Shown: one piece after another, positions 1 to 64,000 of the stretch | How positions within the stretch are numbered: position 1 is the stretch's first letter | How the letters are laid out: the number at the start of each line of letters is the position of its first letter | Assembly (NCBI GenBank): GCA_965208575.1 | Contig: CBDBOV010000006.1 | Coordinates: 512,001-576,000 of the forward strand | Reading direction: 5' to 3' | Origin: Spirochaetia bacterium | Lineage (GTDB): Bacteria > Spirochaetota > Spirochaetia > SZUA-6 > Bin103 | Length of the DNA: 64,000 nucleotides | Made by a program: the position numbers and the translations under genes | Notes under the pieces: model-generated | What the model was told of the DNA's origin: nothing | The model's database searches: none | What the model saw: only the letters and a program-made list of their open reading frames with translations

Positions 1-1140
1 CGTGTGGGCCTCAGGCGTCGCTCTCCCCCTGCCCTTCCAGTAGGAGTCGTTGATCGCTTCCACATCGAGTGCCATCTGGACCGCGTGGCGAACTCTGAGG
101 TCGTTGGTCGGCTCCACGGCGAGATTCATCGCAAGACCCATTCCGCTCTCATAATACTCCGTGACCTGGGTTTCGGGATTGGTCCGCGTGAGATCCTCAA
201 CAACGTCGACACTGTATATATGCGAATAGGAGAGCCCACCCAAGTAGTCGATCTGGCCCGACCGGAATGCTGCCAAACGCGTCGACTCCTCGGGCATCAC
301 CAACCACACGATCTCGTCGATATAGGGCAGGCGATTGTCCGGGTACTTCTCGTCGAACGCCCAGTAGTTGGGGTTCTTGGTGTAGCTCAGGGAGCTGCCC
401 TCGACCCAGTCGACCAGCTCATAGGGGCCGGTGCCAACCAGGTTGCGCCAATCCAAGAGGTCGCCGTGCTCTTCGATGACCTCTGGCGGCATGATGTTAC
501 TGGTGTAATGGTAGAGGATCGTCCGCTCCGCGGCGAAATTGGGCTCCTTTAGCCGAAAGACGACCGTATGGTCGTCGGTGGCCGTTACCGATTCGATGCC
601 GATGTCGTCGAGCTGCGACTGCTGCGCCACGATGGGGCTGCCTTCGGTGTAGCCACTGCCCAGCCCCAAATAGCGGTGCCAGTTGTATTCCACATCCTTG
701 GCAGTGAGCTCCCGACCATTCATCGGCGCCTTGTCGTGCCAGTGGACGCCGCTTCGGATCCGGACCGCAAGCGTCACCGGGTCGGTCCATTCCCAGCTCT
801 CGGCCAACTCACCGGCTATCGCGAAGAGAGGCAGATACCCCGATTGAAAACCGAATCGCTGCCTGTCTATCGCCCAGTCCGCGATGCCCAGCTTCTCGTT
901 CGTGAACATCCAGGCAACCTGACCCACGTGCCCTTGCCAGGGGTCGGAATTCGCAGGCTCGGCGACCGACCCGAAGGTGATGGTGCCGCCGTACTCGGGC
1001 GCGGTCACCATCTTGCCGGTGGCTGGGTCGCGCACCATTTCCTTCTCGGCCGCGGATGCTTCCTCGCCCTCGGCGGCGGCGAACGTAACGGTAGCCACCA
1101 GCGCGAACGCCAGCGGCAGCAATAGGAGTCTTGGAGTCAT
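1..1140 (-). CDS. Family-5 ABC substrate-binding protein (SBP1), 3' end runs off the window
   Basis: ATG at 1140 after GAGGAGGAG; manual translation MTPRLLLLPLAFALVATVTFAAAEGEEASAAEKEM...TAPEYGGTITFG; collinear with the SBP at 22366-24150. Confidence 0.9.
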   Translation of the reverse strand, partial: MTPRLLLLPLAFALVATVTFAAAEGEEASAAEKEMVRDPATGKMVTAPEYGGTITFGSVAEPANSDPWQGHVGQVAWMFTNEKLGIADWAIDRQRFGFQSGYLPLFAIAGELAESWEWTDPVTLAVRIRSGVHWHDKAPMNGRELTAKDVEYNWHRYLGLGSGYTEGSPIVAQQSQLDDIGIESVTATDDHTVVFRLKEPNFAAERTILYHYTSNIMPPEVIEEHGDLLDWRNLVGTGPYELVDWVEGSSLSYTKNPNYWAFDEKYPDNRLPYIDEIVWLVMPEESTRLAAFRSGQIDYLGGLSYSHIYSVDVVEDLTRTNPETQVTEYYESGMGLAMNLAVEPTNDLRVRHAVQMALDVEAINDSYWKGRGRATPEAHT

Positions 1141-1590
1141 AGCGTACTCCTCCTCGTTTTCGGGAGCGGTACTGCGTCCCTGTACCCGTGGTCTTGGGCC
1201 GGAAACTCCGACCCTTCTGGAATGGTCCTCGTAGATGTCGCACCCAAGGGCGCCGCGAGCGCCGCCCGGGATGGGCGTGGTGCGATGGGTGTGGATATGA
1301 ACGGGAGCGGATAGTCGTCAGCGGCGCGGATGACGGCAGAGTGGTGGATGCGGCTCGGTAAGCGGAAAGAGCGGTCAGTTACCGGGTGCTTGGTTTGTTG
1401 CGGAGCAGGACGGAGCAGGACGGAGCAGGACGGAGCAGGACGGAGCAGGACGGAGCAGGACGGAGCAGGACGGAGCGGTAGCGAACTGACGGATGCGGCG
1501 GGCTGTGTGATCGCGCTTCATCCGCGCTTGTCCTCCTCCCGGAGCCATCACTCTACCACACGCCCGGCCACGGTCAAGTACGCGTTTGGC
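1141..1590 (-). promoter_or_regulatory. Conserved SBP promoter/leader module, copy 1
   Basis: TTGACC (1572-1577), 16-nt spacer, TG-n-TAGAGT (1550-1555); alignable by eye with three other copies. Confidence 0.75.
1401..1476. repeat. 10-bp tandem repeat CGGAGCAGGA x7 plus partial unit
   Basis: Read directly; the homologous leaders have 3, 2 and 2 full units. Confidence 0.98.
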
Positions 1591-1756
1591 GGGTTGGCGG
1601 ACTGGTGGTTGCCACAGTTGCCTCGGAGCATATTCCGCTTCCAGTCGTGACCTGGATCCGTTCAGTCTGCAACGACCGGGCAAACCCTGCGGCTGCAAGC
1701 GGTCCGACATTGATCATGGTTCCCGTAGCGCCAGTGTCCAGGGCGAGAACGCCGGC

Positions 1757-2021
1757 TCACGATGCTGGTCCGTCTCCGTGCGATGCTTGCAACGCTCTCA
1801 ATCGCGTGAGAATGTCCGGCGCTTCCTTCAACTCGCACAGCGGTTGCAACTCGGCTTCAACCAAGGCCCAGTCGAGCCGGCGGCCTATGCGCAGCACTAT
1901 GCCTTCAATATCCGCCCAGTCACGCGAGCGATCAGCAAGGGCCGCCGATGAAGCAGAATTTCCAGCCGCGCTCCCGGCAGAACGACTGGATGTCATTCGC
2001 CAGCCGAAAGAGGTCGCGCAT
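1757..2021 (-). pseudogene. Internally deleted nucleotidyltransferase-like gene
   Basis: N-terminus MRDLFRLANDIQSFCRERGWKFCFIGG joined out of frame to C-terminus DRSRDWADIEGIVLRIGRRLDW; the middle is missing. Confidence 0.65.
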
Positions 2022-2238
2022 CCCGGATTCTGGCAAACATCGCCTGCTGCTGCACCAGCCCGGAGGTGGTGCGCACCGGACCCGCGAGCGTCGCTTCGAA
2101 CGCACCATTTAGTGCATCGATGTGGTCGGCCACCTCGACGTCGCGGAGTTCGGAGCGTCGCAGCGCCGCCAGCCTGGCGCCGGCAATACGCCACCGTTCG
2201 ACGAACCCGCGCAATTCGCCGTCAAGATCGCCCGCCAT
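1993..2238 (-). CDS. Small hypothetical protein, likely partner of the nucleotidyltransferase
   Basis: 81-aa ORF (FVERWRIAG...SGLVQQQAMF) overlapping the start of the downstream gene. Confidence 0.6.
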   Translation of the reverse strand: MAGDLDGELRGFVERWRIAGARLAALRRSELRDVEVADHIDALNGAFEATLAGPVRTTSGLVQQQAMFARIRDARPLSAGE

Positions 2239-2345
2239 GAGAGGCAGTGTACGCGTTTCCGATCAGGTCCGACAACAATCCGAATTGCCTCACGTCTTGA
2301 GCGATCAAGCACCCGATCAGGCAACCGATCAAGTGACGCGTCAGC

Positions 2346-3323
2346 TCAGCGGGATCGTTCGAGCTTCTGCAGGGCCCGGGTGGCGCGCTCGGCGGCGCGG
2401 GCGCCTACCCCGCCGGCCACCCCGCCGCCGCCGCGCAGGCGCGGGTCCAGCAGGTCGCGCAGCGCGTCGCCCACCATGTTCAGGCAGTACACCACCAGGG
2501 TCAGCGCCACCCCAGGCCACATCGCCAGCCGCGGCGCCATCTCCATGTACTGCCGCCCCTCACGGCTCAGCATCGTGCCCCAGCTCGGCACGTCCGGCGG
2601 CAGCCCGAAGCCCAGGAAGCTCAGGCTCGCCTCCGCGATGATCGCCCACCCGATCGTGATCGAGTAGATGATGATGATCGGCGCCGTGATGTTCGGCCAC
2701 ACGTGGCGCAGCAGCGTCCGCCACGACGGGCTGCCGATGGCGTGCGCCGCCTCGAAGTAGGCGTTGCCCTTGATGCCGATCACCGCCCCCCGCACCACCC
2801 GCGAGTTGGCCACCCCGGAGGCCAGCGCCAGCATGCCGATGATCTGCGGGATGCCCTGGCCGACGATGGTCATGATGGTCAGCAGCAGCAGCAGGCCGGG
2901 AAACGACATCCAGGCGTCCACCAGGCGCTGCACCGCCAGATCCACCTTGCCGCCCACAAACCCCGCCACCCCGCCGATCAGCAGCGACACCACCACGCTC
3001 AGGGTGGTGGCGGCGAACCCCACCCCCAGCGACACCCGCGCCCCGTACAGCAGGCGGCTGAACAGGTCGCGGCCGATGTGGTCGGTGCCCAGCGGGTAGG
3101 TGCCCGACGGCCCCTTGAGGCGGTCGATCATGGTCATTTCCATGAAGTGATACGGCGCCAGCAGGTCGGCGAAGATCGCCACCAGGCACAGCAGCAGCAC
3201 GACCGCACCGCTGACCGCTCCCACCGGCCGCTCCCTGATCAGCCGGCGCAGCAGGTCGCGCAGGAACGACTGCCCCTTCGCCCCCCGCTCCGGCAGCGCC
3301 TTCGGCGCGGTCACCTCACCCAT
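2346..3323 (-). CDS. Peptide/nickel ABC permease, OppC/DppC-like
   Basis: LGTDHIGRDLFSRLLYGARVSL; EAA loop; EASLSFLGFG; GDALRDLLDP. Confidence 0.95.
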   Translation of the reverse strand: MGEVTAPKALPERGAKGQSFLRDLLRRLIRERPVGAVSGAVVLLLCLVAIFADLLAPYHFMEMTMIDRLKGPSGTYPLGTDHIGRDLFSRLLYGARVSLGVGFAATTLSVVVSLLIGGVAGFVGGKVDLAVQRLVDAWMSFPGLLLLLTIMTIVGQGIPQIIGMLALASGVANSRVVRGAVIGIKGNAYFEAAHAIGSPSWRTLLRHVWPNITAPIIIIYSITIGWAIIAEASLSFLGFGLPPDVPSWGTMLSREGRQYMEMAPRLAMWPGVALTLVVYCLNMVGDALRDLLDPRLRGGGGVAGGVGARAAERATRALQKLERSR

Positions 3324-3392
3324 GGTGTCGCCTCCGTCACCCCGCGATTTCGAGGACGACCGCTGGTCAGCATTTTCGGACCACGCACCCCG

Positions 3393-4358
3393 TCACCCGT
3401 AGTGGACGCGCGGGTCCAGGTACGCGTACAGCACGTCGACGAGCAGGTTGATCACCATCACCGCGACGGCGAAGAACAGGTTGATCCCCGAGATCAGCGG
3501 GTAGTCACGATCGAACAGGGCGTCGATCATCAGCCGCCCCAAGCCGGGGATGGCGAACATCTGCTCCATGATCACCGAGCCGCCGACGATGATCGGTACC
3601 TGCAGTCCTACCAGCGTCACCACCGGGATCAGCGCGTTCTTGATCACGTGGCGCAGGATCACCAGCCGCTCCCGCAGCCCCTTGGCCCAGGCGGTGCGAA
3701 TGTAGTCCTGGCGCAGCACCTCCAGCATCATGGTGCGGGTCATGCGCATGGTGCTGGCCGCCAGGTAGGTGCCCAGGATCAGGCCCGGCACGATGAACAT
3801 GCTCAAGTGGCGCACCGGGTCGTCGCTCAGCCGCATCAGGCGCAACGGCGGCGACCACCCCCACCAGATCGCCGGAAACACCAGGATGATGGTGGCCAGC
3901 CAGAAGTTGGGCGTGGCCAGTCCGAAGATGGCGAAGGAGCGCCCCACGTAGTCGCCGACGGTGTCCTGCCGCACCGCCGAGTAGATGCCGATCGGCACCC
4001 CGATCAGCACCCCCACGATCACCGCCACCAAGCCCAATTCGATGGTGGTCGGCAGCCGGCCGCCGATCAGCTCGCCGACCGGTTCCGGCCGCAGCAGCGG
4101 GGTGCCCAGGTCGCCGCGCAGCAGAATCGCCCCCATCCAGCGCGCGTACTGCACGTGCACCGGCACGTCCAGCCCCAGCCGCCGCTCCAGCGCCGCCCGG
4201 TCGATGGCGGTGCCGCCGCCGGCCGCCTCCGCCATTCTGAACATCAGGAGGTCGACGGCGTCCCCCGGTATGAACCGCACCGACAGGAACACCAGAATCG
4301 TCAGCAGGAAGAAGGTCGGGATCAGCAGCAGGACGCGGCGGATGACGTACGCTCTCAT
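3393..4358 (-). CDS. Peptide/nickel ABC permease, OppB/DppB-like
   Basis: RMTRTMMLEVLRQDYIRTAWAKGL; ends YLDPRV. Confidence 0.95.
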   Translation of the reverse strand: MRAYVIRRVLLLIPTFFLLTILVFLSVRFIPGDAVDLLMFRMAEAAGGGTAIDRAALERRLGLDVPVHVQYARWMGAILLRGDLGTPLLRPEPVGELIGGRLPTTIELGLVAVIVGVLIGVPIGIYSAVRQDTVGDYVGRSFAIFGLATPNFWLATIILVFPAIWWGWSPPLRLMRLSDDPVRHLSMFIVPGLILGTYLAASTMRMTRTMMLEVLRQDYIRTAWAKGLRERLVILRHVIKNALIPVVTLVGLQVPIIVGGSVIMEQMFAIPGLGRLMIDALFDRDYPLISGINLFFAVAVMVINLLVDVLYAYLDPRVHYG

Positions 4359-4447
4359 GTCGGTGCAGACGCGGTCGCGTCTCGGCGGTCAAGCGCGAGA
4401 ACCCCGCCCTCGAGCGGGGTCCTCGCTACCTCGCAGCCCGCGGATCG

Positions 4448-6235
4448 CTAAGAGCCCAGCTCCCGCTTCAGATCCTGGTCCACCCACAGGTACATGAGAA
4501 CGGTGGACCGTTGCATCCCGCCGACATCGCCTTCCCCGTTGTAGCCCTTGATCCACGGCTGGGTGGCGCCGAACAGGGGAGCAACCGGCCCCCTGATCAT
4601 CCACAGCTGCTCGGCGATGCGCAGGTTGGCCTGCCGCGCCCACTCCTGCTGCTCCTCTACCGTGGTAGCGGCCAGCGCTTTCTCGTAGATTTCGTCGAAT
4701 ACCGGGTCGTTGTTGTTGTTGGGGTTCCAGCCGGCTTTCGACCAGTAAGAGTTTATCGGGGCAAGGCCACTGGGATACTCGGCAGCCCATACGTCGGTGC
4801 GCAAGCCTGGATATCCGTGGCTCATGCCCCACTCGCTATTCTGCGCGCGAGTTATTTCCTCGATCTCGACGTCGATGCCGATCTGCCGGAGGTAATCCAT
4901 GGCGATCTGGTAATAGCCGAGGTCGAAGAACTCGTAGTGCGAATAGATGGTGCTGAACCGGATGCCGTCTTCACCGCGCGGATAGCCGGCATCGTCGAGC
5001 AGCCTCTCGGCTTCCTCGGGGTCGTACCGATAGTATTGCTGGGTCTCCTCGGGCCACTCCTCGAACGGGACGGCATACCCGAGCACCCTGGCGCCGGTGG
5101 CCCCTTGCGGGCTTGCATCGCCCCAACCCTGCTGGTAATTCTCGGCGATGGACTCGTGGTCGATGGCCAGGCTGAGGGCCTGGCGCACGCGGATGTCGCT
5201 CCAGGGCTCCTTCTGGAGGTTGAAACCGAACGCGGTCTCCGACCGGTAGGAATACGGGTGCAGCACCAGGTCGGGTTTGGTCTTCTGCAGATTGACCGCC
5301 GAGTCGACACTGGTGAGATGGGAGTTGAGTCCGAACCCAATCCAGTCCGCCTGTCCGGAGCGCATCAGTGAGGTGATGGCTGTCATGTCGTTGACGACCA
5401 GGAACTCGATGGTGTCCGCGTAGGGCAAACGATTGTCCGGGAATTTCGGGTCGAAACCCCAATAATCGTCGATCTTGGTGTAGGTCCAGGAGCTGCCCTC
5501 CACCACGTCGGTCAGTTGAAAGGGGCCCGTTCCGGTCACGTTGCGCCAGTCCTGAATGTCTCCGAACTCATCGACCACCTCGCGGGCGACGATGTAGCCA
5601 TGCTCTGCCACGAGCATGCGGCTGAACGCGGTGACACTGGGCTCCTGCAGCTTGAATACCACCGTCGAATCGTCGGTAGCGGCAACCGATTCCCACTTTA
5701 TGTTGCAGATATCGAAGCCCCCCGGGCAGTCCGGGCTCGGCTCGCCGCCGTCCACCCCGAACAGGAGCCGCTGCCAACTGTAGGCGACATCGTGCGCGGT
5801 GAGCTGCCGGCCGTTCACCGGCGCCTTGTCGTGCCAGAACACGCCGTCGCGGATCTTGAACACGGCGGTGAGCGGATCCGGCCTCTCCCAGCTCTCGGCC
5901 AGTTGTCCGACGAGGGCCTCGTCGGGCAGGAACAGCGTAGTGTAGCCGACCTTGCTCCGGTCGATCGCCCAGTCGCCCACGCCGAGCTTCTCGTTGACCA
6001 GCCCGATGAAGGCTCCCGCGGAGTAGCGGAAATAGGGGTCGATCCCCTCCGGCTTGAAGTTGATGACCGCCCTGATCGTGCCGCCATACTCGGGCGCGGT
6101 GACCATCTCGCCGGTGCTCGGGTCGAGCACCATCTCCTTCTCGGCCGCGGCCGCCTCCTCGCCTTCTCCGGCGGCAAACGTAACGGTAGCCACTAGCGCG
6201 AACACCAGCGGCAGAAATAGGAATCTTGGAGTCAT
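4448..6235 (-). CDS. Family-5 ABC substrate-binding protein (SBP2)
   Basis: Signal peptide; FKIRDGVFWHD, GTGPF, RVRQALSLAID, AERLLDDAGY. Confidence 0.95.
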   Translation of the reverse strand: MTPRFLFLPLVFALVATVTFAAGEGEEAAAAEKEMVLDPSTGEMVTAPEYGGTIRAVINFKPEGIDPYFRYSAGAFIGLVNEKLGVGDWAIDRSKVGYTTLFLPDEALVGQLAESWERPDPLTAVFKIRDGVFWHDKAPVNGRQLTAHDVAYSWQRLLFGVDGGEPSPDCPGGFDICNIKWESVAATDDSTVVFKLQEPSVTAFSRMLVAEHGYIVAREVVDEFGDIQDWRNVTGTGPFQLTDVVEGSSWTYTKIDDYWGFDPKFPDNRLPYADTIEFLVVNDMTAITSLMRSGQADWIGFGLNSHLTSVDSAVNLQKTKPDLVLHPYSYRSETAFGFNLQKEPWSDIRVRQALSLAIDHESIAENYQQGWGDASPQGATGARVLGYAVPFEEWPEETQQYYRYDPEEAERLLDDAGYPRGEDGIRFSTIYSHYEFFDLGYYQIAMDYLRQIGIDVEIEEITRAQNSEWGMSHGYPGLRTDVWAAEYPSGLAPINSYWSKAGWNPNNNNDPVFDEIYEKALAATTVEEQQEWARQANLRIAEQLWMIRGPVAPLFGATQPWIKGYNGEGDVGGMQRSTVLMYLWVDQDLKRELGS

Positions 6236-6668
6236 GATGTACTCCTCCTCTTATTCGGGAGCGGGACTGCGTCCCGGTACCCGTGGTCTTGGGCCGGCAA
6301 CTCCGGCCTTTTCGAATGGTCGTAGTATTCGCGGCGCGGGATAGTGGATCGATGGGTATGAATACGGACGGGAGCCGCTACTAGCCCGTCAGCGGCGCGG
6401 TGGTGCGGTGAGCGGAGAGAGCGGTCAGTTACCGGTTGCTTGGCGTGTTGCGGAGCAGGACGGAGCAGGACGGAGCAGGACGGAGCGCTAACGCTTGCAG
6501 CGAACGGGCGGCCGCGGCGGGCTGTGTGATCGCGCTTCATCCGCGCTTGTCCTCCTCCCGGAGCCATCACCGTACCACACCGCCGGTATCCGTCAAGTAC
6601 GCGTTTTGCGCACGATACTCTCCCGCCGGCCGAACACCCCGGCTTGAACTACGACCAGCCCAGGAGCG
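6236..6668 (-). promoter_or_regulatory. Conserved SBP promoter/leader module, copy 2
   Basis: TTGACG 6591-6596, 16 nt, TACGGT 6569-6574; CGGAGCAGGA x3 at 6451-6486. Confidence 0.75.
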
Positions 6669-6757
6669 GAACAAACGCGTAACCGCTCGACACCGGGTTC
6701 ACAAGACAACGGCGGTTCGGTCAGACGTGTAGCCGTCTCAGAACGGTCGGCGAACCG

Positions 6758-6925
6758 CTACTCGCTGAGCAGATCGACGAAGCGCCGGTTGATGTAGTAG
6801 TTCTCGCGGCCCCGCCGGATGCGCTCCAAGGACCCGAGTTGAGTCATTTTTTCAAGGTAGCGTCGGGCCGTGAGGCGGCCGCATCCGAGTTCCCGCTCCA
6901 CTATGCCAATCTTGCAGTACGGCCA
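6758..6925 (-). pseudogene. C-terminal fragment of a Fic-family-like (HTH) protein fused to the broken permease
   Basis: PYCKIGIVERELGCGRLTARRYLEKMTQLGSLERIRRGRENYYIN resembles Fic C-terminal winged helix; unrelated to OppC. Confidence 0.55.
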
Positions 6926-7543
6926 CTTGGCGGCGCGGGCGCCTACCCCGCCGGCCAGCGAGCCGCCGCCGCGCAGGCGCGGGTCGAGCAGGTCGCGCAG
7001 CGCGTCGCCGACCATGTTCAGGCAGTACACCACAGGGTCGGCGCCACCCCCGGCCACATCGCCAGCCGCGGCGCCATCTCCATGTACCGCCGCCCCTCGC
7101 GGCTCAGCATCGTGCCCCGACTCGGCACGTCCCAAGCGCTGCACCGCCAGGTCCACCTTGCCGCCCACGAACCCCGCCACCCCGCCGATCAGCAGCGACA
7201 CCACCACGCTCAGGGTGGTGGCGGCGAACCCCACCCCCAGCGACACCCGCGCCCCGTACAGCAGGCGGCTGAACAGGTCGCGGCCGATGTGGTCGGTGCC
7301 CAGCGGGTAGGTGCCCGACGGCCCCTTGAGGCGGTCGATCATGGTCATGTCCATGAAGTGATACGGCGCCAGCAGGTCGGCGAAGATCGCCACCAGGCAC
7401 AGCAGCAGCACGACCGCGCCGCTGACCGCTCCCACCGGCCGCTCCCTGATCAGCCGGCGCAGCAGGTCGCGCAGAAACGACTGCCCCTTCGCCCGCTTCG
7501 CTCCCGGCGCCGGTAGCGCCTGTGGCGCGGTCACCTCACCCAT
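6926..7543 (-). pseudogene. OppC-like permease pseudogene, near-identical to 2346-3323 with a ~325-bp internal deletion
   Basis: Follows copy 1 to LAVQRL, then jumps at ~7132 to the DVPSWG region; a further 1-bp deletion near 7033. Confidence 0.88.
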
Positions 7544-7555
7544 GGCGGCACCCCG

Positions 7556-8521
7556 TCAGCCGTACTGGACGCGCGGGTCCAGGTAGGCGTAGAGGATGTC
7601 GACTAGCAGGTTGATGACCATGACCGCGCCGGCAAAGAACAGATTGATGCCCGATATCAACGGGTAGTCGCGATCGAACAGGGCGTCGATCATCAGCCGT
7701 CCCAGGCCCGGTATGGCGAACATCTGCTCCATGATGACCGAGCCGCCGACGATGATCGGTATCTGCAGTCCCACCAGCGTCACCACCGGGATGAGGGCGT
7801 TCTTGATAACGTGGCGGAGGATGACCAGGCGCTCGCGCAGGCCCTTTGCCCACGCCGTGCGAATGTAGTCCTGTCTGAGCACCTCCAGCATCATGGTGCG
7901 GGTCATGCGCATGGTGCTGGCCGCCAGGTAGGTACCAAGGATCAGACCCGGCACGATGAACATGGCGAGGTGGCGCATGGGGTCGTCGGCCAGGCGCACC
8001 AGGCGTAGCGGCGGCGACCATCCCCACCAGATCGCGGGGAAAACGAGGATGATGGTGGCCAGCCAGAAGTTGGGCGTGGCCAGCCCGAATATGGCGAAGG
8101 AGCGACCCACGTAGTCGCCCACGGTGTTCTGCCGTACTGCCGAGTAGATGCCGATCGGCACCCCGATCAGCACGCCTACGATCAGCGCCACCAGGCCCAG
8201 CTCGACGGTCGTCGGCAGCCGGCCGGCGATCAGCTCGCCGACCGGCTCCGGCCGCAACAGCGGCTTGCCGAGATCGCCGCGCAGCAGTATCCCTCCCATC
8301 CAGCGGCCATACTGCACGTGCGCCGGCACGTCCAGCCCCAGCCGGCGCTCCAGCTCCGCGCGGTCGATGTCGATGCCGCCGCCCATCGTCGCCTCCATCC
8401 TCCACACGAGGACGTCGACCGCATCGCCCGGTATGAATCGCACCGAGAGGAACACCAGAATCGTCAGCAGGAAGAAGGTGGGGATCAGCAGCAGTACGCG
8501 ACGGATGACGTACGCTCTCAT
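7556..8521 (-). CDS. OppB/DppB-like ABC permease
   Basis: Close paralogue of 3393-4358. Confidence 0.95.
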   Translation of the reverse strand: MRAYVIRRVLLLIPTFFLLTILVFLSVRFIPGDAVDVLVWRMEATMGGGIDIDRAELERRLGLDVPAHVQYGRWMGGILLRGDLGKPLLRPEPVGELIAGRLPTTVELGLVALIVGVLIGVPIGIYSAVRQNTVGDYVGRSFAIFGLATPNFWLATIILVFPAIWWGWSPPLRLVRLADDPMRHLAMFIVPGLILGTYLAASTMRMTRTMMLEVLRQDYIRTAWAKGLRERLVILRHVIKNALIPVVTLVGLQIPIIVGGSVIMEQMFAIPGLGRLMIDALFDRDYPLISGINLFFAGAVMVINLLVDILYAYLDPRVQYG

Positions 8522-8557
8522 GTCGACTCAGATGCCATGTCTCGAGGTTGCTCTCCG

Positions 8558-8656
8558 GCAGCCCGTGGCGAAACTCCGCCTGCATTCAAGCGGCGAATGC
8601 ATCCCGGCTGCCTCGCCGCTCTCGGTGCGACGCCGGGTCCCACCACCGGCTGCTAG
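8558..8656. mobile_element. Possible ~96-bp MITE
   Basis: Terminal inverted repeats GCAGCCCGTGGCG / GCAGCCGGTGGTG (11/13); right end runs into CTAG; absent from the equivalent spacer at 4359-4447. Confidence 0.45.
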
Positions 8657-8728
8657 TCAGAATGAGAGAGTTGGAAGGCGCGCGCATGGAACGCGCACAA
8701 CCCCCAGCTCTTGCTCACTCGGTTACCG

Positions 8729-8762
8729 GGCGCCCGGCGCGAGGCCTGGCGCGCCGGGCGCC
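8729..8762. other. GC-rich stem-loop downstream of SBP3 (mRNA-stabilising or terminator-like)
   Basis: GGCGCCCGGCGCG-N8-CGCGCCGGGCGCC; analogous hairpins near 4395-4426, 22296-22331 and 63903-63931. Confidence 0.6.
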
Positions 8763-8774
8763 GGAGGCGTTGCC

Positions 8775-10556
8775 TCAGAATCCGAGCTCCCGCTTCAGGT
8801 CTTGGTCAACCCACAGATAGGCAAAGGCGTTAGGCCGGTTCATCGAACCGAGATCGCCTTCCCCGTTGTAGCCCTTGATCCATGGCTGGGTGGCGCCGAA
8901 CAAGGGAGCAACTGGCCCCCTGATGGTCCACAGCTGCTCGGCGGCGCGCAGGTCGGCCTTCTGCGCCCACGCCTTCTGCTCCTCTATCGTGGTAGCGACC
9001 TGCGCGTTTTCGTAGTACTCGTCGAACTCGGGGTCGAGGTGGTTCGAACGAACCACCTTTTGCTTTGAGTAGTATTGCCCAAGCGGGGCCAAAGGAGAGT
9101 CATACTCTCTGGCCCATGTGTCTGACATCAACCCCTCATAGCTGTGCTTTGGGATCAGTGCGCCGCGTTCTGCGCGCGTGTGGACCTCGATCTCGACCTC
9201 GATGCCGATCTGCCTGAGGTAGTCCATGGCGATCTGGTAATAGCCGAGGTCGAAGAACTCGTAGTGACCGTACCGGGTCCTGAAGCGAACGCCGTCCGCG
9301 CCGCGCGGATAGCCAGCCTCATCCAGCAGCTTCTCGGCCGCCTCGGGATCATAGCGATAGTACCTCTTGACCTCATCGGGCCACTCTTCGAACGGGAGCG
9401 CATACCCCAGCACGGCTGGGCCGATCGGGCCGGAAGGGCTGGCATCACCCCACCCCTGCATGTAGTTCTCGGCGATGGCGTCGAAGTCTATGGCCATCGC
9501 GATGGCCCGGCGTACCCGAATATCATCGAAGGGCGGTTGCTGAACGTTCCAGAACATCGCCGTTTCCGACCGATAGGCAAACGGGTGCAACATCAGGTCG
9601 GGATTGGTCTTCTGCAGATTCACCGCCGAGTCGACACTGGTCAGATGTGAGTTGAGAGCGAACCCTATATAATCCGCCTGCCCCGAGCGCATCAGTGCGG
9701 TGATGGCCGCCGGGTCGTTGACGATCGCGTACTCGACGGTGTCCGCGTAGGGCAAACGGTTGTCGGGATATTTCGGGTCGAAGCCCCAGTAGTCATCGAC
9801 CTTCTCGAAGGTCCACGAGCTTCCCTCCACCACGTCGGTAAGTTGATAGGGCCCCGTTCCGGTCACGTTGCGCCAGTCTTGGATGTCCCCGAATTGCTCG
9901 ACCACCTCGCGGGCGATCACCAACATGTGTGCTCCGATGAGGGTGTTCTTCAGGGCTTGGAGCGAGGGCTCGTTCAGTTCGACTACCAGCGTAGAATCGT
10001 CGGTAGCGGTAACCGAATCGACCGGAATCTTGCCTCCCCACGACCGTACGACATCCAGGCCCGGCTCGTCGCCGCTCAAGCCAAGGAGCCGGTCGAAACT
10101 GTAGGCGACATCGTGCGCGGTCAGTTGCCTTCCGTTCACCGGCGCCTTGTCGTGCCAGAACACGCCGTCGCGGATCTTGAACACGTAGGTGAGCGGATCC
10201 GGGCTCTCCCAGCTCTCTGCCAGTTGTCCGGTGATCACCTCTTCGGGCATGTAGAGCGTGTCATAGGCGAACACGCTTCTGTCGATCGCCCAGTCGCCGA
10301 TGCCCAGGTTCTCGTTGACCAGCCCGACCCAGATCCCGGCGGTGTAGACAAAATAGGGATCGATCCCCTCGACCTTGAAGTTCACCACCGGTCTGATCGT
10401 GCCGCCATACTCTGGCGCGGTGACCATCTCGCCGGTGCTCGGGTCGAGCACCATCTCCTTCTCGGCCGCGGATGCTTCCTCGCCCTCGGCGGCGGCAAAC
10501 GTAACGGTAGCCACCAGCGCGAACGCCAGCGGCAGCAATAGGAGTCTTGGAGTCAT
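8775..10556 (-). CDS. Family-5 ABC substrate-binding protein (SBP3)
   Basis: Start at MTPRLLLL after GAGGAGGAG; binding domain is a close paralogue of SBP2. Confidence 0.95.
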   Translation of the reverse strand: MTPRLLLLPLAFALVATVTFAAAEGEEASAAEKEMVLDPSTGEMVTAPEYGGTIRPVVNFKVEGIDPYFVYTAGIWVGLVNENLGIGDWAIDRSVFAYDTLYMPEEVITGQLAESWESPDPLTYVFKIRDGVFWHDKAPVNGRQLTAHDVAYSFDRLLGLSGDEPGLDVVRSWGGKIPVDSVTATDDSTLVVELNEPSLQALKNTLIGAHMLVIAREVVEQFGDIQDWRNVTGTGPYQLTDVVEGSSWTFEKVDDYWGFDPKYPDNRLPYADTVEYAIVNDPAAITALMRSGQADYIGFALNSHLTSVDSAVNLQKTNPDLMLHPFAYRSETAMFWNVQQPPFDDIRVRRAIAMAIDFDAIAENYMQGWGDASPSGPIGPAVLGYALPFEEWPDEVKRYYRYDPEAAEKLLDEAGYPRGADGVRFRTRYGHYEFFDLGYYQIAMDYLRQIGIEVEIEVHTRAERGALIPKHSYEGLMSDTWAREYDSPLAPLGQYYSKQKVVRSNHLDPEFDEYYENAQVATTIEEQKAWAQKADLRAAEQLWTIRGPVAPLFGATQPWIKGYNGEGDLGSMNRPNAFAYLWVDQDLKRELGF

Positions 10557-10990
10557 AGCGTACTCCTCCTCGTATTCGGGAGCGGGACTGGGTCCGGTAC
10601 CCGTGGTCTTGGGCCGGACACTCCAGCCCTCTCGAATGGTCCTGGTAGTCATCGCACCCAAAGGCGCCCCGAGCGCCACCTCGGATAAGCGTGGTGCGAT
10701 CGCTGTGGATACGAACGGGTGCCGCTACGCCGTTAGCGGCGCAGATGGCGGCCGAGGGGTATATGAGGCTCGGAGAGCGGCGGGAGCGGTCAGTTACCGG
10801 GTGCTTGGTTTGTTGCGGAGCAGGACGGAGCAGGACGGAGCGCTGGCGCTTGCAGCGAACGGCGCGTCTACGGCGGGCTGTGTAATCGCGCTTCATCTGC
10901 GCTTGTCTTCCTCCCGAAGCGATCACTCTACCACACGTCCGGCATCCGTCAAGTACGCGTTTGCGGGTTGGTGGTTACCACCGTTGCAAC
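10557..10990 (-). promoter_or_regulatory. Conserved SBP promoter/leader module, copy 3
   Basis: TTGACG 10947-10952, 16 nt, TAGAGT 10925-10930; repeat x2 at 10816-10841. Confidence 0.75.
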
Positions 10991-11007
10991 CAGTGGGCGA
11001 TGGGATC

Positions 11008-11086
11008 GTTAGACACCCCGCCTCCCCTTGCGCGCGCCCAACCGCTTGGCGATGTCTCGGTACGAGTACCCGGCGAGCCTCCCCAC
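11008..11086 (-). pseudogene. Truncated HicA-like toxin
   Basis: GTG right after the hicB stop gives MGRLAGYSYRDIAKRL, then loses similarity (no GSH motif) and stops. Confidence 0.55.
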
Positions 11087-11329
11087 TCAGGCCGACACGG
11101 CAACGTCGAGGTCGACCGAACTGCCCATCCTGCGCAACCCATCGGGAATAGGATCATCGTGTTCTCGATACGACTCCAACAGCCTCCACGCAACATCCTG
11201 GGCGATCTCGACGGTTTCTTGAACGGTCCTGCCCCGGGCGACCAGACCCGGAAGCTCCCGGGAGGTAGCCAGGTAGTTGCCGTTCTCGACCCGCTCAACG
11301 TGAAGCCGAACGGTGAACTGATCCGACAT
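11087..11329 (-). CDS. HicB-like antitoxin
   Basis: YLATSRELPGLVARGRTVQETVEIAQDVA...DPIP. Confidence 0.8.
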   Translation of the reverse strand: MSDQFTVRLHVERVENGNYLATSRELPGLVARGRTVQETVEIAQDVAWRLLESYREHDDPIPDGLRRMGSSVDLDVAVSA

Positions 11330-11575
11330 GGCAGAACCCTTCATACCACCAGTGAGACAACTGAGAACCAATAGGATGGGTTTCGCCGCGTCCACCGCCG
11401 TCCACCCCGAACAGAAGCCGCCGCCAGCCATCGGCGACATCGTGCGCGGTCAAGGCCCGCCGGGAGCCGCACCCCGGTCAGCCCGTTCAGCCCGTTGCCG
11501 CCATTTGCTCTTCGATCAGCGGAGACGCTATAGTCAATGCCTAAGGCTGCCTCGGGGTCGCCTCAGGCTACGGCA

Positions 11576-13390
11576 GTGAGCACGCCTCCCACGCACCCGC
11601 GCATTCCCTACGGCGAGGCCGACTTCCGGCGCATCCGCCGGAACCGGTGGCTGTACGTCGACAAGACCCGCTTCCTGCGCCGCCTGGAGCAGGAGCGCTA
11701 CGCCTTCCTCATCCGCCCGCGCCGGTTCGGCAAGTCGCTGTGGATCTCCCTGCTGGAGAACTACTACGACCGCTGGTGGGCGGACGACTTTGCCGGCACC
11801 TTCGCCGGCACCGACATCGGGCGGGAGCCGACCGGGGAACAGAGCCGCTACGTCACCCTGCGCTTCAACTTCTCGATGGTCAACGACAAGCTGGAAACGC
11901 TGGAGCGGGAATTCGAGACCTACTGCATGATCGAGCTCCGGGGCAGGCTGCGGCGCCATCCCGACCTGTTTCCCGAAGCGGCGGTGCGGGACATCCTGGC
12001 ACCGCCCTCCATCGCCAGCAAGCTGACCGAGCTGTTCCAGTACGCCGGCGACCATGACATCCCGCTGTACGTGCTGATCGACGAGTACGACAACTTCGCC
12101 AACACGGTGCTCGCGTACCACGGCGCGGAGGCGTACCACTCGTTCACCCACGGCGGCGGCTTCTACCGCAACTTCTTCGCCGCCTTGAAGGGCGGTGCGG
12201 ACCGTAGCGGCGGCGGCCTGGAGCGGCTGTTCATCACCGGGGTGTCACCGGTCACCATGGACGACGTGACCAGCGGCTTCAACATCGGCAAGAACCTCAG
12301 CCTGCACCCGGACTTCAACGAGATGGTCGGCTTCACCGAGCCGGAGGTGCGTCACCTGGTCGAGACCTACCGGGACCTGGGTGTGTTCAACCAGGATACG
12401 GAAACCGCCATGGGCATCATGGGCGAGTGGTACAACGGCTACCGGTTCGCCGAGGAAGCGGTGGCCGATCTGTACAACACCGACATGGTGCTCTACTACC
12501 TGGACCACTCGATTCCGAATCGGCGCGTGCCGACCCACCTGATCGATACCAACGTGCGCATCGACTACGGCAAGTTGCGCCACCTGCTGGTGGTTGGCCG
12601 CCGGTTGAACGGCAACTTCGACCTGCTGCGCAACGTCATCGGCGAGGGGCAGGTCGACACCCGCATCCAGCCCGGCTTCCCGCTGGAGCGCCTCACCGAT
12701 CCAGAGAATTTCTTCTCGCTGCTGCACTACTTCGGACTGCTGAGCATCCGCGCCGTGGTGCAGCGGGTGCCTCGGCTGGCGATCCCGAACCAGACCGTGA
12801 AGCGGTTGATGTACGGCTATCTGCGCGACGCCTACCGCGACGTGGGGGTGTTTTCGGTCAACCTGTTCCGGGTCGAGCAGTTGCTGATGGGCATGGCCAA
12901 CCGAAACGAGTGGCGGCCGGTGTTCGAGTTCCTGGGCGAGGCGATCACGCGGCAGACCGGGATTCGCGACTACATCAGCGGCGAGAAGGTGCTTGAGCCC
13001 CGTACCGGGGCTTTAGGCTTCCTGGCCGCCTACCTGAGCGTGACCGACTACTACGTGTTCCGGTCAGAGGCAGAGTTCGGAAAGGGGCACGCCGATATCG
13101 CCTTGGAGCCGCTGCTCGCCAGCTATCCCCACCTGCAATGCGGCTATCTGATCGAACTGAAGTACCTCAAGCGCCGTGGGCGCTTTCAGCGCTCTGAGCG
13201 CTCACCGCGCAGCGGGTCGGCGATCGAGGACGACGTGGCGGCGGCGGTCGGAGACGCAACGGCGCAGCTCGAGCGGTATCTGGCGGACGAACGGCTGGCG
13301 CGGCAGTTCCCGGGCGTGCGCTTCATCGGCCTGATCGTGGTTTTCCACGGCTGGGAGATGGTATTTTGCGACGCCGTGCGTCCGGAATAA
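11576..13390 (+). CDS. AAA-ATPase-like protein with C-terminal PD-(D/E)XK nuclease domain
   Basis: YVDKT, RPRRFGKS, LIDEYD, GHADI...IELKY; alternative start at 11537. Confidence 0.88.
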   Translation: MSTPPTHPRIPYGEADFRRIRRNRWLYVDKTRFLRRLEQERYAFLIRPRRFGKSLWISLLENYYDRWWADDFAGTFAGTDIGREPTGEQSRYVTLRFNFSMVNDKLETLEREFETYCMIELRGRLRRHPDLFPEAAVRDILAPPSIASKLTELFQYAGDHDIPLYVLIDEYDNFANTVLAYHGAEAYHSFTHGGGFYRNFFAALKGGADRSGGGLERLFITGVSPVTMDDVTSGFNIGKNLSLHPDFNEMVGFTEPEVRHLVETYRDLGVFNQDTETAMGIMGEWYNGYRFAEEAVADLYNTDMVLYYLDHSIPNRRVPTHLIDTNVRIDYGKLRHLLVVGRRLNGNFDLLRNVIGEGQVDTRIQPGFPLERLTDPENFFSLLHYFGLLSIRAVVQRVPRLAIPNQTVKRLMYGYLRDAYRDVGVFSVNLFRVEQLLMGMANRNEWRPVFEFLGEAITRQTGIRDYISGEKVLEPRTGALGFLAAYLSVTDYYVFRSEAEFGKGHADIALEPLLASYPHLQCGYLIELKYLKRRGRFQRSERSPRSGSAIEDDVAAAVGDATAQLERYLADERLARQFPGVRFIGLIVVFHGWEMVFCDAVRPE

Positions 13391-13447
13391 AGCGGTGGCG
13401 ACAGGCTGGGGCCACCTCGGCACGCACATGCTATGGTAACGGCCATC

Positions 13448-13942
13448 ATGATTCGAGGCATCCATCACACAGGTTTTTCCACCCCCGACCTCGAGCGCGC
13501 GATCGAGTTCTACTCGGGATTGCTTGGCTTCAAGGTGGTCAATCACTTTGAGTGGAATGCTGCCGATGGCTCGGCCAGGTGGGACGGCGGGGAGTGGAAG
13601 GTCGGCGCGAAACAGCTCGACGAGATCACCGGGCTCAAGGGTTCGGCAGCCCGGGCGGTGTTTCTGTTGCTTGGCAACGCCTTCATCGAGATATTCGAGT
13701 ATTCAGCGCCCACCCCGGCACCGGCGCAGCCGGACCGCCCCGTTTGTGACCATGGCGTTACCCACATCGCCCTGATAGTCGACGATGTCCAGGCCGAGTA
13801 CGACCGCCTGAAGGCGCTCGGGGTACCGTTTCACGCTCCGCCGCGCGAGGATTTTCGTGCCGTGTACGGGCGGGACCCGGATGGCAATGTGTTCGAGTTA
13901 ATGGAAGTCGAGCCTGGCAGCAAGATCGCGCTGGACGTCTAG
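13448..13942 (+). CDS. VOC/glyoxalase family protein, copy 1
   Basis: IHHTGFSTPDLERAIEFY...HIAL...DPDGNVFEL. Confidence 0.9.
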   Translation: MIRGIHHTGFSTPDLERAIEFYSGLLGFKVVNHFEWNAADGSARWDGGEWKVGAKQLDEITGLKGSAARAVFLLLGNAFIEIFEYSAPTPAPAQPDRPVCDHGVTHIALIVDDVQAEYDRLKALGVPFHAPPREDFRAVYGRDPDGNVFELMEVEPGSKIALDV

Positions 13943-14024
13943 CGCCCACCGCTTCAGATGGTGGTCAATCGGACTATGGAGTCCAGCAGGTCGCGCAGGC
14001 GTGTGCAGGCAGCGCTGCCGCCCG

Positions 14025-14477
14025 TCAGGCGAGGATCTCTGCGGGAGTTGCGACCCGGCCCGCGAATCGGTCGGCGAAGTGGGCGCGGTCCCAGGTTACG
14101 AGCGTCTTCGCGAATGCCGCGTGGTTGCGGGCGGTCACCAGGAACTGGCCGTCACCGAGAGACATTCGCCGCTCAAGAAGCGCGAACAGCTCTCCGACGC
14201 CCATCTTCGGGACCGGCGCGTCGACCTCCGCGGTCGGCAGCACATCGACACCAAAGCGGTCGGCAAACTGCTCCCACAGCGTGCTCAGTTGTCGCTGATT
14301 GAGGTTGAACGAAAGAATGCCGCACAACTCAAGCAGGTTGATCGTGGTCGTGATCCCCGATCGTTCCCGCTTGATCGCGTCGAGGAAGCGGCGGTTGACG
14401 CCGAAGTGCCGATCCCGCGGGTAGCGCAGGTCGATCACGAACACGTTGGTGTCGATCAGGTACGGTCCCTGATCCAT
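14025..14477 (-). CDS. PIN-domain (VapC-like) toxin
   Basis: YLIDTNVF...SLGDG...LVTWDRAHF. Confidence 0.8.
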   Translation of the reverse strand: MDQGPYLIDTNVFVIDLRYPRDRHFGVNRRFLDAIKRERSGITTTINLLELCGILSFNLNQRQLSTLWEQFADRFGVDVLPTAEVDAPVPKMGVGELFALLERRMSLGDGQFLVTARNHAAFAKTLVTWDRAHFADRFAGRVATPAEILA

Positions 14478-14713
14478 GCCGTGGCCTGCGACCAGTCCGG
14501 AAACGCCGGCTCGGACTGTGCGAGCGCCGCTTCGACCTCCGCCCAGCGTTCGTCGGCCGACTCCGATGAACCCTCCCCCTGGTCGTCGGTGCACGGTGTC
14601 ACCACGCCGATTCTCTTGCCGCGGTAGGTAAGCACAAAGGGCTCCCCGGCGCGCAATCGCTTGATGAAGTCTCCGGTGTGCTGCTTCAACGCCCTTGCCG
14701 TGATCACTCCCAT
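14456..14713 (-). CDS. Phd/YefM-family antitoxin
   Basis: ITARALKQHTGDFIKRLRAGEPFVLTYRGKRIGVVTP; overlaps the PIN gene. Confidence 0.8.
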   Translation of the reverse strand: MGVITARALKQHTGDFIKRLRAGEPFVLTYRGKRIGVVTPCTDDQGEGSSESADERWAEVEAALAQSEPAFPDWSQATAWIRDRT

Positions 14714-14815
14714 CCGCAAAAGGTACACCTCCAAGAGTGAAGTGTCTACTCTGCGGCGGCAGCCCGCGCCTCGACGTCGATGCCGATCTGCCGGAGGTAG
14801 TCCATGGCGGCTGCC

Positions 14816-16018
14816 CTACGGACGCCCGGTGCCGTGGTTCTCGCCTTCGTCTCGGCCGTGCCGGAGCCCTGCGTGCGCCGGTGCGGCGTGGTCGAGCACG
14901 TGGGCCATCAGTGAGGGGATACCAGGCTCGTAGCGGACCGGCGGAAGCTGTCCGGGTGGGCGCCACACGAAACCCAGCCGCTGCAGGGCGTTCAGGGCCG
15001 CGTGCACCTGCCCCGGCTCCGCGTGCGCGGCGAGGCCGGCAGCGACCGCTGCCTTCAACTCCTCGTAGGTCAGCGTCGGGATCGATCGAAAACGCGCGGC
15101 CACGCGCTCGGCAACCGCCAGCCATCCCGATTGATCCAACTCCAGATACCGATCCTCGTAGTAGTCGGTGACCCTGGCAACCACGTCGGGCCGCGCCGCT
15201 GCGGCGTGGGCCGCGGTCAGCCGGGTCGCGCCGGTGGCCAGAAGCCGCTTCCACAAGGCCTCGCCCCAGAGTTGGATGAAGTACGGATAGCGCTGACTGT
15301 TTTCGACGACCGTGGCGAGGGCGTCGGCGTCGATGCCCTCGGCGTGGGCTGCCAGCGGTTCAACCAGGGCGGCACGGGCGGCCGCGTCGCTCAGCAGGCC
15401 GATTCCAAGACGCCCCTCTCCCAAGCGGCTCCAGAAGGAGACGTCCATGGCGCCGAGATGCGCCGCCAAGCCCGGCGTGCCGGCGAGCACCAGCAGGAAC
15501 GGCGCGTCGGCACGCACCTGTTGACTGGCGTTGAGCAGCGCTCTACCCACCTCCATGTCGAGCGTGTGCGCCTCGTCGAGTAGTGCCGCCAGCGGCTTTC
15601 TGCGGCATCGGGCAGTCAACTCCGCCCGCAGGTTCCGCACCCCTCCGGTCGGCGGCGCCCACTCGACCGAGCCGACTGCTGCAACGCCTATCTTCCGCGG
15701 CAGCAGCTTCGCTATCCCGGGCGGCGGCGCCAGAGCCTCGATCAGGGCGTCCCGCGTCGGGATGTCGGCTGGGGTCAGTTTAACCACGTCCACGTCCGCT
15801 TCATGGTCGCGGCAGGCGCGCTCGAACCAGTTGATGAGCACCGTCTTGCCCGTGCCGCGCGGACCGGTCAGCACGACGTCATGCGGCGGTGACGTGCCGC
15901 CGAGCAGGTCGGCCAAGCACTGCGTCAACACACCCTGCTCCCGCTCGCGCCCGGTCAGGGCCGGTGGCGTGGCTCCGGTGCCGGGAGTGAACAGGCGCTG
16001 CTGCGTTGTCGGGCCCAC
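14816..16018 (-). CDS. AAA+ ATPase (AAA_16-like)
   Basis: FTPGTGATPPALTGRE, GPRGTGKT, LLDEAH, YPYFIQ. Confidence 0.85.
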   Translation of the reverse strand: MGPTTQQRLFTPGTGATPPALTGREREQGVLTQCLADLLGGTSPPHDVVLTGPRGTGKTVLINWFERACRDHEADVDVVKLTPADIPTRDALIEALAPPPGIAKLLPRKIGVAAVGSVEWAPPTGGVRNLRAELTARCRRKPLAALLDEAHTLDMEVGRALLNASQQVRADAPFLLVLAGTPGLAAHLGAMDVSFWSRLGEGRLGIGLLSDAAARAALVEPLAAHAEGIDADALATVVENSQRYPYFIQLWGEALWKRLLATGATRLTAAHAAAARPDVVARVTDYYEDRYLELDQSGWLAVAERVAARFRSIPTLTYEELKAAVAAGLAAHAEPGQVHAALNALQRLGFVWRPPGQLPPVRYEPGIPSLMAHVLDHAAPAHAGLRHGRDEGENHGTGRP

Positions 16019-16039
16019 GTTATGAGTATAGCACCTTGG

Positions 16040-16201
16040 AAGCCTAACAAGCCTAACAAGCCTAACAAGCCTAACAAGCCTAACAAGCCTAACAAGCCTA
16101 ACAAGCCTAACAAGCCTAACAAGCCTAACAAGCCTAACAAGCCTAACAAGCCTAACAAGCCTAACAAGCCTGACAAGCCTAACAAGCCTGACAAGCCTGA
16201 C
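16040..16201. repeat. 9-bp tandem repeat AAGCCTAAC x18 (three units are AAGCCTGAC)
   Basis: 162 bp read directly. Confidence 0.98.
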
Positions 16202-16399
16202 AGGAGGACACCGTCCGATGACGGACTACCGGCATTCCCTGCGTTCCACTTCTGCAGGGCCCTGGTTGCGCGCCCGGCGGCGTGCGTGTGCCTACGCCGT
16301 CGGCCAGTGAGCCGACGGCATGCGGCGGTGACGTGCGGTGCGACCCCGGCGCGTCGGCCGCGCGACGGGCGCGCGCAAACTCCGATAGACTGGCGGCTC

Positions 16400-17641
16400 A
16401 TGCAGAGTCGAGCCACACCGCCAGCCGACGTGTTCAACCTCGGCGTGCTCGGCGTCGCGCAGGCGCTGGGGCTGTCGGCCATGTCGATGATGATCTTCAT
16501 CGGCGGCATAGTCGGGCGCGGGCTGGCCCCGCGGCCGGCGCTGGCGACGCTGCCCCTGGCGCTTGCCATCATCGGTCTGGCCGCCAACACTGTCCCGGCG
16601 GCGCTGTTGGCGCGCCGGCTCGGTCGGCGGCGCGCGTTCGTTATCGGGGCGCTGCTGGCAACCGCGGCGGCACTGGTGCTCGCGCTCGCGGTCAGCCGCG
16701 GCAGCTTCGCGCTGTTCTGCGGAGCGGCCGTGGTGCTCGGGATGAACGGCGCGTTCGTGCAGCAGTACCGCTTCGCCGCCGCCGAGAGCGCAACGCCCGA
16801 ATATGCCGGGCGCGCCGTTGCCTATGTGCTGGTCGGCGGCATGGTGGGCGGCGTACTCGGGCCCGAGGTGGCCAGGCGGAGCCGCCATCTGCTGGAGACC
16901 GAATATGCCGGCGGCTTTCTGGTGCTTGCCGCACTGCTGACGCTGTTGGCGCTGGTGGTCAGCCGCCTGCGGGACAACGGCGCTCGCTCCGCCGCGCCAC
17001 CGCCCCATCGCACGCCGGTCGCAGGCGCGCCACCCGAGGTGCGGTCCGCAGCCGCCTCCCGCCTGTCCGCGCCCGGCTTCGGCGTGGCGGTGCTGGCGGC
17101 GGCGGCCGCCTACGCGGTCATGTCGTCGATCATGACCGCCACGCCGCTGCACCTGAACGCTACCGGCTTGTCCCTCGATCGAACCGCCATCATCATCCAG
17201 AGCCACGTCATTGCGATGTACCTGCCGTCGCTCGCCAGCGGCTACATCATGGACCGCCTGGGCGTCGCTCGCGTGCTCCTGGTGGGGGTGGCCGGTATGA
17301 CCGCATCGGTCGTGGTGGGGGTGTATGCGGCGAGCCTCCCGGCGTTCTGGGCCGCACTGGTCCTGCTCGGTCTCGGGTGGAACATGCTGTTTCTCGGCGG
17401 CACCGTGCTCCTGGCGCGGAGGGCCGCCGGGGCCGAACGCTTTCGCCTGCAGGCCATAAACGACTTCGGCGTGTTCGGCGCGCAGGCGCTGGCCTCCCTG
17501 TCGGCCGGGACCGCGCTGGTCCTGGTGGGGTGGGACGCCCTCAACCTCGCTGCGCTGCCGCTGCTGGCCGCGGTAGCGATCACCGTCCTGGTACGGCGCG
17601 CCGCCCTCTCAGGCACCGCCCGGCGACCCGCCGTTGCCTGA
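16400..17641 (+). CDS. MFS transporter
   Basis: About 12 hydrophobic segments; RRLGRRRAF, QQYRFAAAE, IMDRLG. Confidence 0.88.
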   Translation: MQSRATPPADVFNLGVLGVAQALGLSAMSMMIFIGGIVGRGLAPRPALATLPLALAIIGLAANTVPAALLARRLGRRRAFVIGALLATAAALVLALAVSRGSFALFCGAAVVLGMNGAFVQQYRFAAAESATPEYAGRAVAYVLVGGMVGGVLGPEVARRSRHLLETEYAGGFLVLAALLTLLALVVSRLRDNGARSAAPPPHRTPVAGAPPEVRSAAASRLSAPGFGVAVLAAAAAYAVMSSIMTATPLHLNATGLSLDRTAIIIQSHVIAMYLPSLASGYIMDRLGVARVLLVGVAGMTASVVVGVYAASLPAFWAALVLLGLGWNMLFLGGTVLLARRAAGAERFRLQAINDFGVFGAQALASLSAGTALVLVGWDALNLAALPLLAAVAITVLVRRAALSGTARRPAVA

Positions 17642-17812
17642 CCCCCACCCAACGAGCGTGGCGGGGAGCATGCTCGGTCAACGGCGTTCGACCCGACGGC
17701 GGTCAAGTCTTGACAAATTCTCCTCGCCGGCGAGAAGACGGCCGTATCGCGGCCGGAAGATCTGTGCAGAAAGGCAGCCGACGTAGCCGGTGAACGGCGC
17801 TGCAGGTCGGGG

Positions 17813-19525
17813 CTACGCGCGCATGCCGCGCACCAGCTTGCCGGGCAGGGCGCCGGTGGGGTGGCCGTCGCGCCAGGTCACCCGGCCTGCCACCACCGTG
17901 CAGCGGTAGCCGCGCGCGCCCTGCATCAGGCGCGCGCCGCCGGCCGGCAGGTCGTGCTCGACACGGGGCGGCTCGAAATCGAGCTGCCGCCAGTCGATCA
18001 CGTTCAGGTCGCCCTTCAGCCCGACCCCGATGCGGCCGCGGTCGTGCAACCCGGCGGCATCGGCGGGGTCCGACGTCAGGCGGCGGATCAGCTCCGCCGG
18101 CGGCCAGCGCCCGCGCTGCCGGCCCCAGTAGGTGAGCAGCCAGGTCGGGTAGCCGGCGTCCAGGATGAAGCCGACGTGCGCGCCGCCGTCGCCCAGCCCC
18201 ATGATGCTGAGCCGATCGGCCAGCAACTCTTCGCACGCGGCCAGCCCGGGCGCCGCGTAGTTCCTGATCGGCGTGTACAGGAAGTCCCTGCCCTCGTTCG
18301 CCAGCAACAGGTCGTAGGCCACCTCCGGCGCCGGCCGGGACGTGCGCGCGGCAATGGCCGCCACCGAATCGTGCGCCTCGGGGGTGTAGTTGGGCGGCGT
18401 GCCGAACCGGTACATGCGGTCGTAGGAGAGCAGCCGCAGCAGCGGGAAGGTGCTGTCCCTGGCCGGGTCCTCCGCCAGGATCGCGGCGCGCACCGCGGGG
18501 TCGCGCAGTCTGGCCACCCGGGCGGGCAGCGGCAGGCCGGCCAGCGCCCGGACCGTGGGGCAACCGGAAAACGGCGTCTGGCTGGCCTGCAGGCCGAGCA
18601 GCACGCCGATCGCGCGCGGCGCCACCACCGGGCGAATCGGCACTCCACGCGCCGCCGCCTGCCGGTTGAGGGCGAGGATTGTGCGGTAGTCGTCCGGCTG
18701 TTCATGGTACTGGGTGAGCGAGTAGAGCACCGGCCGGCTGCTGCGTTCGGCGATCCGGCTCAGCATCGCGAACTCCTCGGCCGGGTTGGGCTGGATCCAC
18801 TCGGTGACCACTTCCAGCAGCCCGCGGCCGCCGTCCCGCACCCCCTCGGCCAACCCCTGAAGCTCATCCTCGTAGGCGCGCAGGGTGGGTATGAACTCGC
18901 CGTTCAGGCTGCGGTGGCTGGTGGTGCGGCTGGTCGACACTCCGAACGCGCCGGCGCGCACGGCGGCGGCGGTGATCTCCCGCATCCGGGCGATGTCGTC
19001 GTCGGTGGCCGGTTCCAGCGCCAGGGCGCGCGCGCCCATCACGTACACGCGCACCGCCGCGTGCGGCAGCAGCGCGCACACGTCGACGTCGCGCGCCTTG
19101 CGCTCGAGCGCGTCCAGGTAGCCGGGGAAGCTCTCCCATTGCCACTCCAGCCCTTCGTGCATCACCGCGCCGGGAATGTCCTCGACGCCCTCCATCAGCT
19201 CCACCAGCTTGTCCCGGTCGGCGGGCCGGCACGGCGCGAAGCCCACGCCGCAGTTGCCCATGACCACGGTGGTGACGCCGTGCAGGGCAGAGGGCGCCAG
19301 GTGGCTGTCCCAGCACGCCTGGGCGTCGTAGTGGGTGTGGATGTCGACGAACCCGGGCGTCACCAGCATGCCGCCGGCGTCGACCTCCTCCGCGGCCGCG
19401 CCCAGGCCGCTGCCCACCGCCGCAATCCTCCCGTCATGCACCGCGACGTCGGCGGCGAACGGCTCGGCCCCGGTGCCGTCCACCACGGTCCCGCCGCGCA
19501 CGACCAGGTCATAGTGCGCGGACAT
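17813..19525 (-). CDS. N-acyl-D-amino-acid deacylase family amidohydrolase
   Basis: [30 protein letters not shown]. Confidence 0.9.
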
Positions 19526-19536
19526 CGCAGCGTCCC

Positions 19537-20319
19537 CTACGTTCGGTAGACTTTGCGCTTGTGTTCCTTGCCGCCGCCGTTCCACCTTGCTTCCCAGGAG
19601 TCCGGCTTGTGCACGTCCTCGAACGGATACACGTCGACGACCGGTGTGTAGGCGCGCGGGTTCTGGGTGACCGCATGCACAATCGCTTCCGCGATATCTT
19701 CCGGCTGCATCAGTTTCTCGGGATAGACATCGTGATTGTCATGCTGCATCTGCGTGTCGACGTTGCCCGGACGAATCAGCACCGCGCGCACGCCGTGCGG
19801 ACGCCCCTCCTCCTGCGTGATCCCGGTGAGACCCGCCACGCCCCACTTCGCCGAGCCGTACGCCGCCATCTTGTACGGATGGTACTTGCCGGCAAGGGAG
19901 GAGACGTTGACGATGTGGCCGCTGCCCTGCGCGCACAGGTGCATGAACACCGCCTGCGTGCACAGGAACACCGCCTTGAGGTTGACGTTGATATGGACGT
20001 CCCAGTCCGCCTCGCTGATGTCGGGAATCGCCTTGTGATCGGCGAATCCGGCGTTGTTGACGAGAATGTCCACGCGGCCAAACCGCTCCAGGGCCTGCCG
20101 AACCATGGCGTCCACGTCGGACTTGCTGGTCACGTCGGTCCGTACCGGGAGCGCTTCCCGGCCGGCACTGCCAATCTCCCCGGCCAGCGCATCGATCTCC
20201 GCGCCGGTGCGCGCCGCGAGCACCACATCCGCCCCCTCGCGAGCAAGGGCAAGGGCGGTGGCTCTCCCGATGCCCCGTCCCGCGCCGGTAACGATCGCAA
20301 CTTTCCCTTCCAGTCTCAC
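19537..20319 (-). CDS. Short-chain dehydrogenase/reductase
   Basis: TGAGRGIG, NNAG, YGSAK. Confidence 0.93.
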   Translation of the reverse strand: MRLEGKVAIVTGAGRGIGRATALALAREGADVVLAARTGAEIDALAGEIGSAGREALPVRTDVTSKSDVDAMVRQALERFGRVDILVNNAGFADHKAIPDISEADWDVHINVNLKAVFLCTQAVFMHLCAQGSGHIVNVSSLAGKYHPYKMAAYGSAKWGVAGLTGITQEEGRPHGVRAVLIRPGNVDTQMQHDNHDVYPEKLMQPEDIAEAIVHAVTQNPRAYTPVVDVYPFEDVHKPDSWEARWNGGGKEHKRKVYRT

Positions 20320-20405
20320 GGTAACCTCCTCCGCTCCGGCAGGCTCACGCCGGCCACGTCAGCCTGTTCGGCGACGGTAGATCATCCCTGCCGGCGGCCA
20401 TCGGA

Positions 20406-21290
20406 TCAAGCACCTCGTTGGCTGCGCGCTCCCCGCTTGGAGGTTCCGTAGCGGCCGCCGCCGCCGCGCAGGCGGGGGTCGAGCAGGTCGCGCACGGCGT
20501 CGCCGAACATGTTGATGCCGTACACGACGATGGTCAGGCACAGGCCCGGCCAGATCGCCAGCCGCGGCGCGATCGTCATGTACTGGCGTCCCTCCCGGCT
20601 CAGCATGCCGCCCCAGCTCGGCACTTCCGGCGGCAGCCCGAACCCCAGGAAGCTCAAGCTCGCCTCGGCCACGATGATGGCGCCGATGGTGATAGAGAAG
20701 ATGATGATGATCGGCGGCATGACGTTGGGCAGCACGTGCCGGATCATGGTGTGCGCGAGCGGGCTGCCCACCGCCTGCGCCGCCCGGAAGTAGTCGTTCT
20801 CCTTGATGGCGATCACCGCACCGCGCACCACCCGGGAGTTGGTGACGCCGGAGGAGATGCCGAGCACGAGAATGACCTGCAGCAGACCGCGGCCGGCCAA
20901 CGACATGATGGTCAGCAGCAGCAGGAGCCCGGGAATCGACATCCACGCGTCGACGAAGCGCTGCACCACGAGGTCGAACTTGCCGCCGACGAACCCGGCG
21001 GTGCCGCCGATCACCGCCGCCACCACCACGTGAAAGGTAGTCGCCGTCAGCCCGACGAACAGCGAGATGCGCGCCCCGTGGATCAGGCGGCTCAGGAAGT
21101 CGCGGCCGAGCTGGTCGGTGCCGAGCGGATGCTGGCCCGACGGCTCGGCGAGGCGGTTGTCCAGGTTGATCTCGGCGAAGCGAAACGGCGCCAGCGAGTC
21201 GGCAAAGATGCTCACCAGGATCAACACCAGCAGGATGAGGGCGCCGAAGGTACCCAGCGGGTGCTCTCTGACCAGTCTCATGGGCCGCAT
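20406..21290 (-). CDS. OppC/DppC-like ABC permease
   Basis: LGTDQLGRD, EASLSFLGFG, GDAVRDLLDP. Confidence 0.95.
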   Translation of the reverse strand: MRPMRLVREHPLGTFGALILLVLILVSIFADSLAPFRFAEINLDNRLAEPSGQHPLGTDQLGRDFLSRLIHGARISLFVGLTATTFHVVVAAVIGGTAGFVGGKFDLVVQRFVDAWMSIPGLLLLLTIMSLAGRGLLQVILVLGISSGVTNSRVVRGAVIAIKENDYFRAAQAVGSPLAHTMIRHVLPNVMPPIIIIFSITIGAIIVAEASLSFLGFGLPPEVPSWGGMLSREGRQYMTIAPRLAIWPGLCLTIVVYGINMFGDAVRDLLDPRLRGGGGRYGTSKRGARSQRGA

Positions 21291-21305
21291 GGCTCACCCA
21301 TCACG

Positions 21306-22271
21306 CTAGGCGTAGCGCACCCGCGGGTCGAGGAACCCGTAGAGCAGATCCACCACCAAGTTGATCACCAGCACGCCGGTGGCGAACACCAGGTTGATGC
21401 CGGACACCATGGGATAGTCCCGCTCCAGGAGGGCGTCCAGCAGCAGCCGGCCGATGCCCGGCAGGTTGAAGATATTCTCCATGATTACCGAGCCGCCGAC
21501 CAGGATCGGGAGCTGCAGACCGGTCAGGGTGATTACCGGAATCAGGGCATTCTTGATGGCGTGCCTGAGCACCACGACGCGTTCCCTCAGCCCCTTGGAC
21601 CAGGCGGTGCGCACGTAGTCCTGCCGGAGCACCTCCAGCATCATGGTACGGGTCATGCGCATGGTGGCGGCGGCGAAGTAGGTGCCCAGAATCAGAGACG
21701 GGATGATGAACACGCCGAGATTGCCCAGCAGGTCATCGGACAGGGCGATCATCCGCACCGGCGGAGTCCAGTTCCACCAGATCGCCGGAAACACGGTAAC
21801 CATCACGCCCAGCCAGAAGTTGGGAGTGGCCAATCCGACGATCGCCACGGTGCGCCCGGCGTAGTCGGCGGCGGTGTTCCGGCGGATCGCGGAGTAGATG
21901 CCCACCGGCAGCGCGATCACCAGCCCGATGGCGATTGCCAGCAGGCCCAGCTCGAGCGTGACCGGCAGCCTGCGCAGAATCTGCTCCTCGATGGTCAGTG
22001 CGTCGCCGTACAGCGACGAGCCGAGCGTGCCGTGCAGCACCATGCCGCCCACCCAGCGCACGTACTGCACGTGCAGGGGAACGTCCAATCCGAGCGCGCG
22101 CATGAGGGCCTCACGCGTGTCGTGGTCGCCCCCGAAGTAGCCGCCGCCGATCCCGATCATGGCATCTATGACGTCGCCGGGTATGAACCGGAGGGCCAGG
22201 AACACCAGGATGGTGAGAAAGAACAGCGTCGGGATCAGCAGCAGCAGGCGCCGAATGATGTAGGCTCTCAT
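21306..22271 (-). CDS. OppB/DppB-like ABC permease
   Basis: RTMMLEVLRQDYVRTAWSKGL. Confidence 0.95.
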   Translation of the reverse strand: MRAYIIRRLLLLIPTLFFLTILVFLALRFIPGDVIDAMIGIGGGYFGGDHDTREALMRALGLDVPLHVQYVRWVGGMVLHGTLGSSLYGDALTIEEQILRRLPVTLELGLLAIAIGLVIALPVGIYSAIRRNTAADYAGRTVAIVGLATPNFWLGVMVTVFPAIWWNWTPPVRMIALSDDLLGNLGVFIIPSLILGTYFAAATMRMTRTMMLEVLRQDYVRTAWSKGLRERVVVLRHAIKNALIPVITLTGLQLPILVGGSVIMENIFNLPGIGRLLLDALLERDYPMVSGINLVFATGVLVINLVVDLLYGFLDPRVRYA

Positions 22272-22365
22272 GAAGTGCGGTACCGGCGGGGCGGCCGTTG
22301 GGACGGCGGATGTTGCACCGCCATCCCAACGCGACGATCATCGCAGGTCGCGGTCCACGACGTGC

Positions 22366-24150
22366 TCAGAATCCCATCGACTTCTTCAGGTCGAGGTCGA
22401 GCCACAGACGCGCCACGACCGTGCCGCGGTGCGTGTGTGCCAGCGTAAACTCGCCGTTGTAGCCCTTGACCCACGGCTGGCTGACGTTGAAGTTCGGTGC
22501 CTTGCCGGCCCAGATGTAATAGTGGTTGCGCAAAATGACCATGAGTGCTTCCTGCGAAGCCGCCTGCTGCTCCTCTACGGTAGACGCACTCTGCGCGGCC
22601 GCCACCAGGGCATCGTACTCCGGGTTGGACACGCCGGCGGGGTTCCATCCCGAGGTCGAGACGTTGTGCGCCAGCGGAGTCAGGATGCCCCACGGATTTC
22701 CCAGCGGAGCGGCGGTCATGGTTTCGTGATCATTATTGCGGATCCCATCCGCCCAATCTGCGGTCGGCATCACCTGCAGATCGATGTCGACGCCAATCTC
22801 CAGGAGCTGTTCCGCCAGGATCTCGAACTTGCTCACGTCGTACAGATCCCGGACCTCGACGTTGGTCTTGAACCTGATGCCGTCGGCGCCGCGCGGGTAG
22901 CCGGCCTCGTCGAGCAAGCGCTCCGCCTCTGCCGGGTCGTGCCGGAAGAATCGCTTGACCTCCTCGGGCCACTCGTCGAACGGGGGCGAATAGCCGACGA
23001 TGTCGATGGAGGTGTAGGCCTCCGGCGTCGCCCTTCCCCTGCCCTGCCAGTAGCTGTCGTTGATCGCTTCCACGTCAAGCGCCATCTGGATCGCCTGGCG
23101 CACTCTAAGGTCGCTGGTCGGCTCCATGGCGAGGTTCATGGCAAGACCTATCCCGCTCTCGTAATACTGGGAGACTTGGGTATCGGGATTGGTCCGCAGC
23201 AGATCGTCGAGTACGTCGAGGCTGGCTATCTTCGAGCCGCTAAGCGAACCCAGGTAGTCGATCTGGCCCGACCGGAATGCTGCCACCCGCGTCGACTCCT
23301 CCGGCATCACCAGCCAGACGATCTCGTCGATATAGGGCAGGCGGTTGTCCGGGAACTTCTCGTCGAACGCCCAGTAGTTGGGGTTCTTGGTGAACGTCAG
23401 GGAGCTGCCCTCGACCCAGTCGACCAGCTCGTAGGGGCCGGTGCCGACCGAGTTGCGCCAATCCAGCAGGTCGCCGTGCTCTTCGATCACCTCCGGCGGC
23501 ATGATGTGACTGGTGTATTGATAGACGATCGTCCGCTCCGCGGCGAGATTGGGCTCCTTCAACTTGAACACCACCGTGCGGTCGTCGGTGGCCGTTACCG
23601 ACTCGATGCCGACGTCGTCGAGCTGCGACCACTGCGCCACGAACGGGTTGACTTCGGTGTAGCCGCTGCCCAGGCCCAGGTAGCGGTGCCAGTTGTATTC
23701 CACGTCCTTGGCGGTGAGCTCCCGACCGTTCATCGGTGCCTTGTCGTGCCAGTGCACGCCGGAGCGGATGCGCACCGTGTAGGTCACCGGGTCGGTCTGT
23801 TCCCAACTCTCGGCCAACTGACCGACGATGGCGAAGTCGGGGACCCACATGCTGTCGAAACTGAGTTTCTGCCGGTCTATCGCCCAGTCCCCGATTGCCA
23901 GTTTCTCGTTCGTGAACCACCAGGACGCCTGACCCGGGTGTCCCTGCCCGGGATCGGAGTTGGGCGGCTCGGAGCGCGTGCCGAAGGTGATGGTGCCGCC
24001 ATACTCGGGCGCGGTCACCATCTCGCCGGTGCTCGGGTCGAGCACCATCTCCTTCTCGGCCGCGGCCGCCTCCTCGCCTTCTCCGGCGGCGAACGTAACG
24101 GCAGCCACCAGCGCGAACGCCAGCGGCAGCAACATGAGTCTTGGAGTCAT
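22366..24150 (-). CDS. Family-5 ABC substrate-binding protein (SBP4)
   Basis: Signal peptide; IRSGVHWHD, GTGPY, RVRQAIQMALD. Confidence 0.95.
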   Translation of the reverse strand: MTPRLMLLPLAFALVAAVTFAAGEGEEAAAAEKEMVLDPSTGEMVTAPEYGGTITFGTRSEPPNSDPGQGHPGQASWWFTNEKLAIGDWAIDRQKLSFDSMWVPDFAIVGQLAESWEQTDPVTYTVRIRSGVHWHDKAPMNGRELTAKDVEYNWHRYLGLGSGYTEVNPFVAQWSQLDDVGIESVTATDDRTVVFKLKEPNLAAERTIVYQYTSHIMPPEVIEEHGDLLDWRNSVGTGPYELVDWVEGSSLTFTKNPNYWAFDEKFPDNRLPYIDEIVWLVMPEESTRVAAFRSGQIDYLGSLSGSKIASLDVLDDLLRTNPDTQVSQYYESGIGLAMNLAMEPTSDLRVRQAIQMALDVEAINDSYWQGRGRATPEAYTSIDIVGYSPPFDEWPEEVKRFFRHDPAEAERLLDEAGYPRGADGIRFKTNVEVRDLYDVSKFEILAEQLLEIGVDIDLQVMPTADWADGIRNNDHETMTAAPLGNPWGILTPLAHNVSTSGWNPAGVSNPEYDALVAAAQSASTVEEQQAASQEALMVILRNHYYIWAGKAPNFNVSQPWVKGYNGEFTLAHTHRGTVVARLWLDLDLKKSMGF

Positions 24151-24568
24151 AACGGAACTCCTCCTCGTTTCGGGACGGGAGTGCTTCCCGGAACCCGTGG
24201 TTTCGGGCCGGGAACGCCGGCCTTTTCAAGTGGTTCTTGTAGTCGCGCCGCGGGATAGTGCGAGCCGCTACCTCACCAGCGGCGCAGATGGCGGCAGAGC
24301 GGTGGATGCGGCTTGGTGAGCGGAAAGAGCGGTCAGTTACCGGGTGCTTGGTTTGTTGCGGAGCAGGACGGAGCAGGACGGAGCGCTGGCGTCTGCAGCG
24401 AACGGAACGGCTGCGGCGGGCCGTGCGATCGCGCATCATCCTCGCTTGTCCTCCTCCCAGAGCCATCACTCTACCACACCGCCGGCATCCGTCAAGTACG
24501 CGTTTTGCGCACGATACTCTCCCGCCGGCCGAACACCTCGGCTTGAACTACGACAAGCCCCCGGAGCG
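24151..24568 (-). promoter_or_regulatory. Conserved SBP promoter/leader module, copy 4
   Basis: TTGACG 24490-24495, 16 nt, TG-n-TAGAGT 24468-24473; repeat x2 at 24359-24384. Confidence 0.75.
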
Positions 24569-24569
24569 G

Positions 24570-25799
24570 TCATCTCTTGTCGGCAGCGCGCGCCTGCACG
24601 GTGCAGAAGACGCGTTGCGGCGTAACGTTGAACAGCGGGTCCGGCTGCTCGTTGGCGCGCAACTCGCGGCGGGCGATGGGCAGTCCCGCTCCCCACCTCT
24701 GCACGAGGTTGAGGACTCTCATCGCCTCCGCCAGCAGCGGGTTGCGGTAGGCAACGAAGCCCGGCTGTCCGAAGTTCTCCGCCGACACCTCTCCATAGGG
24801 ACCGCCCGGACTGTTGATTTCTATCCGGTCGTCGTACCAGTACACGTGAATCGGACTGGCCGCACCCTCGTAGCTGCGGTGCATCACCGCGTTGCGAACG
24901 AGCTGCCGCAGTGCCCCGATGGCATGGGTGGATGACCGGGTCTCCAGGGCGCCGGAGGTGACGTCGACCGCCGTACGGTTGTGCGAATCGAGCTTGTCTT
25001 CGAGGCCTCCGATCAGGGATCCGATTGGGCCGTCGAACAGGCGTTCATCCACGATCGGGCAGTCGAGCGCGGTACCGGAAATGCGCAGGAACTGAACGTA
25101 GGCACCCGGCAGGTAGTCGCGCGGGTGCTTGCCCAGGATCAGTATTCCGCAGATCGTGGGCCGTGGATCGTCGGCCGAGGCCAGCATCTTCATGGCCGCA
25201 AGCCGCTCGATAGTGCTGCGGTCGTTCTGCTCCAACGTGGCCGCGTCGATCGCCCGCGGCAGGTATTGCTCCTCGAAGTAGCGCAGGTCCAGGTCAGCGA
25301 GCCGCGCTCCGGGGGCCGGATGAGCGTCGAATGAGCTCTCGCGGTGGCGGCGCTTCTCATTCAGGATGCGCTCGTCCTGCAAGCTCGCCACCGCTCGCCG
25401 CGGCCCCACGCGAATCCAGGTGCGCCCCCGATAGCGAACGGGCGGCGAGTCGGCGGGTCGCACCGTAACGACTGCGACCTCGCGACCTGCCAGAAGGTGT
25501 TTGCCGACCGTCAGCGTGGGCGGTGGCACGATGTTGCCGTCGGCCTTGATGTCGGCAAGCTGGCGCAGGAGTGCGTCGGTGATCGGCAGCCCGGTGGGCC
25601 GGCCGGCGTCATCCGCCCCCACCAACACGACGCCGGACCGCTGGTGGTCGGGGAGGTCGTTGGCAAACGCGCAGACCGCCTCCCTGATGCCGGTCGGGGC
25701 GTCTCCGCGCAGCGACTCCTTGCGCTCTACCAAGTCGGACTCGACATCCTGCAACATGGACTCGAGTTCGGAATCGGAATAGCGGTGCGCCGCGCCCAT
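24570..25799 (-). CDS. AlbA_2/Schlafen-like domain plus HATPase_c_4-like ATP-binding protein
   Basis: ESDLVERKES, AVCAFAND, VLVGADD, NAVMHRSY, IEINSPGG, YRNPLLAE. Confidence 0.85.
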   Translation of the reverse strand: MGAAHRYSDSELESMLQDVESDLVERKESLRGDAPTGIREAVCAFANDLPDHQRSGVVLVGADDAGRPTGLPITDALLRQLADIKADGNIVPPPTLTVGKHLLAGREVAVVTVRPADSPPVRYRGRTWIRVGPRRAVASLQDERILNEKRRHRESSFDAHPAPGARLADLDLRYFEEQYLPRAIDAATLEQNDRSTIERLAAMKMLASADDPRPTICGILILGKHPRDYLPGAYVQFLRISGTALDCPIVDERLFDGPIGSLIGGLEDKLDSHNRTAVDVTSGALETRSSTHAIGALRQLVRNAVMHRSYEGAASPIHVYWYDDRIEINSPGGPYGEVSAENFGQPGFVAYRNPLLAEAMRVLNLVQRWGAGLPIARRELRANEQPDPLFNVTPQRVFCTVQARAADKR

Positions 25800-25877
25800 G
25801 ATGTGATTGAACGGCTTGCGCCCGCCGTGGTCAACCCAGGCTGACCGCGGCACGCACATGCTATGGTAACGGCCATC

Positions 25878-26372
25878 ATGATTCGAGGCATCCATCACAC
25901 AGGTTTTTCCACCCCCGACCTCGAGCGCGCGATCGAGTTCTACTCGGGATTGCTTGGCTTCAAGGTGGTCAATCACTTTGAGTGGAATGCTGCCGATGGC
26001 TCGGCCAGGTGGGACGGCGGGGAGTGGAAGGTCGGCGCGAAACAGCTCGACGAGATCACCGGGCTCAAGGGTTCGGCAGCCCGGGCGGTGTTTCTGTTGC
26101 TTGGCAACGCCTTCATCGAGATATTCGAGTATTCAGCGCCCACCCCGGCACCGGCGCAGCCGGACCGCCCCGTTTGTGACCATGGCGTTACCCACATCGC
26201 CCTGATAGTCGACGATGTCCAAGCCGAGTACGACCGCCTGAAGGCGCTCGGGGTACCGTTTCACGCTCCGCCGCGGGAGGATTTTCGGGCCGTGTACGGG
26301 CGGGACCCGGATGGCAATGTGTTCGAGTTGATGGAAGTCGAGCCTGGCAGCAAGATCGCGCTGGACGTATAG
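25878..26372 (+). CDS. VOC/glyoxalase family protein, copy 2
   Basis: Protein identical to copy 1. Confidence 0.9.
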   Translation: MIRGIHHTGFSTPDLERAIEFYSGLLGFKVVNHFEWNAADGSARWDGGEWKVGAKQLDEITGLKGSAARAVFLLLGNAFIEIFEYSAPTPAPAQPDRPVCDHGVTHIALIVDDVQAEYDRLKALGVPFHAPPREDFRAVYGRDPDGNVFELMEVEPGSKIALDV

Positions 26373-26479
26373 CGCCCGTAGCTCGCAGTTGCTTGGTCAT
26401 CGCGACGGACTTGGCGCGGCGCATGCGGGGCGCCTGGGGCTATTCGCCATTGGCATAAGCGATTATCATGATAATTGCC

Positions 26480-27685
26480 ATGTCTGATGGCAATACGATC
26501 AGCTCGGATCACTGGATCGGGCGCCGGCTTGAGCTGGAGCGACTGCTCACGCGCCGGTCGGTGTTCCTGTTCGGGCCGCGCCAGACCGGCAAGACCACCT
26601 ACGTGCGCCGGCAGCTCGGGGACACGGTGGGGTTGACCTTCACGCTGCTCGACCAGGGGCTGTTCACCTCGGTGCTGGCCGACCCGACGCGCATCCGGCG
26701 CGAGGTGGAGGCGCGCGGACTGCGCGACACCGTGGTGTGCATCGACGAAATCCAGAAATGCCCGGCGCTGATCGACGAGGTGCAACTGATGATCGAGACG
26801 CGCGGCATACGGTTTCTGCTTACCGGATCGAGCGCGCGCGCCCTGCGCCGCAAGGGGGTCAACCTGCTCGGAGGGCGCGGCAGTGACCGCGTCATGCACC
26901 CGTTCTCGTGGTGCGAGTTGCGCGAGGCAGGACGATTCTCGCTGGACCGCGCCATCAACCACGGCCTGTTGCCTCCGCACTACCTGTCTGACGACCCGGA
27001 CGAGGAGCTGGCCTCCTACGTGGACCGATACCTTACCGAGGAAGTCGCGGCGGAGGGCCTGACGCGCAACCTGCCCGGCTTCGCCCGCTTTCTGCAGACC
27101 GCTGCCGCCACCAATGCGCAGCTTCTCAACTACTCCAACGTCGCCCGCGACGCGCAGCTCCCGCGGCAGACCGTGGTGCAGTGGTACCGGATCCTGGCCG
27201 ACACCCTGATCGCGGTCGAACTGCCGCCGTTCACGCGCACCGTCAAGCGCAAGGCGATCGAGACCGCGAAGCTCTACTTCTTCGACACCGGCGTGGTGCG
27301 CGCGCTGCGCCGACTGCCGCCGGTCCACGAGGCGTCCGCCGACTTCGGCGAGTTCTTCGAGCACTACGTCCTGCACGAGCTGCGCACCTGGATCGACTAC
27401 CGCCGCCCGCGCACGCCGCTCGCCTTCTGGCGCTCCCGATCCGGTTACGAGGTGGATTTCATCCTCGACGGGCGGGTCGCCATCGAGGCCAACGCCGCCC
27501 GCAGGATCCACGCCAAACACCTGCGCGGCCTGCGCGCACTGGCGGAGGAGGGGCTGGTCGAGCGCTGCATCGTGGTGTGCCGCGAGGAGCGTCCGCGCAT
27601 CGAGCCCGGTACCACGCGCGACATCGAGATCTGGCCGCTCGAATACTTCCTGGCGGCACTGTGGCGGGACGAGCTCGCATCGTGA
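26480..27685 (+). CDS. AAA_14 ATPase with DUF4143-like C-terminal domain
   Basis: FGPRQTGKT, IDEIQK, LTGSS, KLYFFDTG, EVDFI. Confidence 0.88.
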   Translation: MSDGNTISSDHWIGRRLELERLLTRRSVFLFGPRQTGKTTYVRRQLGDTVGLTFTLLDQGLFTSVLADPTRIRREVEARGLRDTVVCIDEIQKCPALIDEVQLMIETRGIRFLLTGSSARALRRKGVNLLGGRGSDRVMHPFSWCELREAGRFSLDRAINHGLLPPHYLSDDPDEELASYVDRYLTEEVAAEGLTRNLPGFARFLQTAAATNAQLLNYSNVARDAQLPRQTVVQWYRILADTLIAVELPPFTRTVKRKAIETAKLYFFDTGVVRALRRLPPVHEASADFGEFFEHYVLHELRTWIDYRRPRTPLAFWRSRSGYEVDFILDGRVAIEANAARRIHAKHLRGLRALAEEGLVERCIVVCREERPRIEPGTTRDIEIWPLEYFLAALWRDELAS

Positions 27686-27818
27686 GGATACGCCGTTGAG
27701 CCACTGCCTGGTCCGATACCCTGCTCCAGGATTTCCGCTCCCCAGCGATCAATCTTTGCTCCGCTCCCGGCGCAGCAAGGCCTCCACCTCCGGAGTCTGG
27801 CGCTACCTACCGCCGACG

Positions 27819-28022
27819 CTATTCGTCGCGAGACTCGGTCGATGCGGACCGGGCAGCGTCCATGACATGTTGACCCGCCACCGGCTCCGGGGTGGAACCG
27901 GCGGGATGCGGCGCAAGCCCGGCGCGTCGCCCGGCGGCGGCCAGCGACAGGCAGAGCGCGCGCAGTTGGCTCACGCGGTGCAAGCGAACCGTCACCGCGT
28001 GGGCGGACATGTCGACCTTCAC
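27819..28022 (-). CDS. Small hypothetical protein coupled to the nucleotidyltransferase
   Basis: GTGA overlap with the upstream stop; MKVDMSAHAVTVRLHRVSQLRALCLSLA. Confidence 0.5.
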   Translation of the reverse strand: MKVDMSAHAVTVRLHRVSQLRALCLSLAAAGRRAGLAPHPAGSTPEPVAGQHVMDAARSASTESRDE

Positions 28023-28480
28023 TCCGTATCTCCCGTCAGCCGCTCGATGTCGTCCTGGTCCTGCCCGCTGCCGCGCAACCGCTTCAGCGCGACGAGCCCG
28101 TCCCGCGACACCGTTGCGATGGCGCCGTGGTCCCATGCGACGCGCCGGCGGGACCGCCACACGCGTTCCAGGGCCGGCGTAACGTGCAGCAGGTCGACCA
28201 TCAAGACATCCTCCGAATCCGGCTCCGGCTTCACCAACCGGGAGATGGTCACCGTCCCCCCGGAGAGCCTCATGGGCGCCGCCGCAAGGCGATAGCCAAG
28301 CTGCCCGAGCACGCCCTCCGCGGTCGGCACCTGATCGGGCGCGATCAGCATGTCGATGTCGATAGTCGCACGTGGGATGCCGTAAATCGCCAATGCCACC
28401 CCGCCGCACAGCGCATAGTCCACGCGCGCAAGATCGAGGGCATCGGTAATGGAGCGTAGTTCCGTGAGCAGGTCGGTCAC
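28019..28480 (-). CDS. Nucleotidyltransferase-fold protein
   Basis: YALCGGVALAIYGIPRATIDIDML...LKRLRGSGQDQDDI. Confidence 0.8.
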   Translation of the reverse strand: MTDLLTELRSITDALDLARVDYALCGGVALAIYGIPRATIDIDMLIAPDQVPTAEGVLGQLGYRLAAAPMRLSGGTVTISRLVKPEPDSEDVLMVDLLHVTPALERVWRSRRRVAWDHGAIATVSRDGLVALKRLRGSGQDQDDIERLTGDTE

Positions 28481-28613
28481 TGTGCGGAATCCTCACCGGC
28501 GCGCCGGAATCATGCCACTTTCACTCGACCCGCTCAACGCGGTCGGATTCGGGGCGCCCCACCCGAATACGGTACTTGGCGAACGGTCGACCGCGACCCC
28601 GGCATGGCTCTTG

Positions 28614-28646
28614 TACCTTGACAAGGTATACCTGGGTTCGGTATAC
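28614..28646 (+). promoter_or_regulatory. higBA promoter with two operator-like palindromes
   Basis: TACCTTG-A-CAAGGTA containing TTGACA; GTATACC-N7-GGTATAC. Confidence 0.55.
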
Positions 28647-28654
28647 AACGCTCG

Positions 28655-28945
28655 TTGGCGATCCAGAGCTTCTCTGATTCAGCGACAGAACAGTTCTTCA
28701 TCGGCGGGCAGTTAGGCAAGGCCGTCGGATGGAGAGTCGTTGCCGGTGTGGCTCGGCGAAAGTTGGACATGCTCCACTATGCAGCCGCCATAGGTGACTT
28801 GCGATCGCCGCCGGGTAACCGGCTTGAGGCCCTGAAGGGCGACTACGCCGGCTATCACAGCTTGCGCATCAATGATCGCTGGCGAGTTGTCTTTCAGTGG
28901 GGTAAGGCGGGTCCGACAGATGTCCGCATTGTCGATTACCACTAG
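28655..28945 (+). CDS. higB: HigB-like (RelE/ParE family) toxin
   Basis: ARRKLDML...DLRSPPGNRLEALKGD...SLRINDRWRVVF...IVDYH. Confidence 0.92.
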   Translation: MAIQSFSDSATEQFFIGGQLGKAVGWRVVAGVARRKLDMLHYAAAIGDLRSPPGNRLEALKGDYAGYHSLRINDRWRVVFQWGKAGPTDVRIVDYH

Positions 28946-28961
28946 CGGTGACGGAGGGAAC

Positions 28962-29252
28962 ATGTTCACACTCGATCGAGAACCGACGGGTCCGGGAGAG
29001 ATCCTCTCGGAGGAGTTTCTCAAACCGATGAACATTACGCAGAGGCAACTCGCCGAACACATGGGTTGCGACGTGAAGGTGATCAATCGGATCGTCAATG
29101 GACGTACGGCAATCAGGGCGGAACTGGCCATCAGATTGGCGAGCGCACTCAATACGTCGCCGGAGTTCTGGCTGAACGCTCAGCAAGCGGTCGACGTCCA
29201 TAGCGCACGACGCAAGATCCGGGATCTGCCGGAAGCGATACTCATGAGTTGA
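28962..29252 (+). CDS. higA: HigA antitoxin
   Basis: PGEILSEEFLKP...TSPEFWLNAQ. Confidence 0.92.
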   Translation: MFTLDREPTGPGEILSEEFLKPMNITQRQLAEHMGCDVKVINRIVNGRTAIRAELAIRLASALNTSPEFWLNAQQAVDVHSARRKIRDLPEAILMS

Positions 29253-29366
29253 CCGGTTCAGTCAACTCCCAAGCAGTGGCGGCGACCGTGATTGTCGGGT
29301 ACAGTCTGCGCATGGTCGCTAACGTCGCCAGAGACGCACTCTTTCCGTGGCCGTGGGGCAGAAGCC

Positions 29367-32108
29367 ATGCCGGCTGACGGCGCACCGCCGCTGGCGGGGG
29401 TGCGGGTGGTCGATTTCGGCCACTACATCGCGGGGCCGCTGGCCGGCATGCTGCTCGCCGACCAGGGCGCCGAGGTCATCAAGGTCGACCGCCCCGGCAC
29501 CCGGAGCGCCGGCACCGGCGACCCCGCGGATGCGATGTACAACCGCGGCAAGACGCGGCTGGAGCTGGACCTGAAGAGCGAGGCCGGCCTGGACGCCGCC
29601 CGGCGCCTGGTCGCCGCCGCCGACGTGGTGATCGAGAACTTCCGTCCCGGGGTGATGGACCGGCTCGGGCTCGGCGCGCACGTGGTTACCGAGCGGCACC
29701 CGCGGCTGATCTACCTGTCGCTGCCGGGATTCGCGTCGACCGACCAGGGCAAGGCCAACATCCGCGCATTCGAAGGGGTCTTGAACGCGGCCTGCGGGCT
29801 GTTCACCGACCTCGACTCGACCGGCCGTCTGGTTGGCGCGCCACCGGTGTACACGCCGATCCCGCTGGCCTCCACCTACGGGGCCATTCACGGCGCGCTG
29901 GCGGTCACCCTCGCCCTGTTCGCACGCGCGGAGAGCGGACGCGGAGAAGTGATCGAGGTGCCGCTCTTGAGCGCGGCGCTGGCCGCCACCGGCATCCTGC
30001 TGTACCGGGTGGCGAAGCAGCCGGTCCGCTACGGCATGCCGATCATGCCGCGCTTCACGGAGCGCTTCCTGGTGCCGCTGCTGCGCGCCTACGTGCGCCT
30101 GACCGGCGGCCCCGGCTGGCGCGCCATCCTGCGCCGGCTGGGGCGCATGCACCCCGGCCCGAACGACAGCTACCGCACCAGCGACGGCGGCTGGGTGTAC
30201 CTGCTCGCCGGCGGCAACTCCAACCACAGCCAGTTCTTCCTGAAGGCAGTGGGCCTCTATGACGAGCTGATCGAGGCCGGCATGGTGGATCGCTACCCGT
30301 ACGACAACCTGGAACTGACCAACAACGTCCAGGAGTGGACGATGCTGAGCAAGTCGTGGAAGCGGCGCATCCGCAAGCGGCTGGCCAGGCTGTTCGCCGA
30401 GCAGCCGGTCGCGCACTGGGCGGAGCTGCTGGACGGCAAGGTACCGTTTTCGCCGCAGCTCACCGCCGACGAGTGGCTGCACGCCCCGGAGACGTTGGCC
30501 GGCGGCCTCACGGTCGACGTCGACGATCCGCGCCACGGCACGATGCGGCAGTTGGGGGTGCAGGTTTCGCTGGCCGGGACGGCGGACCGGTGGTTCGACC
30601 CTCGCGCCGCCGCCGACGGCGACCCGGAGGCGGTGCTGGGCGAGTGGGCGCAGCCGCCGCCTGACGCCGCCGCGGGGGCCGGGGAGCCGTCCGTGGAGGT
30701 GCCGGGCGCGGTTGTTGCCGCGGACGCGGAAGGCGCCGGGGACGCGGGGCGCGCGGCGGCGGCGGCCGGCGAGCCGTCCGTCGTGGCGGCGGACACGGAA
30801 AGCGGCGGGCACGCGGAGCGCGCGGCGGCTACCGCGAATCCGGTCGCCGGGGCCGGCGCACCGCACGGTCCCCTGCCGCCGGGCTCGGCGCCGCAAATCC
30901 TGCAAGGCGTGCGGGTGCTGGACCTGTCCAACGTGCTGGCCGGCCCGTGCAGCGCGCGCACGCTGGCCGAGTACGGCGCCGACGTGATCAAGATCGACCC
31001 GCCCACCACCTACCTCGGCCCGCTACGCTTCTCCTGGTTCCCGATCGAAGTGAGCCAGGGCAAGCGTTCGATGGTGCTGGACCTCAAGACCGAGGAGGGG
31101 CGGTCGGTGTTCTGGGATCTGCTGAAGACCGCCGACGTGGTGGTGCACAACTTCCGGCTCGGGGTGGCGGAGCGGCTCGGCATCGACTACGAGAGCGTCA
31201 AGCGGCGCAAGCCGGACATTGTCTACCTGAGTTTCACCGCCTACAACGGACCGCGCCCGGGCCCGTGGTCGGCGTGGACCTCGTTCGATCCGGCGGTGCA
31301 GGGGGCGACCGGGATCATGCGCCGCTACGGCGGCGACGGCAAGCCGGTGCTGCACGGCTGGGGCTCGTGCATCGACTACATGGCCGGCTATTCCGCCGCC
31401 TACGGGCTGGCGCTGGCCCTGTACAAGCGCAGGACCGGTCGCGGCGGCGAGCGGGTGTCAGCCTCCCTGGCGCAGGCGGCGCAACTGGTGCAGGCGCCGT
31501 TCATGGTGGCCAGCGAGTCGCACCGCCCGGGCGGCGAGCCGCACGGCCAGCGCGCCCGCGGCGAGCACGCGCTGGCGCGCCTGTACCGGGCGCGCGACGG
31601 CTGGCTGTTCGTGCAGGGGCTGCCGTCGGACCTGGCTCGGGTGGCCGCCATCGACGAGCTGGCCGGTTTCCCGCACGGCGAAGCGGGCGACGCTGTGCGC
31701 GTCCGGTTCCTGGAACGGGCGATCCGGCGGCGGAAGGTGGCGTTCTGGACCGTGGCGTTCAACCAGGCCGGCCTCGGCTGCCACCGCGTCGACGCGATCG
31801 AGGACATCCGCCGCGAGTACGTGCACGAGATGACCGCCGGCAACCTGACGCGCCACTGGGACGACGGGCGCTCCATCTCGGCGGTCAGGATCGCCGACCA
31901 CCCCGCCGGCAGCCCGGTGGACGTGGTGGCGCCCGCCTACGCCCGCTTTCGCAACACGTCGCTGCGGCTGGGCCGCCCGATGCCGTACATGGGCAGCGAC
32001 AGCCGCGCCATTCTGCGCGACGCCGGCTACCCGGAGACGCGCATCGACGAGCTGTTGGCTGGCGGCGCGGTCAAACAGCGCTTCCACCGCGACTACCTGC
32101 CCGGCTGA
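29367..32108 (+). CDS. Tandem two-domain CaiB/BaiF family III CoA-transferase
   Basis: Two GVRV(V/L)D...AGP...GA(E/D)VIK...NFR modules joined by an Ala/Gly/Pro linker. Confidence 0.9.
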   Translation: MPADGAPPLAGVRVVDFGHYIAGPLAGMLLADQGAEVIKVDRPGTRSAGTGDPADAMYNRGKTRLELDLKSEAGLDAARRLVAAADVVIENFRPGVMDRLGLGAHVVTERHPRLIYLSLPGFASTDQGKANIRAFEGVLNAACGLFTDLDSTGRLVGAPPVYTPIPLASTYGAIHGALAVTLALFARAESGRGEVIEVPLLSAALAATGILLYRVAKQPVRYGMPIMPRFTERFLVPLLRAYVRLTGGPGWRAILRRLGRMHPGPNDSYRTSDGGWVYLLAGGNSNHSQFFLKAVGLYDELIEAGMVDRYPYDNLELTNNVQEWTMLSKSWKRRIRKRLARLFAEQPVAHWAELLDGKVPFSPQLTADEWLHAPETLAGGLTVDVDDPRHGTMRQLGVQVSLAGTADRWFDPRAAADGDPEAVLGEWAQPPPDAAAGAGEPSVEVPGAVVAADAEGAGDAGRAAAAAGEPSVVAADTESGGHAERAAATANPVAGAGAPHGPLPPGSAPQILQGVRVLDLSNVLAGPCSARTLAEYGADVIKIDPPTTYLGPLRFSWFPIEVSQGKRSMVLDLKTEEGRSVFWDLLKTADVVVHNFRLGVAERLGIDYESVKRRKPDIVYLSFTAYNGPRPGPWSAWTSFDPAVQGATGIMRRYGGDGKPVLHGWGSCIDYMAGYSAAYGLALALYKRRTGRGGERVSASLAQAAQLVQAPFMVASESHRPGGEPHGQRARGEHALARLYRARDGWLFVQGLPSDLARVAAIDELAGFPHGEAGDAVRVRFLERAIRRRKVAFWTVAFNQAGLGCHRVDAIEDIRREYVHEMTAGNLTRHWDDGRSISAVRIADHPAGSPVDVVAPAYARFRNTSLRLGRPMPYMGSDSRAILRDAGYPETRIDELLAGGAVKQRFHRDYLPG

Positions 32109-32330
32109 CGCGCCCGCGGCTCCAGCGCCCCGAAACCGCCGTCTGGCGGCACCGCTCTTGGCCCATCCCGTCCGTCGGTGTCGCGCAAGTCCTCTCCGAC
32201 GCGCGGCGCGCCGTGGCGCAGTCCCGCCACCCGACGAGGGGGCCGTGGGACTGCGCCGTCGGGCGCGACCAGCCAGACGACAGCGGGTGGGCGCTCGTTC
32301 AGAACGCCGCACCCGTGCGGGAGCCGCGTG

Positions 32331-33275
32331 TCAGTCGAAGGCGGCGACGATCTCCTGTTCGATGCGCTGGATCTCCTCGACGTTGCCGGTCGGGATGTTG
32401 CCGAACATGATCTCGTCGACCCCTTCGTCGATCAGCACGCCGATCCGGTCCACCACCTGCTGGCGGCTGCCGACCATGGTGCCCTCGCCCAGTGACCTGG
32501 TCAGCGCAGCGCCGGCCTCCTGCGCCGCCGCGTCGTCGCCTACCACGATCGGCATCAGGATGGTGCGCCGGATCTCGGCCGGGTCGCGCCCGACGCGCTC
32601 GCAATGGCGCTCCAGCACCGACACCTTGTGGCGGAACATATCCAGCGACACGCCCTGCCCGGCCCAGCCGTCCAGATTGAGCATGTCACCGTACTTGGCC
32701 AGGGTGCGCAGGGTGCGCCGCTCACCGGTGCCGCCCACCAGGATCGGAATGTGCGGCTTCTGATAGCAGCCCGGTGACATCTGCAACTGGTCGGCCCAGT
32801 AGTAGCGGCCGCGGAAGTCGATCGGACCCTCGGTGGTGAACAGCGTGCGGATCAGCTTGCACGCCTCCTCGAAGCGGTCCGAGCGCTCGCGCATGGTCGG
32901 AAACTTCCAGCCGAAGCCGTAGTGCTCGCGCTCGCACCAGGCGGCACCCAGGGAGAGGGTGAACCGCCCCTTGGATGCCTGGTCGAGCGAGGTGGCCATC
33001 TTGGCCAGCAGCGCCGGGTTGCGATAGGTATTGCCCAGCACCAGGTGTCCGAGCCGCAGCTTGCTGGTCATGCCGGCGGCGACCGCGGCCATCGTGTAGC
33101 CCTCGAACGCCGGCCGATGCTCGCTTGAGCGCTGGCCCTTTGGCCCGCCCCACGGCGGGAAGAAGTGGTCGGCGAACCAGAGGCTGTGCCACGGCCCCGC
33201 CTCCATGGCGTTGATCGAGCGCGCAATCTCGTCCCAGGTGACCCCGTAAACGTTGACCTGGATTCCGAACTTCAT
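32331..33275 (-). CDS. LLM-class flavin/F420-dependent oxidoreductase
   Basis: LWFADHF, YRNPALLAKMATSLD, PILVGGTGE. Confidence 0.9.
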   Translation of the reverse strand: MKFGIQVNVYGVTWDEIARSINAMEAGPWHSLWFADHFFPPWGGPKGQRSSEHRPAFEGYTMAAVAAGMTSKLRLGHLVLGNTYRNPALLAKMATSLDQASKGRFTLSLGAAWCEREHYGFGWKFPTMRERSDRFEEACKLIRTLFTTEGPIDFRGRYYWADQLQMSPGCYQKPHIPILVGGTGERRTLRTLAKYGDMLNLDGWAGQGVSLDMFRHKVSVLERHCERVGRDPAEIRRTILMPIVVGDDAAAQEAGAALTRSLGEGTMVGSRQQVVDRIGVLIDEGVDEIMFGNIPTGNVEEIQRIEQEIVAAFD

Positions 33276-33333
33276 GTGGTACTCCTCGTCGGGCCGGCTG
33301 CCCGCCTCACCGTTTCACGGACGGGACGGACGG

Positions 33334-33819
33334 TCAACCCTTGCCGGCTCCGCCGGGCGCCGCCGGCTTTGCGCCGGTGACGCCGCGCAGCACGACCATC
33401 TTGCGCTCCACGCTGACCGGGTAGGTTTCCACGGCCACGTCCGGCCCGCAATCGGCGGGCTCCACGGCCACCGGGTAGGAGCGCACGCGCACGGCGTGCG
33501 GGTTGAAGATGCTGCGCCCCGTGGTCACGTCGAACTCCCAGCCGTGCCACGGGCAGCGCAGGATCTCGCCCTCCCGGCCGTAGCGGAAGGTGCCCGGCGG
33601 CGCCGGCAGCGTGGTGCCGGTCAGCGGCCCCTCGCACAGCGGGGCGCCCTGGTGCGGACACACGTTGCGTAGCGCGTAGTAACGCCCGCCGACGTTGAAC
33701 ACGCCGATCGAGCGCGACCCGACCGTGACGATGCGCCGCACGCCGGGCGGCAGCTCGTCCACCGCGCACACCACGAATCCGTCGTTTCGCCGGTCGGCGT
33801 CCGCGCCGTCTCGATGCAT
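33334..33819 (-). CDS. Rieske [2Fe-2S] ferredoxin
   Basis: CPHQGAPL...CPWHGWEFD. Confidence 0.9.
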   Translation of the reverse strand: MHRDGADADRRNDGFVVCAVDELPPGVRRIVTVGSRSIGVFNVGGRYYALRNVCPHQGAPLCEGPLTGTTLPAPPGTFRYGREGEILRCPWHGWEFDVTTGRSIFNPHAVRVRSYPVAVEPADCGPDVAVETYPVSVERKMVVLRGVTGAKPAAPGGAGKG

Positions 33820-34002
33820 GCGGCCACCTCCTGCTTGCGCCACCCCGAGCTATACCGGGGCGGCGCCGGTATGATAGGCACGGAGACGCCGATGCCCAAC
33901 CTGGTGTTGATCGTGGCCGACCGGGCGCGCATGATCCGCCTGCCGGGCGCGGCCCACGCCGGCGCGACCGGACGACTTGGCCGACGACCCGGAGGACGGC
34001 AA

Positions 34003-35085
34003 GTGGCTCATCATGTGAATCACCCGATCATCGACTGCGACGTGCACGTTTACCCGCGCGACCCCGACGAGTTGCGCAAGTACCTCCCGCTGCCGTGGAA
34101 GCACTGGTACCGCGGCGAGTCGCGGCCCTTCTACCAGTCCATGCCGCCGCTGCACGGCTCGCGGCAGGACGCGTTTCCGCCCGGCGGCGGGCGCCCCGGC
34201 ACCGACCCCGACACCCTGCGCCGCCAGTTGATCGACGAATACGGCATCCGGCACGCCATCCTGCTGCCGCGCGTGTTCGCCAACATGTACCCCGACCCCG
34301 ACTACGCCACCGCGCTGTCGCGCGCATTCAACGACTGGCTGGCCGACACCTGGCTGTCCGCCTACAACGCCGACGGCTGCTTCCGCGGCTCCATCAACGT
34401 GGCGCAGCAGGACCCGCAGGCGGCGGCCGCGGAGATCGAGCGCATCGGCGGCCACGAGCACATGGTGCAGGTGATGGTCGACTCCGGGGCACGCGCCCCG
34501 CTCGGCCAGCGCCAGTATCACCCGATCTACGAGCAGTGCGAGAAGCAGGGCCTGCCGTTCGCCATCCACCCCGGCACCGACGGCGCCGGCATCAACGCGG
34601 CGCCCACGCCCGGCTACCCCACCCACCTGGTGGAGTGGCATACCCTGCTGTCGCTCGGCTTCCAGGCGCACCTGGTCAGCTTCATCACCGAGGGCGTGTT
34701 CGAGCGCTACCCCCGCTTCATGGTGGTGCTCGCGGAGGGCGGCGTGGCGTGGCTGGCGCCGCTGATCTGGCGCCTCACCGACCACTGGCGCTCGATGCGC
34801 GCCGAGGTGCCGTGGATGGACAAGCCGCCGCTGCACTACCTGCACCGCAACGTGCGCCTCACCACCCAGCCGATGGAGAATCCCGACGACCCGGCCCACC
34901 TGGCCGCCCTGCTGCGCAGCATCGACGCGGACCAGGTGCTGATGTACTCCAGCGACTACCCCCACTTCGACTTCGACTCGCCCACCGTGATCGCCCGCCA
35001 CCTCCCCGCCGACATGCACGACGCCGTATTCCACGCCAACGCCGCCCGCCTCTACCGCCTCCCCCTCCCCGCTTCTACCGCCTGA
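34003..35085 (+). CDS. Amidohydrolase_2 family protein
   Basis: IIDCDVH, FAIHP, EGVFERYP, SSDYPHFD; GGAGG at ~33991. Confidence 0.9.
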   Translation: MAHHVNHPIIDCDVHVYPRDPDELRKYLPLPWKHWYRGESRPFYQSMPPLHGSRQDAFPPGGGRPGTDPDTLRRQLIDEYGIRHAILLPRVFANMYPDPDYATALSRAFNDWLADTWLSAYNADGCFRGSINVAQQDPQAAAAEIERIGGHEHMVQVMVDSGARAPLGQRQYHPIYEQCEKQGLPFAIHPGTDGAGINAAPTPGYPTHLVEWHTLLSLGFQAHLVSFITEGVFERYPRFMVVLAEGGVAWLAPLIWRLTDHWRSMRAEVPWMDKPPLHYLHRNVRLTTQPMENPDDPAHLAALLRSIDADQVLMYSSDYPHFDFDSPTVIARHLPADMHDAVFHANAARLYRLPLPASTA

Positions 35086-35172
35086 ACGGGAGGCCGAGAG
35101 GCAGCATGCCGAACCCGAGACGAAAGAGTCAGGCGACGCGCCGGATGCTGCAGATCTGTCCTTTGGCAGCCG

Positions 35173-35340
35173 TCATGACCCGGCACGGCACAGGTCGTTG
35201 CGCCGCAACAGCCGCCGGTGGCTGTCCTGAAGCTGTCCGCTACGATGCGTGGAGTAGATCCTGCCGTGCGGATTGCCTATGAGTTGTCGGTCTCCGAAGT
35301 CCTGGCGTAGGGAAAGGTCGGCATCGAGAATCGCGCACAC
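35173..35340 (-). pseudogene. Probable internally deleted PIN-like partner of the upstream ATPase
   Basis: MCAILDAD joined directly to a C-terminal-like LRQDFGDRQLIGNPHGRIYS; only 55 aa. Confidence 0.4.
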
Positions 35341-35345
35341 CGGCG

Positions 35346-36690
35346 CTACAATCCCAAGGACCTGCGAGTTTCTTCCATGAAGAACCGGCGATAGCTGTTG
35401 GGCGCATCCAGGACGTTGCCCTCGCCGTCGATTCGCAGGGTATGGATCCGCACGTCCAGCCGGTTGCGTTCGAAGAACAGAATGGACACGTCGTCCGGTT
35501 GTAGCGTCGTCTTCCGGTCGCGGACATCCATCCGCACGCGATCGAGCAGATGGTCGCTGTGGGTCTCCACCACCAACTGGCGATATTGCTTCGCGCTCTG
35601 GCAGAAAGAGCTGCCGAGTGCCGCTTGGGCGCTCGGATGGAGATGGACCTCCGGTTGCTGCAATAGCAGCGTTGGAGCGGTCTTCATGCCCCAGTTGCGA
35701 AGGATCTCGAATATGACCGGTAGCGCTTGGCTGACACCGTAGCCGACATCGATCAGGTTCCGCCATGGTCCCTTCAGCTTGCCGCTGTACTTACGTACGT
35801 GTACTTGAAACGGCTCGCTCTCCCTCCGGCCAAGCTGCTTGATGGAGACCTCGTCGAACAGCCCGGACGACTGTCCGAAGCTCTCCAGCATGGCCTTGAG
35901 CCGCTCCCACTCCTTTCGGTCCCGGAAGTAGGCGTCGGCAAGGTACATGGGGATGTAGTCCCCCTCCGCATCAACGCTGGGACGCGCCGGATCGTACGTC
36001 CGGCGAGGCTTGGAATGGACCGGGGCGCTGGCGAACGGCCGCGACTCCCGGTAGCTGGGCGGCCTGATATGCCAGGATCCGACGAGCTCGTTCAGGCTTT
36101 TTTTCGTCCGCCTCGGTGAACGACGGGGAACCGTTCGGTGGGGACGGTTTGGCGAGAGGTGTCGCTGCCGGGCGCTCGCCAGAGATTGCGAAAGCAATGA
36201 GCGAAGCCGCAAATCTGTCTTCCAGCGAAATCGACGTTCTGCGCTCATCCGGCACGCCGAGATCCCAGGCACCGCGCGAATTGCCAACCCGCAAGGAGAC
36301 CAGTCGATCTTGTCCCCAACACTCTTCAATCCACAGGTCACCGCTCCTGAGCACCTTGCGCACCGGAACCGGCGCCGTCCCATGCCGTCCGAAGGTTGCC
36401 GCGAAGTGGAAGTCGCCGAGGTCGAACTCGGCCTCGAATGTTTCGGCGCCGCCACCGCTCCTGCCCCTCTGGTGGGCGATCTCCTCAAAACTGCCCAGGT
36501 CATAGGGAGCTTCCTTGAAATCCGGCACCCGGTTGCCGACCGCCACGTCCCACAACGCTCGAATCAAGGCCAGGAAGGATGTCTTGCCGGTGCTATTGTC
36601 GCCGACGAGCAGGGTGAGCGGGGCAAGACGCGCGGTCTGGCGCTCGCGAAAGCAACGAAAGTTCCGCACGGTTATCGTTTCGAGTTTCAT
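35346..36690 (-). pseudogene. ABC/SMC-type (AAA_15/21) ATPase split by a frameshift in an A7 run
   Basis: N-half has GDNSTGKT; C-half has GYGVSQ, QQPEVHLHP, VETHSD; removing one A at 36098-36104 joins them. Confidence 0.8.
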
Positions 36691-36926
36691 GGCGGGGTGC
36701 TCGATGACCAGTCCTGGGTGGCCATCACGACGCATCATAGCCGAAGCGGCAGGCTAAGGCGATGAAGCCCGACCTTCCGACCTGACCCGCTCGTGAGTGG
36801 CTGCTTGACCGTTCGTCAGTCGCGGGAAGTTCGTCCAATCGAGTGATAGACTTTCTCGGCTATCTGCTTGCCTGTGGCCATCTCCCCGCATTCGCTGCCC
36901 CGGGTATGATAGGCGCGGAGACGCGG

Positions 36927-37301
36927 ATGCCCAACCTGGTGTTGATCATGTCCGACCAGGCGCGCAAGGACGTGCTGTTCCACGAGCGGTACCCGTTCGC
37001 GCGCACCCCGCACATCGACGCGCTGCGCGCCGAGGCGGTGTCGTTCGGCAACTGCTTCGCCAACTACCCGGTGTGCGTGCCGTCGCGTGCCGCGCTGATC
37101 ACCGGGCGCTACCCGCACCAGTTGGGCGTGCTGCACAACACCCACCGCCTGCCCGCCGGCGAGCAGGACCTGGGCCACCACCTCGCCGCGCACGGCTTCG
37201 ACTGCGTGAGTTTCGGCAAGACGCACGCCACCAACCGCGGCTTCCGGTCGGTCACCTACGACACCGCGGCCACCGCCAGCACCACCATGAAGCGGGGGTA
37301 G
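36927..37301 (+). pseudogene. Sulfatase N-terminal fragment
   Basis: PNLVLIMSDQ, TPHIDAL, CVPSRAALITGRYP; ends after ~124 aa. Confidence 0.85.
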
Positions 37302-37535
37302 CGCTCGAACACGCCCTCGGTGATGAAGCTGAGAGCGGTCCGCGGCCGACGCGGGAGAGGGTGGAGCGCAACCTCGGGGCGGTGTTGGCGGTTACCGGCG
37401 ACGCAACTATCTCCAACTACGGTGTTCCGGCCTTGCGCGCCTGAACACCGCCGTCCGCTGGCCTTGCTGTTTGTGGTCGGCAATTATCGTGGGGAGGGCT
37501 TGAATTGTTGGGCATATGGTGGCCAAGATACGGAC

Positions 37536-37787
37536 ATGATACAGGTCACCACTGCGGAGTTGAAAGCTCGGCTCGGCACGTACCTTGGTATGGTGCGCGC
37601 AGGAGAGACAATCGACATCACTTCCTACCGTCAGAGTGTTGCCAGGCTCGTGCCGTCCATCGATGAGGAGTTGCTCATCGAAGAGCCGACCGAACCGCCC
37701 GAGGCGCTGGCCGGCCTCGGCCGCCTGCCATCCGGACGGTCAATACCGGGAGTAGCCACCCTGCTCGCGGACCGCCGCCGGCGATGA
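37536..37787 (+). CDS. Phd/YefM-family antitoxin
   Basis: VTTAELKARLGTYLGMVRAGETIDITSYRQSVARLVP. Confidence 0.85.
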   Translation: MIQVTTAELKARLGTYLGMVRAGETIDITSYRQSVARLVPSIDEELLIEEPTEPPEALAGLGRLPSGRSIPGVATLLADRRRR

Positions 37788-38248
37788 CCGTCTACCTGGA
37801 CACGTCGGTGGTGCTGAGTTGGCTGCTCAACCAGGATCCGTCGATCGAGGGGTGGGGCAACTGGCAGTCCGCATACACCAGCGAGATATGTCGGGTCGAG
37901 TTTCACCGCACCATCGACCGTCTTCGTCTGGGCGGCGACCTGGACGATACCGAGCGTGTCTTTGTGCATGAGCGGTTCGCAACGCTCTGGAGATCGGTGT
38001 ACCGGGTCCGTGTGTCCCGTGCACTCCTCACCCGGACCAGTCAGCCCTTCCCGACGGTGGCCGGCACGTTGGACGCCATTCACCTGACAAGTGCACTCGC
38101 CGTCCACGGGAGGCGCAACCGCCGGATCGACCAGTTCCTCACCCACGACGGCCAGTTGGCAACGGCCGCCCGCGCAGTGGGGTTTACCGTCCGTGGCGTG
38201 CCGGACGGCGACGGCCCCGCAGCGCAGCGGGTGGCGGGCGATCCATGA
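37784..38248 (+). CDS. PIN-domain (VapC-like) toxin
   Basis: VYLDTSVVL...TLDAIHL...FLTHDGQL; ATGA overlap. Confidence 0.88.
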   Translation: MTVYLDTSVVLSWLLNQDPSIEGWGNWQSAYTSEICRVEFHRTIDRLRLGGDLDDTERVFVHERFATLWRSVYRVRVSRALLTRTSQPFPTVAGTLDAIHLTSALAVHGRRNRRIDQFLTHDGQLATAARAVGFTVRGVPDGDGPAAQRVAGDP

Positions 38249-38410
38249 GCTTGCGGCGACGCCGACAGCCAGTTCGTCACCCAGCAGTGCCTCGGTTAGG
38301 GCCGGGGATCAGTACCGCGCGCACCGGTTCGGCGATCGGTTCGCCGAGCGAGCGGCCCATCAGGGCCAGGTCGCCCTCGTACGGGGACGCCACCAGGGCG
38401 GTGTCGTATA

Positions 38411-38881
38411 ATGTCGGTGTTCTTCGAGGCGGCCGCACCGGCAGCCGGGTTGCCAACGAAGGGGGTTCACCGCGTGCCTGCTGAACTGGAGACGATCATC
38501 GAGGTGCTGGAGTCGGATTGCGATCGGCTCGGGCATCTGAACCACGTGCAGGCGGTCAGGATGCTGGAGCGTGCGCGCGGCCACTGGTACAGCGCCAACG
38601 GCCTGCGCGATGCCGGCCGGAACTACGTCCCGGTGGTGGTCAACATCAACTACGACTATCGCCGCGAGTGCTTTCTCGGCGAGCGCCTGCGCGTCATGAC
38701 GCGGGGCCAGCGGCTGGGGCGCAAGAGCTTCACCCTCGGCCACGAGATCATCAAGCCGGACGGCTCGATTGCGCTCCAGGGAGCGGCCACGAGCGTGATC
38801 ATGGACCTGGACTCGCGGGTGATCGTTCCCGTACCCGAGTGCGTGGCCAGGCACCTGCCGGCGCCGGAGGCGGCGGAGTGA
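38411..38881 (+). CDS. Acyl-CoA thioesterase (4HBT/hotdog fold)
   Basis: DCDRLGHLNH...INYDYRRE. Confidence 0.85.
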   Translation: MSVFFEAAAPAAGLPTKGVHRVPAELETIIEVLESDCDRLGHLNHVQAVRMLERARGHWYSANGLRDAGRNYVPVVVNINYDYRRECFLGERLRVMTRGQRLGRKSFTLGHEIIKPDGSIALQGAATSVIMDLDSRVIVPVPECVARHLPAPEAAE

Positions 38882-40659
38882 GCCAGGCGCGCGGGGCGGC
38901 GGCAGCCCTGGACGAACGCGAGTACCTTGCCGCGGTAGCGAAGCTGGTCGAGCACGCCTGGCCCGCCGGTGTGCCGCGCGAGGTCCGCTACCCGCTCGGC
39001 GAGATCCCGGTGACCGAGCACCTGCGCCACGCGGCGCGCGCGACACCCGACAAGACCTGCGTCGCCTACTACGGCTATCGGCTCACCTACGCCGAACTCG
39101 ACGAGGCCAGCGACCGGTTCGCCGCCTTCCTGCAGGCGCGCGGGCTGGTACGCGGAGACCGCGTGGCGGTGCTCCTCTACAACTGCCCGCAGTATTTCAT
39201 CGTGTTCTACGGCATCCTCAAGCTCGGCTGCGCGCACGTACCGGTGAACCCGATGTTCAAGCTGCACGAGTTGCGCCACCAGCTCGCCGACGCCGACCCC
39301 AGGGTCGTGGTGGCGATGGACCGGCTGCATCCGCTGGTCGAGGCGGTGCGGGACGCAACCAACCTGGAGGCGGTGGTCGTCACCCGCTTCGCCGACTACC
39401 TCCCGAGCGAGCCCAGCCTGCCGCTGCCGAAGCTGCTGCAGGAGCCGCCGCGCGCCTGTCCCGGCGCCGTCGACCTGCCGGAGCTGCTGGCCAGCCACGG
39501 GCCCGACTCTACCTATCCGGCCCCGAGCCTCGACGACCTGGCCAGCATCAACTACACCGGCGGCACCACCGGGATGCCGAAAGGGTGCATGCACACGCAG
39601 CGCAACATGCTGCATTCCTGCACCGCGGGCAGGGTAACGTACCTGCGCCCCGGCGCCTCGCCGCGCGACATCCGTACCGTGTCCTACGTGGCGAGCTTCT
39701 GGATCTCCGGCCAGCTCCGGCTGGTCGACACGGTGCTGACCGGATCGACGCTCATCTACTTCGCCCGCTGGGACGCCGAAGCCGTGCTGCAGGCGATCGA
39801 GCGGTACCGGGCTACCCACCTCGGTGGACCGCTGGACACCATCGTGGAACTGATGGAACGCCCGGACATCGAGCGCCGCGACCTGAGCTCGCTCGAAGTC
39901 ACCACCTGCACGTCGTTCGTCAAGAAGCTCAACCTCGGCTACCGGCGCCGCTGGCGCGAACTGACCGGGATCACCCTGCACGAGTCGTCGTTCGGGATGA
40001 CCGAGACCCATACCTGGGACACGTTCACGATGGGAATGCAGGCCGGCGACCTGGACCTGAAGTCCACGCCCATCTTCGTGGGGCTGCCCACCGCCGGCAC
40101 CCGCTACAAGATCGTCGACCGCGACCGTGGCCGGCTGGTGCCGCTCGGGCAGGAGGGGGAAATCGTGGTGTCCTCGCCGTCGCTCATGAAGGGCTACTGG
40201 CGGGATCCCGAGAAGAGTGCCGAGCATATCCGGGACGGGTGGTTTCGCACCGGCGACGTCGGCATGATCGACGAGCGCGGCTACCTGCACTACCTCGGCC
40301 GCGACAAGGAAATGCTCAAGGTCAAGGGCATGAACGTGTACCCGTTCGAGCTCGAGAGCCTGCTTGGTCATCACCCGGCGATCGCCGGCAGTGCGGTGGT
40401 GGGCCGCGCCGACCGCGAGCGCGGCGAGGTGCCGGTGGCGTTCGTGAAGCTCGCGCCCGGCTGCGAGGCGACCACGGGCGAGGAGATCGGCACCTGGTGC
40501 CGCGACAACATGGCGACCTACAAGGTGCCCGAGATCTGTATCGTGGATGAGTTCCCGCTGACGGAGGTCGGCAAGGTGAGCAAGGTCATGCTGCGCCGGC
40601 AGTTGGCGGAGGCGGCGGCGGACGGCGCGGCGGCTTCCGCCTACCAAGTGTCGATGTAG
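38878..40659 (+). CDS. AMP-dependent acyl-CoA ligase
   Basis: YTGGTTGMPKG, FGMTE, WFRTGD, GRDKEMLKVKG. Confidence 0.92.
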   Translation: MSQARGAAAALDEREYLAAVAKLVEHAWPAGVPREVRYPLGEIPVTEHLRHAARATPDKTCVAYYGYRLTYAELDEASDRFAAFLQARGLVRGDRVAVLLYNCPQYFIVFYGILKLGCAHVPVNPMFKLHELRHQLADADPRVVVAMDRLHPLVEAVRDATNLEAVVVTRFADYLPSEPSLPLPKLLQEPPRACPGAVDLPELLASHGPDSTYPAPSLDDLASINYTGGTTGMPKGCMHTQRNMLHSCTAGRVTYLRPGASPRDIRTVSYVASFWISGQLRLVDTVLTGSTLIYFARWDAEAVLQAIERYRATHLGGPLDTIVELMERPDIERRDLSSLEVTTCTSFVKKLNLGYRRRWRELTGITLHESSFGMTETHTWDTFTMGMQAGDLDLKSTPIFVGLPTAGTRYKIVDRDRGRLVPLGQEGEIVVSSPSLMKGYWRDPEKSAEHIRDGWFRTGDVGMIDERGYLHYLGRDKEMLKVKGMNVYPFELESLLGHHPAIAGSAVVGRADRERGEVPVAFVKLAPGCEATTGEEIGTWCRDNMATYKVPEICIVDEFPLTEVGKVSKVMLRRQLAEAAADGAAASAYQVSM

Positions 40660-43600
40660 GGGCGCTTCTTGCCCGACCGCGGCGCCGGCGGCGGCAGCCG
40701 CCGCAGGCTGGCGGCGATCCAGCGGCGGGTGTCGGCGGGGTCGATGACGTCGTCGATGCCGCCGCCGGCTACGGCGTTGACGGCCTTGGCCCGTTCGTAG
40801 GCGTCCGCGACCCGGCGCTCGAACTCCACGCGCCGCTGCTCGGGATCCGCGATCGCCGCCAGCTCCCGGCGGTAGCCGAGCTTGACCGCGCCTTCCAGGT
40901 TCATGCCGGAGAATTCGGCGGTCGGCCAGGCGACGGTAAAGAACCCGAGCAGCGAGCAGGCGCCGCACATCGCCTGCACGCCGAGCCCGTACGCCTTGCG
41001 CACGATCACGCCGAACAGCGGCGTGCTCAGGTTGGCGCCGGTGTTGAACATGCGCGCGCTGTGCCTGACCAGCGCCGTGCGCTCGTGCTCCGGCCCGACC
41101 ATGATGCCGGGGCAGTCCATCAGGCTCAGCACCGGGAGGTCGAACGCGTCGCACAGTTGCAGGAAGCGCGCGCCCTTGTCGGCGCCGTCGGAATCGATCG
41201 CCCCGGCCAGGTGATGCGGGTTGTTGGCGAGCACCCCCATGGGGCGGCCCTCGACCCGGATCAGTGCGGTGATGATGCCGACGCCGAACCGCTCGCGCAG
41301 CTCCAGGACCGAGCCGCGGTCGGCGATGGTGTCGATCACCGCGCGCATGTCGTACAGGCGCAGCCGGTTGTCCGGCACCACGTGGCGCAGGCGGCGCTGG
41401 TCGTGGCTGTCCCAGTCATCGAGCGCGCCCTGGAAATAGGAGAGGTAGCGCTTGGCCACGTCGACGGCGCTCGCCTCGTCCTCGACCAGGATGTCGACCA
41501 CGCCGTTGGCGACCTGGAACGACATCGGCCCCACCTCCTCCGGCGTATAGACCCCCAGGCCGCCGCCCTCGATCATCGCCGGCCCGCCCATCCCGATGGT
41601 CGAATTCCGGGTCGCGATGATGACGTCGCAGCAGGCCAGCAGCGCGGTGTTGCCGGCAAAGCAGCGCCCGTTGTTGATGCCGACCAGCGGCACCAGGCCG
41701 CTGAGTTGCGAGAACTGCATGAAGGTGGAAGTGTCCATGGCCACCCGCGGCCCCACGTAGTCGTCGCCGGGGCGGCCGCCGCCGCCCTCGGTGAACACCA
41801 CCACCGGCAGCCGGTAGCGCGTCGCCAGTTCGTACATCCGGTCCTGCTTGTAGTGGTTGCGGCGGCCCTGGGTGCCGGCCAGCACGGTGTAGTCGTAGGC
41901 GACCACGATCGCGCGGGAGTGGCGGTCGGCGAACTGGTCGCCGTTGATCGACGCCGTACCGACGACCAGGCCGTCGCCCGGCGTCTTCTCGCGCAGCCCC
42001 TGGTCGTCGTTGCGCTGGTGCTGCTGCGCGACCACCAGCGGCCAGTACTCCTGGAACGAGCCAGGGTCGACGAGCTGGGCGATGTTGCGGCGCGCCATGC
42101 GGAACCCGCGCTGCCGCCGCTTGGCAACCGCTTGCGGCCGGTTCTCGTCCAGCGTGTAGGCGTGCCGGTCGATCGCTTCCTGCAGGTCGGGACGGATGTG
42201 GTCGAGGTCGATCGACGATGCGGCGGCGGCGCTGCGTTGCCCCAGGTCGGCCGGTTCGACGTACACCAGCGGGTGTCCCTCGGCCACGACGTCACCAACG
42301 CGCACCGCGATGCCGCGCACGTGGCCCGCGGCCTCGGCCTCGACGAAGTGCTGCATCTTCATCGCTTCCACGACGACCAGTTCCCGGCCGGCGTGCACGG
42401 CATCGCCCACCGCCACCAGCACGCTGACGACGGTGCCCTGGATGGGAGCCGGCAGCGCGACCGAGCCGTCCGGGGCGGTCAGGGGCTTGGCCGTGTCGTC
42501 CCTACCGGCCTGGACCGCGGGATCGCCGTCCCCGGCCGCGCGGGCGTGGGCGAACACCGCCAGCGGATCGGTGCTGACCGGGTTCGCACCGCCGACGGGG
42601 GCCGCCCCGGCTGCGCCGGCGTGCGCGAACCCTGCCGGCGGATCGGTGCCGCCGGCCTGCGCGCCGCCCGCGGGGGCCGCCCCGGCCGCGCCGGCGTGGG
42701 AGAATACTGCCAGCGGATCGGTGCTCACGGTGTGTTCGCCGGCGGCGGGGGCGGTGCCGGCGAACGGCGGCCGGCGCGGGTCGGCTCGGGGCGCCGCGAG
42801 GTCGGACAGGTGGTCGTCGACGAACCTCGTGTACAGACGGCCGGCGCGGAAGTCCGGGTGGTCGATGAGGTTCCGCAGGAACGGGATGTTGGTCGCCACG
42901 CCCGCCAGGCGGAACTCGCCCAGTGCCCGTGACGTGCGCCGCACCGCGTCCTCGAAGTTCGGCGACGGCGAGTGGCCGACCACCTTGGCCAGCAGCGAGT
43001 CGAACGCGGGGTTGGTGGTATAGCCGGCGTAGCCGTAGGTGTCGGTGCGCACCCCGGGCCCGGTCGGCGGTTCGAACGCGGTGATGGTTCCCGCCGCGGG
43101 CCGCACCCGGCCGTCGGCGCCAAGGGTCTCCAGGTTCACGCGTGCCTGGATCGCGAAGCCGCGCGGGGCGGGGATCTGCTCCTGCGCGAGCCCGAGCTCC
43201 GCCAGCGACCGGCCGCCGGCGATGCCGAGCTGCGCCTGCACCAGGTCGAGGCCGGTGACCGCCTCGGTAACCGTGTGCTCCACCTGCAGCCGCGGGTTGG
43301 CCTCGACAAAGTAGAACGCGGCAGCGTCGCCGGAGTCATCGCCCGAGTCGTTTGCGTCCACCAGGAACTCGAATGTCCCGAGGCCGCGGTAACCGGCCGC
43401 GGACGCCACGCGCTTGGCCGCGTCGATGATGCGCGCGCGCAACGCGCCGGGCAGGCCGGGCGCCGGGGCGATCTCGACCAGCTTCTGGTGGCGCCGCTGC
43501 GCGCTGCATTCGCGCTCGCCGACCTGCACCACCTCGGTGCCGTCACCGACGATCTGCACCTCCACGTGGCGCGCCCTGGTGACCATCCGCTCCACGTACA

Positions 43601-44192
43601 GCGTCCCGTCGCCGAACGCCGCCTGCGCCTCGGAGCGGCACCGTTCGAAGGCGGCTGCAACCTGGTCCGCGCTCGACACGGCGCGGGTGCCGCGCCCGCC
43701 GCCGCCGGCCACCGCCTTGATCATCATCGCGGAGCCGGCGGGAAGTGCCTCGAAAAAGGCGGCCGCCTGGCCGGCGCTGGTCGCTGCGCTGGTGCCGGGC
43801 AGCACCGGAACGTCGTGCGCGGCCGCCGCGGCCCGCGCCCGCAGCTTGTCGCCGAACAGCTCCAGCGTGTCGACCGCCGGCCCCACGAAGCGCAGCCCGC
43901 CCTCCTCGCAGGCGCGCGCGAAGGCGGCGCTCTCGGCCAGGAACCCGTAGCCGGGGTGGATCGCGTCGCAGCCGGCCGCGCGCGCGAGCCGCACGATCGC
44001 GGTGCCGTCCAGGTAGGCGGGTACGCCGCGCCCGGACAGCGGCAGCGCCTCGTCGGCCGCCTGGACGTGCAGCGACGCCGCGTCGTCCTGCGAGTGGATG
44101 GCGACGGTGGCGATGCCGAGGTCGGCGGCGGCGCGCGCCACGCGCACCGCGACCTCGCCGCGGTTCGCGATCAGGAGCTTGCGCAGCGCCAC
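40641..44192 (-). CDS. Single-chain biotin-dependent acyl-CoA carboxylase (BC-BCCP-CT fusion)
   Basis: LLIANRGE, HPGYGFLAES, NPRLQVEH, EAMKM, carboxyltransferase motifs. Confidence 0.92.
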   Translation of the reverse strand: MALRKLLIANRGEVAVRVARAAADLGIATVAIHSQDDAASLHVQAADEALPLSGRGVPAYLDGTAIVRLARAAGCDAIHPGYGFLAESAAFARACEEGGLRFVGPAVDTLELFGDKLRARAAAAAHDVPVLPGTSAATSAGQAAAFFEALPAGSAMMIKAVAGGGGRGTRAVSSADQVAAAFERCRSEAQAAFGDGTLYVERMVTRARHVEVQIVGDGTEVVQVGERECSAQRRHQKLVEIAPAPGLPGALRARIIDAAKRVASAAGYRGLGTFEFLVDANDSGDDSGDAAAFYFVEANPRLQVEHTVTEAVTGLDLVQAQLGIAGGRSLAELGLAQEQIPAPRGFAIQARVNLETLGADGRVRPAAGTITAFEPPTGPGVRTDTYGYAGYTTNPAFDSLLAKVVGHSPSPNFEDAVRRTSRALGEFRLAGVATNIPFLRNLIDHPDFRAGRLYTRFVDDHLSDLAAPRADPRRPPFAGTAPAAGEHTVSTDPLAVFSHAGAAGAAPAGGAQAGGTDPPAGFAHAGAAGAAPVGGANPVSTDPLAVFAHARAAGDGDPAVQAGRDDTAKPLTAPDGSVALPAPIQGTVVSVLVAVGDAVHAGRELVVVEAMKMQHFVEAEAAGHVRGIAVRVGDVVAEGHPLVYVEPADLGQRSAAAASSIDLDHIRPDLQEAIDRHAYTLDENRPQAVAKRRQRGFRMARRNIAQLVDPGSFQEYWPLVVAQQHQRNDDQGLREKTPGDGLVVGTASINGDQFADRHSRAIVVAYDYTVLAGTQGRRNHYKQDRMYELATRYRLPVVVFTEGGGGRPGDDYVGPRVAMDTSTFMQFSQLSGLVPLVGINNGRCFAGNTALLACCDVIIATRNSTIGMGGPAMIEGGGLGVYTPEEVGPMSFQVANGVVDILVEDEASAVDVAKRYLSYFQGALDDWDSHDQRRLRHVVPDNRLRLYDMRAVIDTIADRGSVLELRERFGVGIITALIRVEGRPMGVLANNPHHLAGAIDSDGADKGARFLQLCDAFDLPVLSLMDCPGIMVGPEHERTALVRHSARMFNTGANLSTPLFGVIVRKAYGLGVQAMCGACSLLGFFTVAWPTAEFSGMNLEGAVKLGYRRELAAIADPEQRRVEFERRVADAYERAKAVNAVAGGGIDDVIDPADTRRWIAASLRRLPPPAPRSGKKRPYIDTW

Positions 44193-44962
44193 TACCTGCC
44201 CTGCCAACGGGGCGGCCGCTTCTCGGCGAACGCCCGCGGTCCCTCGATGTAGTCCTCGCTGCCCCGCATCGCCTCGACCGAGTCGTACCGGCGCCGCATC
44301 GCCTCCTCGAGCGAGGGCGTGTCGAGGCTCCGGTACACCACGTCCTTGGATGCGCGGATCGACAGCGGCGCGCAGGCGCAGATCATCTGCGCCCAGCGGT
44401 TCGCCTCGCTCAGGATCTCGGCGTCGGGAACCACCGCGGTGACGAAGCCGAGATCGTAGCCCTCCTCCGCGGGTACGTGGCGGCCGGTGAGAATCATGCC
44501 GAGGGCGCGCTTGGTGCCGATCTCGCGAGGCAGACGCTGCATGCCGCCGGCGACGGCGGCCAGGCCCACCGTCGCCTCCGGCAGCGCGAACAGGGCGCTG
44601 CGCGCGGCGATGATCAGGTCGCAGGCGAGCGCGATCTCGAAACCACCGCCCATGCACACGCCGTTGACGGCGGCGATAATCGGCTTGGTCAGGTCGAAGC
44701 GGGAGGTCAGGCCGCCGAATCCTCGCGGCGTGGGCACGCGCCGTCCGCCTTCAGCCTGGTAGCGCAGGTCGTTGCCGGCGCAGAAGCCGCGGCCCTCCCC
44801 GGTGATGATCGCTACCCTGGCGTCGTCGTTGGCGGCGAAGTCGTCGAACACACGGCCGAGCTCGGCGTTGGCGGGCGGATGCAGCGCGTTGAGGCGCTCC
44901 GGTCGCGTGATCGTCACGGTCATGACGTGCCCGGACAGGTCGACCCGGCAGAATTCTGGCAT
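44192..44962 (-). CDS. Enoyl-CoA hydratase/isomerase
   Basis: RPERLNAL, FCAGNDL, GGGFEIALACD, PEATVG. Confidence 0.92.
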   Translation of the reverse strand: MPEFCRVDLSGHVMTVTITRPERLNALHPPANAELGRVFDDFAANDDARVAIITGEGRGFCAGNDLRYQAEGGRRVPTPRGFGGLTSRFDLTKPIIAAVNGVCMGGGFEIALACDLIIAARSALFALPEATVGLAAVAGGMQRLPREIGTKRALGMILTGRHVPAEEGYDLGFVTAVVPDAEILSEANRWAQMICACAPLSIRASKDVVYRSLDTPSLEEAMRRRYDSVEAMRGSEDYIEGPRAFAEKRPPRWQGR

Positions 44963-45125
44963 GGCGGTCCCTCCTTGGGGGAAAGTGTCTGGCGTCCTCG
45001 CCATCATATCTGTCTCGCCCCTCCCGGTCACAAGTGGAGGTCTCCGCGCGGACGTTGATCGCCCCGGAGCGGGTCGGCTACCCTGCTCGGGCCGCTTCCG
45101 AACGGGAGCGCACAGGAGGCTGCAC

Positions 45126-46184
45126 ATGACCACGCGCGCGGCGATTCAGGCCGAGCCCGGCGGACCGCTGATCATCGACGAGTTGGCGCTGCCCGACCCG
45201 GGCGCCGACCAGGTGGCGGTCAAGCTGTTGTCCAGCGGCATCTGCCACTCGCAGCTCCACGGCATGGCCAACGCCACCCGTCCGCGGCCGATGCTGCTCG
45301 GCCACGAGGGCACCGGCGTCGTCGTGCAGGCGGGAACGGAGGTGAGCCACGTGCGCGAGGGCGATCACGTGATCGTGACCTGGGTAACCCGAACCCCGCT
45401 GACGGTGCCGCAGGCCGCGGTGCCGCCGGTCGCCTTCGAGTACCGCGGGCAGCCGGTGTTCTACAACCACGTGCATACCTGGAGTGAGCACGTCGTCGCC
45501 GTGGCCGAGCGCGTGGTCGGTATCGCGCCGGACGTTCCCACCGACGTGAGCTGCATCGTCGGCTGCGCGGTGCTCACCGGGGCGGGCGCCGTGCTGTATA
45601 CGGCCGGGGTGCGGCCCGGCGACTCGGTGGCGGTGTTCGGAGTCGGCGGCGTGGGGCTGTCGGCGCTGCGCATGGCGGCGCTCCTGGAAGCGCATCCGGT
45701 GATCGCCGTGGACCTGCGCGACGACAAGCTGCAGTTCGCCCGCCGCTTTGGAGCGACCCACACCGTGAACGCCGGCCAGGCGGATCCGGTCGAGGCGATA
45801 AAGGACCTCACCGGCGGCGGGGTCGACTACGCCTTCGACACGATCGGGGTGCGGGCGACCACCGAGCAGATTCTCGACGCGACCCGTCCCGGCTGGATCG
45901 GCGCGCACAGCCACGGCGGCATGGCCGTCCTGGTCGGCGTGCCGCCGGCCGAGATGACCCTCGACCCGCGCAAGTTCATGATGCACCAGCGTCGCTACAT
46001 GGGCAGCCACGGCGCGTCGATCCCGGAGCGCGACTTCCCGATGTATCTGCGCCTGCACGCGGAGGGCAAGTTTCCCCTGGACGAACTGGTGACCGACCGC
46101 TACCGCCTCGACCATATCAACGAAGCCTGCGCGGCCCTGCGCGCCGGCGACATCATGGGCCGCGCCATCATCGAATACGACTGA
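45126..46184 (+). CDS. Zinc-binding alcohol dehydrogenase
   Basis: GICHS, GHEGTG, GVGGVG. Confidence 0.9.
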   Translation: MTTRAAIQAEPGGPLIIDELALPDPGADQVAVKLLSSGICHSQLHGMANATRPRPMLLGHEGTGVVVQAGTEVSHVREGDHVIVTWVTRTPLTVPQAAVPPVAFEYRGQPVFYNHVHTWSEHVVAVAERVVGIAPDVPTDVSCIVGCAVLTGAGAVLYTAGVRPGDSVAVFGVGGVGLSALRMAALLEAHPVIAVDLRDDKLQFARRFGATHTVNAGQADPVEAIKDLTGGGVDYAFDTIGVRATTEQILDATRPGWIGAHSHGGMAVLVGVPPAEMTLDPRKFMMHQRRYMGSHGASIPERDFPMYLRLHAEGKFPLDELVTDRYRLDHINEACAALRAGDIMGRAIIEYD

Positions 46185-46340
46185 CCCAGGACCTGCCTCA
46201 ACGTACCGAAGCGCATCTACCCCTCGCCCCACGCGTGGGGCGGCGGCGTATGCCGTCAAGCGTGTCACGATCCCGGAGCGGCGCGCCGAACCAGAATATT
46301 ACCTTTTGCATGATACTTTTTGTATGATACAATTCGACCC

Positions 46341-47465
46341 ATGAAGCAGTTCGTGTTCGATCGGTTGGTCGACCCTGAGAACATCTGCAACCTGCAGCGT
46401 GAGCGGCAGGTGCTCGGCGATGCGGTCGCGCGCGGATACCGCTTGGTCGTGTACGGCCCGCGCAACTACGGCAAGACCTCGGTGGTGCGCAACATCACCA
46501 TCGAGGAGTTCCGCCGCAACCGGGGGCGCCGCTTCGTGCTGTTTGCCGATCTGCTCGGGGTGCGTTCCATGCAATCCCTGACCCGGCGGCTCACCACCAG
46601 CCTGCAGCGCTCGTTCGCCGCCTCGTTCCCGGTCAGGAGTCTGCTGGAGAACGCGTCGCGGTTCCTCGGGGCACTGCGGCCGGAAATTGCGCTCGACCCG
46701 CAGACCGGGAGCCCGAGCCTGTCGTTTCAGACCCGCCAGCGGGAGTCGGCCCGCGACCTGCAGACACTCTGGGAACACATCGCCGGCATCACCGAGGAGC
46801 TCGACTCGCTCATCGTGCTCGACGAGTTTCAGGACGTGGCGTTCATCGACGAAGCGCCCGCGCAGTTGCGCTCCTGCCTGGAAGGGCTGGGCGCGACGCC
46901 CATTCTGCTGCTCGGCTCCAAGCGCCACATGCTCGCCGACCTGTTCGCCGCGCCGGGCGCCCCGCTGGGTGCTTGGGGGTCCGACCTGGAGTTCCGCCCG
47001 ATCCCCCACGACGAGTACCACCGGTACATGGAAGAACGGTTCAGCCCGCGCCGCCTGACGATCTCGCGCAAGGTGGCGGCCGCCCTGCAGGACGAAATGC
47101 AGCGCGTACCGGAGGCGATCAACCGACTGTGCGCCCAGTTGCTGGAGTTGCACCATGCCACCGAGATTGACCAAGCCATGGTGCGGGCCGCGCTGGTGAA
47201 GCTGCTGGAGAACCGGGAGGGACGGTTCGCGGCCTACCTGTCGGCGTTCTCCGCTAACGACGAGAGCGTCCTGACCGAGATCGCCCGCCGCGAGACGGTT
47301 GCGCATCCGCAATCCAAGGGCTTTCTCGCGAGCGTCGGGCTGTCCAACCGCACGGTGGCGCTGGCGGTCAGGCGGCTGTGTGACCGCGGCGTGATCGAGC
47401 AGGTCGCGGGCAGCTACCGGGTCGCCGATCCCCTGCTCGCCGCCTACCTCCGCCGCTACCGATAG
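46341..47465 (+). CDS. AAA+/archaeal-type ATPase with C-terminal HTH
   Basis: YGPRNYGKTS, VLDEFQ, YRVADP. Confidence 0.82.
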   Translation: MKQFVFDRLVDPENICNLQRERQVLGDAVARGYRLVVYGPRNYGKTSVVRNITIEEFRRNRGRRFVLFADLLGVRSMQSLTRRLTTSLQRSFAASFPVRSLLENASRFLGALRPEIALDPQTGSPSLSFQTRQRESARDLQTLWEHIAGITEELDSLIVLDEFQDVAFIDEAPAQLRSCLEGLGATPILLLGSKRHMLADLFAAPGAPLGAWGSDLEFRPIPHDEYHRYMEERFSPRRLTISRKVAAALQDEMQRVPEAINRLCAQLLELHHATEIDQAMVRAALVKLLENREGRFAAYLSAFSANDESVLTEIARRETVAHPQSKGFLASVGLSNRTVALAVRRLCDRGVIEQVAGSYRVADPLLAAYLRRYR

Positions 47466-47622
47466 CCGCCCAGATCGCTCACCAGGCAGCACCGGCACGT
47501 TTGCCCGGCGTACACCCGACAGGCCGGCGATTCGGCCCCCTGGTCTCGGTGTCGAGCGTGCCCGAGGCTGCGCGCATAGCCTTTCTCGATCAGTTGGTCG
47601 CGCCTGGTCATTACCTATCCCA

Positions 47623-48528
47623 CTAGCGGTTGGAGGTTGAGGGCTGGAAGGCGGCGGCGCGTTCGTCGCGGGTGGTGGGGGCGAGCTCGGTGGCGGGGTC
47701 GCCGGCGATGCGGGTGGCCTGCAGCACGCGCGGCTGCGACCGGTCGTAGGGCCGCGCCCGGTGTAGCACGCAGCGGTTGTCCCACACCAAGAGGTCGCCG
47801 GGCTGCCAGCGGTGGGTATACACCCGCGGCGGCCGGCACGCGCGCCGCAGCAGGTCTTCGACCAGCGCCTGCGCGTCGGCATCGTCCATGCCGGGGATGC
47901 GGTAGATGTGGCGCGCGATCTGCAGCGCCTTGCGCCCGGTGACGGGATGGGGCTTGACCAGCGGGCGGATCGGCGCGCCCTTGTCGTGGTAGCCGTAGCC
48001 GGCGCCGGTTTCCACCTGGTGGCCGATCCTGGCCTGCGACGCGTACAGGGAGTGATACGCCGACAGGCCGGCGAGCCGGTCCCTGGTCGCGGCGTCCAGG
48101 TCGTCCCAGGCGGCGCGCATGTCGGCGAACTCGGTTTCGCCGCCGCTGGCCGGCACCTCGAGGGCGGACAGCAGCCCCGCCTTGGCGGAGAGCGGCATGT
48201 AGGTGCTGTCCATGTGCCAGCCCTCGTTGCCGCGCAGCGTCTTGAAGCGGAAGTCGTCCGGCTGCAGCAGCGAGCCGTCCAGGTTCTTGTTGCTGAACAG
48301 CGGCGCTTCGATATTGTCCTCGCGCAGCATCTCGATGTCGCCGAACCGCTTGCCGAACGCGACCTGCGCGGAGGCGCGCAGATGCTGCCCCGGGAACACC
48401 AGCACCGCGTACTCCAGGAACGCCTCCTCCACCGCGCGCCACTCCTCGCCGCCGAGGCGGTTCAGGTCGACGCCGGTGATCACCGCGCCCAGGGTCGTCC
48501 CCTCGACCGGCTCGATGGTGGCTCTCAT
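47623..48528 (-). CDS. TauD/TfdA family 2-oxoglutarate/Fe(II) dioxygenase
   Basis: WHMDSTY, GGETEFADM, WDNRCVLHRA. Confidence 0.92.
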   Translation of the reverse strand: MRATIEPVEGTTLGAVITGVDLNRLGGEEWRAVEEAFLEYAVLVFPGQHLRASAQVAFGKRFGDIEMLREDNIEAPLFSNKNLDGSLLQPDDFRFKTLRGNEGWHMDSTYMPLSAKAGLLSALEVPASGGETEFADMRAAWDDLDAATRDRLAGLSAYHSLYASQARIGHQVETGAGYGYHDKGAPIRPLVKPHPVTGRKALQIARHIYRIPGMDDADAQALVEDLLRRACRPPRVYTHRWQPGDLLVWDNRCVLHRARPYDRSQPRVLQATRIAGDPATELAPTTRDERAAAFQPSTSNR

Positions 48529-48570
48529 CAGGTCACCTCTCGATCATGGTCATCCATGCGACAGTCAAGG

Positions 48571-50217
48571 TCAAGCGTGGCGCTGCTCGTAGCGGCGCTC
48601 GATCCAGCGCAACAGGCTGGCGCAGGCGAGGGTGATCACCACGTACAGCACCGCCGCCGTGTTGAACGGCGCGAACGGCAGGAAGCTGGCGGACTGGAAC
48701 TCGCGCATGCGCTGGGTCACGTCGCGCACCGACAGGATCGACAGCAGCGAGGTGTCCTTGATCATGGCGACGAACTCGTTGCCGAGCGGCGGCAGCACGA
48801 TGCGCAGCGCCTGCGGCAGGATGATCAGCCGGGCGGTCTGCCACCGCGACAGCCCCAGGGTCTGTGCCGCCTCCACCTGCCCCCTGGGGACCGCCTCTAT
48901 TCCGGAGCGGAAGATCTCGGCCATGTAGGCGGAGTAGCCGAGGGCAATCGCGATCACGCCGCGCGTGAAGTTGGGCAGGTCGATGCCGCCGCCGGTGGCA
49001 TCCTTGACGGCGCCGGCGAGCGGCAGGCCGATGTACAGGATGATCACCAGCATCGGGATGCCGCGAATGGTGTCGACGAAGAACTCGGCGCCCACCGCCA
49101 GCGGGTGCAGCCCGTGCAGGGCGCCGCCGACGGTCAGGATGAGCAGCAGCAGGCCGATCACCGAGAACGCCAACGCGGCGTTGCGTACGCGCTCCGGCAG
49201 GAAGCGGGTTCCCCAGATCACCGGATAGCGTCCGTCGTGCGCGGCGACCGGCACGAACGCCCCCGACACGCTGTCCACGGTCTCGATCTGCTCCAGCGCG
49301 GTCGCCACGTCGGGCGCACTGCGAATGCGCAACGACTCGCCGTTCCCGCCGTCGTATTCGCCGAAGCGGATCACGTCGGCGACCGCCTGCGGCGTGCCCT
49401 TGACGATCGCGATGCGCGCCTCGGTGGAGCCGACCATTACGTACTCGACCCGCGGCTGGGCCCAGAACAACGCCGCCGCCGCCAGCAGCAGCAGGCTGAT
49501 CGCACCGTGCACCGGAATCGTGTGGCGGGCACTGCGCAGCCGCTGCAGCCCGGTCCAGGTCAGGCCGAGCACCGCCGCCAGCAGGTAGGCGAACACCGCG
49601 GCCCGGAAGGTCACGGCGATCCCGGTGGCGAAACCCCAGTGGCTGACGAACACGAGGTGAAACAGTGCGAGGCCGGAGACCGCCTCGAATCCCCGGATGC
49701 AGAAGCGGCGCAGCGTGCCGGCCGTCCATGCCGCGGCCAGCGTGAAGGCCAGGAACAGGAGTCCGTAGACCGCCACGCCGACCCGGAACCGCTGCGTCAC
49801 CAGCGGCAGCACCTCCGCCTTCAGCGTCCATGGGCGCGCGGAGCGGTCGACCAACGCGGAGGCGGCGGGGTCGAGCGAGTGGAACAGCACCGACTGCACG
49901 AACGGGTCGGTGAGTTGCGGCCACGCCAGGATCGGCACGATCACCAGCGCATGGATCGGCAGCGCGAGGCGCGCGGCCGCCGCAAGCCAGGGCGGCGCCG
50001 CATCGCCCATCGCCCAGCGGCGCGCGGCCAGGAAACCCGACGCGAACAGGGCGAGCAGCAGCAGGAAGCCGAGCAGCAGCGCGGGTGCCCCCGGCTCGAT
50101 GCCGACGATCGCCTTCAGCGAGCGCAGGTACTTGCTCGACGAGGCGAACAGGAACACCAGGATCGGCGCCGCCGCCAGCAGCACCAGGTTGCTCGGGCGG
50201 ATTCGCTTCAGGATCAC
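48571..50217 (-). CDS. Polar amino-acid ABC permease, unusually long
   Basis: IRGIP, AYMAEIFRSG, GQVEAA, IKDTSL. Confidence 0.88.
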   Translation of the reverse strand: MILKRIRPSNLVLLAAAPILVFLFASSSKYLRSLKAIVGIEPGAPALLLGFLLLLALFASGFLAARRWAMGDAAPPWLAAAARLALPIHALVIVPILAWPQLTDPFVQSVLFHSLDPAASALVDRSARPWTLKAEVLPLVTQRFRVGVAVYGLLFLAFTLAAAWTAGTLRRFCIRGFEAVSGLALFHLVFVSHWGFATGIAVTFRAAVFAYLLAAVLGLTWTGLQRLRSARHTIPVHGAISLLLLAAAALFWAQPRVEYVMVGSTEARIAIVKGTPQAVADVIRFGEYDGGNGESLRIRSAPDVATALEQIETVDSVSGAFVPVAAHDGRYPVIWGTRFLPERVRNAALAFSVIGLLLLILTVGGALHGLHPLAVGAEFFVDTIRGIPMLVIILYIGLPLAGAVKDATGGGIDLPNFTRGVIAIALGYSAYMAEIFRSGIEAVPRGQVEAAQTLGLSRWQTARLIILPQALRIVLPPLGNEFVAMIKDTSLLSILSVRDVTQRMREFQSASFLPFAPFNTAAVLYVVITLACASLLRWIERRYEQRHA

Positions 50218-50517
50218 GCGTTCCCCTCACCCGCCGGCGCGCCGGCGACCGTACCGGACAGTTCCGAAAGCAAGCCCGTCATCTGCACGCGCCAGGCGGG
50301 CCCGCCTGGTCCGGCAGAGCCGGCACCGGATCCGGCCCATCCAGCACGCCGGCGGCGCACCTACCACGCCCTGGGGCCCCCAACAGGGCCGCTCGTGCGC
50401 CCGCCAAGCCCGATAGCGCGTCCATCGAGTCCGGAACCTCGTCCACCAAGCACGGCGGCGCGTCCGGTAGGGCCGGCCGATCCGGCAGAGCCGGCGGATC
50501 CGCCGGGACAGCCCGGG

Positions 50518-51264
50518 TCAGTCGCTCCAGTACTTGGCGATCAGTTCGTCGAGGGTGCCGTCTGCCTTGATCGCCGCGAGGCCCTCGTTGAAGGCGTCGA
50601 CCATCGGATCGCCCTCCTGGAACACGATGCCGAGCGGATCGGCCTGCAGGCCGGTGACCCCCATGGTGAGCTCGCCTGCGAATTCCTGCTCGTAAGCGGC
50701 CCCCGAGGTGCCGTCGATCACCACGCCGTCCACGTCGCCGTTCTGCAACGCCAGGATCGCCCCGGCGAACGCGTCGTACAGGCTCACGTTCTCGCGCCCG
50801 ACCAGCTCCTCCGCCAACTGGGCGTTGGTGGTGGCGGTCTGTGCGGCCAGCTTGCGGCCTCCCGCCGTGAAGTCTTCCGCGGTCAGTTCGGCATCCTCCA
50901 CCCGGACCAGGATCGCCTGGCTCACGACCAGGTACGGGTCGGAGAAGTCCATCGATTCATCGCGCTCGGCGGTAATCGACACGCCCGACACCACCAGGTC
51001 GAATTCGCCCTGCTGCAGGGCGGCGAAGATCCCGTCCCAGGCGGTGTTCACGAACTGCAAGACGCAGTTGATGCGCTCACACACCGCGGTCAACATGTCG
51101 ATGTCGAAACCGACGATCTCGCCGGTCGCCTCGTCGACGGTCTCCATCGGCGGGTAGGTGGCGTCCGTCCCCACCTTGAGCACCCTGCCCTCCAGGTCGG
51201 CGGCACCCACGCCCACCGCCAGCACCGCGAGCAAGCCCGCCGCGGCCACCAGTGTTCTGAACAT
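50518..51264 (-). CDS. Family-3 amino-acid substrate-binding protein
   Basis: VGTDATYPPME, GFDIDM, SITAER, DFSDPY. Confidence 0.92.
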   Translation of the reverse strand: MFRTLVAAAGLLAVLAVGVGAADLEGRVLKVGTDATYPPMETVDEATGEIVGFDIDMLTAVCERINCVLQFVNTAWDGIFAALQQGEFDLVVSGVSITAERDESMDFSDPYLVVSQAILVRVEDAELTAEDFTAGGRKLAAQTATTNAQLAEELVGRENVSLYDAFAGAILALQNGDVDGVVIDGTSGAAYEQEFAGELTMGVTGLQADPLGIVFQEGDPMVDAFNEGLAAIKADGTLDELIAKYWSD

Positions 51265-51582
51265 CACTGAACCTCCTGCCGCCGGAGCCCTTGTCCGGCA
51301 GCCATTGCATACTGGACGGTCGCGATGCGCATGGGCAAGCGCCACACGCTCGCCTCCGGAGACGTACGCTCGTCCTGAACTCCGGCGACGCACATACGCA
51401 AGCAGCCGGCACAACACAGCCCGGCGGACGCGGTCGACGAATGGTCGCGGCCGATACCGGATGGACATTCAAGAACTGACGGAGTCGCAAAGAAATTATC
51501 CGGAGTTGACAGATACTCGCCAATCCATGCTTAGTGTCAGCGGGCGGGAAAGCCCGCCTGACGCCCCCTTGCCGAGGAGTCG

Positions 51583-53070
51583 ATGAATCACGATAGCAGA
51601 GCAGAAGAGGCGCCGGGCACCGGCACCGGCGAACAAACGGGCCACGACCTGACCATGGCGCCCGAGGTGATGCTCGATCTGGCCCGCAGAACGGCGGAGC
51701 TGCTGGTGGAACGTATCAAGGGCCTGCCCGGCGAGCCTGCCTGGGACGGAGAGTTCAAGCAGGCGCTCGACCACCAGTTGATGGCCGGCCCCCCCGAGGA
51801 GGGTCGGGCGCCGGTCGAGGTGATCGAGCAGGCGGCACGGGAGATTCTTCCGTTCGCGACGCGGTTGGACCACCCGCGATGCTTCGGGTTCGTCCCGTCG
51901 TCGCCCACCTGGCCCGGTGTGCTGGCCGACTTCATGGCCTCCGCATTCAACATCAATGCCTGCACCTGGCTGGTCGCGAGCGGGCCGAGCCAGGTCGAGC
52001 TGGTGGTAGTCGACTGGTTTCGCCGCTGGCTCGGCTATCCGGAGGGAGCGGGCGGTCTGTTGACGAGCGGGGGCTCGGCGGCCAGCGTCGACGCCTTCGT
52101 GGCGGCACGCGACGCGGCCGGCCACCCCGAGCGCGCAACCGTGTACATGAGCGACCAGAGCCACAGCTCGCAGGTCAAGGCGGCCAGGATCGTCGGCGTC
52201 CGGCCCGACCGCATCCGCCTGCTGCCGAGCGATGAGCAGTTCCGCCTGGACCTGGGACTGCTGGCGCGCGCCGTGGCCGACGACCGCGCCGCGGGGTTCA
52301 ATCCGATTGCGATATGCGCCAATGCCGGGACCGCCAGCACGGGAGCAATCGATCCGTTGCCGGCGCTGGCGGACTTCTGCGAGGCGGAAGGGATCTGGCT
52401 GCACGTCGACGCCGCCTACGGCGGCTTCGCGGCGGTGACCGAGCGCGGCAGGCGGCTCCTGCGCGGGATCGGGCGCGCCGACTCCGTCGGGCTGGACCCG
52501 CACAAGTGGTTGTTTCAGCCGTACGAGGCGGGCGCGCTGCTGGTAAAGGACGTGCGCACCCTCGAACACGCGTTCGAGGTGCACCACGACATCCTCCAGG
52601 ACACGGTATGGGGCGCGAACCACCCGAACATCTCCGATCGCAACCTGCAACTGAGCCGCTCGTTCCGCGCCCTGAAGGTGTGGATGTCGATCCAGACCTT
52701 CGGCATGGCGGCGTTCCGGCGCGCCGTGTCCGGCGGGATGGAACTGGCCGCGCGTGCCGAGGAGTACGTCCGGGAGAGCCAGACTCTGGAACTCTCGACG
52801 CCGGTCTCCCTGGGCATCGTATGCTTCCGGATCAACCCGTCGGGCGCCGGCCTGGACGAGGAGGTCGTGGAGCAGATCAACCGCAAGGTGCTCGCCCGCA
52901 TCTTCTGGGAAGACCGGGCGTTCCTGTCGTCGACGCTGGTGCACGGGACGTTCGCGCTCAGGCTCTGCATCATCAACCACACCACGACCTGGGCCGACGT
53001 TCGGGAGACCCTGGAGGCCGCCGAACGGTTCGGGATGCAGGAATCTGCTTCGTCGACGGCGCCGCGATAG
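51583..53070 (+). CDS. Group II PLP-dependent decarboxylase
   Basis: WLHVDAAYGG, DPHKWL, RALKVWM. Confidence 0.92.
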   Translation: MNHDSRAEEAPGTGTGEQTGHDLTMAPEVMLDLARRTAELLVERIKGLPGEPAWDGEFKQALDHQLMAGPPEEGRAPVEVIEQAAREILPFATRLDHPRCFGFVPSSPTWPGVLADFMASAFNINACTWLVASGPSQVELVVVDWFRRWLGYPEGAGGLLTSGGSAASVDAFVAARDAAGHPERATVYMSDQSHSSQVKAARIVGVRPDRIRLLPSDEQFRLDLGLLARAVADDRAAGFNPIAICANAGTASTGAIDPLPALADFCEAEGIWLHVDAAYGGFAAVTERGRRLLRGIGRADSVGLDPHKWLFQPYEAGALLVKDVRTLEHAFEVHHDILQDTVWGANHPNISDRNLQLSRSFRALKVWMSIQTFGMAAFRRAVSGGMELAARAEEYVRESQTLELSTPVSLGIVCFRINPSGAGLDEEVVEQINRKVLARIFWEDRAFLSSTLVHGTFALRLCIINHTTTWADVRETLEAAERFGMQESASSTAPR

Positions 53071-53304
53071 CGCCCCGAAATCGCCGCCGGCGGCGACGCT
53101 TCCGGCCCAACCGGCCTACCTGGACCGGGCAAGTGCCGGCTGAACAGCACGGCGGGGAGTGCGGGGGAGCGCGCCCCTTCCGCCGCGGACGGCAGCACCC
53201 GCATGCCGCGGGCGCACGCGGCAACGGGCGGCGTTGGCCACTGACCGCCCGGAAGCCGCCCGCCGTTTGGCGGCACGGTCTCCGGGCGGGCGCGGGAATG
53301 CGGG

Positions 53305-54867
53305 CTACATGCCGGCGTGCTTGGCGCGCGCCTCGGCGAGCACTTCCTCGCCGCCGGCGCGCATCCACTGCTTCACGTAGGTGTTCCAGTCGCCGTCGGT
53401 GTCGGCGTCGCCGGTGATCGCCTTCCACATGTACTCTTCGCGGATGCGCGACATGTCGGCGCGGTACTGGTTCTGGGAGTCCAGCACCCAGCCGTGGCCG
53501 AGCGCCGGGCTGATGATATTGTAGCCCTTCTGGCGTTCCGCCATCGCCAGGGCGTCGCTGCCGAACGAGGCGGTGAACATCCAGCCGTAGCGGATGTTGG
53601 TCAGGAAGTACTTCACGCCCAGATCGCCCTGCGCCTCCATGCTTTGCGCGGCCGGCAGGAACTGGCGCATGCCCTCCTCGTCGAACTCGAAGTGCTCGCC
53701 CTCGATGCCGGACCAGATCAGGTTGTGGTAGAACGGCTCGGCGATCTGCAGGTCGATCACCCCGAGGATCTTCTCCAGCACCAGGTCGCTGGCGTCCTTG
53801 CCGATGACGTGGTAGGTCCACAACGGAGCACGCAGCTCCCAGGTCGGCTCGTAGCCGGCGGCGGTCAGCTCGCCCACGTACTCCACCGTCGCACCCGGAT
53901 CCTTCTCGAACAGGTTCGGGAACCAGGTGCCGGGCCGGTACTTGGGCAGCACGTAGGTCCAGGTGTCGCCGGCGAAGCCCACCTTGCCGTCCTGGAACAG
54001 CGATCCGACCGCCAGCTTGTCCGGCAGCGTGATGTCGGGATGGATCACGCCCGCCTCCCACAGCCCGTTCATCCAGCGCAGGAAGTCGCGCCACCCGTCG
54101 GTGACCTCGAAGAAGGTGATCTCGCCGGTGGCGGGATTGAGGTAGGGCCGCTCGATGTGCTCGTAGCCGAACGCCGCCACGAAGGTGCGCAGGTTGTTGC
54201 CCCAGTTGCCGGCGGAGGTCGCCGACGTGGCCATGCCCCAGGTGTCCTTCTGGCCGTTGCCGTCGGGATCGTCGTAGGTGAACCGGCGCGCCACCTCGGC
54301 GAACTCCTCCACCGTGGTGGGGACCGAAGCGCCGAGCGCCTCCAGCCAGTCGCCGCGCACCACGACCTGGTGCTTGATCTCGGCGCCGCCGTTGGGCACC
54401 GCCCACAGCGTCTCGGTGTCCTGGTTCCAGGACGGGAAGTCGAACCAGATGCCGTCCGCTTCGCCGTTGGCGTAGTCGCGCCAGTAGGTGGGCGCGTGCT
54501 CCTTGACCATGTCGAGCGGCACCGAGCGCAGCAGCCCCTCGTCCTGGTAGCGCAGCATGTTGGTCTGGTTGGCCAGCATGTGGTCCGGAATCTCGCCGGC
54601 GGCGAACAGCAGGTTCATCTCCTCGGCGCTGAAGGCGTCCGACTTGACGACCCGCAGGTCGATGTCCAGCGCCTTGTTGAACTCCGCGATGATCGGGCTG
54701 TCCGGCTGCGGGTAGAGCGCCCCGCCGGGCGTCTTCAGGCGCAGCCCCACCCAGTTGATCACGACCGGTCCCTCGTCTCCGGTCGCGGTCTCCGCCTCGG
54801 ACGCGGCGAACACCCCCGGCGTCGCCGCCACGAGAACTGCGATTGCAAGTACGGTGAGTCTCTTCAC
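53305..54867 (-). CDS. Carbohydrate ABC substrate-binding protein (LplA-like)
   Basis: Signal peptide; VRGDWLEALG, DPDGNGQKDTWG. Confidence 0.88.
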   Translation of the reverse strand: MKRLTVLAIAVLVAATPGVFAASEAETATGDEGPVVINWVGLRLKTPGGALYPQPDSPIIAEFNKALDIDLRVVKSDAFSAEEMNLLFAAGEIPDHMLANQTNMLRYQDEGLLRSVPLDMVKEHAPTYWRDYANGEADGIWFDFPSWNQDTETLWAVPNGGAEIKHQVVVRGDWLEALGASVPTTVEEFAEVARRFTYDDPDGNGQKDTWGMATSATSAGNWGNNLRTFVAAFGYEHIERPYLNPATGEITFFEVTDGWRDFLRWMNGLWEAGVIHPDITLPDKLAVGSLFQDGKVGFAGDTWTYVLPKYRPGTWFPNLFEKDPGATVEYVGELTAAGYEPTWELRAPLWTYHVIGKDASDLVLEKILGVIDLQIAEPFYHNLIWSGIEGEHFEFDEEGMRQFLPAAQSMEAQGDLGVKYFLTNIRYGWMFTASFGSDALAMAERQKGYNIISPALGHGWVLDSQNQYRADMSRIREEYMWKAITGDADTDGDWNTYVKQWMRAGGEEVLAEARAKHAGM

Positions 54868-54940
54868 GTCGTACCTCCTTGTGTGGATAGAAAATGTTCG
54901 GGCGGCCCCGCCGCCGCTGCCCCGCACCGCGGGGCTCTCG

Positions 54941-55837
54941 TCATCCTTTCAGTGACCCGATCATGATACCCTTGACGAAGTAGCGTTGCACGAACGGGTA
55001 GGCGAGCAGGATCGGGCCGATCGAGATCAGCACCGTGGCCGCCTTGATCGACTCCGGCACCACCGACTCCGCGCCCGCCACCGAGTCGTTGTTCTCGCCC
55101 AGGAACGCGGTGTCGTCCTGCTCGATGATCACCCGCCGCAGCACCAGTTGCAGCACCGTCTTGGTCTCGTCGCGGATGAAGATCAGCGCGTCGAACCAGG
55201 AGTTCCAGTGCTGCACCGCCACCCACAGGCCGATGGTGGCCATGATCGGCACCGACAGCGGGATGATGATCTGGATCAGGATGCGGAAGAACGATGCGCC
55301 GTCGATCATCGCCGACTCCTCCAGCGAGTCGGGGATGGTCATGATGAAGTTGCGCATGATCAGCAGGTTGTAGGTGCCGAGCAGGATCGGGAAGATCAGC
55401 GCCGCGCGGGTGTCCAGCATGCCCAGGCTGCGCACCAGCAGGTAGCGCGGAATCAACCCGCCGGAAAAGAACATCGGGATCAGGAAGAAGATGGTGAGAT
55501 AGTTGCGCAGCGGCAGCTTGCGCTTGGCCAGGGGGTAGGCGGTGCAGAACGAGAAGAACACCGCCAGCACGGTGCCCACCACGGTGCGGAACACGGTGTT
55601 GATATAGCCGTAGTAGATCAGCCGCGACGAGAACGCGACCCGGTACGCCTCCAGGGTCACCTCCTCCGGCCACAGCTTGATGCCCCAGCTCGACGCCAGC
55701 AGGCCCGGCAGCAGCGACACCACCGCGGTCTCCCAGAACGGGTAGATCATCAACAGAGAGACCACGATCAGGAACAGGTAGTTGGCAAAGTCGAACAGCC
55801 GGTCGGCGCTCCAGCGCCCGCGCGCCCCCACTACCAC
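54941..55837 (-). CDS. Carbohydrate ABC permease
   Basis: IPDSLEESAMIDGAS; ends GSLKG. Confidence 0.92.
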   Translation of the reverse strand: MVVGARGRWSADRLFDFANYLFLIVVSLLMIYPFWETAVVSLLPGLLASSWGIKLWPEEVTLEAYRVAFSSRLIYYGYINTVFRTVVGTVLAVFFSFCTAYPLAKRKLPLRNYLTIFFLIPMFFSGGLIPRYLLVRSLGMLDTRAALIFPILLGTYNLLIMRNFIMTIPDSLEESAMIDGASFFRILIQIIIPLSVPIMATIGLWVAVQHWNSWFDALIFIRDETKTVLQLVLRRVIIEQDDTAFLGENNDSVAGAESVVPESIKAATVLISIGPILLAYPFVQRYFVKGIMIGSLKG

Positions 55838-55846
55838 GCCGCCCTC

Positions 55847-56794
55847 CTACCAGATGCCGTATTCCGAGAAGCGGTTCACGATGGCGTTGGTGAACAGCAG
55901 CATCAACAGGCCGAGCACGTTCTTGAACAGGCCGATGGCGGTGGAGTAGCTGTAGTCGAACTCCACCAGGCCGATGCGGTAGACGTAGGTGTCGATGATG
56001 TCGCCCACCTCGTAGGTGATCGGGTTGTACAGGTTGAAGATCTCCTCGAAGCCGGCGTTCATCAGGAACCCGACGCGCAGGATGAACAGGATCACGATCA
56101 CCGGCGCCAGCGACGGCAGCGTGATGGAGATCGCCTGCCGGAAGCGCCCGGCGCCGTCCACCGTGGCCGCCTCGTACAGCTCCGGATCGATGGAGGAGAT
56201 GGCGGCCAGGTAGATGATCGAGCCCCAGCCCACGTCCTTCCAGATGTTGGCCACCACGATCATCGGGCGGAAGAAGCCGGGCTCGATCATGAAGTTGACC
56301 GGCTCCATGCCGACCATCATCAGGAAGTAGTTGACCACGCCGCTGGTGGGCGACAGGAGCTGGCGGATCAGGGCGGCGATCACCACCCAGCTTATGAAGT
56401 GCGGCAGGTAGGAGATGGTCTGCACCACCTTCTTGAAGTGGCGCGCGCGCACCTCGTTGAGCAGCAGCGCCAGGATGATCGGCGCCGGGAAGCCGAAGAT
56501 GATCTTGTAGAACGAGATCAGGATCGTGTTGCGGAACACGTTCAGGAACTGCGGGCTGCGGAACAGGCGCTCGAAGTTGTCCAGCCCCACCCACGGGCTG
56601 CCCATGATGCCTTCCAGGATGCGGTACTTCTTGAACGCGATGATCACCCCGTACATGGGGTAGTACTCGAAGATCAGGAACCAGGCGATGGCCGGCAGCA
56701 GCATGATGAGCAGGCCGCGGTACAGCAGCATGGAACGCCACAGCCCGCGCCTGGCGAGGTCTCCGGTACCGGTTGCCGATTGGATGCCGCCCAC
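55847..56794 (-). CDS. Carbohydrate ABC permease (LplB-like)
   Basis: YLPHFISWVV, LYEAATVDGAGR; start uncertain. Confidence 0.92.
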   Translation of the reverse strand: MGGIQSATGTGDLARRGLWRSMLLYRGLLIMLLPAIAWFLIFEYYPMYGVIIAFKKYRILEGIMGSPWVGLDNFERLFRSPQFLNVFRNTILISFYKIIFGFPAPIILALLLNEVRARHFKKVVQTISYLPHFISWVVIAALIRQLLSPTSGVVNYFLMMVGMEPVNFMIEPGFFRPMIVVANIWKDVGWGSIIYLAAISSIDPELYEAATVDGAGRFRQAISITLPSLAPVIVILFILRVGFLMNAGFEEIFNLYNPITYEVGDIIDTYVYRIGLVEFDYSYSTAIGLFKNVLGLLMLLFTNAIVNRFSEYGIW

Positions 56795-56995
56795 CGAATC
56801 GCTGCTCCGGAGGCAAGCGTATCACACCGCGGGAACGGAGCGTAAGTCCGCTGCCGCATGCCCATGAGCCGGGCCAGCCCGACCGGTGCGGACCAGTCAG
56901 CTCAGGCGGTGTGGAGTGCCGAGCATCGTCAGGATACGTCCGAGGTGTTGGCGATTGGCGGCGTGGAGTGCCATACTGCTCACAGGAGTCCGCAG

Positions 56996-57196
56996 ATGAG
57001 CGATGCCAGAATCGAGACGAACCCTGAGGTGATGTTGGGGAAACCGGTTGTCCGGGGCACGCGTGTTACCGTTGAACTCCTCCTGCGCAAACTGAGCGAG
57101 GGTGCGTCGGAGGACGACCTGCTCGACGCCTATCCTCGCATCACGCGGGAGGATCTGCGTGCCGCCGTGGGCTTCGCCGCCGAGACGCCCCGTTAG
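56996..57196 (+). CDS. DUF433-domain antitoxin-like protein, orphan
   Basis: RIETNPEVMLGKPVVRGTRVTVE...LDAYPRITREDLRAA. Confidence 0.85.
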   Translation: MSDARIETNPEVMLGKPVVRGTRVTVELLLRKLSEGASEDDLLDAYPRITREDLRAAVGFAAETPR

Positions 57197-57205
57197 GTGC
57201 TCAAT

Positions 57206-58060
57206 TCATCTCGCGGTGGTGGCGGCGGTCAGTCGTTCGTACTCGATTTCGGAAGAGCGTTTGACGCCGTGCTGCTCGGCCCACTCCTGGAGCGCCCACG
57301 CGTCGACGATCGTGCTCGGGTGCTTGTGGCCGCCGACGAGCTGGCGCGCAATCGGTTCGGTGACCCTGGCCAGCAGCGCGTCCGACTGCACGTCGTAGTC
57401 GAGCGGACTGATCCAGGCATAGCAGTAGCCCATCATCAGGCACTTTCGCGGCTGGTCGGTGCGGTTGACGCCGATGCGGTGGAACGTGCGGCTCTCGAAC
57501 AGGAAGGCATCGCCCGCCTGCATCTCCAGCTCGACGGCGCCGTCGGGATCCTTTTGTCCCTCCGGGATCTCGAGGTGGCGCGTGTAGTTGTTGCTGCCCG
57601 GCACCAGGATGGTATTGCCGCTGAGCGGGCTGGTGTCGGTGAGCTGATAGCAGACCTTGATCATCATCCGCGGGTAGCGGTGCGGGCCGAGGTCGAACGG
57701 GCTCTCCCAGAAGTCGCGGTGCCAGTTGGGCGGCGGATCGAGCTCCGGCGGATCCGGGTAGTTGTAGATGAGGTGGCTCTTGGCGAGGTGGATGTCGTAG
57801 CTCAGGAGCTGCACCACCAGCGGCACGGTGGTCTCCCAGGTGAGCAGGGACAGGAACACGTCGTCCCGCGGCAGCACGTTGTCCAGGCTGGTGCGCCGGG
57901 AGCCGCTGCCCGGGTGTTTTGCGGCGTGCTCATCGGCGATCCGGTCGCATGCCGCCGTAACGCGCCGCAGCATGTCGCCGTCGAGCGCATCGCGCACCAG
58001 CAGGTACCCGTTGCGGTCGAAGAACTCGCGCTGCTCGTCTGCAAGTCTGGTGAACTTCAT
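57206..58060 (-). CDS. Phytanoyl-CoA dioxygenase (PhyH) family protein
   Basis: FFDRNGYL, WHRD, LVPGS, AGDAFLF...FH. Confidence 0.88.
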   Translation of the reverse strand: MKFTRLADEQREFFDRNGYLLVRDALDGDMLRRVTAACDRIADEHAAKHPGSGSRRTSLDNVLPRDDVFLSLLTWETTVPLVVQLLSYDIHLAKSHLIYNYPDPPELDPPPNWHRDFWESPFDLGPHRYPRMMIKVCYQLTDTSPLSGNTILVPGSNNYTRHLEIPEGQKDPDGAVELEMQAGDAFLFESRTFHRIGVNRTDQPRKCLMMGYCYAWISPLDYDVQSDALLARVTEPIARQLVGGHKHPSTIVDAWALQEWAEQHGVKRSSEIEYERLTAATTAR

Positions 58061-58252
58061 GTACCGCTCTTTGTCCCTTGATCGCGCCGCGGCGTCAAGT
58101 ATGCGCCTCCGGCAACCGCCCATGGGGCCGGCACTCGCCGCCAACGCCAGCATCCGCCGTAGCCGCCGGCGTTCGCCGCTGCCGCCCGCGCGCTGGGCAA
58201 CGGTCCGCGACCTGACAGTCAGCCGGGGCAACTGCTACCCTGCGCCCGCGAC

Positions 58253-59296
58253 ATGAGAGCGGCGCTCACGTTTGGACCCGGCGACATTCGCGTGCAATCG
58301 ATGGCCGAGCCGGTGCCGGATGCCGGCGAGGTGCTGGTCGAGGTAGGCGGCTGCGGCATCTGCGGCGGCGATTACAGCGCGCACAAATCGGGCGCCCGGA
58401 AGCGGGCAACCCGCGCGCAGGCTACGATCGCGGGACATGAAGTGGCGGGCACGGTGGCGGCATGCGGCGCCGGGGTGCAGGGCTTGCCGTCCGGCACCCG
58501 GGTGGCGGTGAGCCCGAACCGGCCCTGCGGCCAATGTCCGCCCTGCCGCCGGGGCATGTGCCACCTGTGCGAGAACCGCGTACCCCACCCGCGCCGCAAG
58601 GGAGGCGGATTCGCATCGTACACCGCCGTCCTTGCGGCGCAGTGCTACCCCATCGACGACGCGACCGGGATGATCGAAGCCGCCGTCGCCGAACCGCTCG
58701 CCTGCTGCCTGCATTCCACCAGCCGCATCCGTGTCCGGCAGGGAGACTGCGTGGCGATCCTCGGCGGCGGACTGAACGCGCAGTTGTTCGTGCAGTTGAC
58801 CCGCATGCAGGGCGCCCGGCGGGTGGTCCTGATCGACAGCATTGCCGAGCGATTGCAGATGGCGCAGACCCTGGGGGCGGACGAGGTGATCGATACTTCC
58901 GCCACCTCGTTCGAGGAAACCGAGCGCCGGTTCCCGCGCGGCGCCGACGTCGTGATCAACACGCGCGGATCGATGGAGTTCACTGCGCTGGCGTTCCGGC
59001 TCTGTGCCGTCGGCGCGCGCCTGTTGTGCTACGGCGTCGCCGGCGCGGGCAAGACGGTCGCCATCGAACCGCACCTCATCTGGCGCAAGGAGATCCAGCT
59101 CATCGGCGGGCGCTCCTTCAACAACACGTTCGGCGCCGCCGTCGACCTGATCGACTCGCGCCGCATCCGGGTCGCCCCCCTGGTCACCCGCACCGTGAAC
59201 CTGCAGCGCTACGCCGAAGTGGTCGCCTCCCCCTCCGCCCACCACATCAAGACCGTCGTGGTGCCCGATCAGGCGCAAGCGGAAAACGTGCGGTGA
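58253..59296 (+). CDS. Zinc-dependent dehydrogenase (sorbitol/threonine DH-like)
   Basis: GICGGD, GHEVAG, CxxCxxC...C, EPLAC. Confidence 0.9.
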   Translation: MRAALTFGPGDIRVQSMAEPVPDAGEVLVEVGGCGICGGDYSAHKSGARKRATRAQATIAGHEVAGTVAACGAGVQGLPSGTRVAVSPNRPCGQCPPCRRGMCHLCENRVPHPRRKGGGFASYTAVLAAQCYPIDDATGMIEAAVAEPLACCLHSTSRIRVRQGDCVAILGGGLNAQLFVQLTRMQGARRVVLIDSIAERLQMAQTLGADEVIDTSATSFEETERRFPRGADVVINTRGSMEFTALAFRLCAVGARLLCYGVAGAGKTVAIEPHLIWRKEIQLIGGRSFNNTFGAAVDLIDSRRIRVAPLVTRTVNLQRYAEVVASPSAHHIKTVVVPDQAQAENVR

Positions 59297-59365
59297 ATCG
59301 AACCAGCATGCGGAAGGTCCTTGTTGCCGCGCTCGACACGCGGCGTTTTCGTCGGCGTGGAACCG

Positions 59366-59800
59366 CTACGGCGCCATCACGAGTCCCGGATAGTCAGGCG
59401 CCAAGCGTTCGAAGTCGCGCTGGTTGAACGTGTAGACGCGGTCGCAGTTGGCGTCGCGGGCGCACTCGATGAGCAGCGCGTCGTACACCTTCCCGCCGGG
59501 CAGGGCGTGACGAGCACAGTTGGCGACCGCGCGCCGATACAGGTCCGTGGTCGCCGCTTGCACGTGGAAGAATGGAATGACGTTCCTGTTCAAGATGACG
59601 GCGGCCTCCGAGGGAAGTATGCGCGGCTCGACCGGCATCGTCGTCAGCGCAGAGTACACCTCGGCGACGCTGTGAGCACCTATGATGCCGGTTATTCGAC
59701 GCGCGCGGACGTCGACGAGGACCGGCCGCGCGCGAGCGTAGTGTGGATGGCGGCGCACGCACGAAGCCGCCAGGACCGAGGTGTCGCAGAAGACCGTCAT
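59366..59800 (-). CDS. PIN-domain (VapC-like) toxin
   Basis: FCDTSVL, HSVAEVYS, YDALL, TFNQRDF. Confidence 0.88.
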   Translation of the reverse strand: MTVFCDTSVLAASCVRRHPHYARARPVLVDVRARRITGIIGAHSVAEVYSALTTMPVEPRILPSEAAVILNRNVIPFFHVQAATTDLYRRAVANCARHALPGGKVYDALLIECARDANCDRVYTFNQRDFERLAPDYPGLVMAP

Positions 59801-60063
59801 CCCAGCGCCGAGCCAACCTCGTGATCACGACGAATTCTCGACTCCTCGACCGCCTCCAGGAGGTCTCCCGTAGGTTCTCCCTCATGGACCAGCAGCCCGT
59901 CCTCGTCGCTCATGCTCGGGGAGAGGGTTTGCGGGCGCAACCGGATGCCGTCCGGCTCGATCTCGATCGCCAACTGCGAGCCCCGCTGGAGATGGAATCG
60001 CCTGCGCACCGGTTGCGGCAGCACCACGCGCCCGGCCGCGTCGACGGTCAGCACTTTCTTCAT
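59797..60063 (-). CDS. AbrB/MazE-family antitoxin
   Basis: LTVDAAGRVVLPQPVRRRFHL; ATGA overlap with the PIN gene. Confidence 0.88.
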   Translation of the reverse strand: MKKVLTVDAAGRVVLPQPVRRRFHLQRGSQLAIEIEPDGIRLRPQTLSPSMSDEDGLLVHEGEPTGDLLEAVEESRIRRDHEVGSALG

Positions 60064-60100
60064 GACAACAAAAATGTCAATTGGAAGTGCTAATGTCAAT
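60063..60100 (-). promoter_or_regulatory. Promoter/operator of the AbrB-PIN pair
   Basis: ATTGACATT twice (60073-60081, 60092-60100) immediately upstream of the ATG. Confidence 0.5.
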
Positions 60101-60263
60101 ACGAGCGCTACGCCGAGCAGAACGACCGCGCCAGCTTCTCCATGCTGCGTCTCTACGCCAAGGAACTGGTGCTGAGCAACTTCGCCGGCTACGACCCCGA
60201 CCAGATGCTGGAGCGAATGATCGAACTATCCCTCTACACGGAGGAACACCTCCGCTGACCCGG

Positions 60264-61592
60264 CTACAGGTCGGCGACCTCCTCGATGGTCTCGGCGACC
60301 AGGGCGAACAGGTCGTCGATCTGGGACGGCGTGATGGGCAGCGGCGGCGCCAGGGCGATGGTGTCGCCGGTGACGCGGATGAACGCCCCCTTCCCGAACG
60401 CCTTGTGCAGCGCGGTCATGCCGCGCACCGTCGGCTTGCCCGGCACCGGCGCCAGCTCGATCGCCGCGGTCAGGCCGATGTTGCGGATGTCGATCACGTG
60501 CGACAGCCCGCGCAGGGCGTGCGCGGCGTTCTCCCAATGTCCGTCGAGCTCGGCCGCGCGGGTCAGCAGGTTGTCGCGCTCGTAGACCGCGAGCGTGGCG
60601 CGTGCCGCCGCGCAGGCCAGCGGGTGGCCGGAGAAGGTGTAGCCGTGGGTCAACTCGATCGCGCCCTCCGGCCCCGCCATGAACGTGTCGTAGATCTCCT
60701 CGCGGACCGCCACCGCCCCCATCGGCACGGTGGCGTTGGTCAGCCCCTTCGCCAGCGTGACCAGGTCCGGCAGCAGGTCGAAGTACGTGGCCGCGAACGG
60801 CGAGCCCAGCCGCCCGAAGCCGGTGATCACCTCGTCGAAAATCAGCAGGATGCCGTGCGCGGCGGTGATTTCCCGCAGCCGCTCCAGATAGCCGACCGGG
60901 GGCACCAGCACGCCCGCCGAGCCGGACATGGGCTCGACGATCACCGCGGCGATGGTCTCCGCGCCGTGCAGGGCGATCAGGTCCAGCAGCGCGTCGGCGC
61001 GCTCTGCCCCGTGCTCGGGCTGCCCACGGCTGAAGGCGTTGCGCTCCGGGTCGTGGGTGTGCGGCAGGTGGTCGACGCCGGGAAGCAGCGCCCCGTAGGG
61101 CGTGCGGTTGGGGCCCATGCCGCCCACGGAGATCCCGCCGAAGCCCGCCCCGTGGTAGGCGCGCTCGCGGCCGATCAGGCGGGTGCGGGCGCCCTCACCG
61201 CGCCGCCGGTGGAAGGCGAGCGCGATCTTCAGCGCGGTGTCCACCGCCTCGGACCCGGAGTTGACGAAGAACGGGTGTCCGAGGTCGCCCGGCAGGATCG
61301 CCTGCAGCTCGCCGGCCAGCTCGAACGCCGCCGGATGGCCCATCTGGAAGGAGGTCGCGTAGTCGAGCTCCGCGACCTGGCGCTGCACGGCCTCCACGAT
61401 CTCCGGCCTGCCGTGGCCGGCGTTCACGCACCACATGCCGGCGATCCCGTCGATGAGCCGGCGGCCGTCGCGGGAGCGGTAGTAGACGCCCTCGGCGGAC
61501 TCCACCAGCCGCGGGGTACTCTTGAACTGCCGGTTCGCCGTGAATGGCATCCAGTAGGTTTGCAGGTCCAAATCGCTCGTCTTCGTTGACAC
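60264..61592 (-). CDS. Class III aminotransferase (omega-amino acid:pyruvate transaminase-like)
   Basis: YWMPFTANRQF, NSGSEAVDTALK, FDEVITGFGR, AKGLTN. Confidence 0.92.
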   Translation of the reverse strand: MSTKTSDLDLQTYWMPFTANRQFKSTPRLVESAEGVYYRSRDGRRLIDGIAGMWCVNAGHGRPEIVEAVQRQVAELDYATSFQMGHPAAFELAGELQAILPGDLGHPFFVNSGSEAVDTALKIALAFHRRRGEGARTRLIGRERAYHGAGFGGISVGGMGPNRTPYGALLPGVDHLPHTHDPERNAFSRGQPEHGAERADALLDLIALHGAETIAAVIVEPMSGSAGVLVPPVGYLERLREITAAHGILLIFDEVITGFGRLGSPFAATYFDLLPDLVTLAKGLTNATVPMGAVAVREEIYDTFMAGPEGAIELTHGYTFSGHPLACAAARATLAVYERDNLLTRAAELDGHWENAAHALRGLSHVIDIRNIGLTAAIELAPVPGKPTVRGMTALHKAFGKGAFIRVTGDTIALAPPLPITPSQIDDLFALVAETIEEVADL

Positions 61593-61767
61593 CAGCTCCC
61601 TCCGATCAGAGAATCGTCAACGGACCGTACCGCGCCGCGGGCTCGCGCTCAAGCACTCAACCATGCCAGTCGAACCACCCCCGTACGGAGTCGTCAACGC
61701 CCGCGACTGCGGCATGACCGCGCGCGACGGCGTAACTACAGTGTAGTGAGAGTGTCGACGCCCCTCC

Positions 61768-61827
61768 AGTGCCGGGTAGTGCCGGGTAGTGCCGGGTAGT
61801 GCCGGGTAGTGCCGGGTAGTGCCGGGT
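61768..61827. repeat. 10-bp tandem repeat AGTGCCGGGT x6
   Basis: 60 bp, perfect, read directly. Confidence 0.97.
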
Positions 61828-61929
61828 GGCTGACGTGCAGGGTCTGCCCGGCGGGTCGGCGGGGGCTCGCGGACGAACGCAGCGCGAGCGCGGCGATGAA
61901 GGCAACTGCGCCGAGCCGCCGGGGGCGGC

Positions 61930-62910
61930 TCATTTGTCGGCAGCGGCGTGTCCTGCCGTCCGTGGTTTGCGGTCGCCCACGTCGTAGCGGCCGGTGCCGC
62001 CGCGCAGCCGTGGATCGAGCAGGTCGCGTACCGCGTCGCCGAAGTTGTTCAGGCAGTAGACGGTGACGGTGAGCGCCAGCCCCGGCCACAGCGCCAGGTG
62101 CGGCGCCTGTTCCATGTAGCGGCGCCCCTCGCGACTCAGGAGGCCGCCCCAGCTCGGAATCTCGATCGGCAGGCCGAAGCCCAGGAAGCTCAAGCTGGCC
62201 TCGCTGATGATGACGCCGCCGATGTTGATGCTGAAGATGACCACCAGCACCGGCGCGATGTTCGGAATCACGTGGCGCAGAATCGTCCTGCCGGTTCGGC
62301 TGCCGACCGTCTGCGCCGCCTGGAAGTACATGTTCTCGCGCACGCCGATGACCGCGCCGCGCACCACCCGCGAGCCGACGATGCCGCCCGACACCCCGAG
62401 GGTGATGATGATCTGCGGCAGGCCGCGGCCGACGATCGACATGATCGTCAGCAGCAGCAGCAGCCCCGGGAATGCCATCCAGGCATCGACGAAACGCTGG
62501 GTAACCAGGTCGAGCCGGCCGCCGACAAACCCCGACACCCCGCCGATCAGCAGGGCTACCAGGACGTTGAGGGCGGTCGCCGCGAGACCTACCGCCAACG
62601 AAAGCCGCGCGCCGTAGATGATCCGCGTCAGCAGGTCGCGGCCCAGGTGGTCGGTGCCCAGCAGGTGCGCCGCCGAGGCGCCCTGCAGGCGGTCCTTGGC
62701 GTTGACCTCGAGGATGTCGTACGGCGCCAGGGTCTCGGCGAAGATGCTGACGAAGATGAGGAGCACGACCACCGCGGCGCTCGCCGCGCCGAGCGGCTTC
62801 TCTCTGACCAGCCGCGTCAGGAACCCGCGCGCCGCCCGCCCGCCCCGCGACCGCGCGTCCGCCGCGCGCCGAAAGAGACTGGCCGGCCTGGTGCGCCCGG
62901 CGTCACTCAT
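61930..62910 (-). CDS. OppC/DppC-like ABC permease
   Basis: LGTDHLGRD, EASLSFLGFG. Confidence 0.95.
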   Translation of the reverse strand: MSDAGRTRPASLFRRAADARSRGGRAARGFLTRLVREKPLGAASAAVVVLLIFVSIFAETLAPYDILEVNAKDRLQGASAAHLLGTDHLGRDLLTRIIYGARLSLAVGLAATALNVLVALLIGGVSGFVGGRLDLVTQRFVDAWMAFPGLLLLLTIMSIVGRGLPQIIITLGVSGGIVGSRVVRGAVIGVRENMYFQAAQTVGSRTGRTILRHVIPNIAPVLVVIFSINIGGVIISEASLSFLGFGLPIEIPSWGGLLSREGRRYMEQAPHLALWPGLALTVTVYCLNNFGDAVRDLLDPRLRGGTGRYDVGDRKPRTAGHAAADK

Positions 62911-62922
62911 GCCGCGCCCCCA

Positions 62923-63879
62923 CTACTGGTACCGCACCCGCGGGTCCAGGGATACGTAGAGCAGATCGATGAGGAGGTTGATGACCAGCACGCCGGTGCC
63001 GAAGAACAGGTTCACCCCGGACACGACCGGGTAGTCGCGGTCCTGCAGCGCCACCAGCATCATCTGACCCATGCCGGGCAGGTTGAAGATGTTCTCGATG
63101 ATCACCGACCCGCCGACCAGCAGCGGCACCGCCAGGCCGATGGCCGACAGCACCGGGATCATCGCGTTCTTGATGGCGTGCCGAAGCACGACCATCCGCT
63201 CGCGCAGCCCCTTGGCCCACGCCGTGCGCACGTAGTCCTGGCGCAGCACCTCGAGCATCATCGTGCGGGTAATCCGCATCGTGCCGGCCGAGAGGGCGGT
63301 GCCGAGGATGATGCTGGGGATGATGAAGACGCCCAGGCTCTCCCACGGATCGTCGAGGAACCGCACCATGATGATGGGTGGTGACCAGTCCCACAAGAGG
63401 GCGGGATAGATGATCACCATCAGCGCCAGCCAGAAGTTGGGCGTGGCCAGCCCCAGCACCGCGACCGTTCTGCCTACGTAGTCCCCGGCCGTGTCCTGAC
63501 GAATGGCGGAGAAGATGCCGACCGGCAGGGCAATGACCATGGCGATGACGAGCGCCATCAGCCCCAGTTGAAAGGTGGGTCCGACGCGCAGCCAGATCTT
63601 GGCTTCGACGGTGTCCTTGCCGAGCAGCGAATCGCCCAGCGTGCCGCGCACCAGGATGTCGCCGACCCAGCGCACGTACTGGACGTGGATTGGCACATCG
63701 AGCCCGAGAATGCGCTCCAGCTGCTCGCGGTCCAGCGGCGCGGCCAGGTAGTCCATCCGGCTCTCCAGCGCGTCGATGATGTCGCCGGGAATGAAGCGGA
63801 CCGAGAGGAACACCAGCGCGCTGAGGATCAGCAGCGTGGGCACCATGAGCAGGATTCTCCTGATCACATAGGCTCGCAA
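62923..63879 (-). CDS. OppB/DppB-like ABC permease
   Basis: RTMMLEVLRQDYVRTAWAKGL. Confidence 0.95.
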   Translation of the reverse strand: MRAYVIRRILLMVPTLLILSALVFLSVRFIPGDIIDALESRMDYLAAPLDREQLERILGLDVPIHVQYVRWVGDILVRGTLGDSLLGKDTVEAKIWLRVGPTFQLGLMALVIAMVIALPVGIFSAIRQDTAGDYVGRTVAVLGLATPNFWLALMVIIYPALLWDWSPPIIMVRFLDDPWESLGVFIIPSIILGTALSAGTMRITRTMMLEVLRQDYVRTAWAKGLRERMVVLRHAIKNAMIPVLSAIGLAVPLLVGGSVIIENIFNLPGMGQMMLVALQDRDYPVVSGVNLFFGTGVLVINLLIDLLYVSLDPRVRYQ

Positions 63880-63940
63880 TCCGGTCTCCTCCGCTGATGG
63901 GAGTGGGGTGGCAGCCGATCTACCACCCCACGGTTAGCAA

Positions 63941-64000
63941 CTATTTGACGTACTCGCCGCGCATCTGCTCGTCGATCCACAGGCGGGCGAAGATGACCTT
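63941..64000 (-). CDS. 3' end of a fifth family-5 SBP
   Basis: KVIFARLWIDEQMRGEYVK* matches the other SBP C-termini (ARLWLDLDLKKSMGF). Confidence 0.8.
   Translation of the reverse strand, partial: KVIFARLWIDEQMRGEYVK

What the first reader, a model, noticed from the sequence alone, without database searches (positions are those of the whole stretch)
1141..1577. Candidate phase-variable translational switch: SD-led leader ORF crossing a 10-bp VNTR upstream of each SBP
Seen: all four leaders have GGGAGGA(G/A)GACAAGCG...ATG (ATG at 1521, 6540, 10896, 24439). This is followed by (TCCTGCTCCG)n with n=7,3,2,2, then the invariant block CCGGTAACTGACC, which has stops in two frames and is open (PVTD) in one. 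ATG-to-block distances are 136, 105, 96 and 96 nt, so copies 2-4 read through and copy 1 stops at 1375. Copy 2 stays in frame despite an extra repeat because of a compensating 1-nt indel, and its ORF ends in an ATGA overlap with the SBP2 start (6232-6235). By hand, copy 1 minus one repeat would also be open to an ATGA overlap with SBP1 (...PAQDHGYRDAVPLPKTRRSTL*). Inference: repeat slippage could toggle translational coupling or leader unfolding and so switch transporter paralogues on or off. Caveats: in copies 3 and 4 the ORF runs out of frame into the SBP, and high-GC DNA is poor in stops.
Basis: partly seen in the sequence, partly recalled or inferred. Interest (0 to 1): 0.78.

Follow-up and report, generated by a model that had tools for sequence, protein, structure and literature searches.

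The report
Repeat-gated upstream ORF before transporter genes
A short unstable DNA repeat lies inside a small reading frame in front of many nutrient-binding-protein genes of an uncultured, probably sponge-associated bacterium, and it probably works as a heritable random on/off switch for each gene.

Summary
The four window leaders belong to a family of at least 42 copies, found only in one genus (7 of 61 genomes searched). Each copy has its own promoter, an SD-led ATG (MKRD...) and a hypermutable non-triplet repeat. The repeat is a 10-nt unit in three sequence variants (0-22 copies) or, in other copies, a poly-C tract of 9-28. Next comes a block with stops in two frames, then a C-rich stretch. 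In 24 of 28 copies that stretch is stop-free and in phase, and it ends in ATGA or TGATG on the start codon of a family-5 solute-binding protein (SBP) gene. The peptide itself is not conserved (pN/pS 0.91), so it is the act of translation that looks selected. Near-identical orthologues differ by four repeat units. Ten of the genome's 20 non-triplet tandem repeats lie upstream of SBP genes, against 0 of 28 triplet ones. The best reading is a repeat-gated regulatory upstream ORF whose frame decides whether ribosomes reach the SBP start. This is a new variant of the Streptococcus gallolyticus pil1 leader-peptide switch. Switching within a population and any effect on expression were not tested. 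The scan has noted similar designs on other DNA (unchecked notes).

The parts
1550..1577 (-). Leader 1 promoter: TTGACC (1577-1572), 16-nt spacer, TG-extended TAGAGT (1555-1550)
   Evidence: Consensus scan, (9 of 12 matches, TG before the -10). Conserved in all four window leaders and in relatives. The transcription start was not mapped.
1530..1540 (-). Leader 1 G-rich SD-like box GGGAGGAGGAC, 9 nt upstream of the upstream-ORF ATG. It is also a 9-of-10 complement of the repeat unit.
   Evidence: It is absent (11-nt gap) from 4 of the 10 own-genome copies aligned. In ensemble folds 10 of 11 copies pair the box mainly with the repeats.
1375..1521 (-). Leader 1 upstream ORF as it stands (OFF frame): ATG 1521-1519, MKRDHTARR..., 48 codons, stop TGA 1377-1375 inside the block
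1401..1476 (-). Leader 1 tandem repeat, mRNA sense (TCCTGCTCCG)7 plus a partial unit, 100% perfect
   Evidence: Copy number is 0-22 in homologous leaders.
1373..1385 (-). Frame-check block CCGGTAACTGACC: TAA (1381-1379) in one frame, TGA (1377-1375) in the second, open (PVTD) in the third
   Evidence: Exact in 9 own-genome copies and one mismatch in a tenth. Relatives have GGTAAGTCCTGACC, with the two stops in the same two frames.
1137..1517 (-). Leader 1 long open frame (f0): runs through the repeat and block and ends with TGA 1139-1137, overlapping the SBP1 ATG (ATGA). One repeat fewer would join it to the ATG at 1521.
   Evidence: open for 378 nt; peptide. The same frame is stop-free and in phase in 24 of 28 copies.
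1250..1500 (-). C-rich, G-poor stretch of the leader RNA, from the repeat to about 130 nt past the block. It resembles a Rho loading site. Limits are approximate.
   Evidence: (C-G)/(C+G) is 0.29-0.48 in 100-nt windows. The genome's 99th percentile is 0.306 and its 99.9th is 0.424. Composition 130 nt after the block is C 0.48, G 0.21.
1161..1214 (-). Two conserved hairpins just upstream of the SBP1 ribosome-binding site: GGUCGG-AGUUU-CCGGCC (about 1214-1196) and the nested CGGG...CGGGAC-GCA-GUCCCG...CCCG type (about 1188-1161)
   Evidence: Consensus fold of 28 copies. One pair has a compensatory GC to AU change in 5 sequences and there are several G-U changes. The covariation term is only -0.34 kcal/mol.
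1138..1155 (-). SBP1 ribosome-binding site GAGGAGGAG (1155-1147) and start codon ATG (1140-1138). GGAG is predicted to pair with CUCC of codons 2-3.
   Evidence: the pairs are invariant, so they are uninformative.
1..1140 (-). SBP1 gene, family-5 solute-binding protein, cut by the window edge
   Evidence: Its paralogues SBP2, SBP3 and SBP4 match Pfam PF00496. SBP1 itself was not scanned. One search shows 44% identity to SBP2 over 566 aa.
6232..6596 (-). Leader 2 (ON frame): -35 at 6596-6591, -10 TACGGT at 6574-6569, box 6559-6549, ATG 6540, repeat 6451-6486 (n=3), block 6435-6423. The upstream ORF has 102 codons and ends at TGA 6234-6232, overlapping the SBP2 ATG at 6235-6233.
4448..6235 (-). 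SBP2 gene (595 aa), followed by two permease genes (3393-4358, 2346-3323)
   Evidence: PF00496, 224.5 bits; PF00528 and OppC_N for the permeases.
10261..10952 (-). Leader 3: -35 at 10952-10947, -10 at 10930-10925, box 10915-10905, ATG 10896, repeat 10816-10841 (n=2), block 10800-10788 (read through). A 1-nt deletion in the second hairpin then puts the ORF out of phase, so it runs past the SBP3 ATG (10556) to 10261.
   Evidence: spacing 240, phase 0
23240..24495 (-). Leader 4: -35 at 24495-24490, -10 at 24473-24468, box 24458-24448, ATG 24439, repeat 24359-24384 (n=2), block 24343-24331 (read through). It has one A fewer before the SD than its G006 counterpart, so the ORF runs past the SBP4 ATG (24150) to 23240.
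   Evidence: (189 against 190 nt)

Best explanation
Each of these SBP operons has its own sigma-70-type promoter and a 350-450-nt leader that is itself a regulatory upstream ORF. The ORF has five parts. (1) An SD-like box and an ATG (MKRD...). (2) A hypermutable repeat whose unit is not a multiple of three: a 10-nt unit here, poly-C in some copies. (3) Directly after it, a block with TAA in one frame and TGA in a second. (4) About 190-260 nt of C-rich, G-poor sequence kept open in the third frame. (5) A stop that overlaps the SBP start codon (ATGA or TGATG). Slippage of the repeat during replication changes the frame in which ribosomes reach the block. In one frame of three they read on to the SBP start (ON). 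In the other two they stop about 240 nt upstream (OFF or low). ON ribosomes would keep the leader unfolded, hand over to the SBP start by termination-reinitiation, and shield the C-rich RNA from Rho. In the OFF state the naked C-rich leader would allow Rho-dependent termination and/or leave the SBP ribosome-binding site folded. Long arrays may add a second brake, because spare repeat units are complementary to the SBP's SD. Shown here: the anatomy, its conservation, the frame and phase statistics, the lability of the repeat between close relatives, and the genome-wide link of non-triplet repeats with SBP leaders. Inferred: that the ORF is translated, that its frame controls SBP output, that Rho takes part, and that switching is fast enough to create mixed populations.
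For: Frame conservation. In 24 of 28 copies with a recognisable block and SBP start, the spacing is 1 modulo 3 and the frame is stop-free to an ATGA (21) or abutting TGATG/TAATG (3) overlap. Among the first 25 copies there are 12 distinct in-phase lengths from 190 to 463 nt. Binomial on distinct lengths: 12 of 16 in phase, p=8e-4. Stops summed over 25 copies are 5 in this frame, against 28 and 22 in the other forward frames and 47, 40 and 25 in the reverse frames. The peptide is not constrained: pN/pS is 0.91 against 0.82 and 1.23 in shifted frames. A hairpin compensatory change turns EFP into KSS. So it is the open frame that is kept, not the protein. The stops after the repeat stay in the same two frames although the block differs by 3 nt in relatives. 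Start: an ATG at the aligned place in all but one of the decamer-type copies with an aligned start (one has GTG), mostly with an SD-like box. Repeat lability: three decamer variants have expanded separately (TCCTGCTCCG up to 22 units, GCCTGCTCCG 7, CCTGCTCAGC 5), and poly-C tracts of 9-28 sit at the same site. G000 C5_139211 and G006 L022 are 97% identical in the leader and 99.4% in the SBP gene, yet have n=2 and n=6, with a 1-nt insertion that keeps the frame. Short arrays (n 1-6) are ON in 13 of 21 (p=0.007) and arrays of n>=7 in 0 of 7 (Fisher p=0.007). Of the poly-C copies, 4 of 7 join a start codon to the long frame and the 3 others do not; the two checked for it are one C away from doing so. 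Generality: 10 of 20 non-triplet tandem repeats in the genome lie within 700 nt upstream of an SBP gene on the same strand, in 1.28% of the genome. None of 28 triplet repeats does (Fisher p=3e-5). Unrelated SBP leaders with 7- and 8-nt units again show two frames stopping 3-56 nt after the repeat and one frame open for 216-380 nt (4 of 5 looked at). Rho route: C-over-G skew is in the top 1-0.1% of genome windows and a Rho gene is present at 699 bits against a cut-off of 509. No intrinsic terminator is predicted in leaders 1-3. Precedent: the pil1 switch (PMC3894217: abstract and sections 7 and 13 read).
Against: There is no direct evidence of translation, of an effect on SBP expression, or of repeat heterogeneity within a population (one search had only assembled contigs, and none bridged the repeat). 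The ON frame is only weakly enriched overall: 15 of 32 decamer-type copies (p=0.08), or 19 of 39 with the poly-C copies (p=0.03). Copies are related, so all these binomials overstate significance. Among 12 independent nearest-neighbour pairs, 9 differ in length, and only 5 of those 9 differ by a multiple of 3. In a nucleotide alignment 18 of 37 gap runs are multiples of 3. Six copies (four in this genome's C5 contig, L018 and L022) lack the SD-like box. The other two forward frames owe most of their stops to one conserved stop each, so the stop contrast is weaker than the totals suggest. Window copies 3 and 4, C5_139211 and L030 are out of phase. The SBP genes have strong SDs of their own, so coupling may not be needed. 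The leader as a whole folds no better than shuffled sequence (z 0.24 and 1.59). One-base differences and poly-C lengths could be assembly errors.
Confidence: 0.55

Rival explanations
1. RNA-only rheostat. The repeat acts in the untranslated leader as a variable anti-SD arm that pairs with the G-rich 5' box and, when long, with the SBP ribosome-binding site. Repeat number would then tune folding, processing or translation gradually, regardless of reading frame, as in the Haemophilus influenzae hmw 5'-UTR hairpin.
For: The unit GUCCUGCUCC is a 9-of-10 complement of the box GGAGGAGGAC and an 8-of-10 complement of GGAGGAGUAC at the SBP start (read). In ensemble folds the box pairs mainly with the repeats in 10 of 11 copies that have both. 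The SBP SD pairs with the repeats in 5 of 5 copies with n>=6 (share 0.33-1.0) and in 0 of 13 with n 1-5 (share 0.04 or less). The MFE of leader 2 shows the box-repeat helix. Precedent: PMC12721329 (abstract read).
Against: It does not explain the phase and open-frame conservation up to the SBP start, the two-frame stop block, or the compensating 1-nt indels. Box-less copies keep the repeat. Poly-C tracts replace the decamer at the same site although they are poor complements of the box. The folds are computed for naked RNA at equilibrium and are no more stable than shuffles.
Confidence: 0.2
2. Neutral microsatellite in a duplicated leader. The leaders spread with the SBP paralogues, the repeat is merely unstable C/U-rich DNA, and the open frame is a relic or a by-product of high G+C and C-rich composition.
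For: High-GC DNA is poor in stops. Copies are related by descent and by recombination: the leader of L019 is far less similar to leader 2 than its SBP gene, which is 99.6% identical. There is no amino-acid constraint. The ON fraction is not far from one third plus noise. Nearest-pair length differences are multiples of 3 in only 5 of 9.
Against: 24 of 28 copies share one phase across 12 or more distinct lengths and up to about 37% divergence. Frame-breaking differences occur only as singletons. Non-triplet repeats are about 40-fold enriched upstream of SBP genes while triplet ones are absent there. Different repeat types occupy the same site. The stop block is conserved.
Confidence: 0.1
3. A real small protein gene. 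The roughly 100-130-aa basic, Pro/His/Ser/Arg-rich product has a function of its own, for example with the transporter, and the repeat simply knocks it out in some copies.
For: The frame is conserved, there is a start codon with an SD, and the ATGA overlap is typical of operon genes.
Against: pN/pS is 0.91, no better than the shifted frames. The composition follows the C-rich RNA. There is no Pfam match. RNA-compensatory changes alter residues radically. Large in-frame indels, including a 222-nt mobile-element insertion, are tolerated.
Confidence: 0.07
4. A trans-factor target. The C-rich repeat or poly-C tract is a variable-length binding site for a small RNA or an RNA-binding protein, as the G-repeat of the Helicobacter pylori tlpB leader is for RepG.
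For: A C-rich tract is kept at one place in different forms. Precedent: PMC8295292 (only the start of the abstract was seen, in the search listing).
Against: No second locus in the genome carries the repeat or its complement: the 20-mer with up to 1 mismatch occurs only in the leaders. This reading says nothing about the frame conservation.
Confidence: 0.05

Closest known systems
Streptococcus gallolyticus pil1 leader-peptide phase variation (Danne et al. 2014, PMC3894217; abstract and sections 7 and 13 read)
   Same: [quoted passage not shown] Repeat gain or loss shifts the frame and so changes where the ribosome stops. The longer read turns the downstream operon on.
   Different: In pil1 the unit is 5 nt (22 copies), the peptide has 38 aa, and the target is a stem-loop intrinsic terminator that the ribosome melts. 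Here the unit is 10 nt (or poly-C) and no intrinsic terminator is predicted. The ON frame runs for about 100-130 codons to an ATGA overlap with the gene. A dedicated two-frame stop block follows the repeat. The leader is C-rich and resembles a Rho loading site. The module sits before 11 or more paralogous transporter operons in one genome of a bacterium that is not a known pathogen.
Haemophilus influenzae hmw1A 5'-UTR (ATCTTTC)n hairpin processed by RNase III (Rapun-Araiz et al. 2025, PMC12721329; abstract read)
   Same: The repeat is transcribed in the 5'-UTR and pairs with a G-rich partner. Here too the repeat is predicted to pair with the G-rich box. Repeat number is variable.
   Different: In hmw the output falls gradually with repeat number, no reading frame is involved, and RNase III is the effector. 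Here the frame and phase are conserved, and no RNase III site was tested.
Escherichia coli tnaC-tnaA leader (Rho-dependent termination governed by leader-peptide translation; from general knowledge, no paper read here)
   Same: A leader ORF whose ribosome position decides whether Rho can load on C-rich RNA just past its stop codon.
   Different: tna senses tryptophan through ribosome stalling and has no repeat or heritable switch. The role of Rho here is inferred from composition alone.
Classical intragenic contingency loci, such as Neisseria opa CTCTT and H. influenzae lic1 CAAT repeats (from general knowledge)
   Same: A non-triplet repeat in a translated region gives ON in one frame of three.
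   Different: There the repeat lies in the structural gene and truncates the protein. Here it lies in a separate upstream ORF, and the structural gene stays intact.

Membership tests
Repeat-mediated phase-variable (contingency) locus | A perfect tandem or homopolymer repeat, unit not a multiple of 3, inside a translated region or promoter | tested here: met
   100% perfect 10-nt arrays. They lie between an SD-led ATG and a frame-conserved ORF. Poly-C tracts of 9-28 occupy the same site in other copies.
Repeat-mediated phase-variable (contingency) locus | Repeat number differs between otherwise near-identical strains or relatives | tested here: met
   C5_139211 (n=2) against G006 L022 (n=6), with 97% identical leader and 99.4% identical SBP gene. 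These are different species-level genomes, not strains.
Repeat-mediated phase-variable (contingency) locus | Reversible length heterogeneity within one population | not testable with these tools
   All 22 runs listed are kept as assembled contigs. In the four laid, no contig bridges the repeat.
Repeat-mediated phase-variable (contingency) locus | ON/OFF expression follows repeat number | not testable with these tools
   No expression data were used.
pil1-type leader-peptide attenuation switch | [quoted passage not shown] | tested here: met
   The transcription start is predicted, not mapped.
pil1-type leader-peptide attenuation switch | Intrinsic stem-loop terminator between the leader stop and the gene | tested here: not met
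   The scan of 1000-11200 finds no terminator-like site on the leader strand within leaders 1-3. The conserved hairpins lack a U tail.
Rho-dependent leader (tna-like polarity) | Rho factor encoded in the genome | tested here: met
   TIGR00767 match of 699.4 bits against a cut-off of 509.45.
Rho-dependent leader (tna-like polarity) | C-rich, G-poor stretch of about 80-100 nt downstream of the leader stop | tested here: met
   Skew is 0.23-0.48 in windows around and after the block in the 9 copies examined. The genome's 99th percentile is 0.306.
Rho-dependent leader (tna-like polarity) | Termination depends on Rho and on where the ribosome stops | not testable with these tools
   This needs transcript mapping with and without Rho inhibition.
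Known cis-regulatory RNA (Rfam riboswitch or leader) | Match to a curated covariance model | tested here: not met
   No match in the whole window at gathering score, and none in 1100-1650 at E up to 1.
ABC transporter solute-binding protein, family 5 | Pfam PF00496 domain, signal peptide, adjacent OppB/OppC-type permease genes | tested here: met
   PF00496 at 224-249 bits for SBP2, SBP3 and SBP4. PF00528 and OppC_N for the downstream genes. The signal peptide was judged by eye only.

The most novel reading that the evidence does not exclude
One uncultured bacterium, probably sponge-associated, may run a switchboard of at least 16 nutrient-uptake operons. Each would be gated separately by a non-triplet repeat inside a regulatory upstream ORF. 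The design seems to have arisen several times: three decamer variants and poly-C in one leader family, and 7- and 8-nt units in others. In this leader family it comes with a built-in two-frame stop block and Rho-sensitive C-rich RNA. Each cell lineage would then express a random, heritable subset of about 130 binding-protein paralogues. That would be contingency-locus bet-hedging applied to metabolism in a bacterium that is not a known pathogen, rather than to the surface antigens of pathogens.
Probability: 0.4. Interest if true: 0.85.

Novelty: new variant of a known kind. Interest (0 to 1): 0.72.

Why it matters
Phase variation by simple repeats is known almost only from host-adapted pathogens. 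There it mostly switches surface structures and restriction systems. A repeat inside a leader peptide has one characterised precedent that I found (pil1). Here the same principle appears in a different mechanical form: a long upstream ORF coupled to the gene start, a dedicated stop block, and no terminator hairpin. It sits in front of many paralogous periplasmic binding-protein genes of an uncultured bacterium whose DNA turns up in sponge and marine metagenomes. If it works as proposed, stochastic heritable switching also shapes nutrient-uptake repertoires in symbionts. It would also give a compact natural design for frame-gated control. The comparative signature used here is an open, phase-conserved frame without amino-acid constraint that ends on the next start codon. 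That signature could serve as a general way to find such switches in metagenomes.

Tried and rejected
Repeat heterogeneity in reads. All runs that hold the stretch are kept as assembled contigs. Laid on 600-2400, no record of the four runs bridges the array. One X2 contig skips 50 nt (1400 to 1451), but only 21 letters lie on its shorter side and likeness was set at 90%, so it may come from a paralogue. No conclusion either way.

Metagenome scan with the 20-nt repeat dimer: 19 loci, of which only 1 (L154) is a true leader.

Genome-collection scan with a 17-nt degenerate pattern.

Exact block search in five relatives. Counts were close to the reversed-pattern control in three of the five (G003, G005, G007), because the block differs there.

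Rfam: nothing at gathering score in the window and nothing at E up to 1 in 1100-1650.

Whole-leader folding is no more stable than shuffles (z 0.24 and 1.59), so a large structured riboswitch-like RNA was set aside.

Pfam on the upstream-ORF product: no family.

Amino-acid constraint: none, so the 'functional small protein' reading was ranked low.

Counting gap runs in a nucleotide alignment (18 of 37 are multiples of 3) and nearest-neighbour pairs (5 of 9) gave weak or ambiguous support. Both are reported as evidence against.

Intrinsic terminators: none in leaders 1-3, so strict membership of the pil1 type was rejected.

An ATG that lies 1 nt after the -10 hexamer (MAPGGGQAR, in frame with MKRD in some copies) was set aside as probably upstream of the transcript start.

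One search failed because of a wrong coordinate for SBP3, and because of a script error. Both were corrected.
Full report
OBSERVATION. On the minus strand the four leaders are as described. Each has, in order:
- TTGAC(C/G), a 16-nt spacer by the scan's hexamers (17 nt after TTGAC) and TAGAGT (TACGGT in copy 2). The consensus scan flags copies 1 and 3, both with a TG-extended -10.
- The box GGGAGGA(G/A)GAC.
- An ATG at 1521, 6540, 10896 or 24439.
- A perfect (TCCTGCTCCG)n array with n=7,3,2,2.
- The block CCGGTAACTGACC.
- Conserved hairpins, GAGGAGGAG, and the SBP start.
The ATG-to-block distances are 136, 105, 96 and 96 nt. Copy 1 stops at the TGA at 1377-1375. Copy 2 reads 102 codons to a TGA that overlaps the SBP2 ATG. 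Copies 3 and 4 run into their SBP genes out of frame. SBP2, SBP3 and SBP4 are family-5 solute-binding proteins (PF00496) followed by OppB/OppC-type permeases. The upstream-ORF product matches no Pfam family.

HOW WIDE THE FAMILY IS. The genome (6.5 Mb, 67% G+C) holds ten copies with the block and an eleventh with a poly-C tract. A DNA search of 61 genomes found the leader in 7, counting the window's own. All seven are in one genus: 6 of its 10 other genomes, and 0 of 50 genomes in other genera of the order. One congeneric record is titled 'MAG: Spirochaetia bacterium'. Runs that hold the stretch are labelled sponge or marine metagenome. I collected 42 copies from six genomes. The genome carries about 130 paralogues of this SBP: 132 tblastn matches longer than 300 aa.

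THE REPEAT SITE IS HYPERVARIABLE. At the same place in the leader, copies carry 0 to 22 units of TCCTGCTCCG, 2 or 7 units of GCCTGCTCCG, or 2 or 5 units of CCTGCTCAGC. Others carry poly-C tracts of 9, 9, 10, 10, 12, 14, 15 and 28. So different simple repeats have expanded independently at one site. G000 C5_139211 and G006 L022 are 97% identical over the leader and 99.4% over 351 nt of the SBP gene. Even so they have n=2 and n=6, and a 1-nt insertion in the former makes the net difference 39 nt, which keeps the frame.

THE DOWNSTREAM LEADER BEHAVES LIKE A TRANSLATED FRAME. This is the key result. In 24 of the 28 copies where both the block and the SBP start are recognisable, two things hold. 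The distance from the block's TAA to the SBP ATG is 1 modulo 3, and the frame that is open in the block (PVTD) stays stop-free to the SBP start. It ends in ATGA (21 copies) or in an abutting TGATG/TAATG (3 copies). Among the first 25 copies the lengths take 12 distinct in-phase values between 190 and 463 nt, and 4 out-of-phase values. A further 3 copies without a recognisable block have the ATGA frame open for 342-639 nt. Stops summed over 25 copies are 5 in this frame, 28 and 22 in the other forward frames, and 47, 40 and 25 on the other strand. Much of that contrast comes from one conserved stop in each alternative frame.

The amino-acid sequence is not constrained. Pooled pN/pS is 0.91, against 0.82 and 1.23 when the same alignment is read in the shifted frames, and codon position 3 is not the most variable. 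A compensatory change in a conserved hairpin turns EFP into KSS. What is kept is therefore an open frame in a fixed phase, not a protein. That is the pattern expected of a regulatory upstream ORF.

In relatives the block reads GGTAAGTCCTGACC, 3 nt longer, with TAA and TGA in the same two frames.

THE FRAME AT THE REPEAT. I used the start codon aligned with MKRD; one copy has GTG at that place. Of 32 decamer-type copies, 15 are in the read-through (ON) frame (p=0.08). With the seven poly-C copies the count is 19 of 39 (p=0.03). Arrays of 1-6 units are ON in 13 of 21 (p=0.007). Arrays of 7-22 units are ON in 0 of 7 (Fisher p=0.007). In this genome the non-repeat part of the ATG-to-TAA distance is 79 nt in five copies and 70 nt in a sixth, which has a 9-nt deletion; that length is in frame at n=3. 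It is 78, 80 or 81 nt in the others, each time in the direction that restores the frame for its n of 1 or 2, and the indels lie at several different places. All these tests treat related copies as independent, so they overstate significance.

TESTS THAT CUT THE OTHER WAY.
- Among 12 independent nearest-neighbour pairs, 9 differ in block-to-SBP length, and only 5 of those differences are multiples of 3. The four exceptions are the four out-of-phase copies, each a singleton.
- In a nucleotide alignment 18 of 37 gap runs are multiples of 3.
- Six copies lack the SD-like box.
- The whole leader folds no better than shuffled sequence.
- No Rfam family matches.
- Window copies 3 and 4 each carry a 1-nt deletion in a short homopolymer run near the 3' end of the leader. 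This may be real decay or an assembly error.

A GENOME-WIDE PATTERN. Tandem Repeats Finder on the whole genome gave 48 near-perfect arrays (period 4 or more, 3.5 or more copies, 95% or more matches). Of the 20 arrays whose period is not a multiple of 3, 10 lie within 700 nt upstream of a family-5 SBP gene on the same strand. That zone is 1.28% of the genome. None of the 28 triplet-period arrays lies there. Four of the ten are the decamers of this family. The other six have other units (TCGTCCTC, CGACTAC(C), GCTCACC, TCGGCGTGGC). One of them lies just upstream of a promoter's -35. For the other five I tabulated the three frames after the repeat. In 4 of the 5, two frames stop within 3-56 nt and the third stays open for 216-380 nt. 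In one of these the open frame again ends in ATGA on the SBP start.

HOW IT MOST LIKELY WORKS. Ribosomes start at the upstream ATG, cross the repeat and reach the block in a frame set by the repeat number. In one frame they go on to the SBP start. In the other two they stop about 240 nt short of it. Two routes from there to SBP output fit the data.

(a) Rho-dependent polarity. From the repeat to about 100-130 nt past the block, the RNA has a C-over-G skew of about 0.3-0.48 in 100-nt windows. The genome's 99th percentile is 0.306 and its 99.9th is 0.424. The skew recurs in all 9 copies examined from five genomes. The genome encodes Rho. No intrinsic terminator is predicted. That C-rich, G-poor RNA loads Rho is general knowledge, not tested here.

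(b) Termination-reinitiation coupling at the ATGA, helped by a weak predicted pairing of GGAG in the SD with CUCC of SBP codons 2-3. Those pairs are invariant and so uninformative.

A further RNA layer is possible. The repeat unit is a 9-of-10 complement of the 5' box and an 8-of-10 complement of the SBP SD region. In ensemble folds the box pairs mainly with the repeats in 10 of 11 copies. The SBP SD pairs with the repeats only when n is 6 or more: 5 of 5 such copies, against 0 of 13 with n 1-5. This supports the RNA-only rival, or a second brake in long arrays. It fits the finding that all long arrays are in an OFF frame.

COMPARISON WITH KNOWN SYSTEMS. The nearest characterised system is the pil1 switch of Streptococcus gallolyticus. 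There (GCAGA)n lies inside a 38-aa leader peptide, and longer peptides melt a terminator hairpin (PMC3894217: abstract and sections 7 and 13 read). The present system shares the principle but fails the terminator criterion. It differs in having a long ORF, a stop block, an ATGA overlap and many copies. The hmw 5'-UTR repeat of H. influenzae (PMC12721329, abstract read) is the model for the RNA-only rival. Literature searches were as follows. The 20-nt repeat dimer gave 0 papers. Phase variation with translational coupling, leader peptide and tandem repeat gave 8 papers. The phase-variable, upstream-ORF, SSR and Rho search gave 2 papers. Phase variation with ABC transporter and SBP terms gave 16 papers, of which 12 were listed. 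None of the listed titles or abstract openings describes this leader or phase-variable binding-protein genes of this design. These searches cover only the open library.

Earlier unchecked notes of this scan describe repeat-gated leader ORFs in other uncultured bacteria. I did not test them.

VERDICT. I put 0.55 on the frame-gated regulatory upstream ORF, and the rivals at 0.2, 0.1, 0.07 and 0.05. It is a new variant of a known kind. Interest is 0.72.

Noticed in passing
window 16040-16202: A near-perfect 9-nt repeat (AAGCCTAAC, 18.1 copies, 98% matches) lies at the very start of ORF 16022-17641 (+). It is translated as MSIAPW(KPN)n. The protein matches the Major Facilitator Superfamily (PF07690). 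This is a triplet-period repeat, so it varies protein length, not frame.
   Followed up: partly
window 61768-61827: A perfect 10-nt repeat (AGTGCCGGGT x6 on the plus strand) lies in the 337-nt gap between an OppC-like permease gene (61930-62910, minus) and a class-III aminotransferase gene (60264-61592, minus), about 175 nt upstream of the latter. It is another non-triplet repeat in a leader-like position.
   Followed up: partly
G000 C3:287503-287598, C3:649656-649711, C5:329257-329297, C6:1398421-1398450, C3:135798-135845, C6:878304-878393 (outside the window): Six other SBP genes carry 7-, 8- or 10-nt perfect repeats 238-422 nt upstream, in leaders not alignable with this family. In four of the five tabulated, two frames stop right after the repeat and one long frame stays open. 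The C6:878304 repeat lies just upstream of a promoter's -35 instead.
   Followed up: partly
L172 (G000:C6:486800-489800) and L171 (G000:C6:505000-506000): Two leader copies carry an element of about 270 nt (a 222-nt gap in the protein alignment) with terminal inverted repeats, inserted in the loop of the GCCGCU...AGCGGC hairpin. In L172 that element is itself interrupted by about 2 kb holding a 446-aa reverse-transcriptase ORF (PF00078, 111 bits), probably a group II intron; the intron RNA was not tested. In L171 the long frame stays open through the insertion.
   Followed up: partly
G000 genome-wide: There are about 130 paralogues of one family-5 binding protein in a 6.5-Mb genome: 132 tblastn matches over 300 aa, most at 37-47% identity to SBP2.
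   Followed up: no
G000 C5:855300-855830 and L007 (G003): Natural short versions of the leader exist. One copy has only promoter, second hairpin and SD (about 75 nt, no upstream ORF or repeat). One G003 copy has the MK.. start joined directly to the second hairpin, with repeat and block deleted.
   Followed up: no
L173 (G000:C6:500900-501500): In this copy the 5' half of the leader (promoter, ATG, repeat, block) has been replaced by the 3' end of an unrelated upstream ORF. Its G006 orthologue (SBP gene 98.8% identical) has a complete leader.
   Followed up: no
G000 C6:477368-477419, 493672-493807, 507461-507536: Three arrays of a 12-nt unit (GCTCGAT(G/A)CCCT; 4.3, 11.3 and 6.3 copies) lie in the same 30-kb SBP-rich region. 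Their context was not examined.
   Followed up: no
G006 L019 against window leader 2: The SBP genes are 99.6% identical over 1010 nt, but their leaders are only roughly 85-90% identical by eye and differ by large in-frame indels. This suggests that leaders are exchanged between paralogues by recombination.
   Followed up: no
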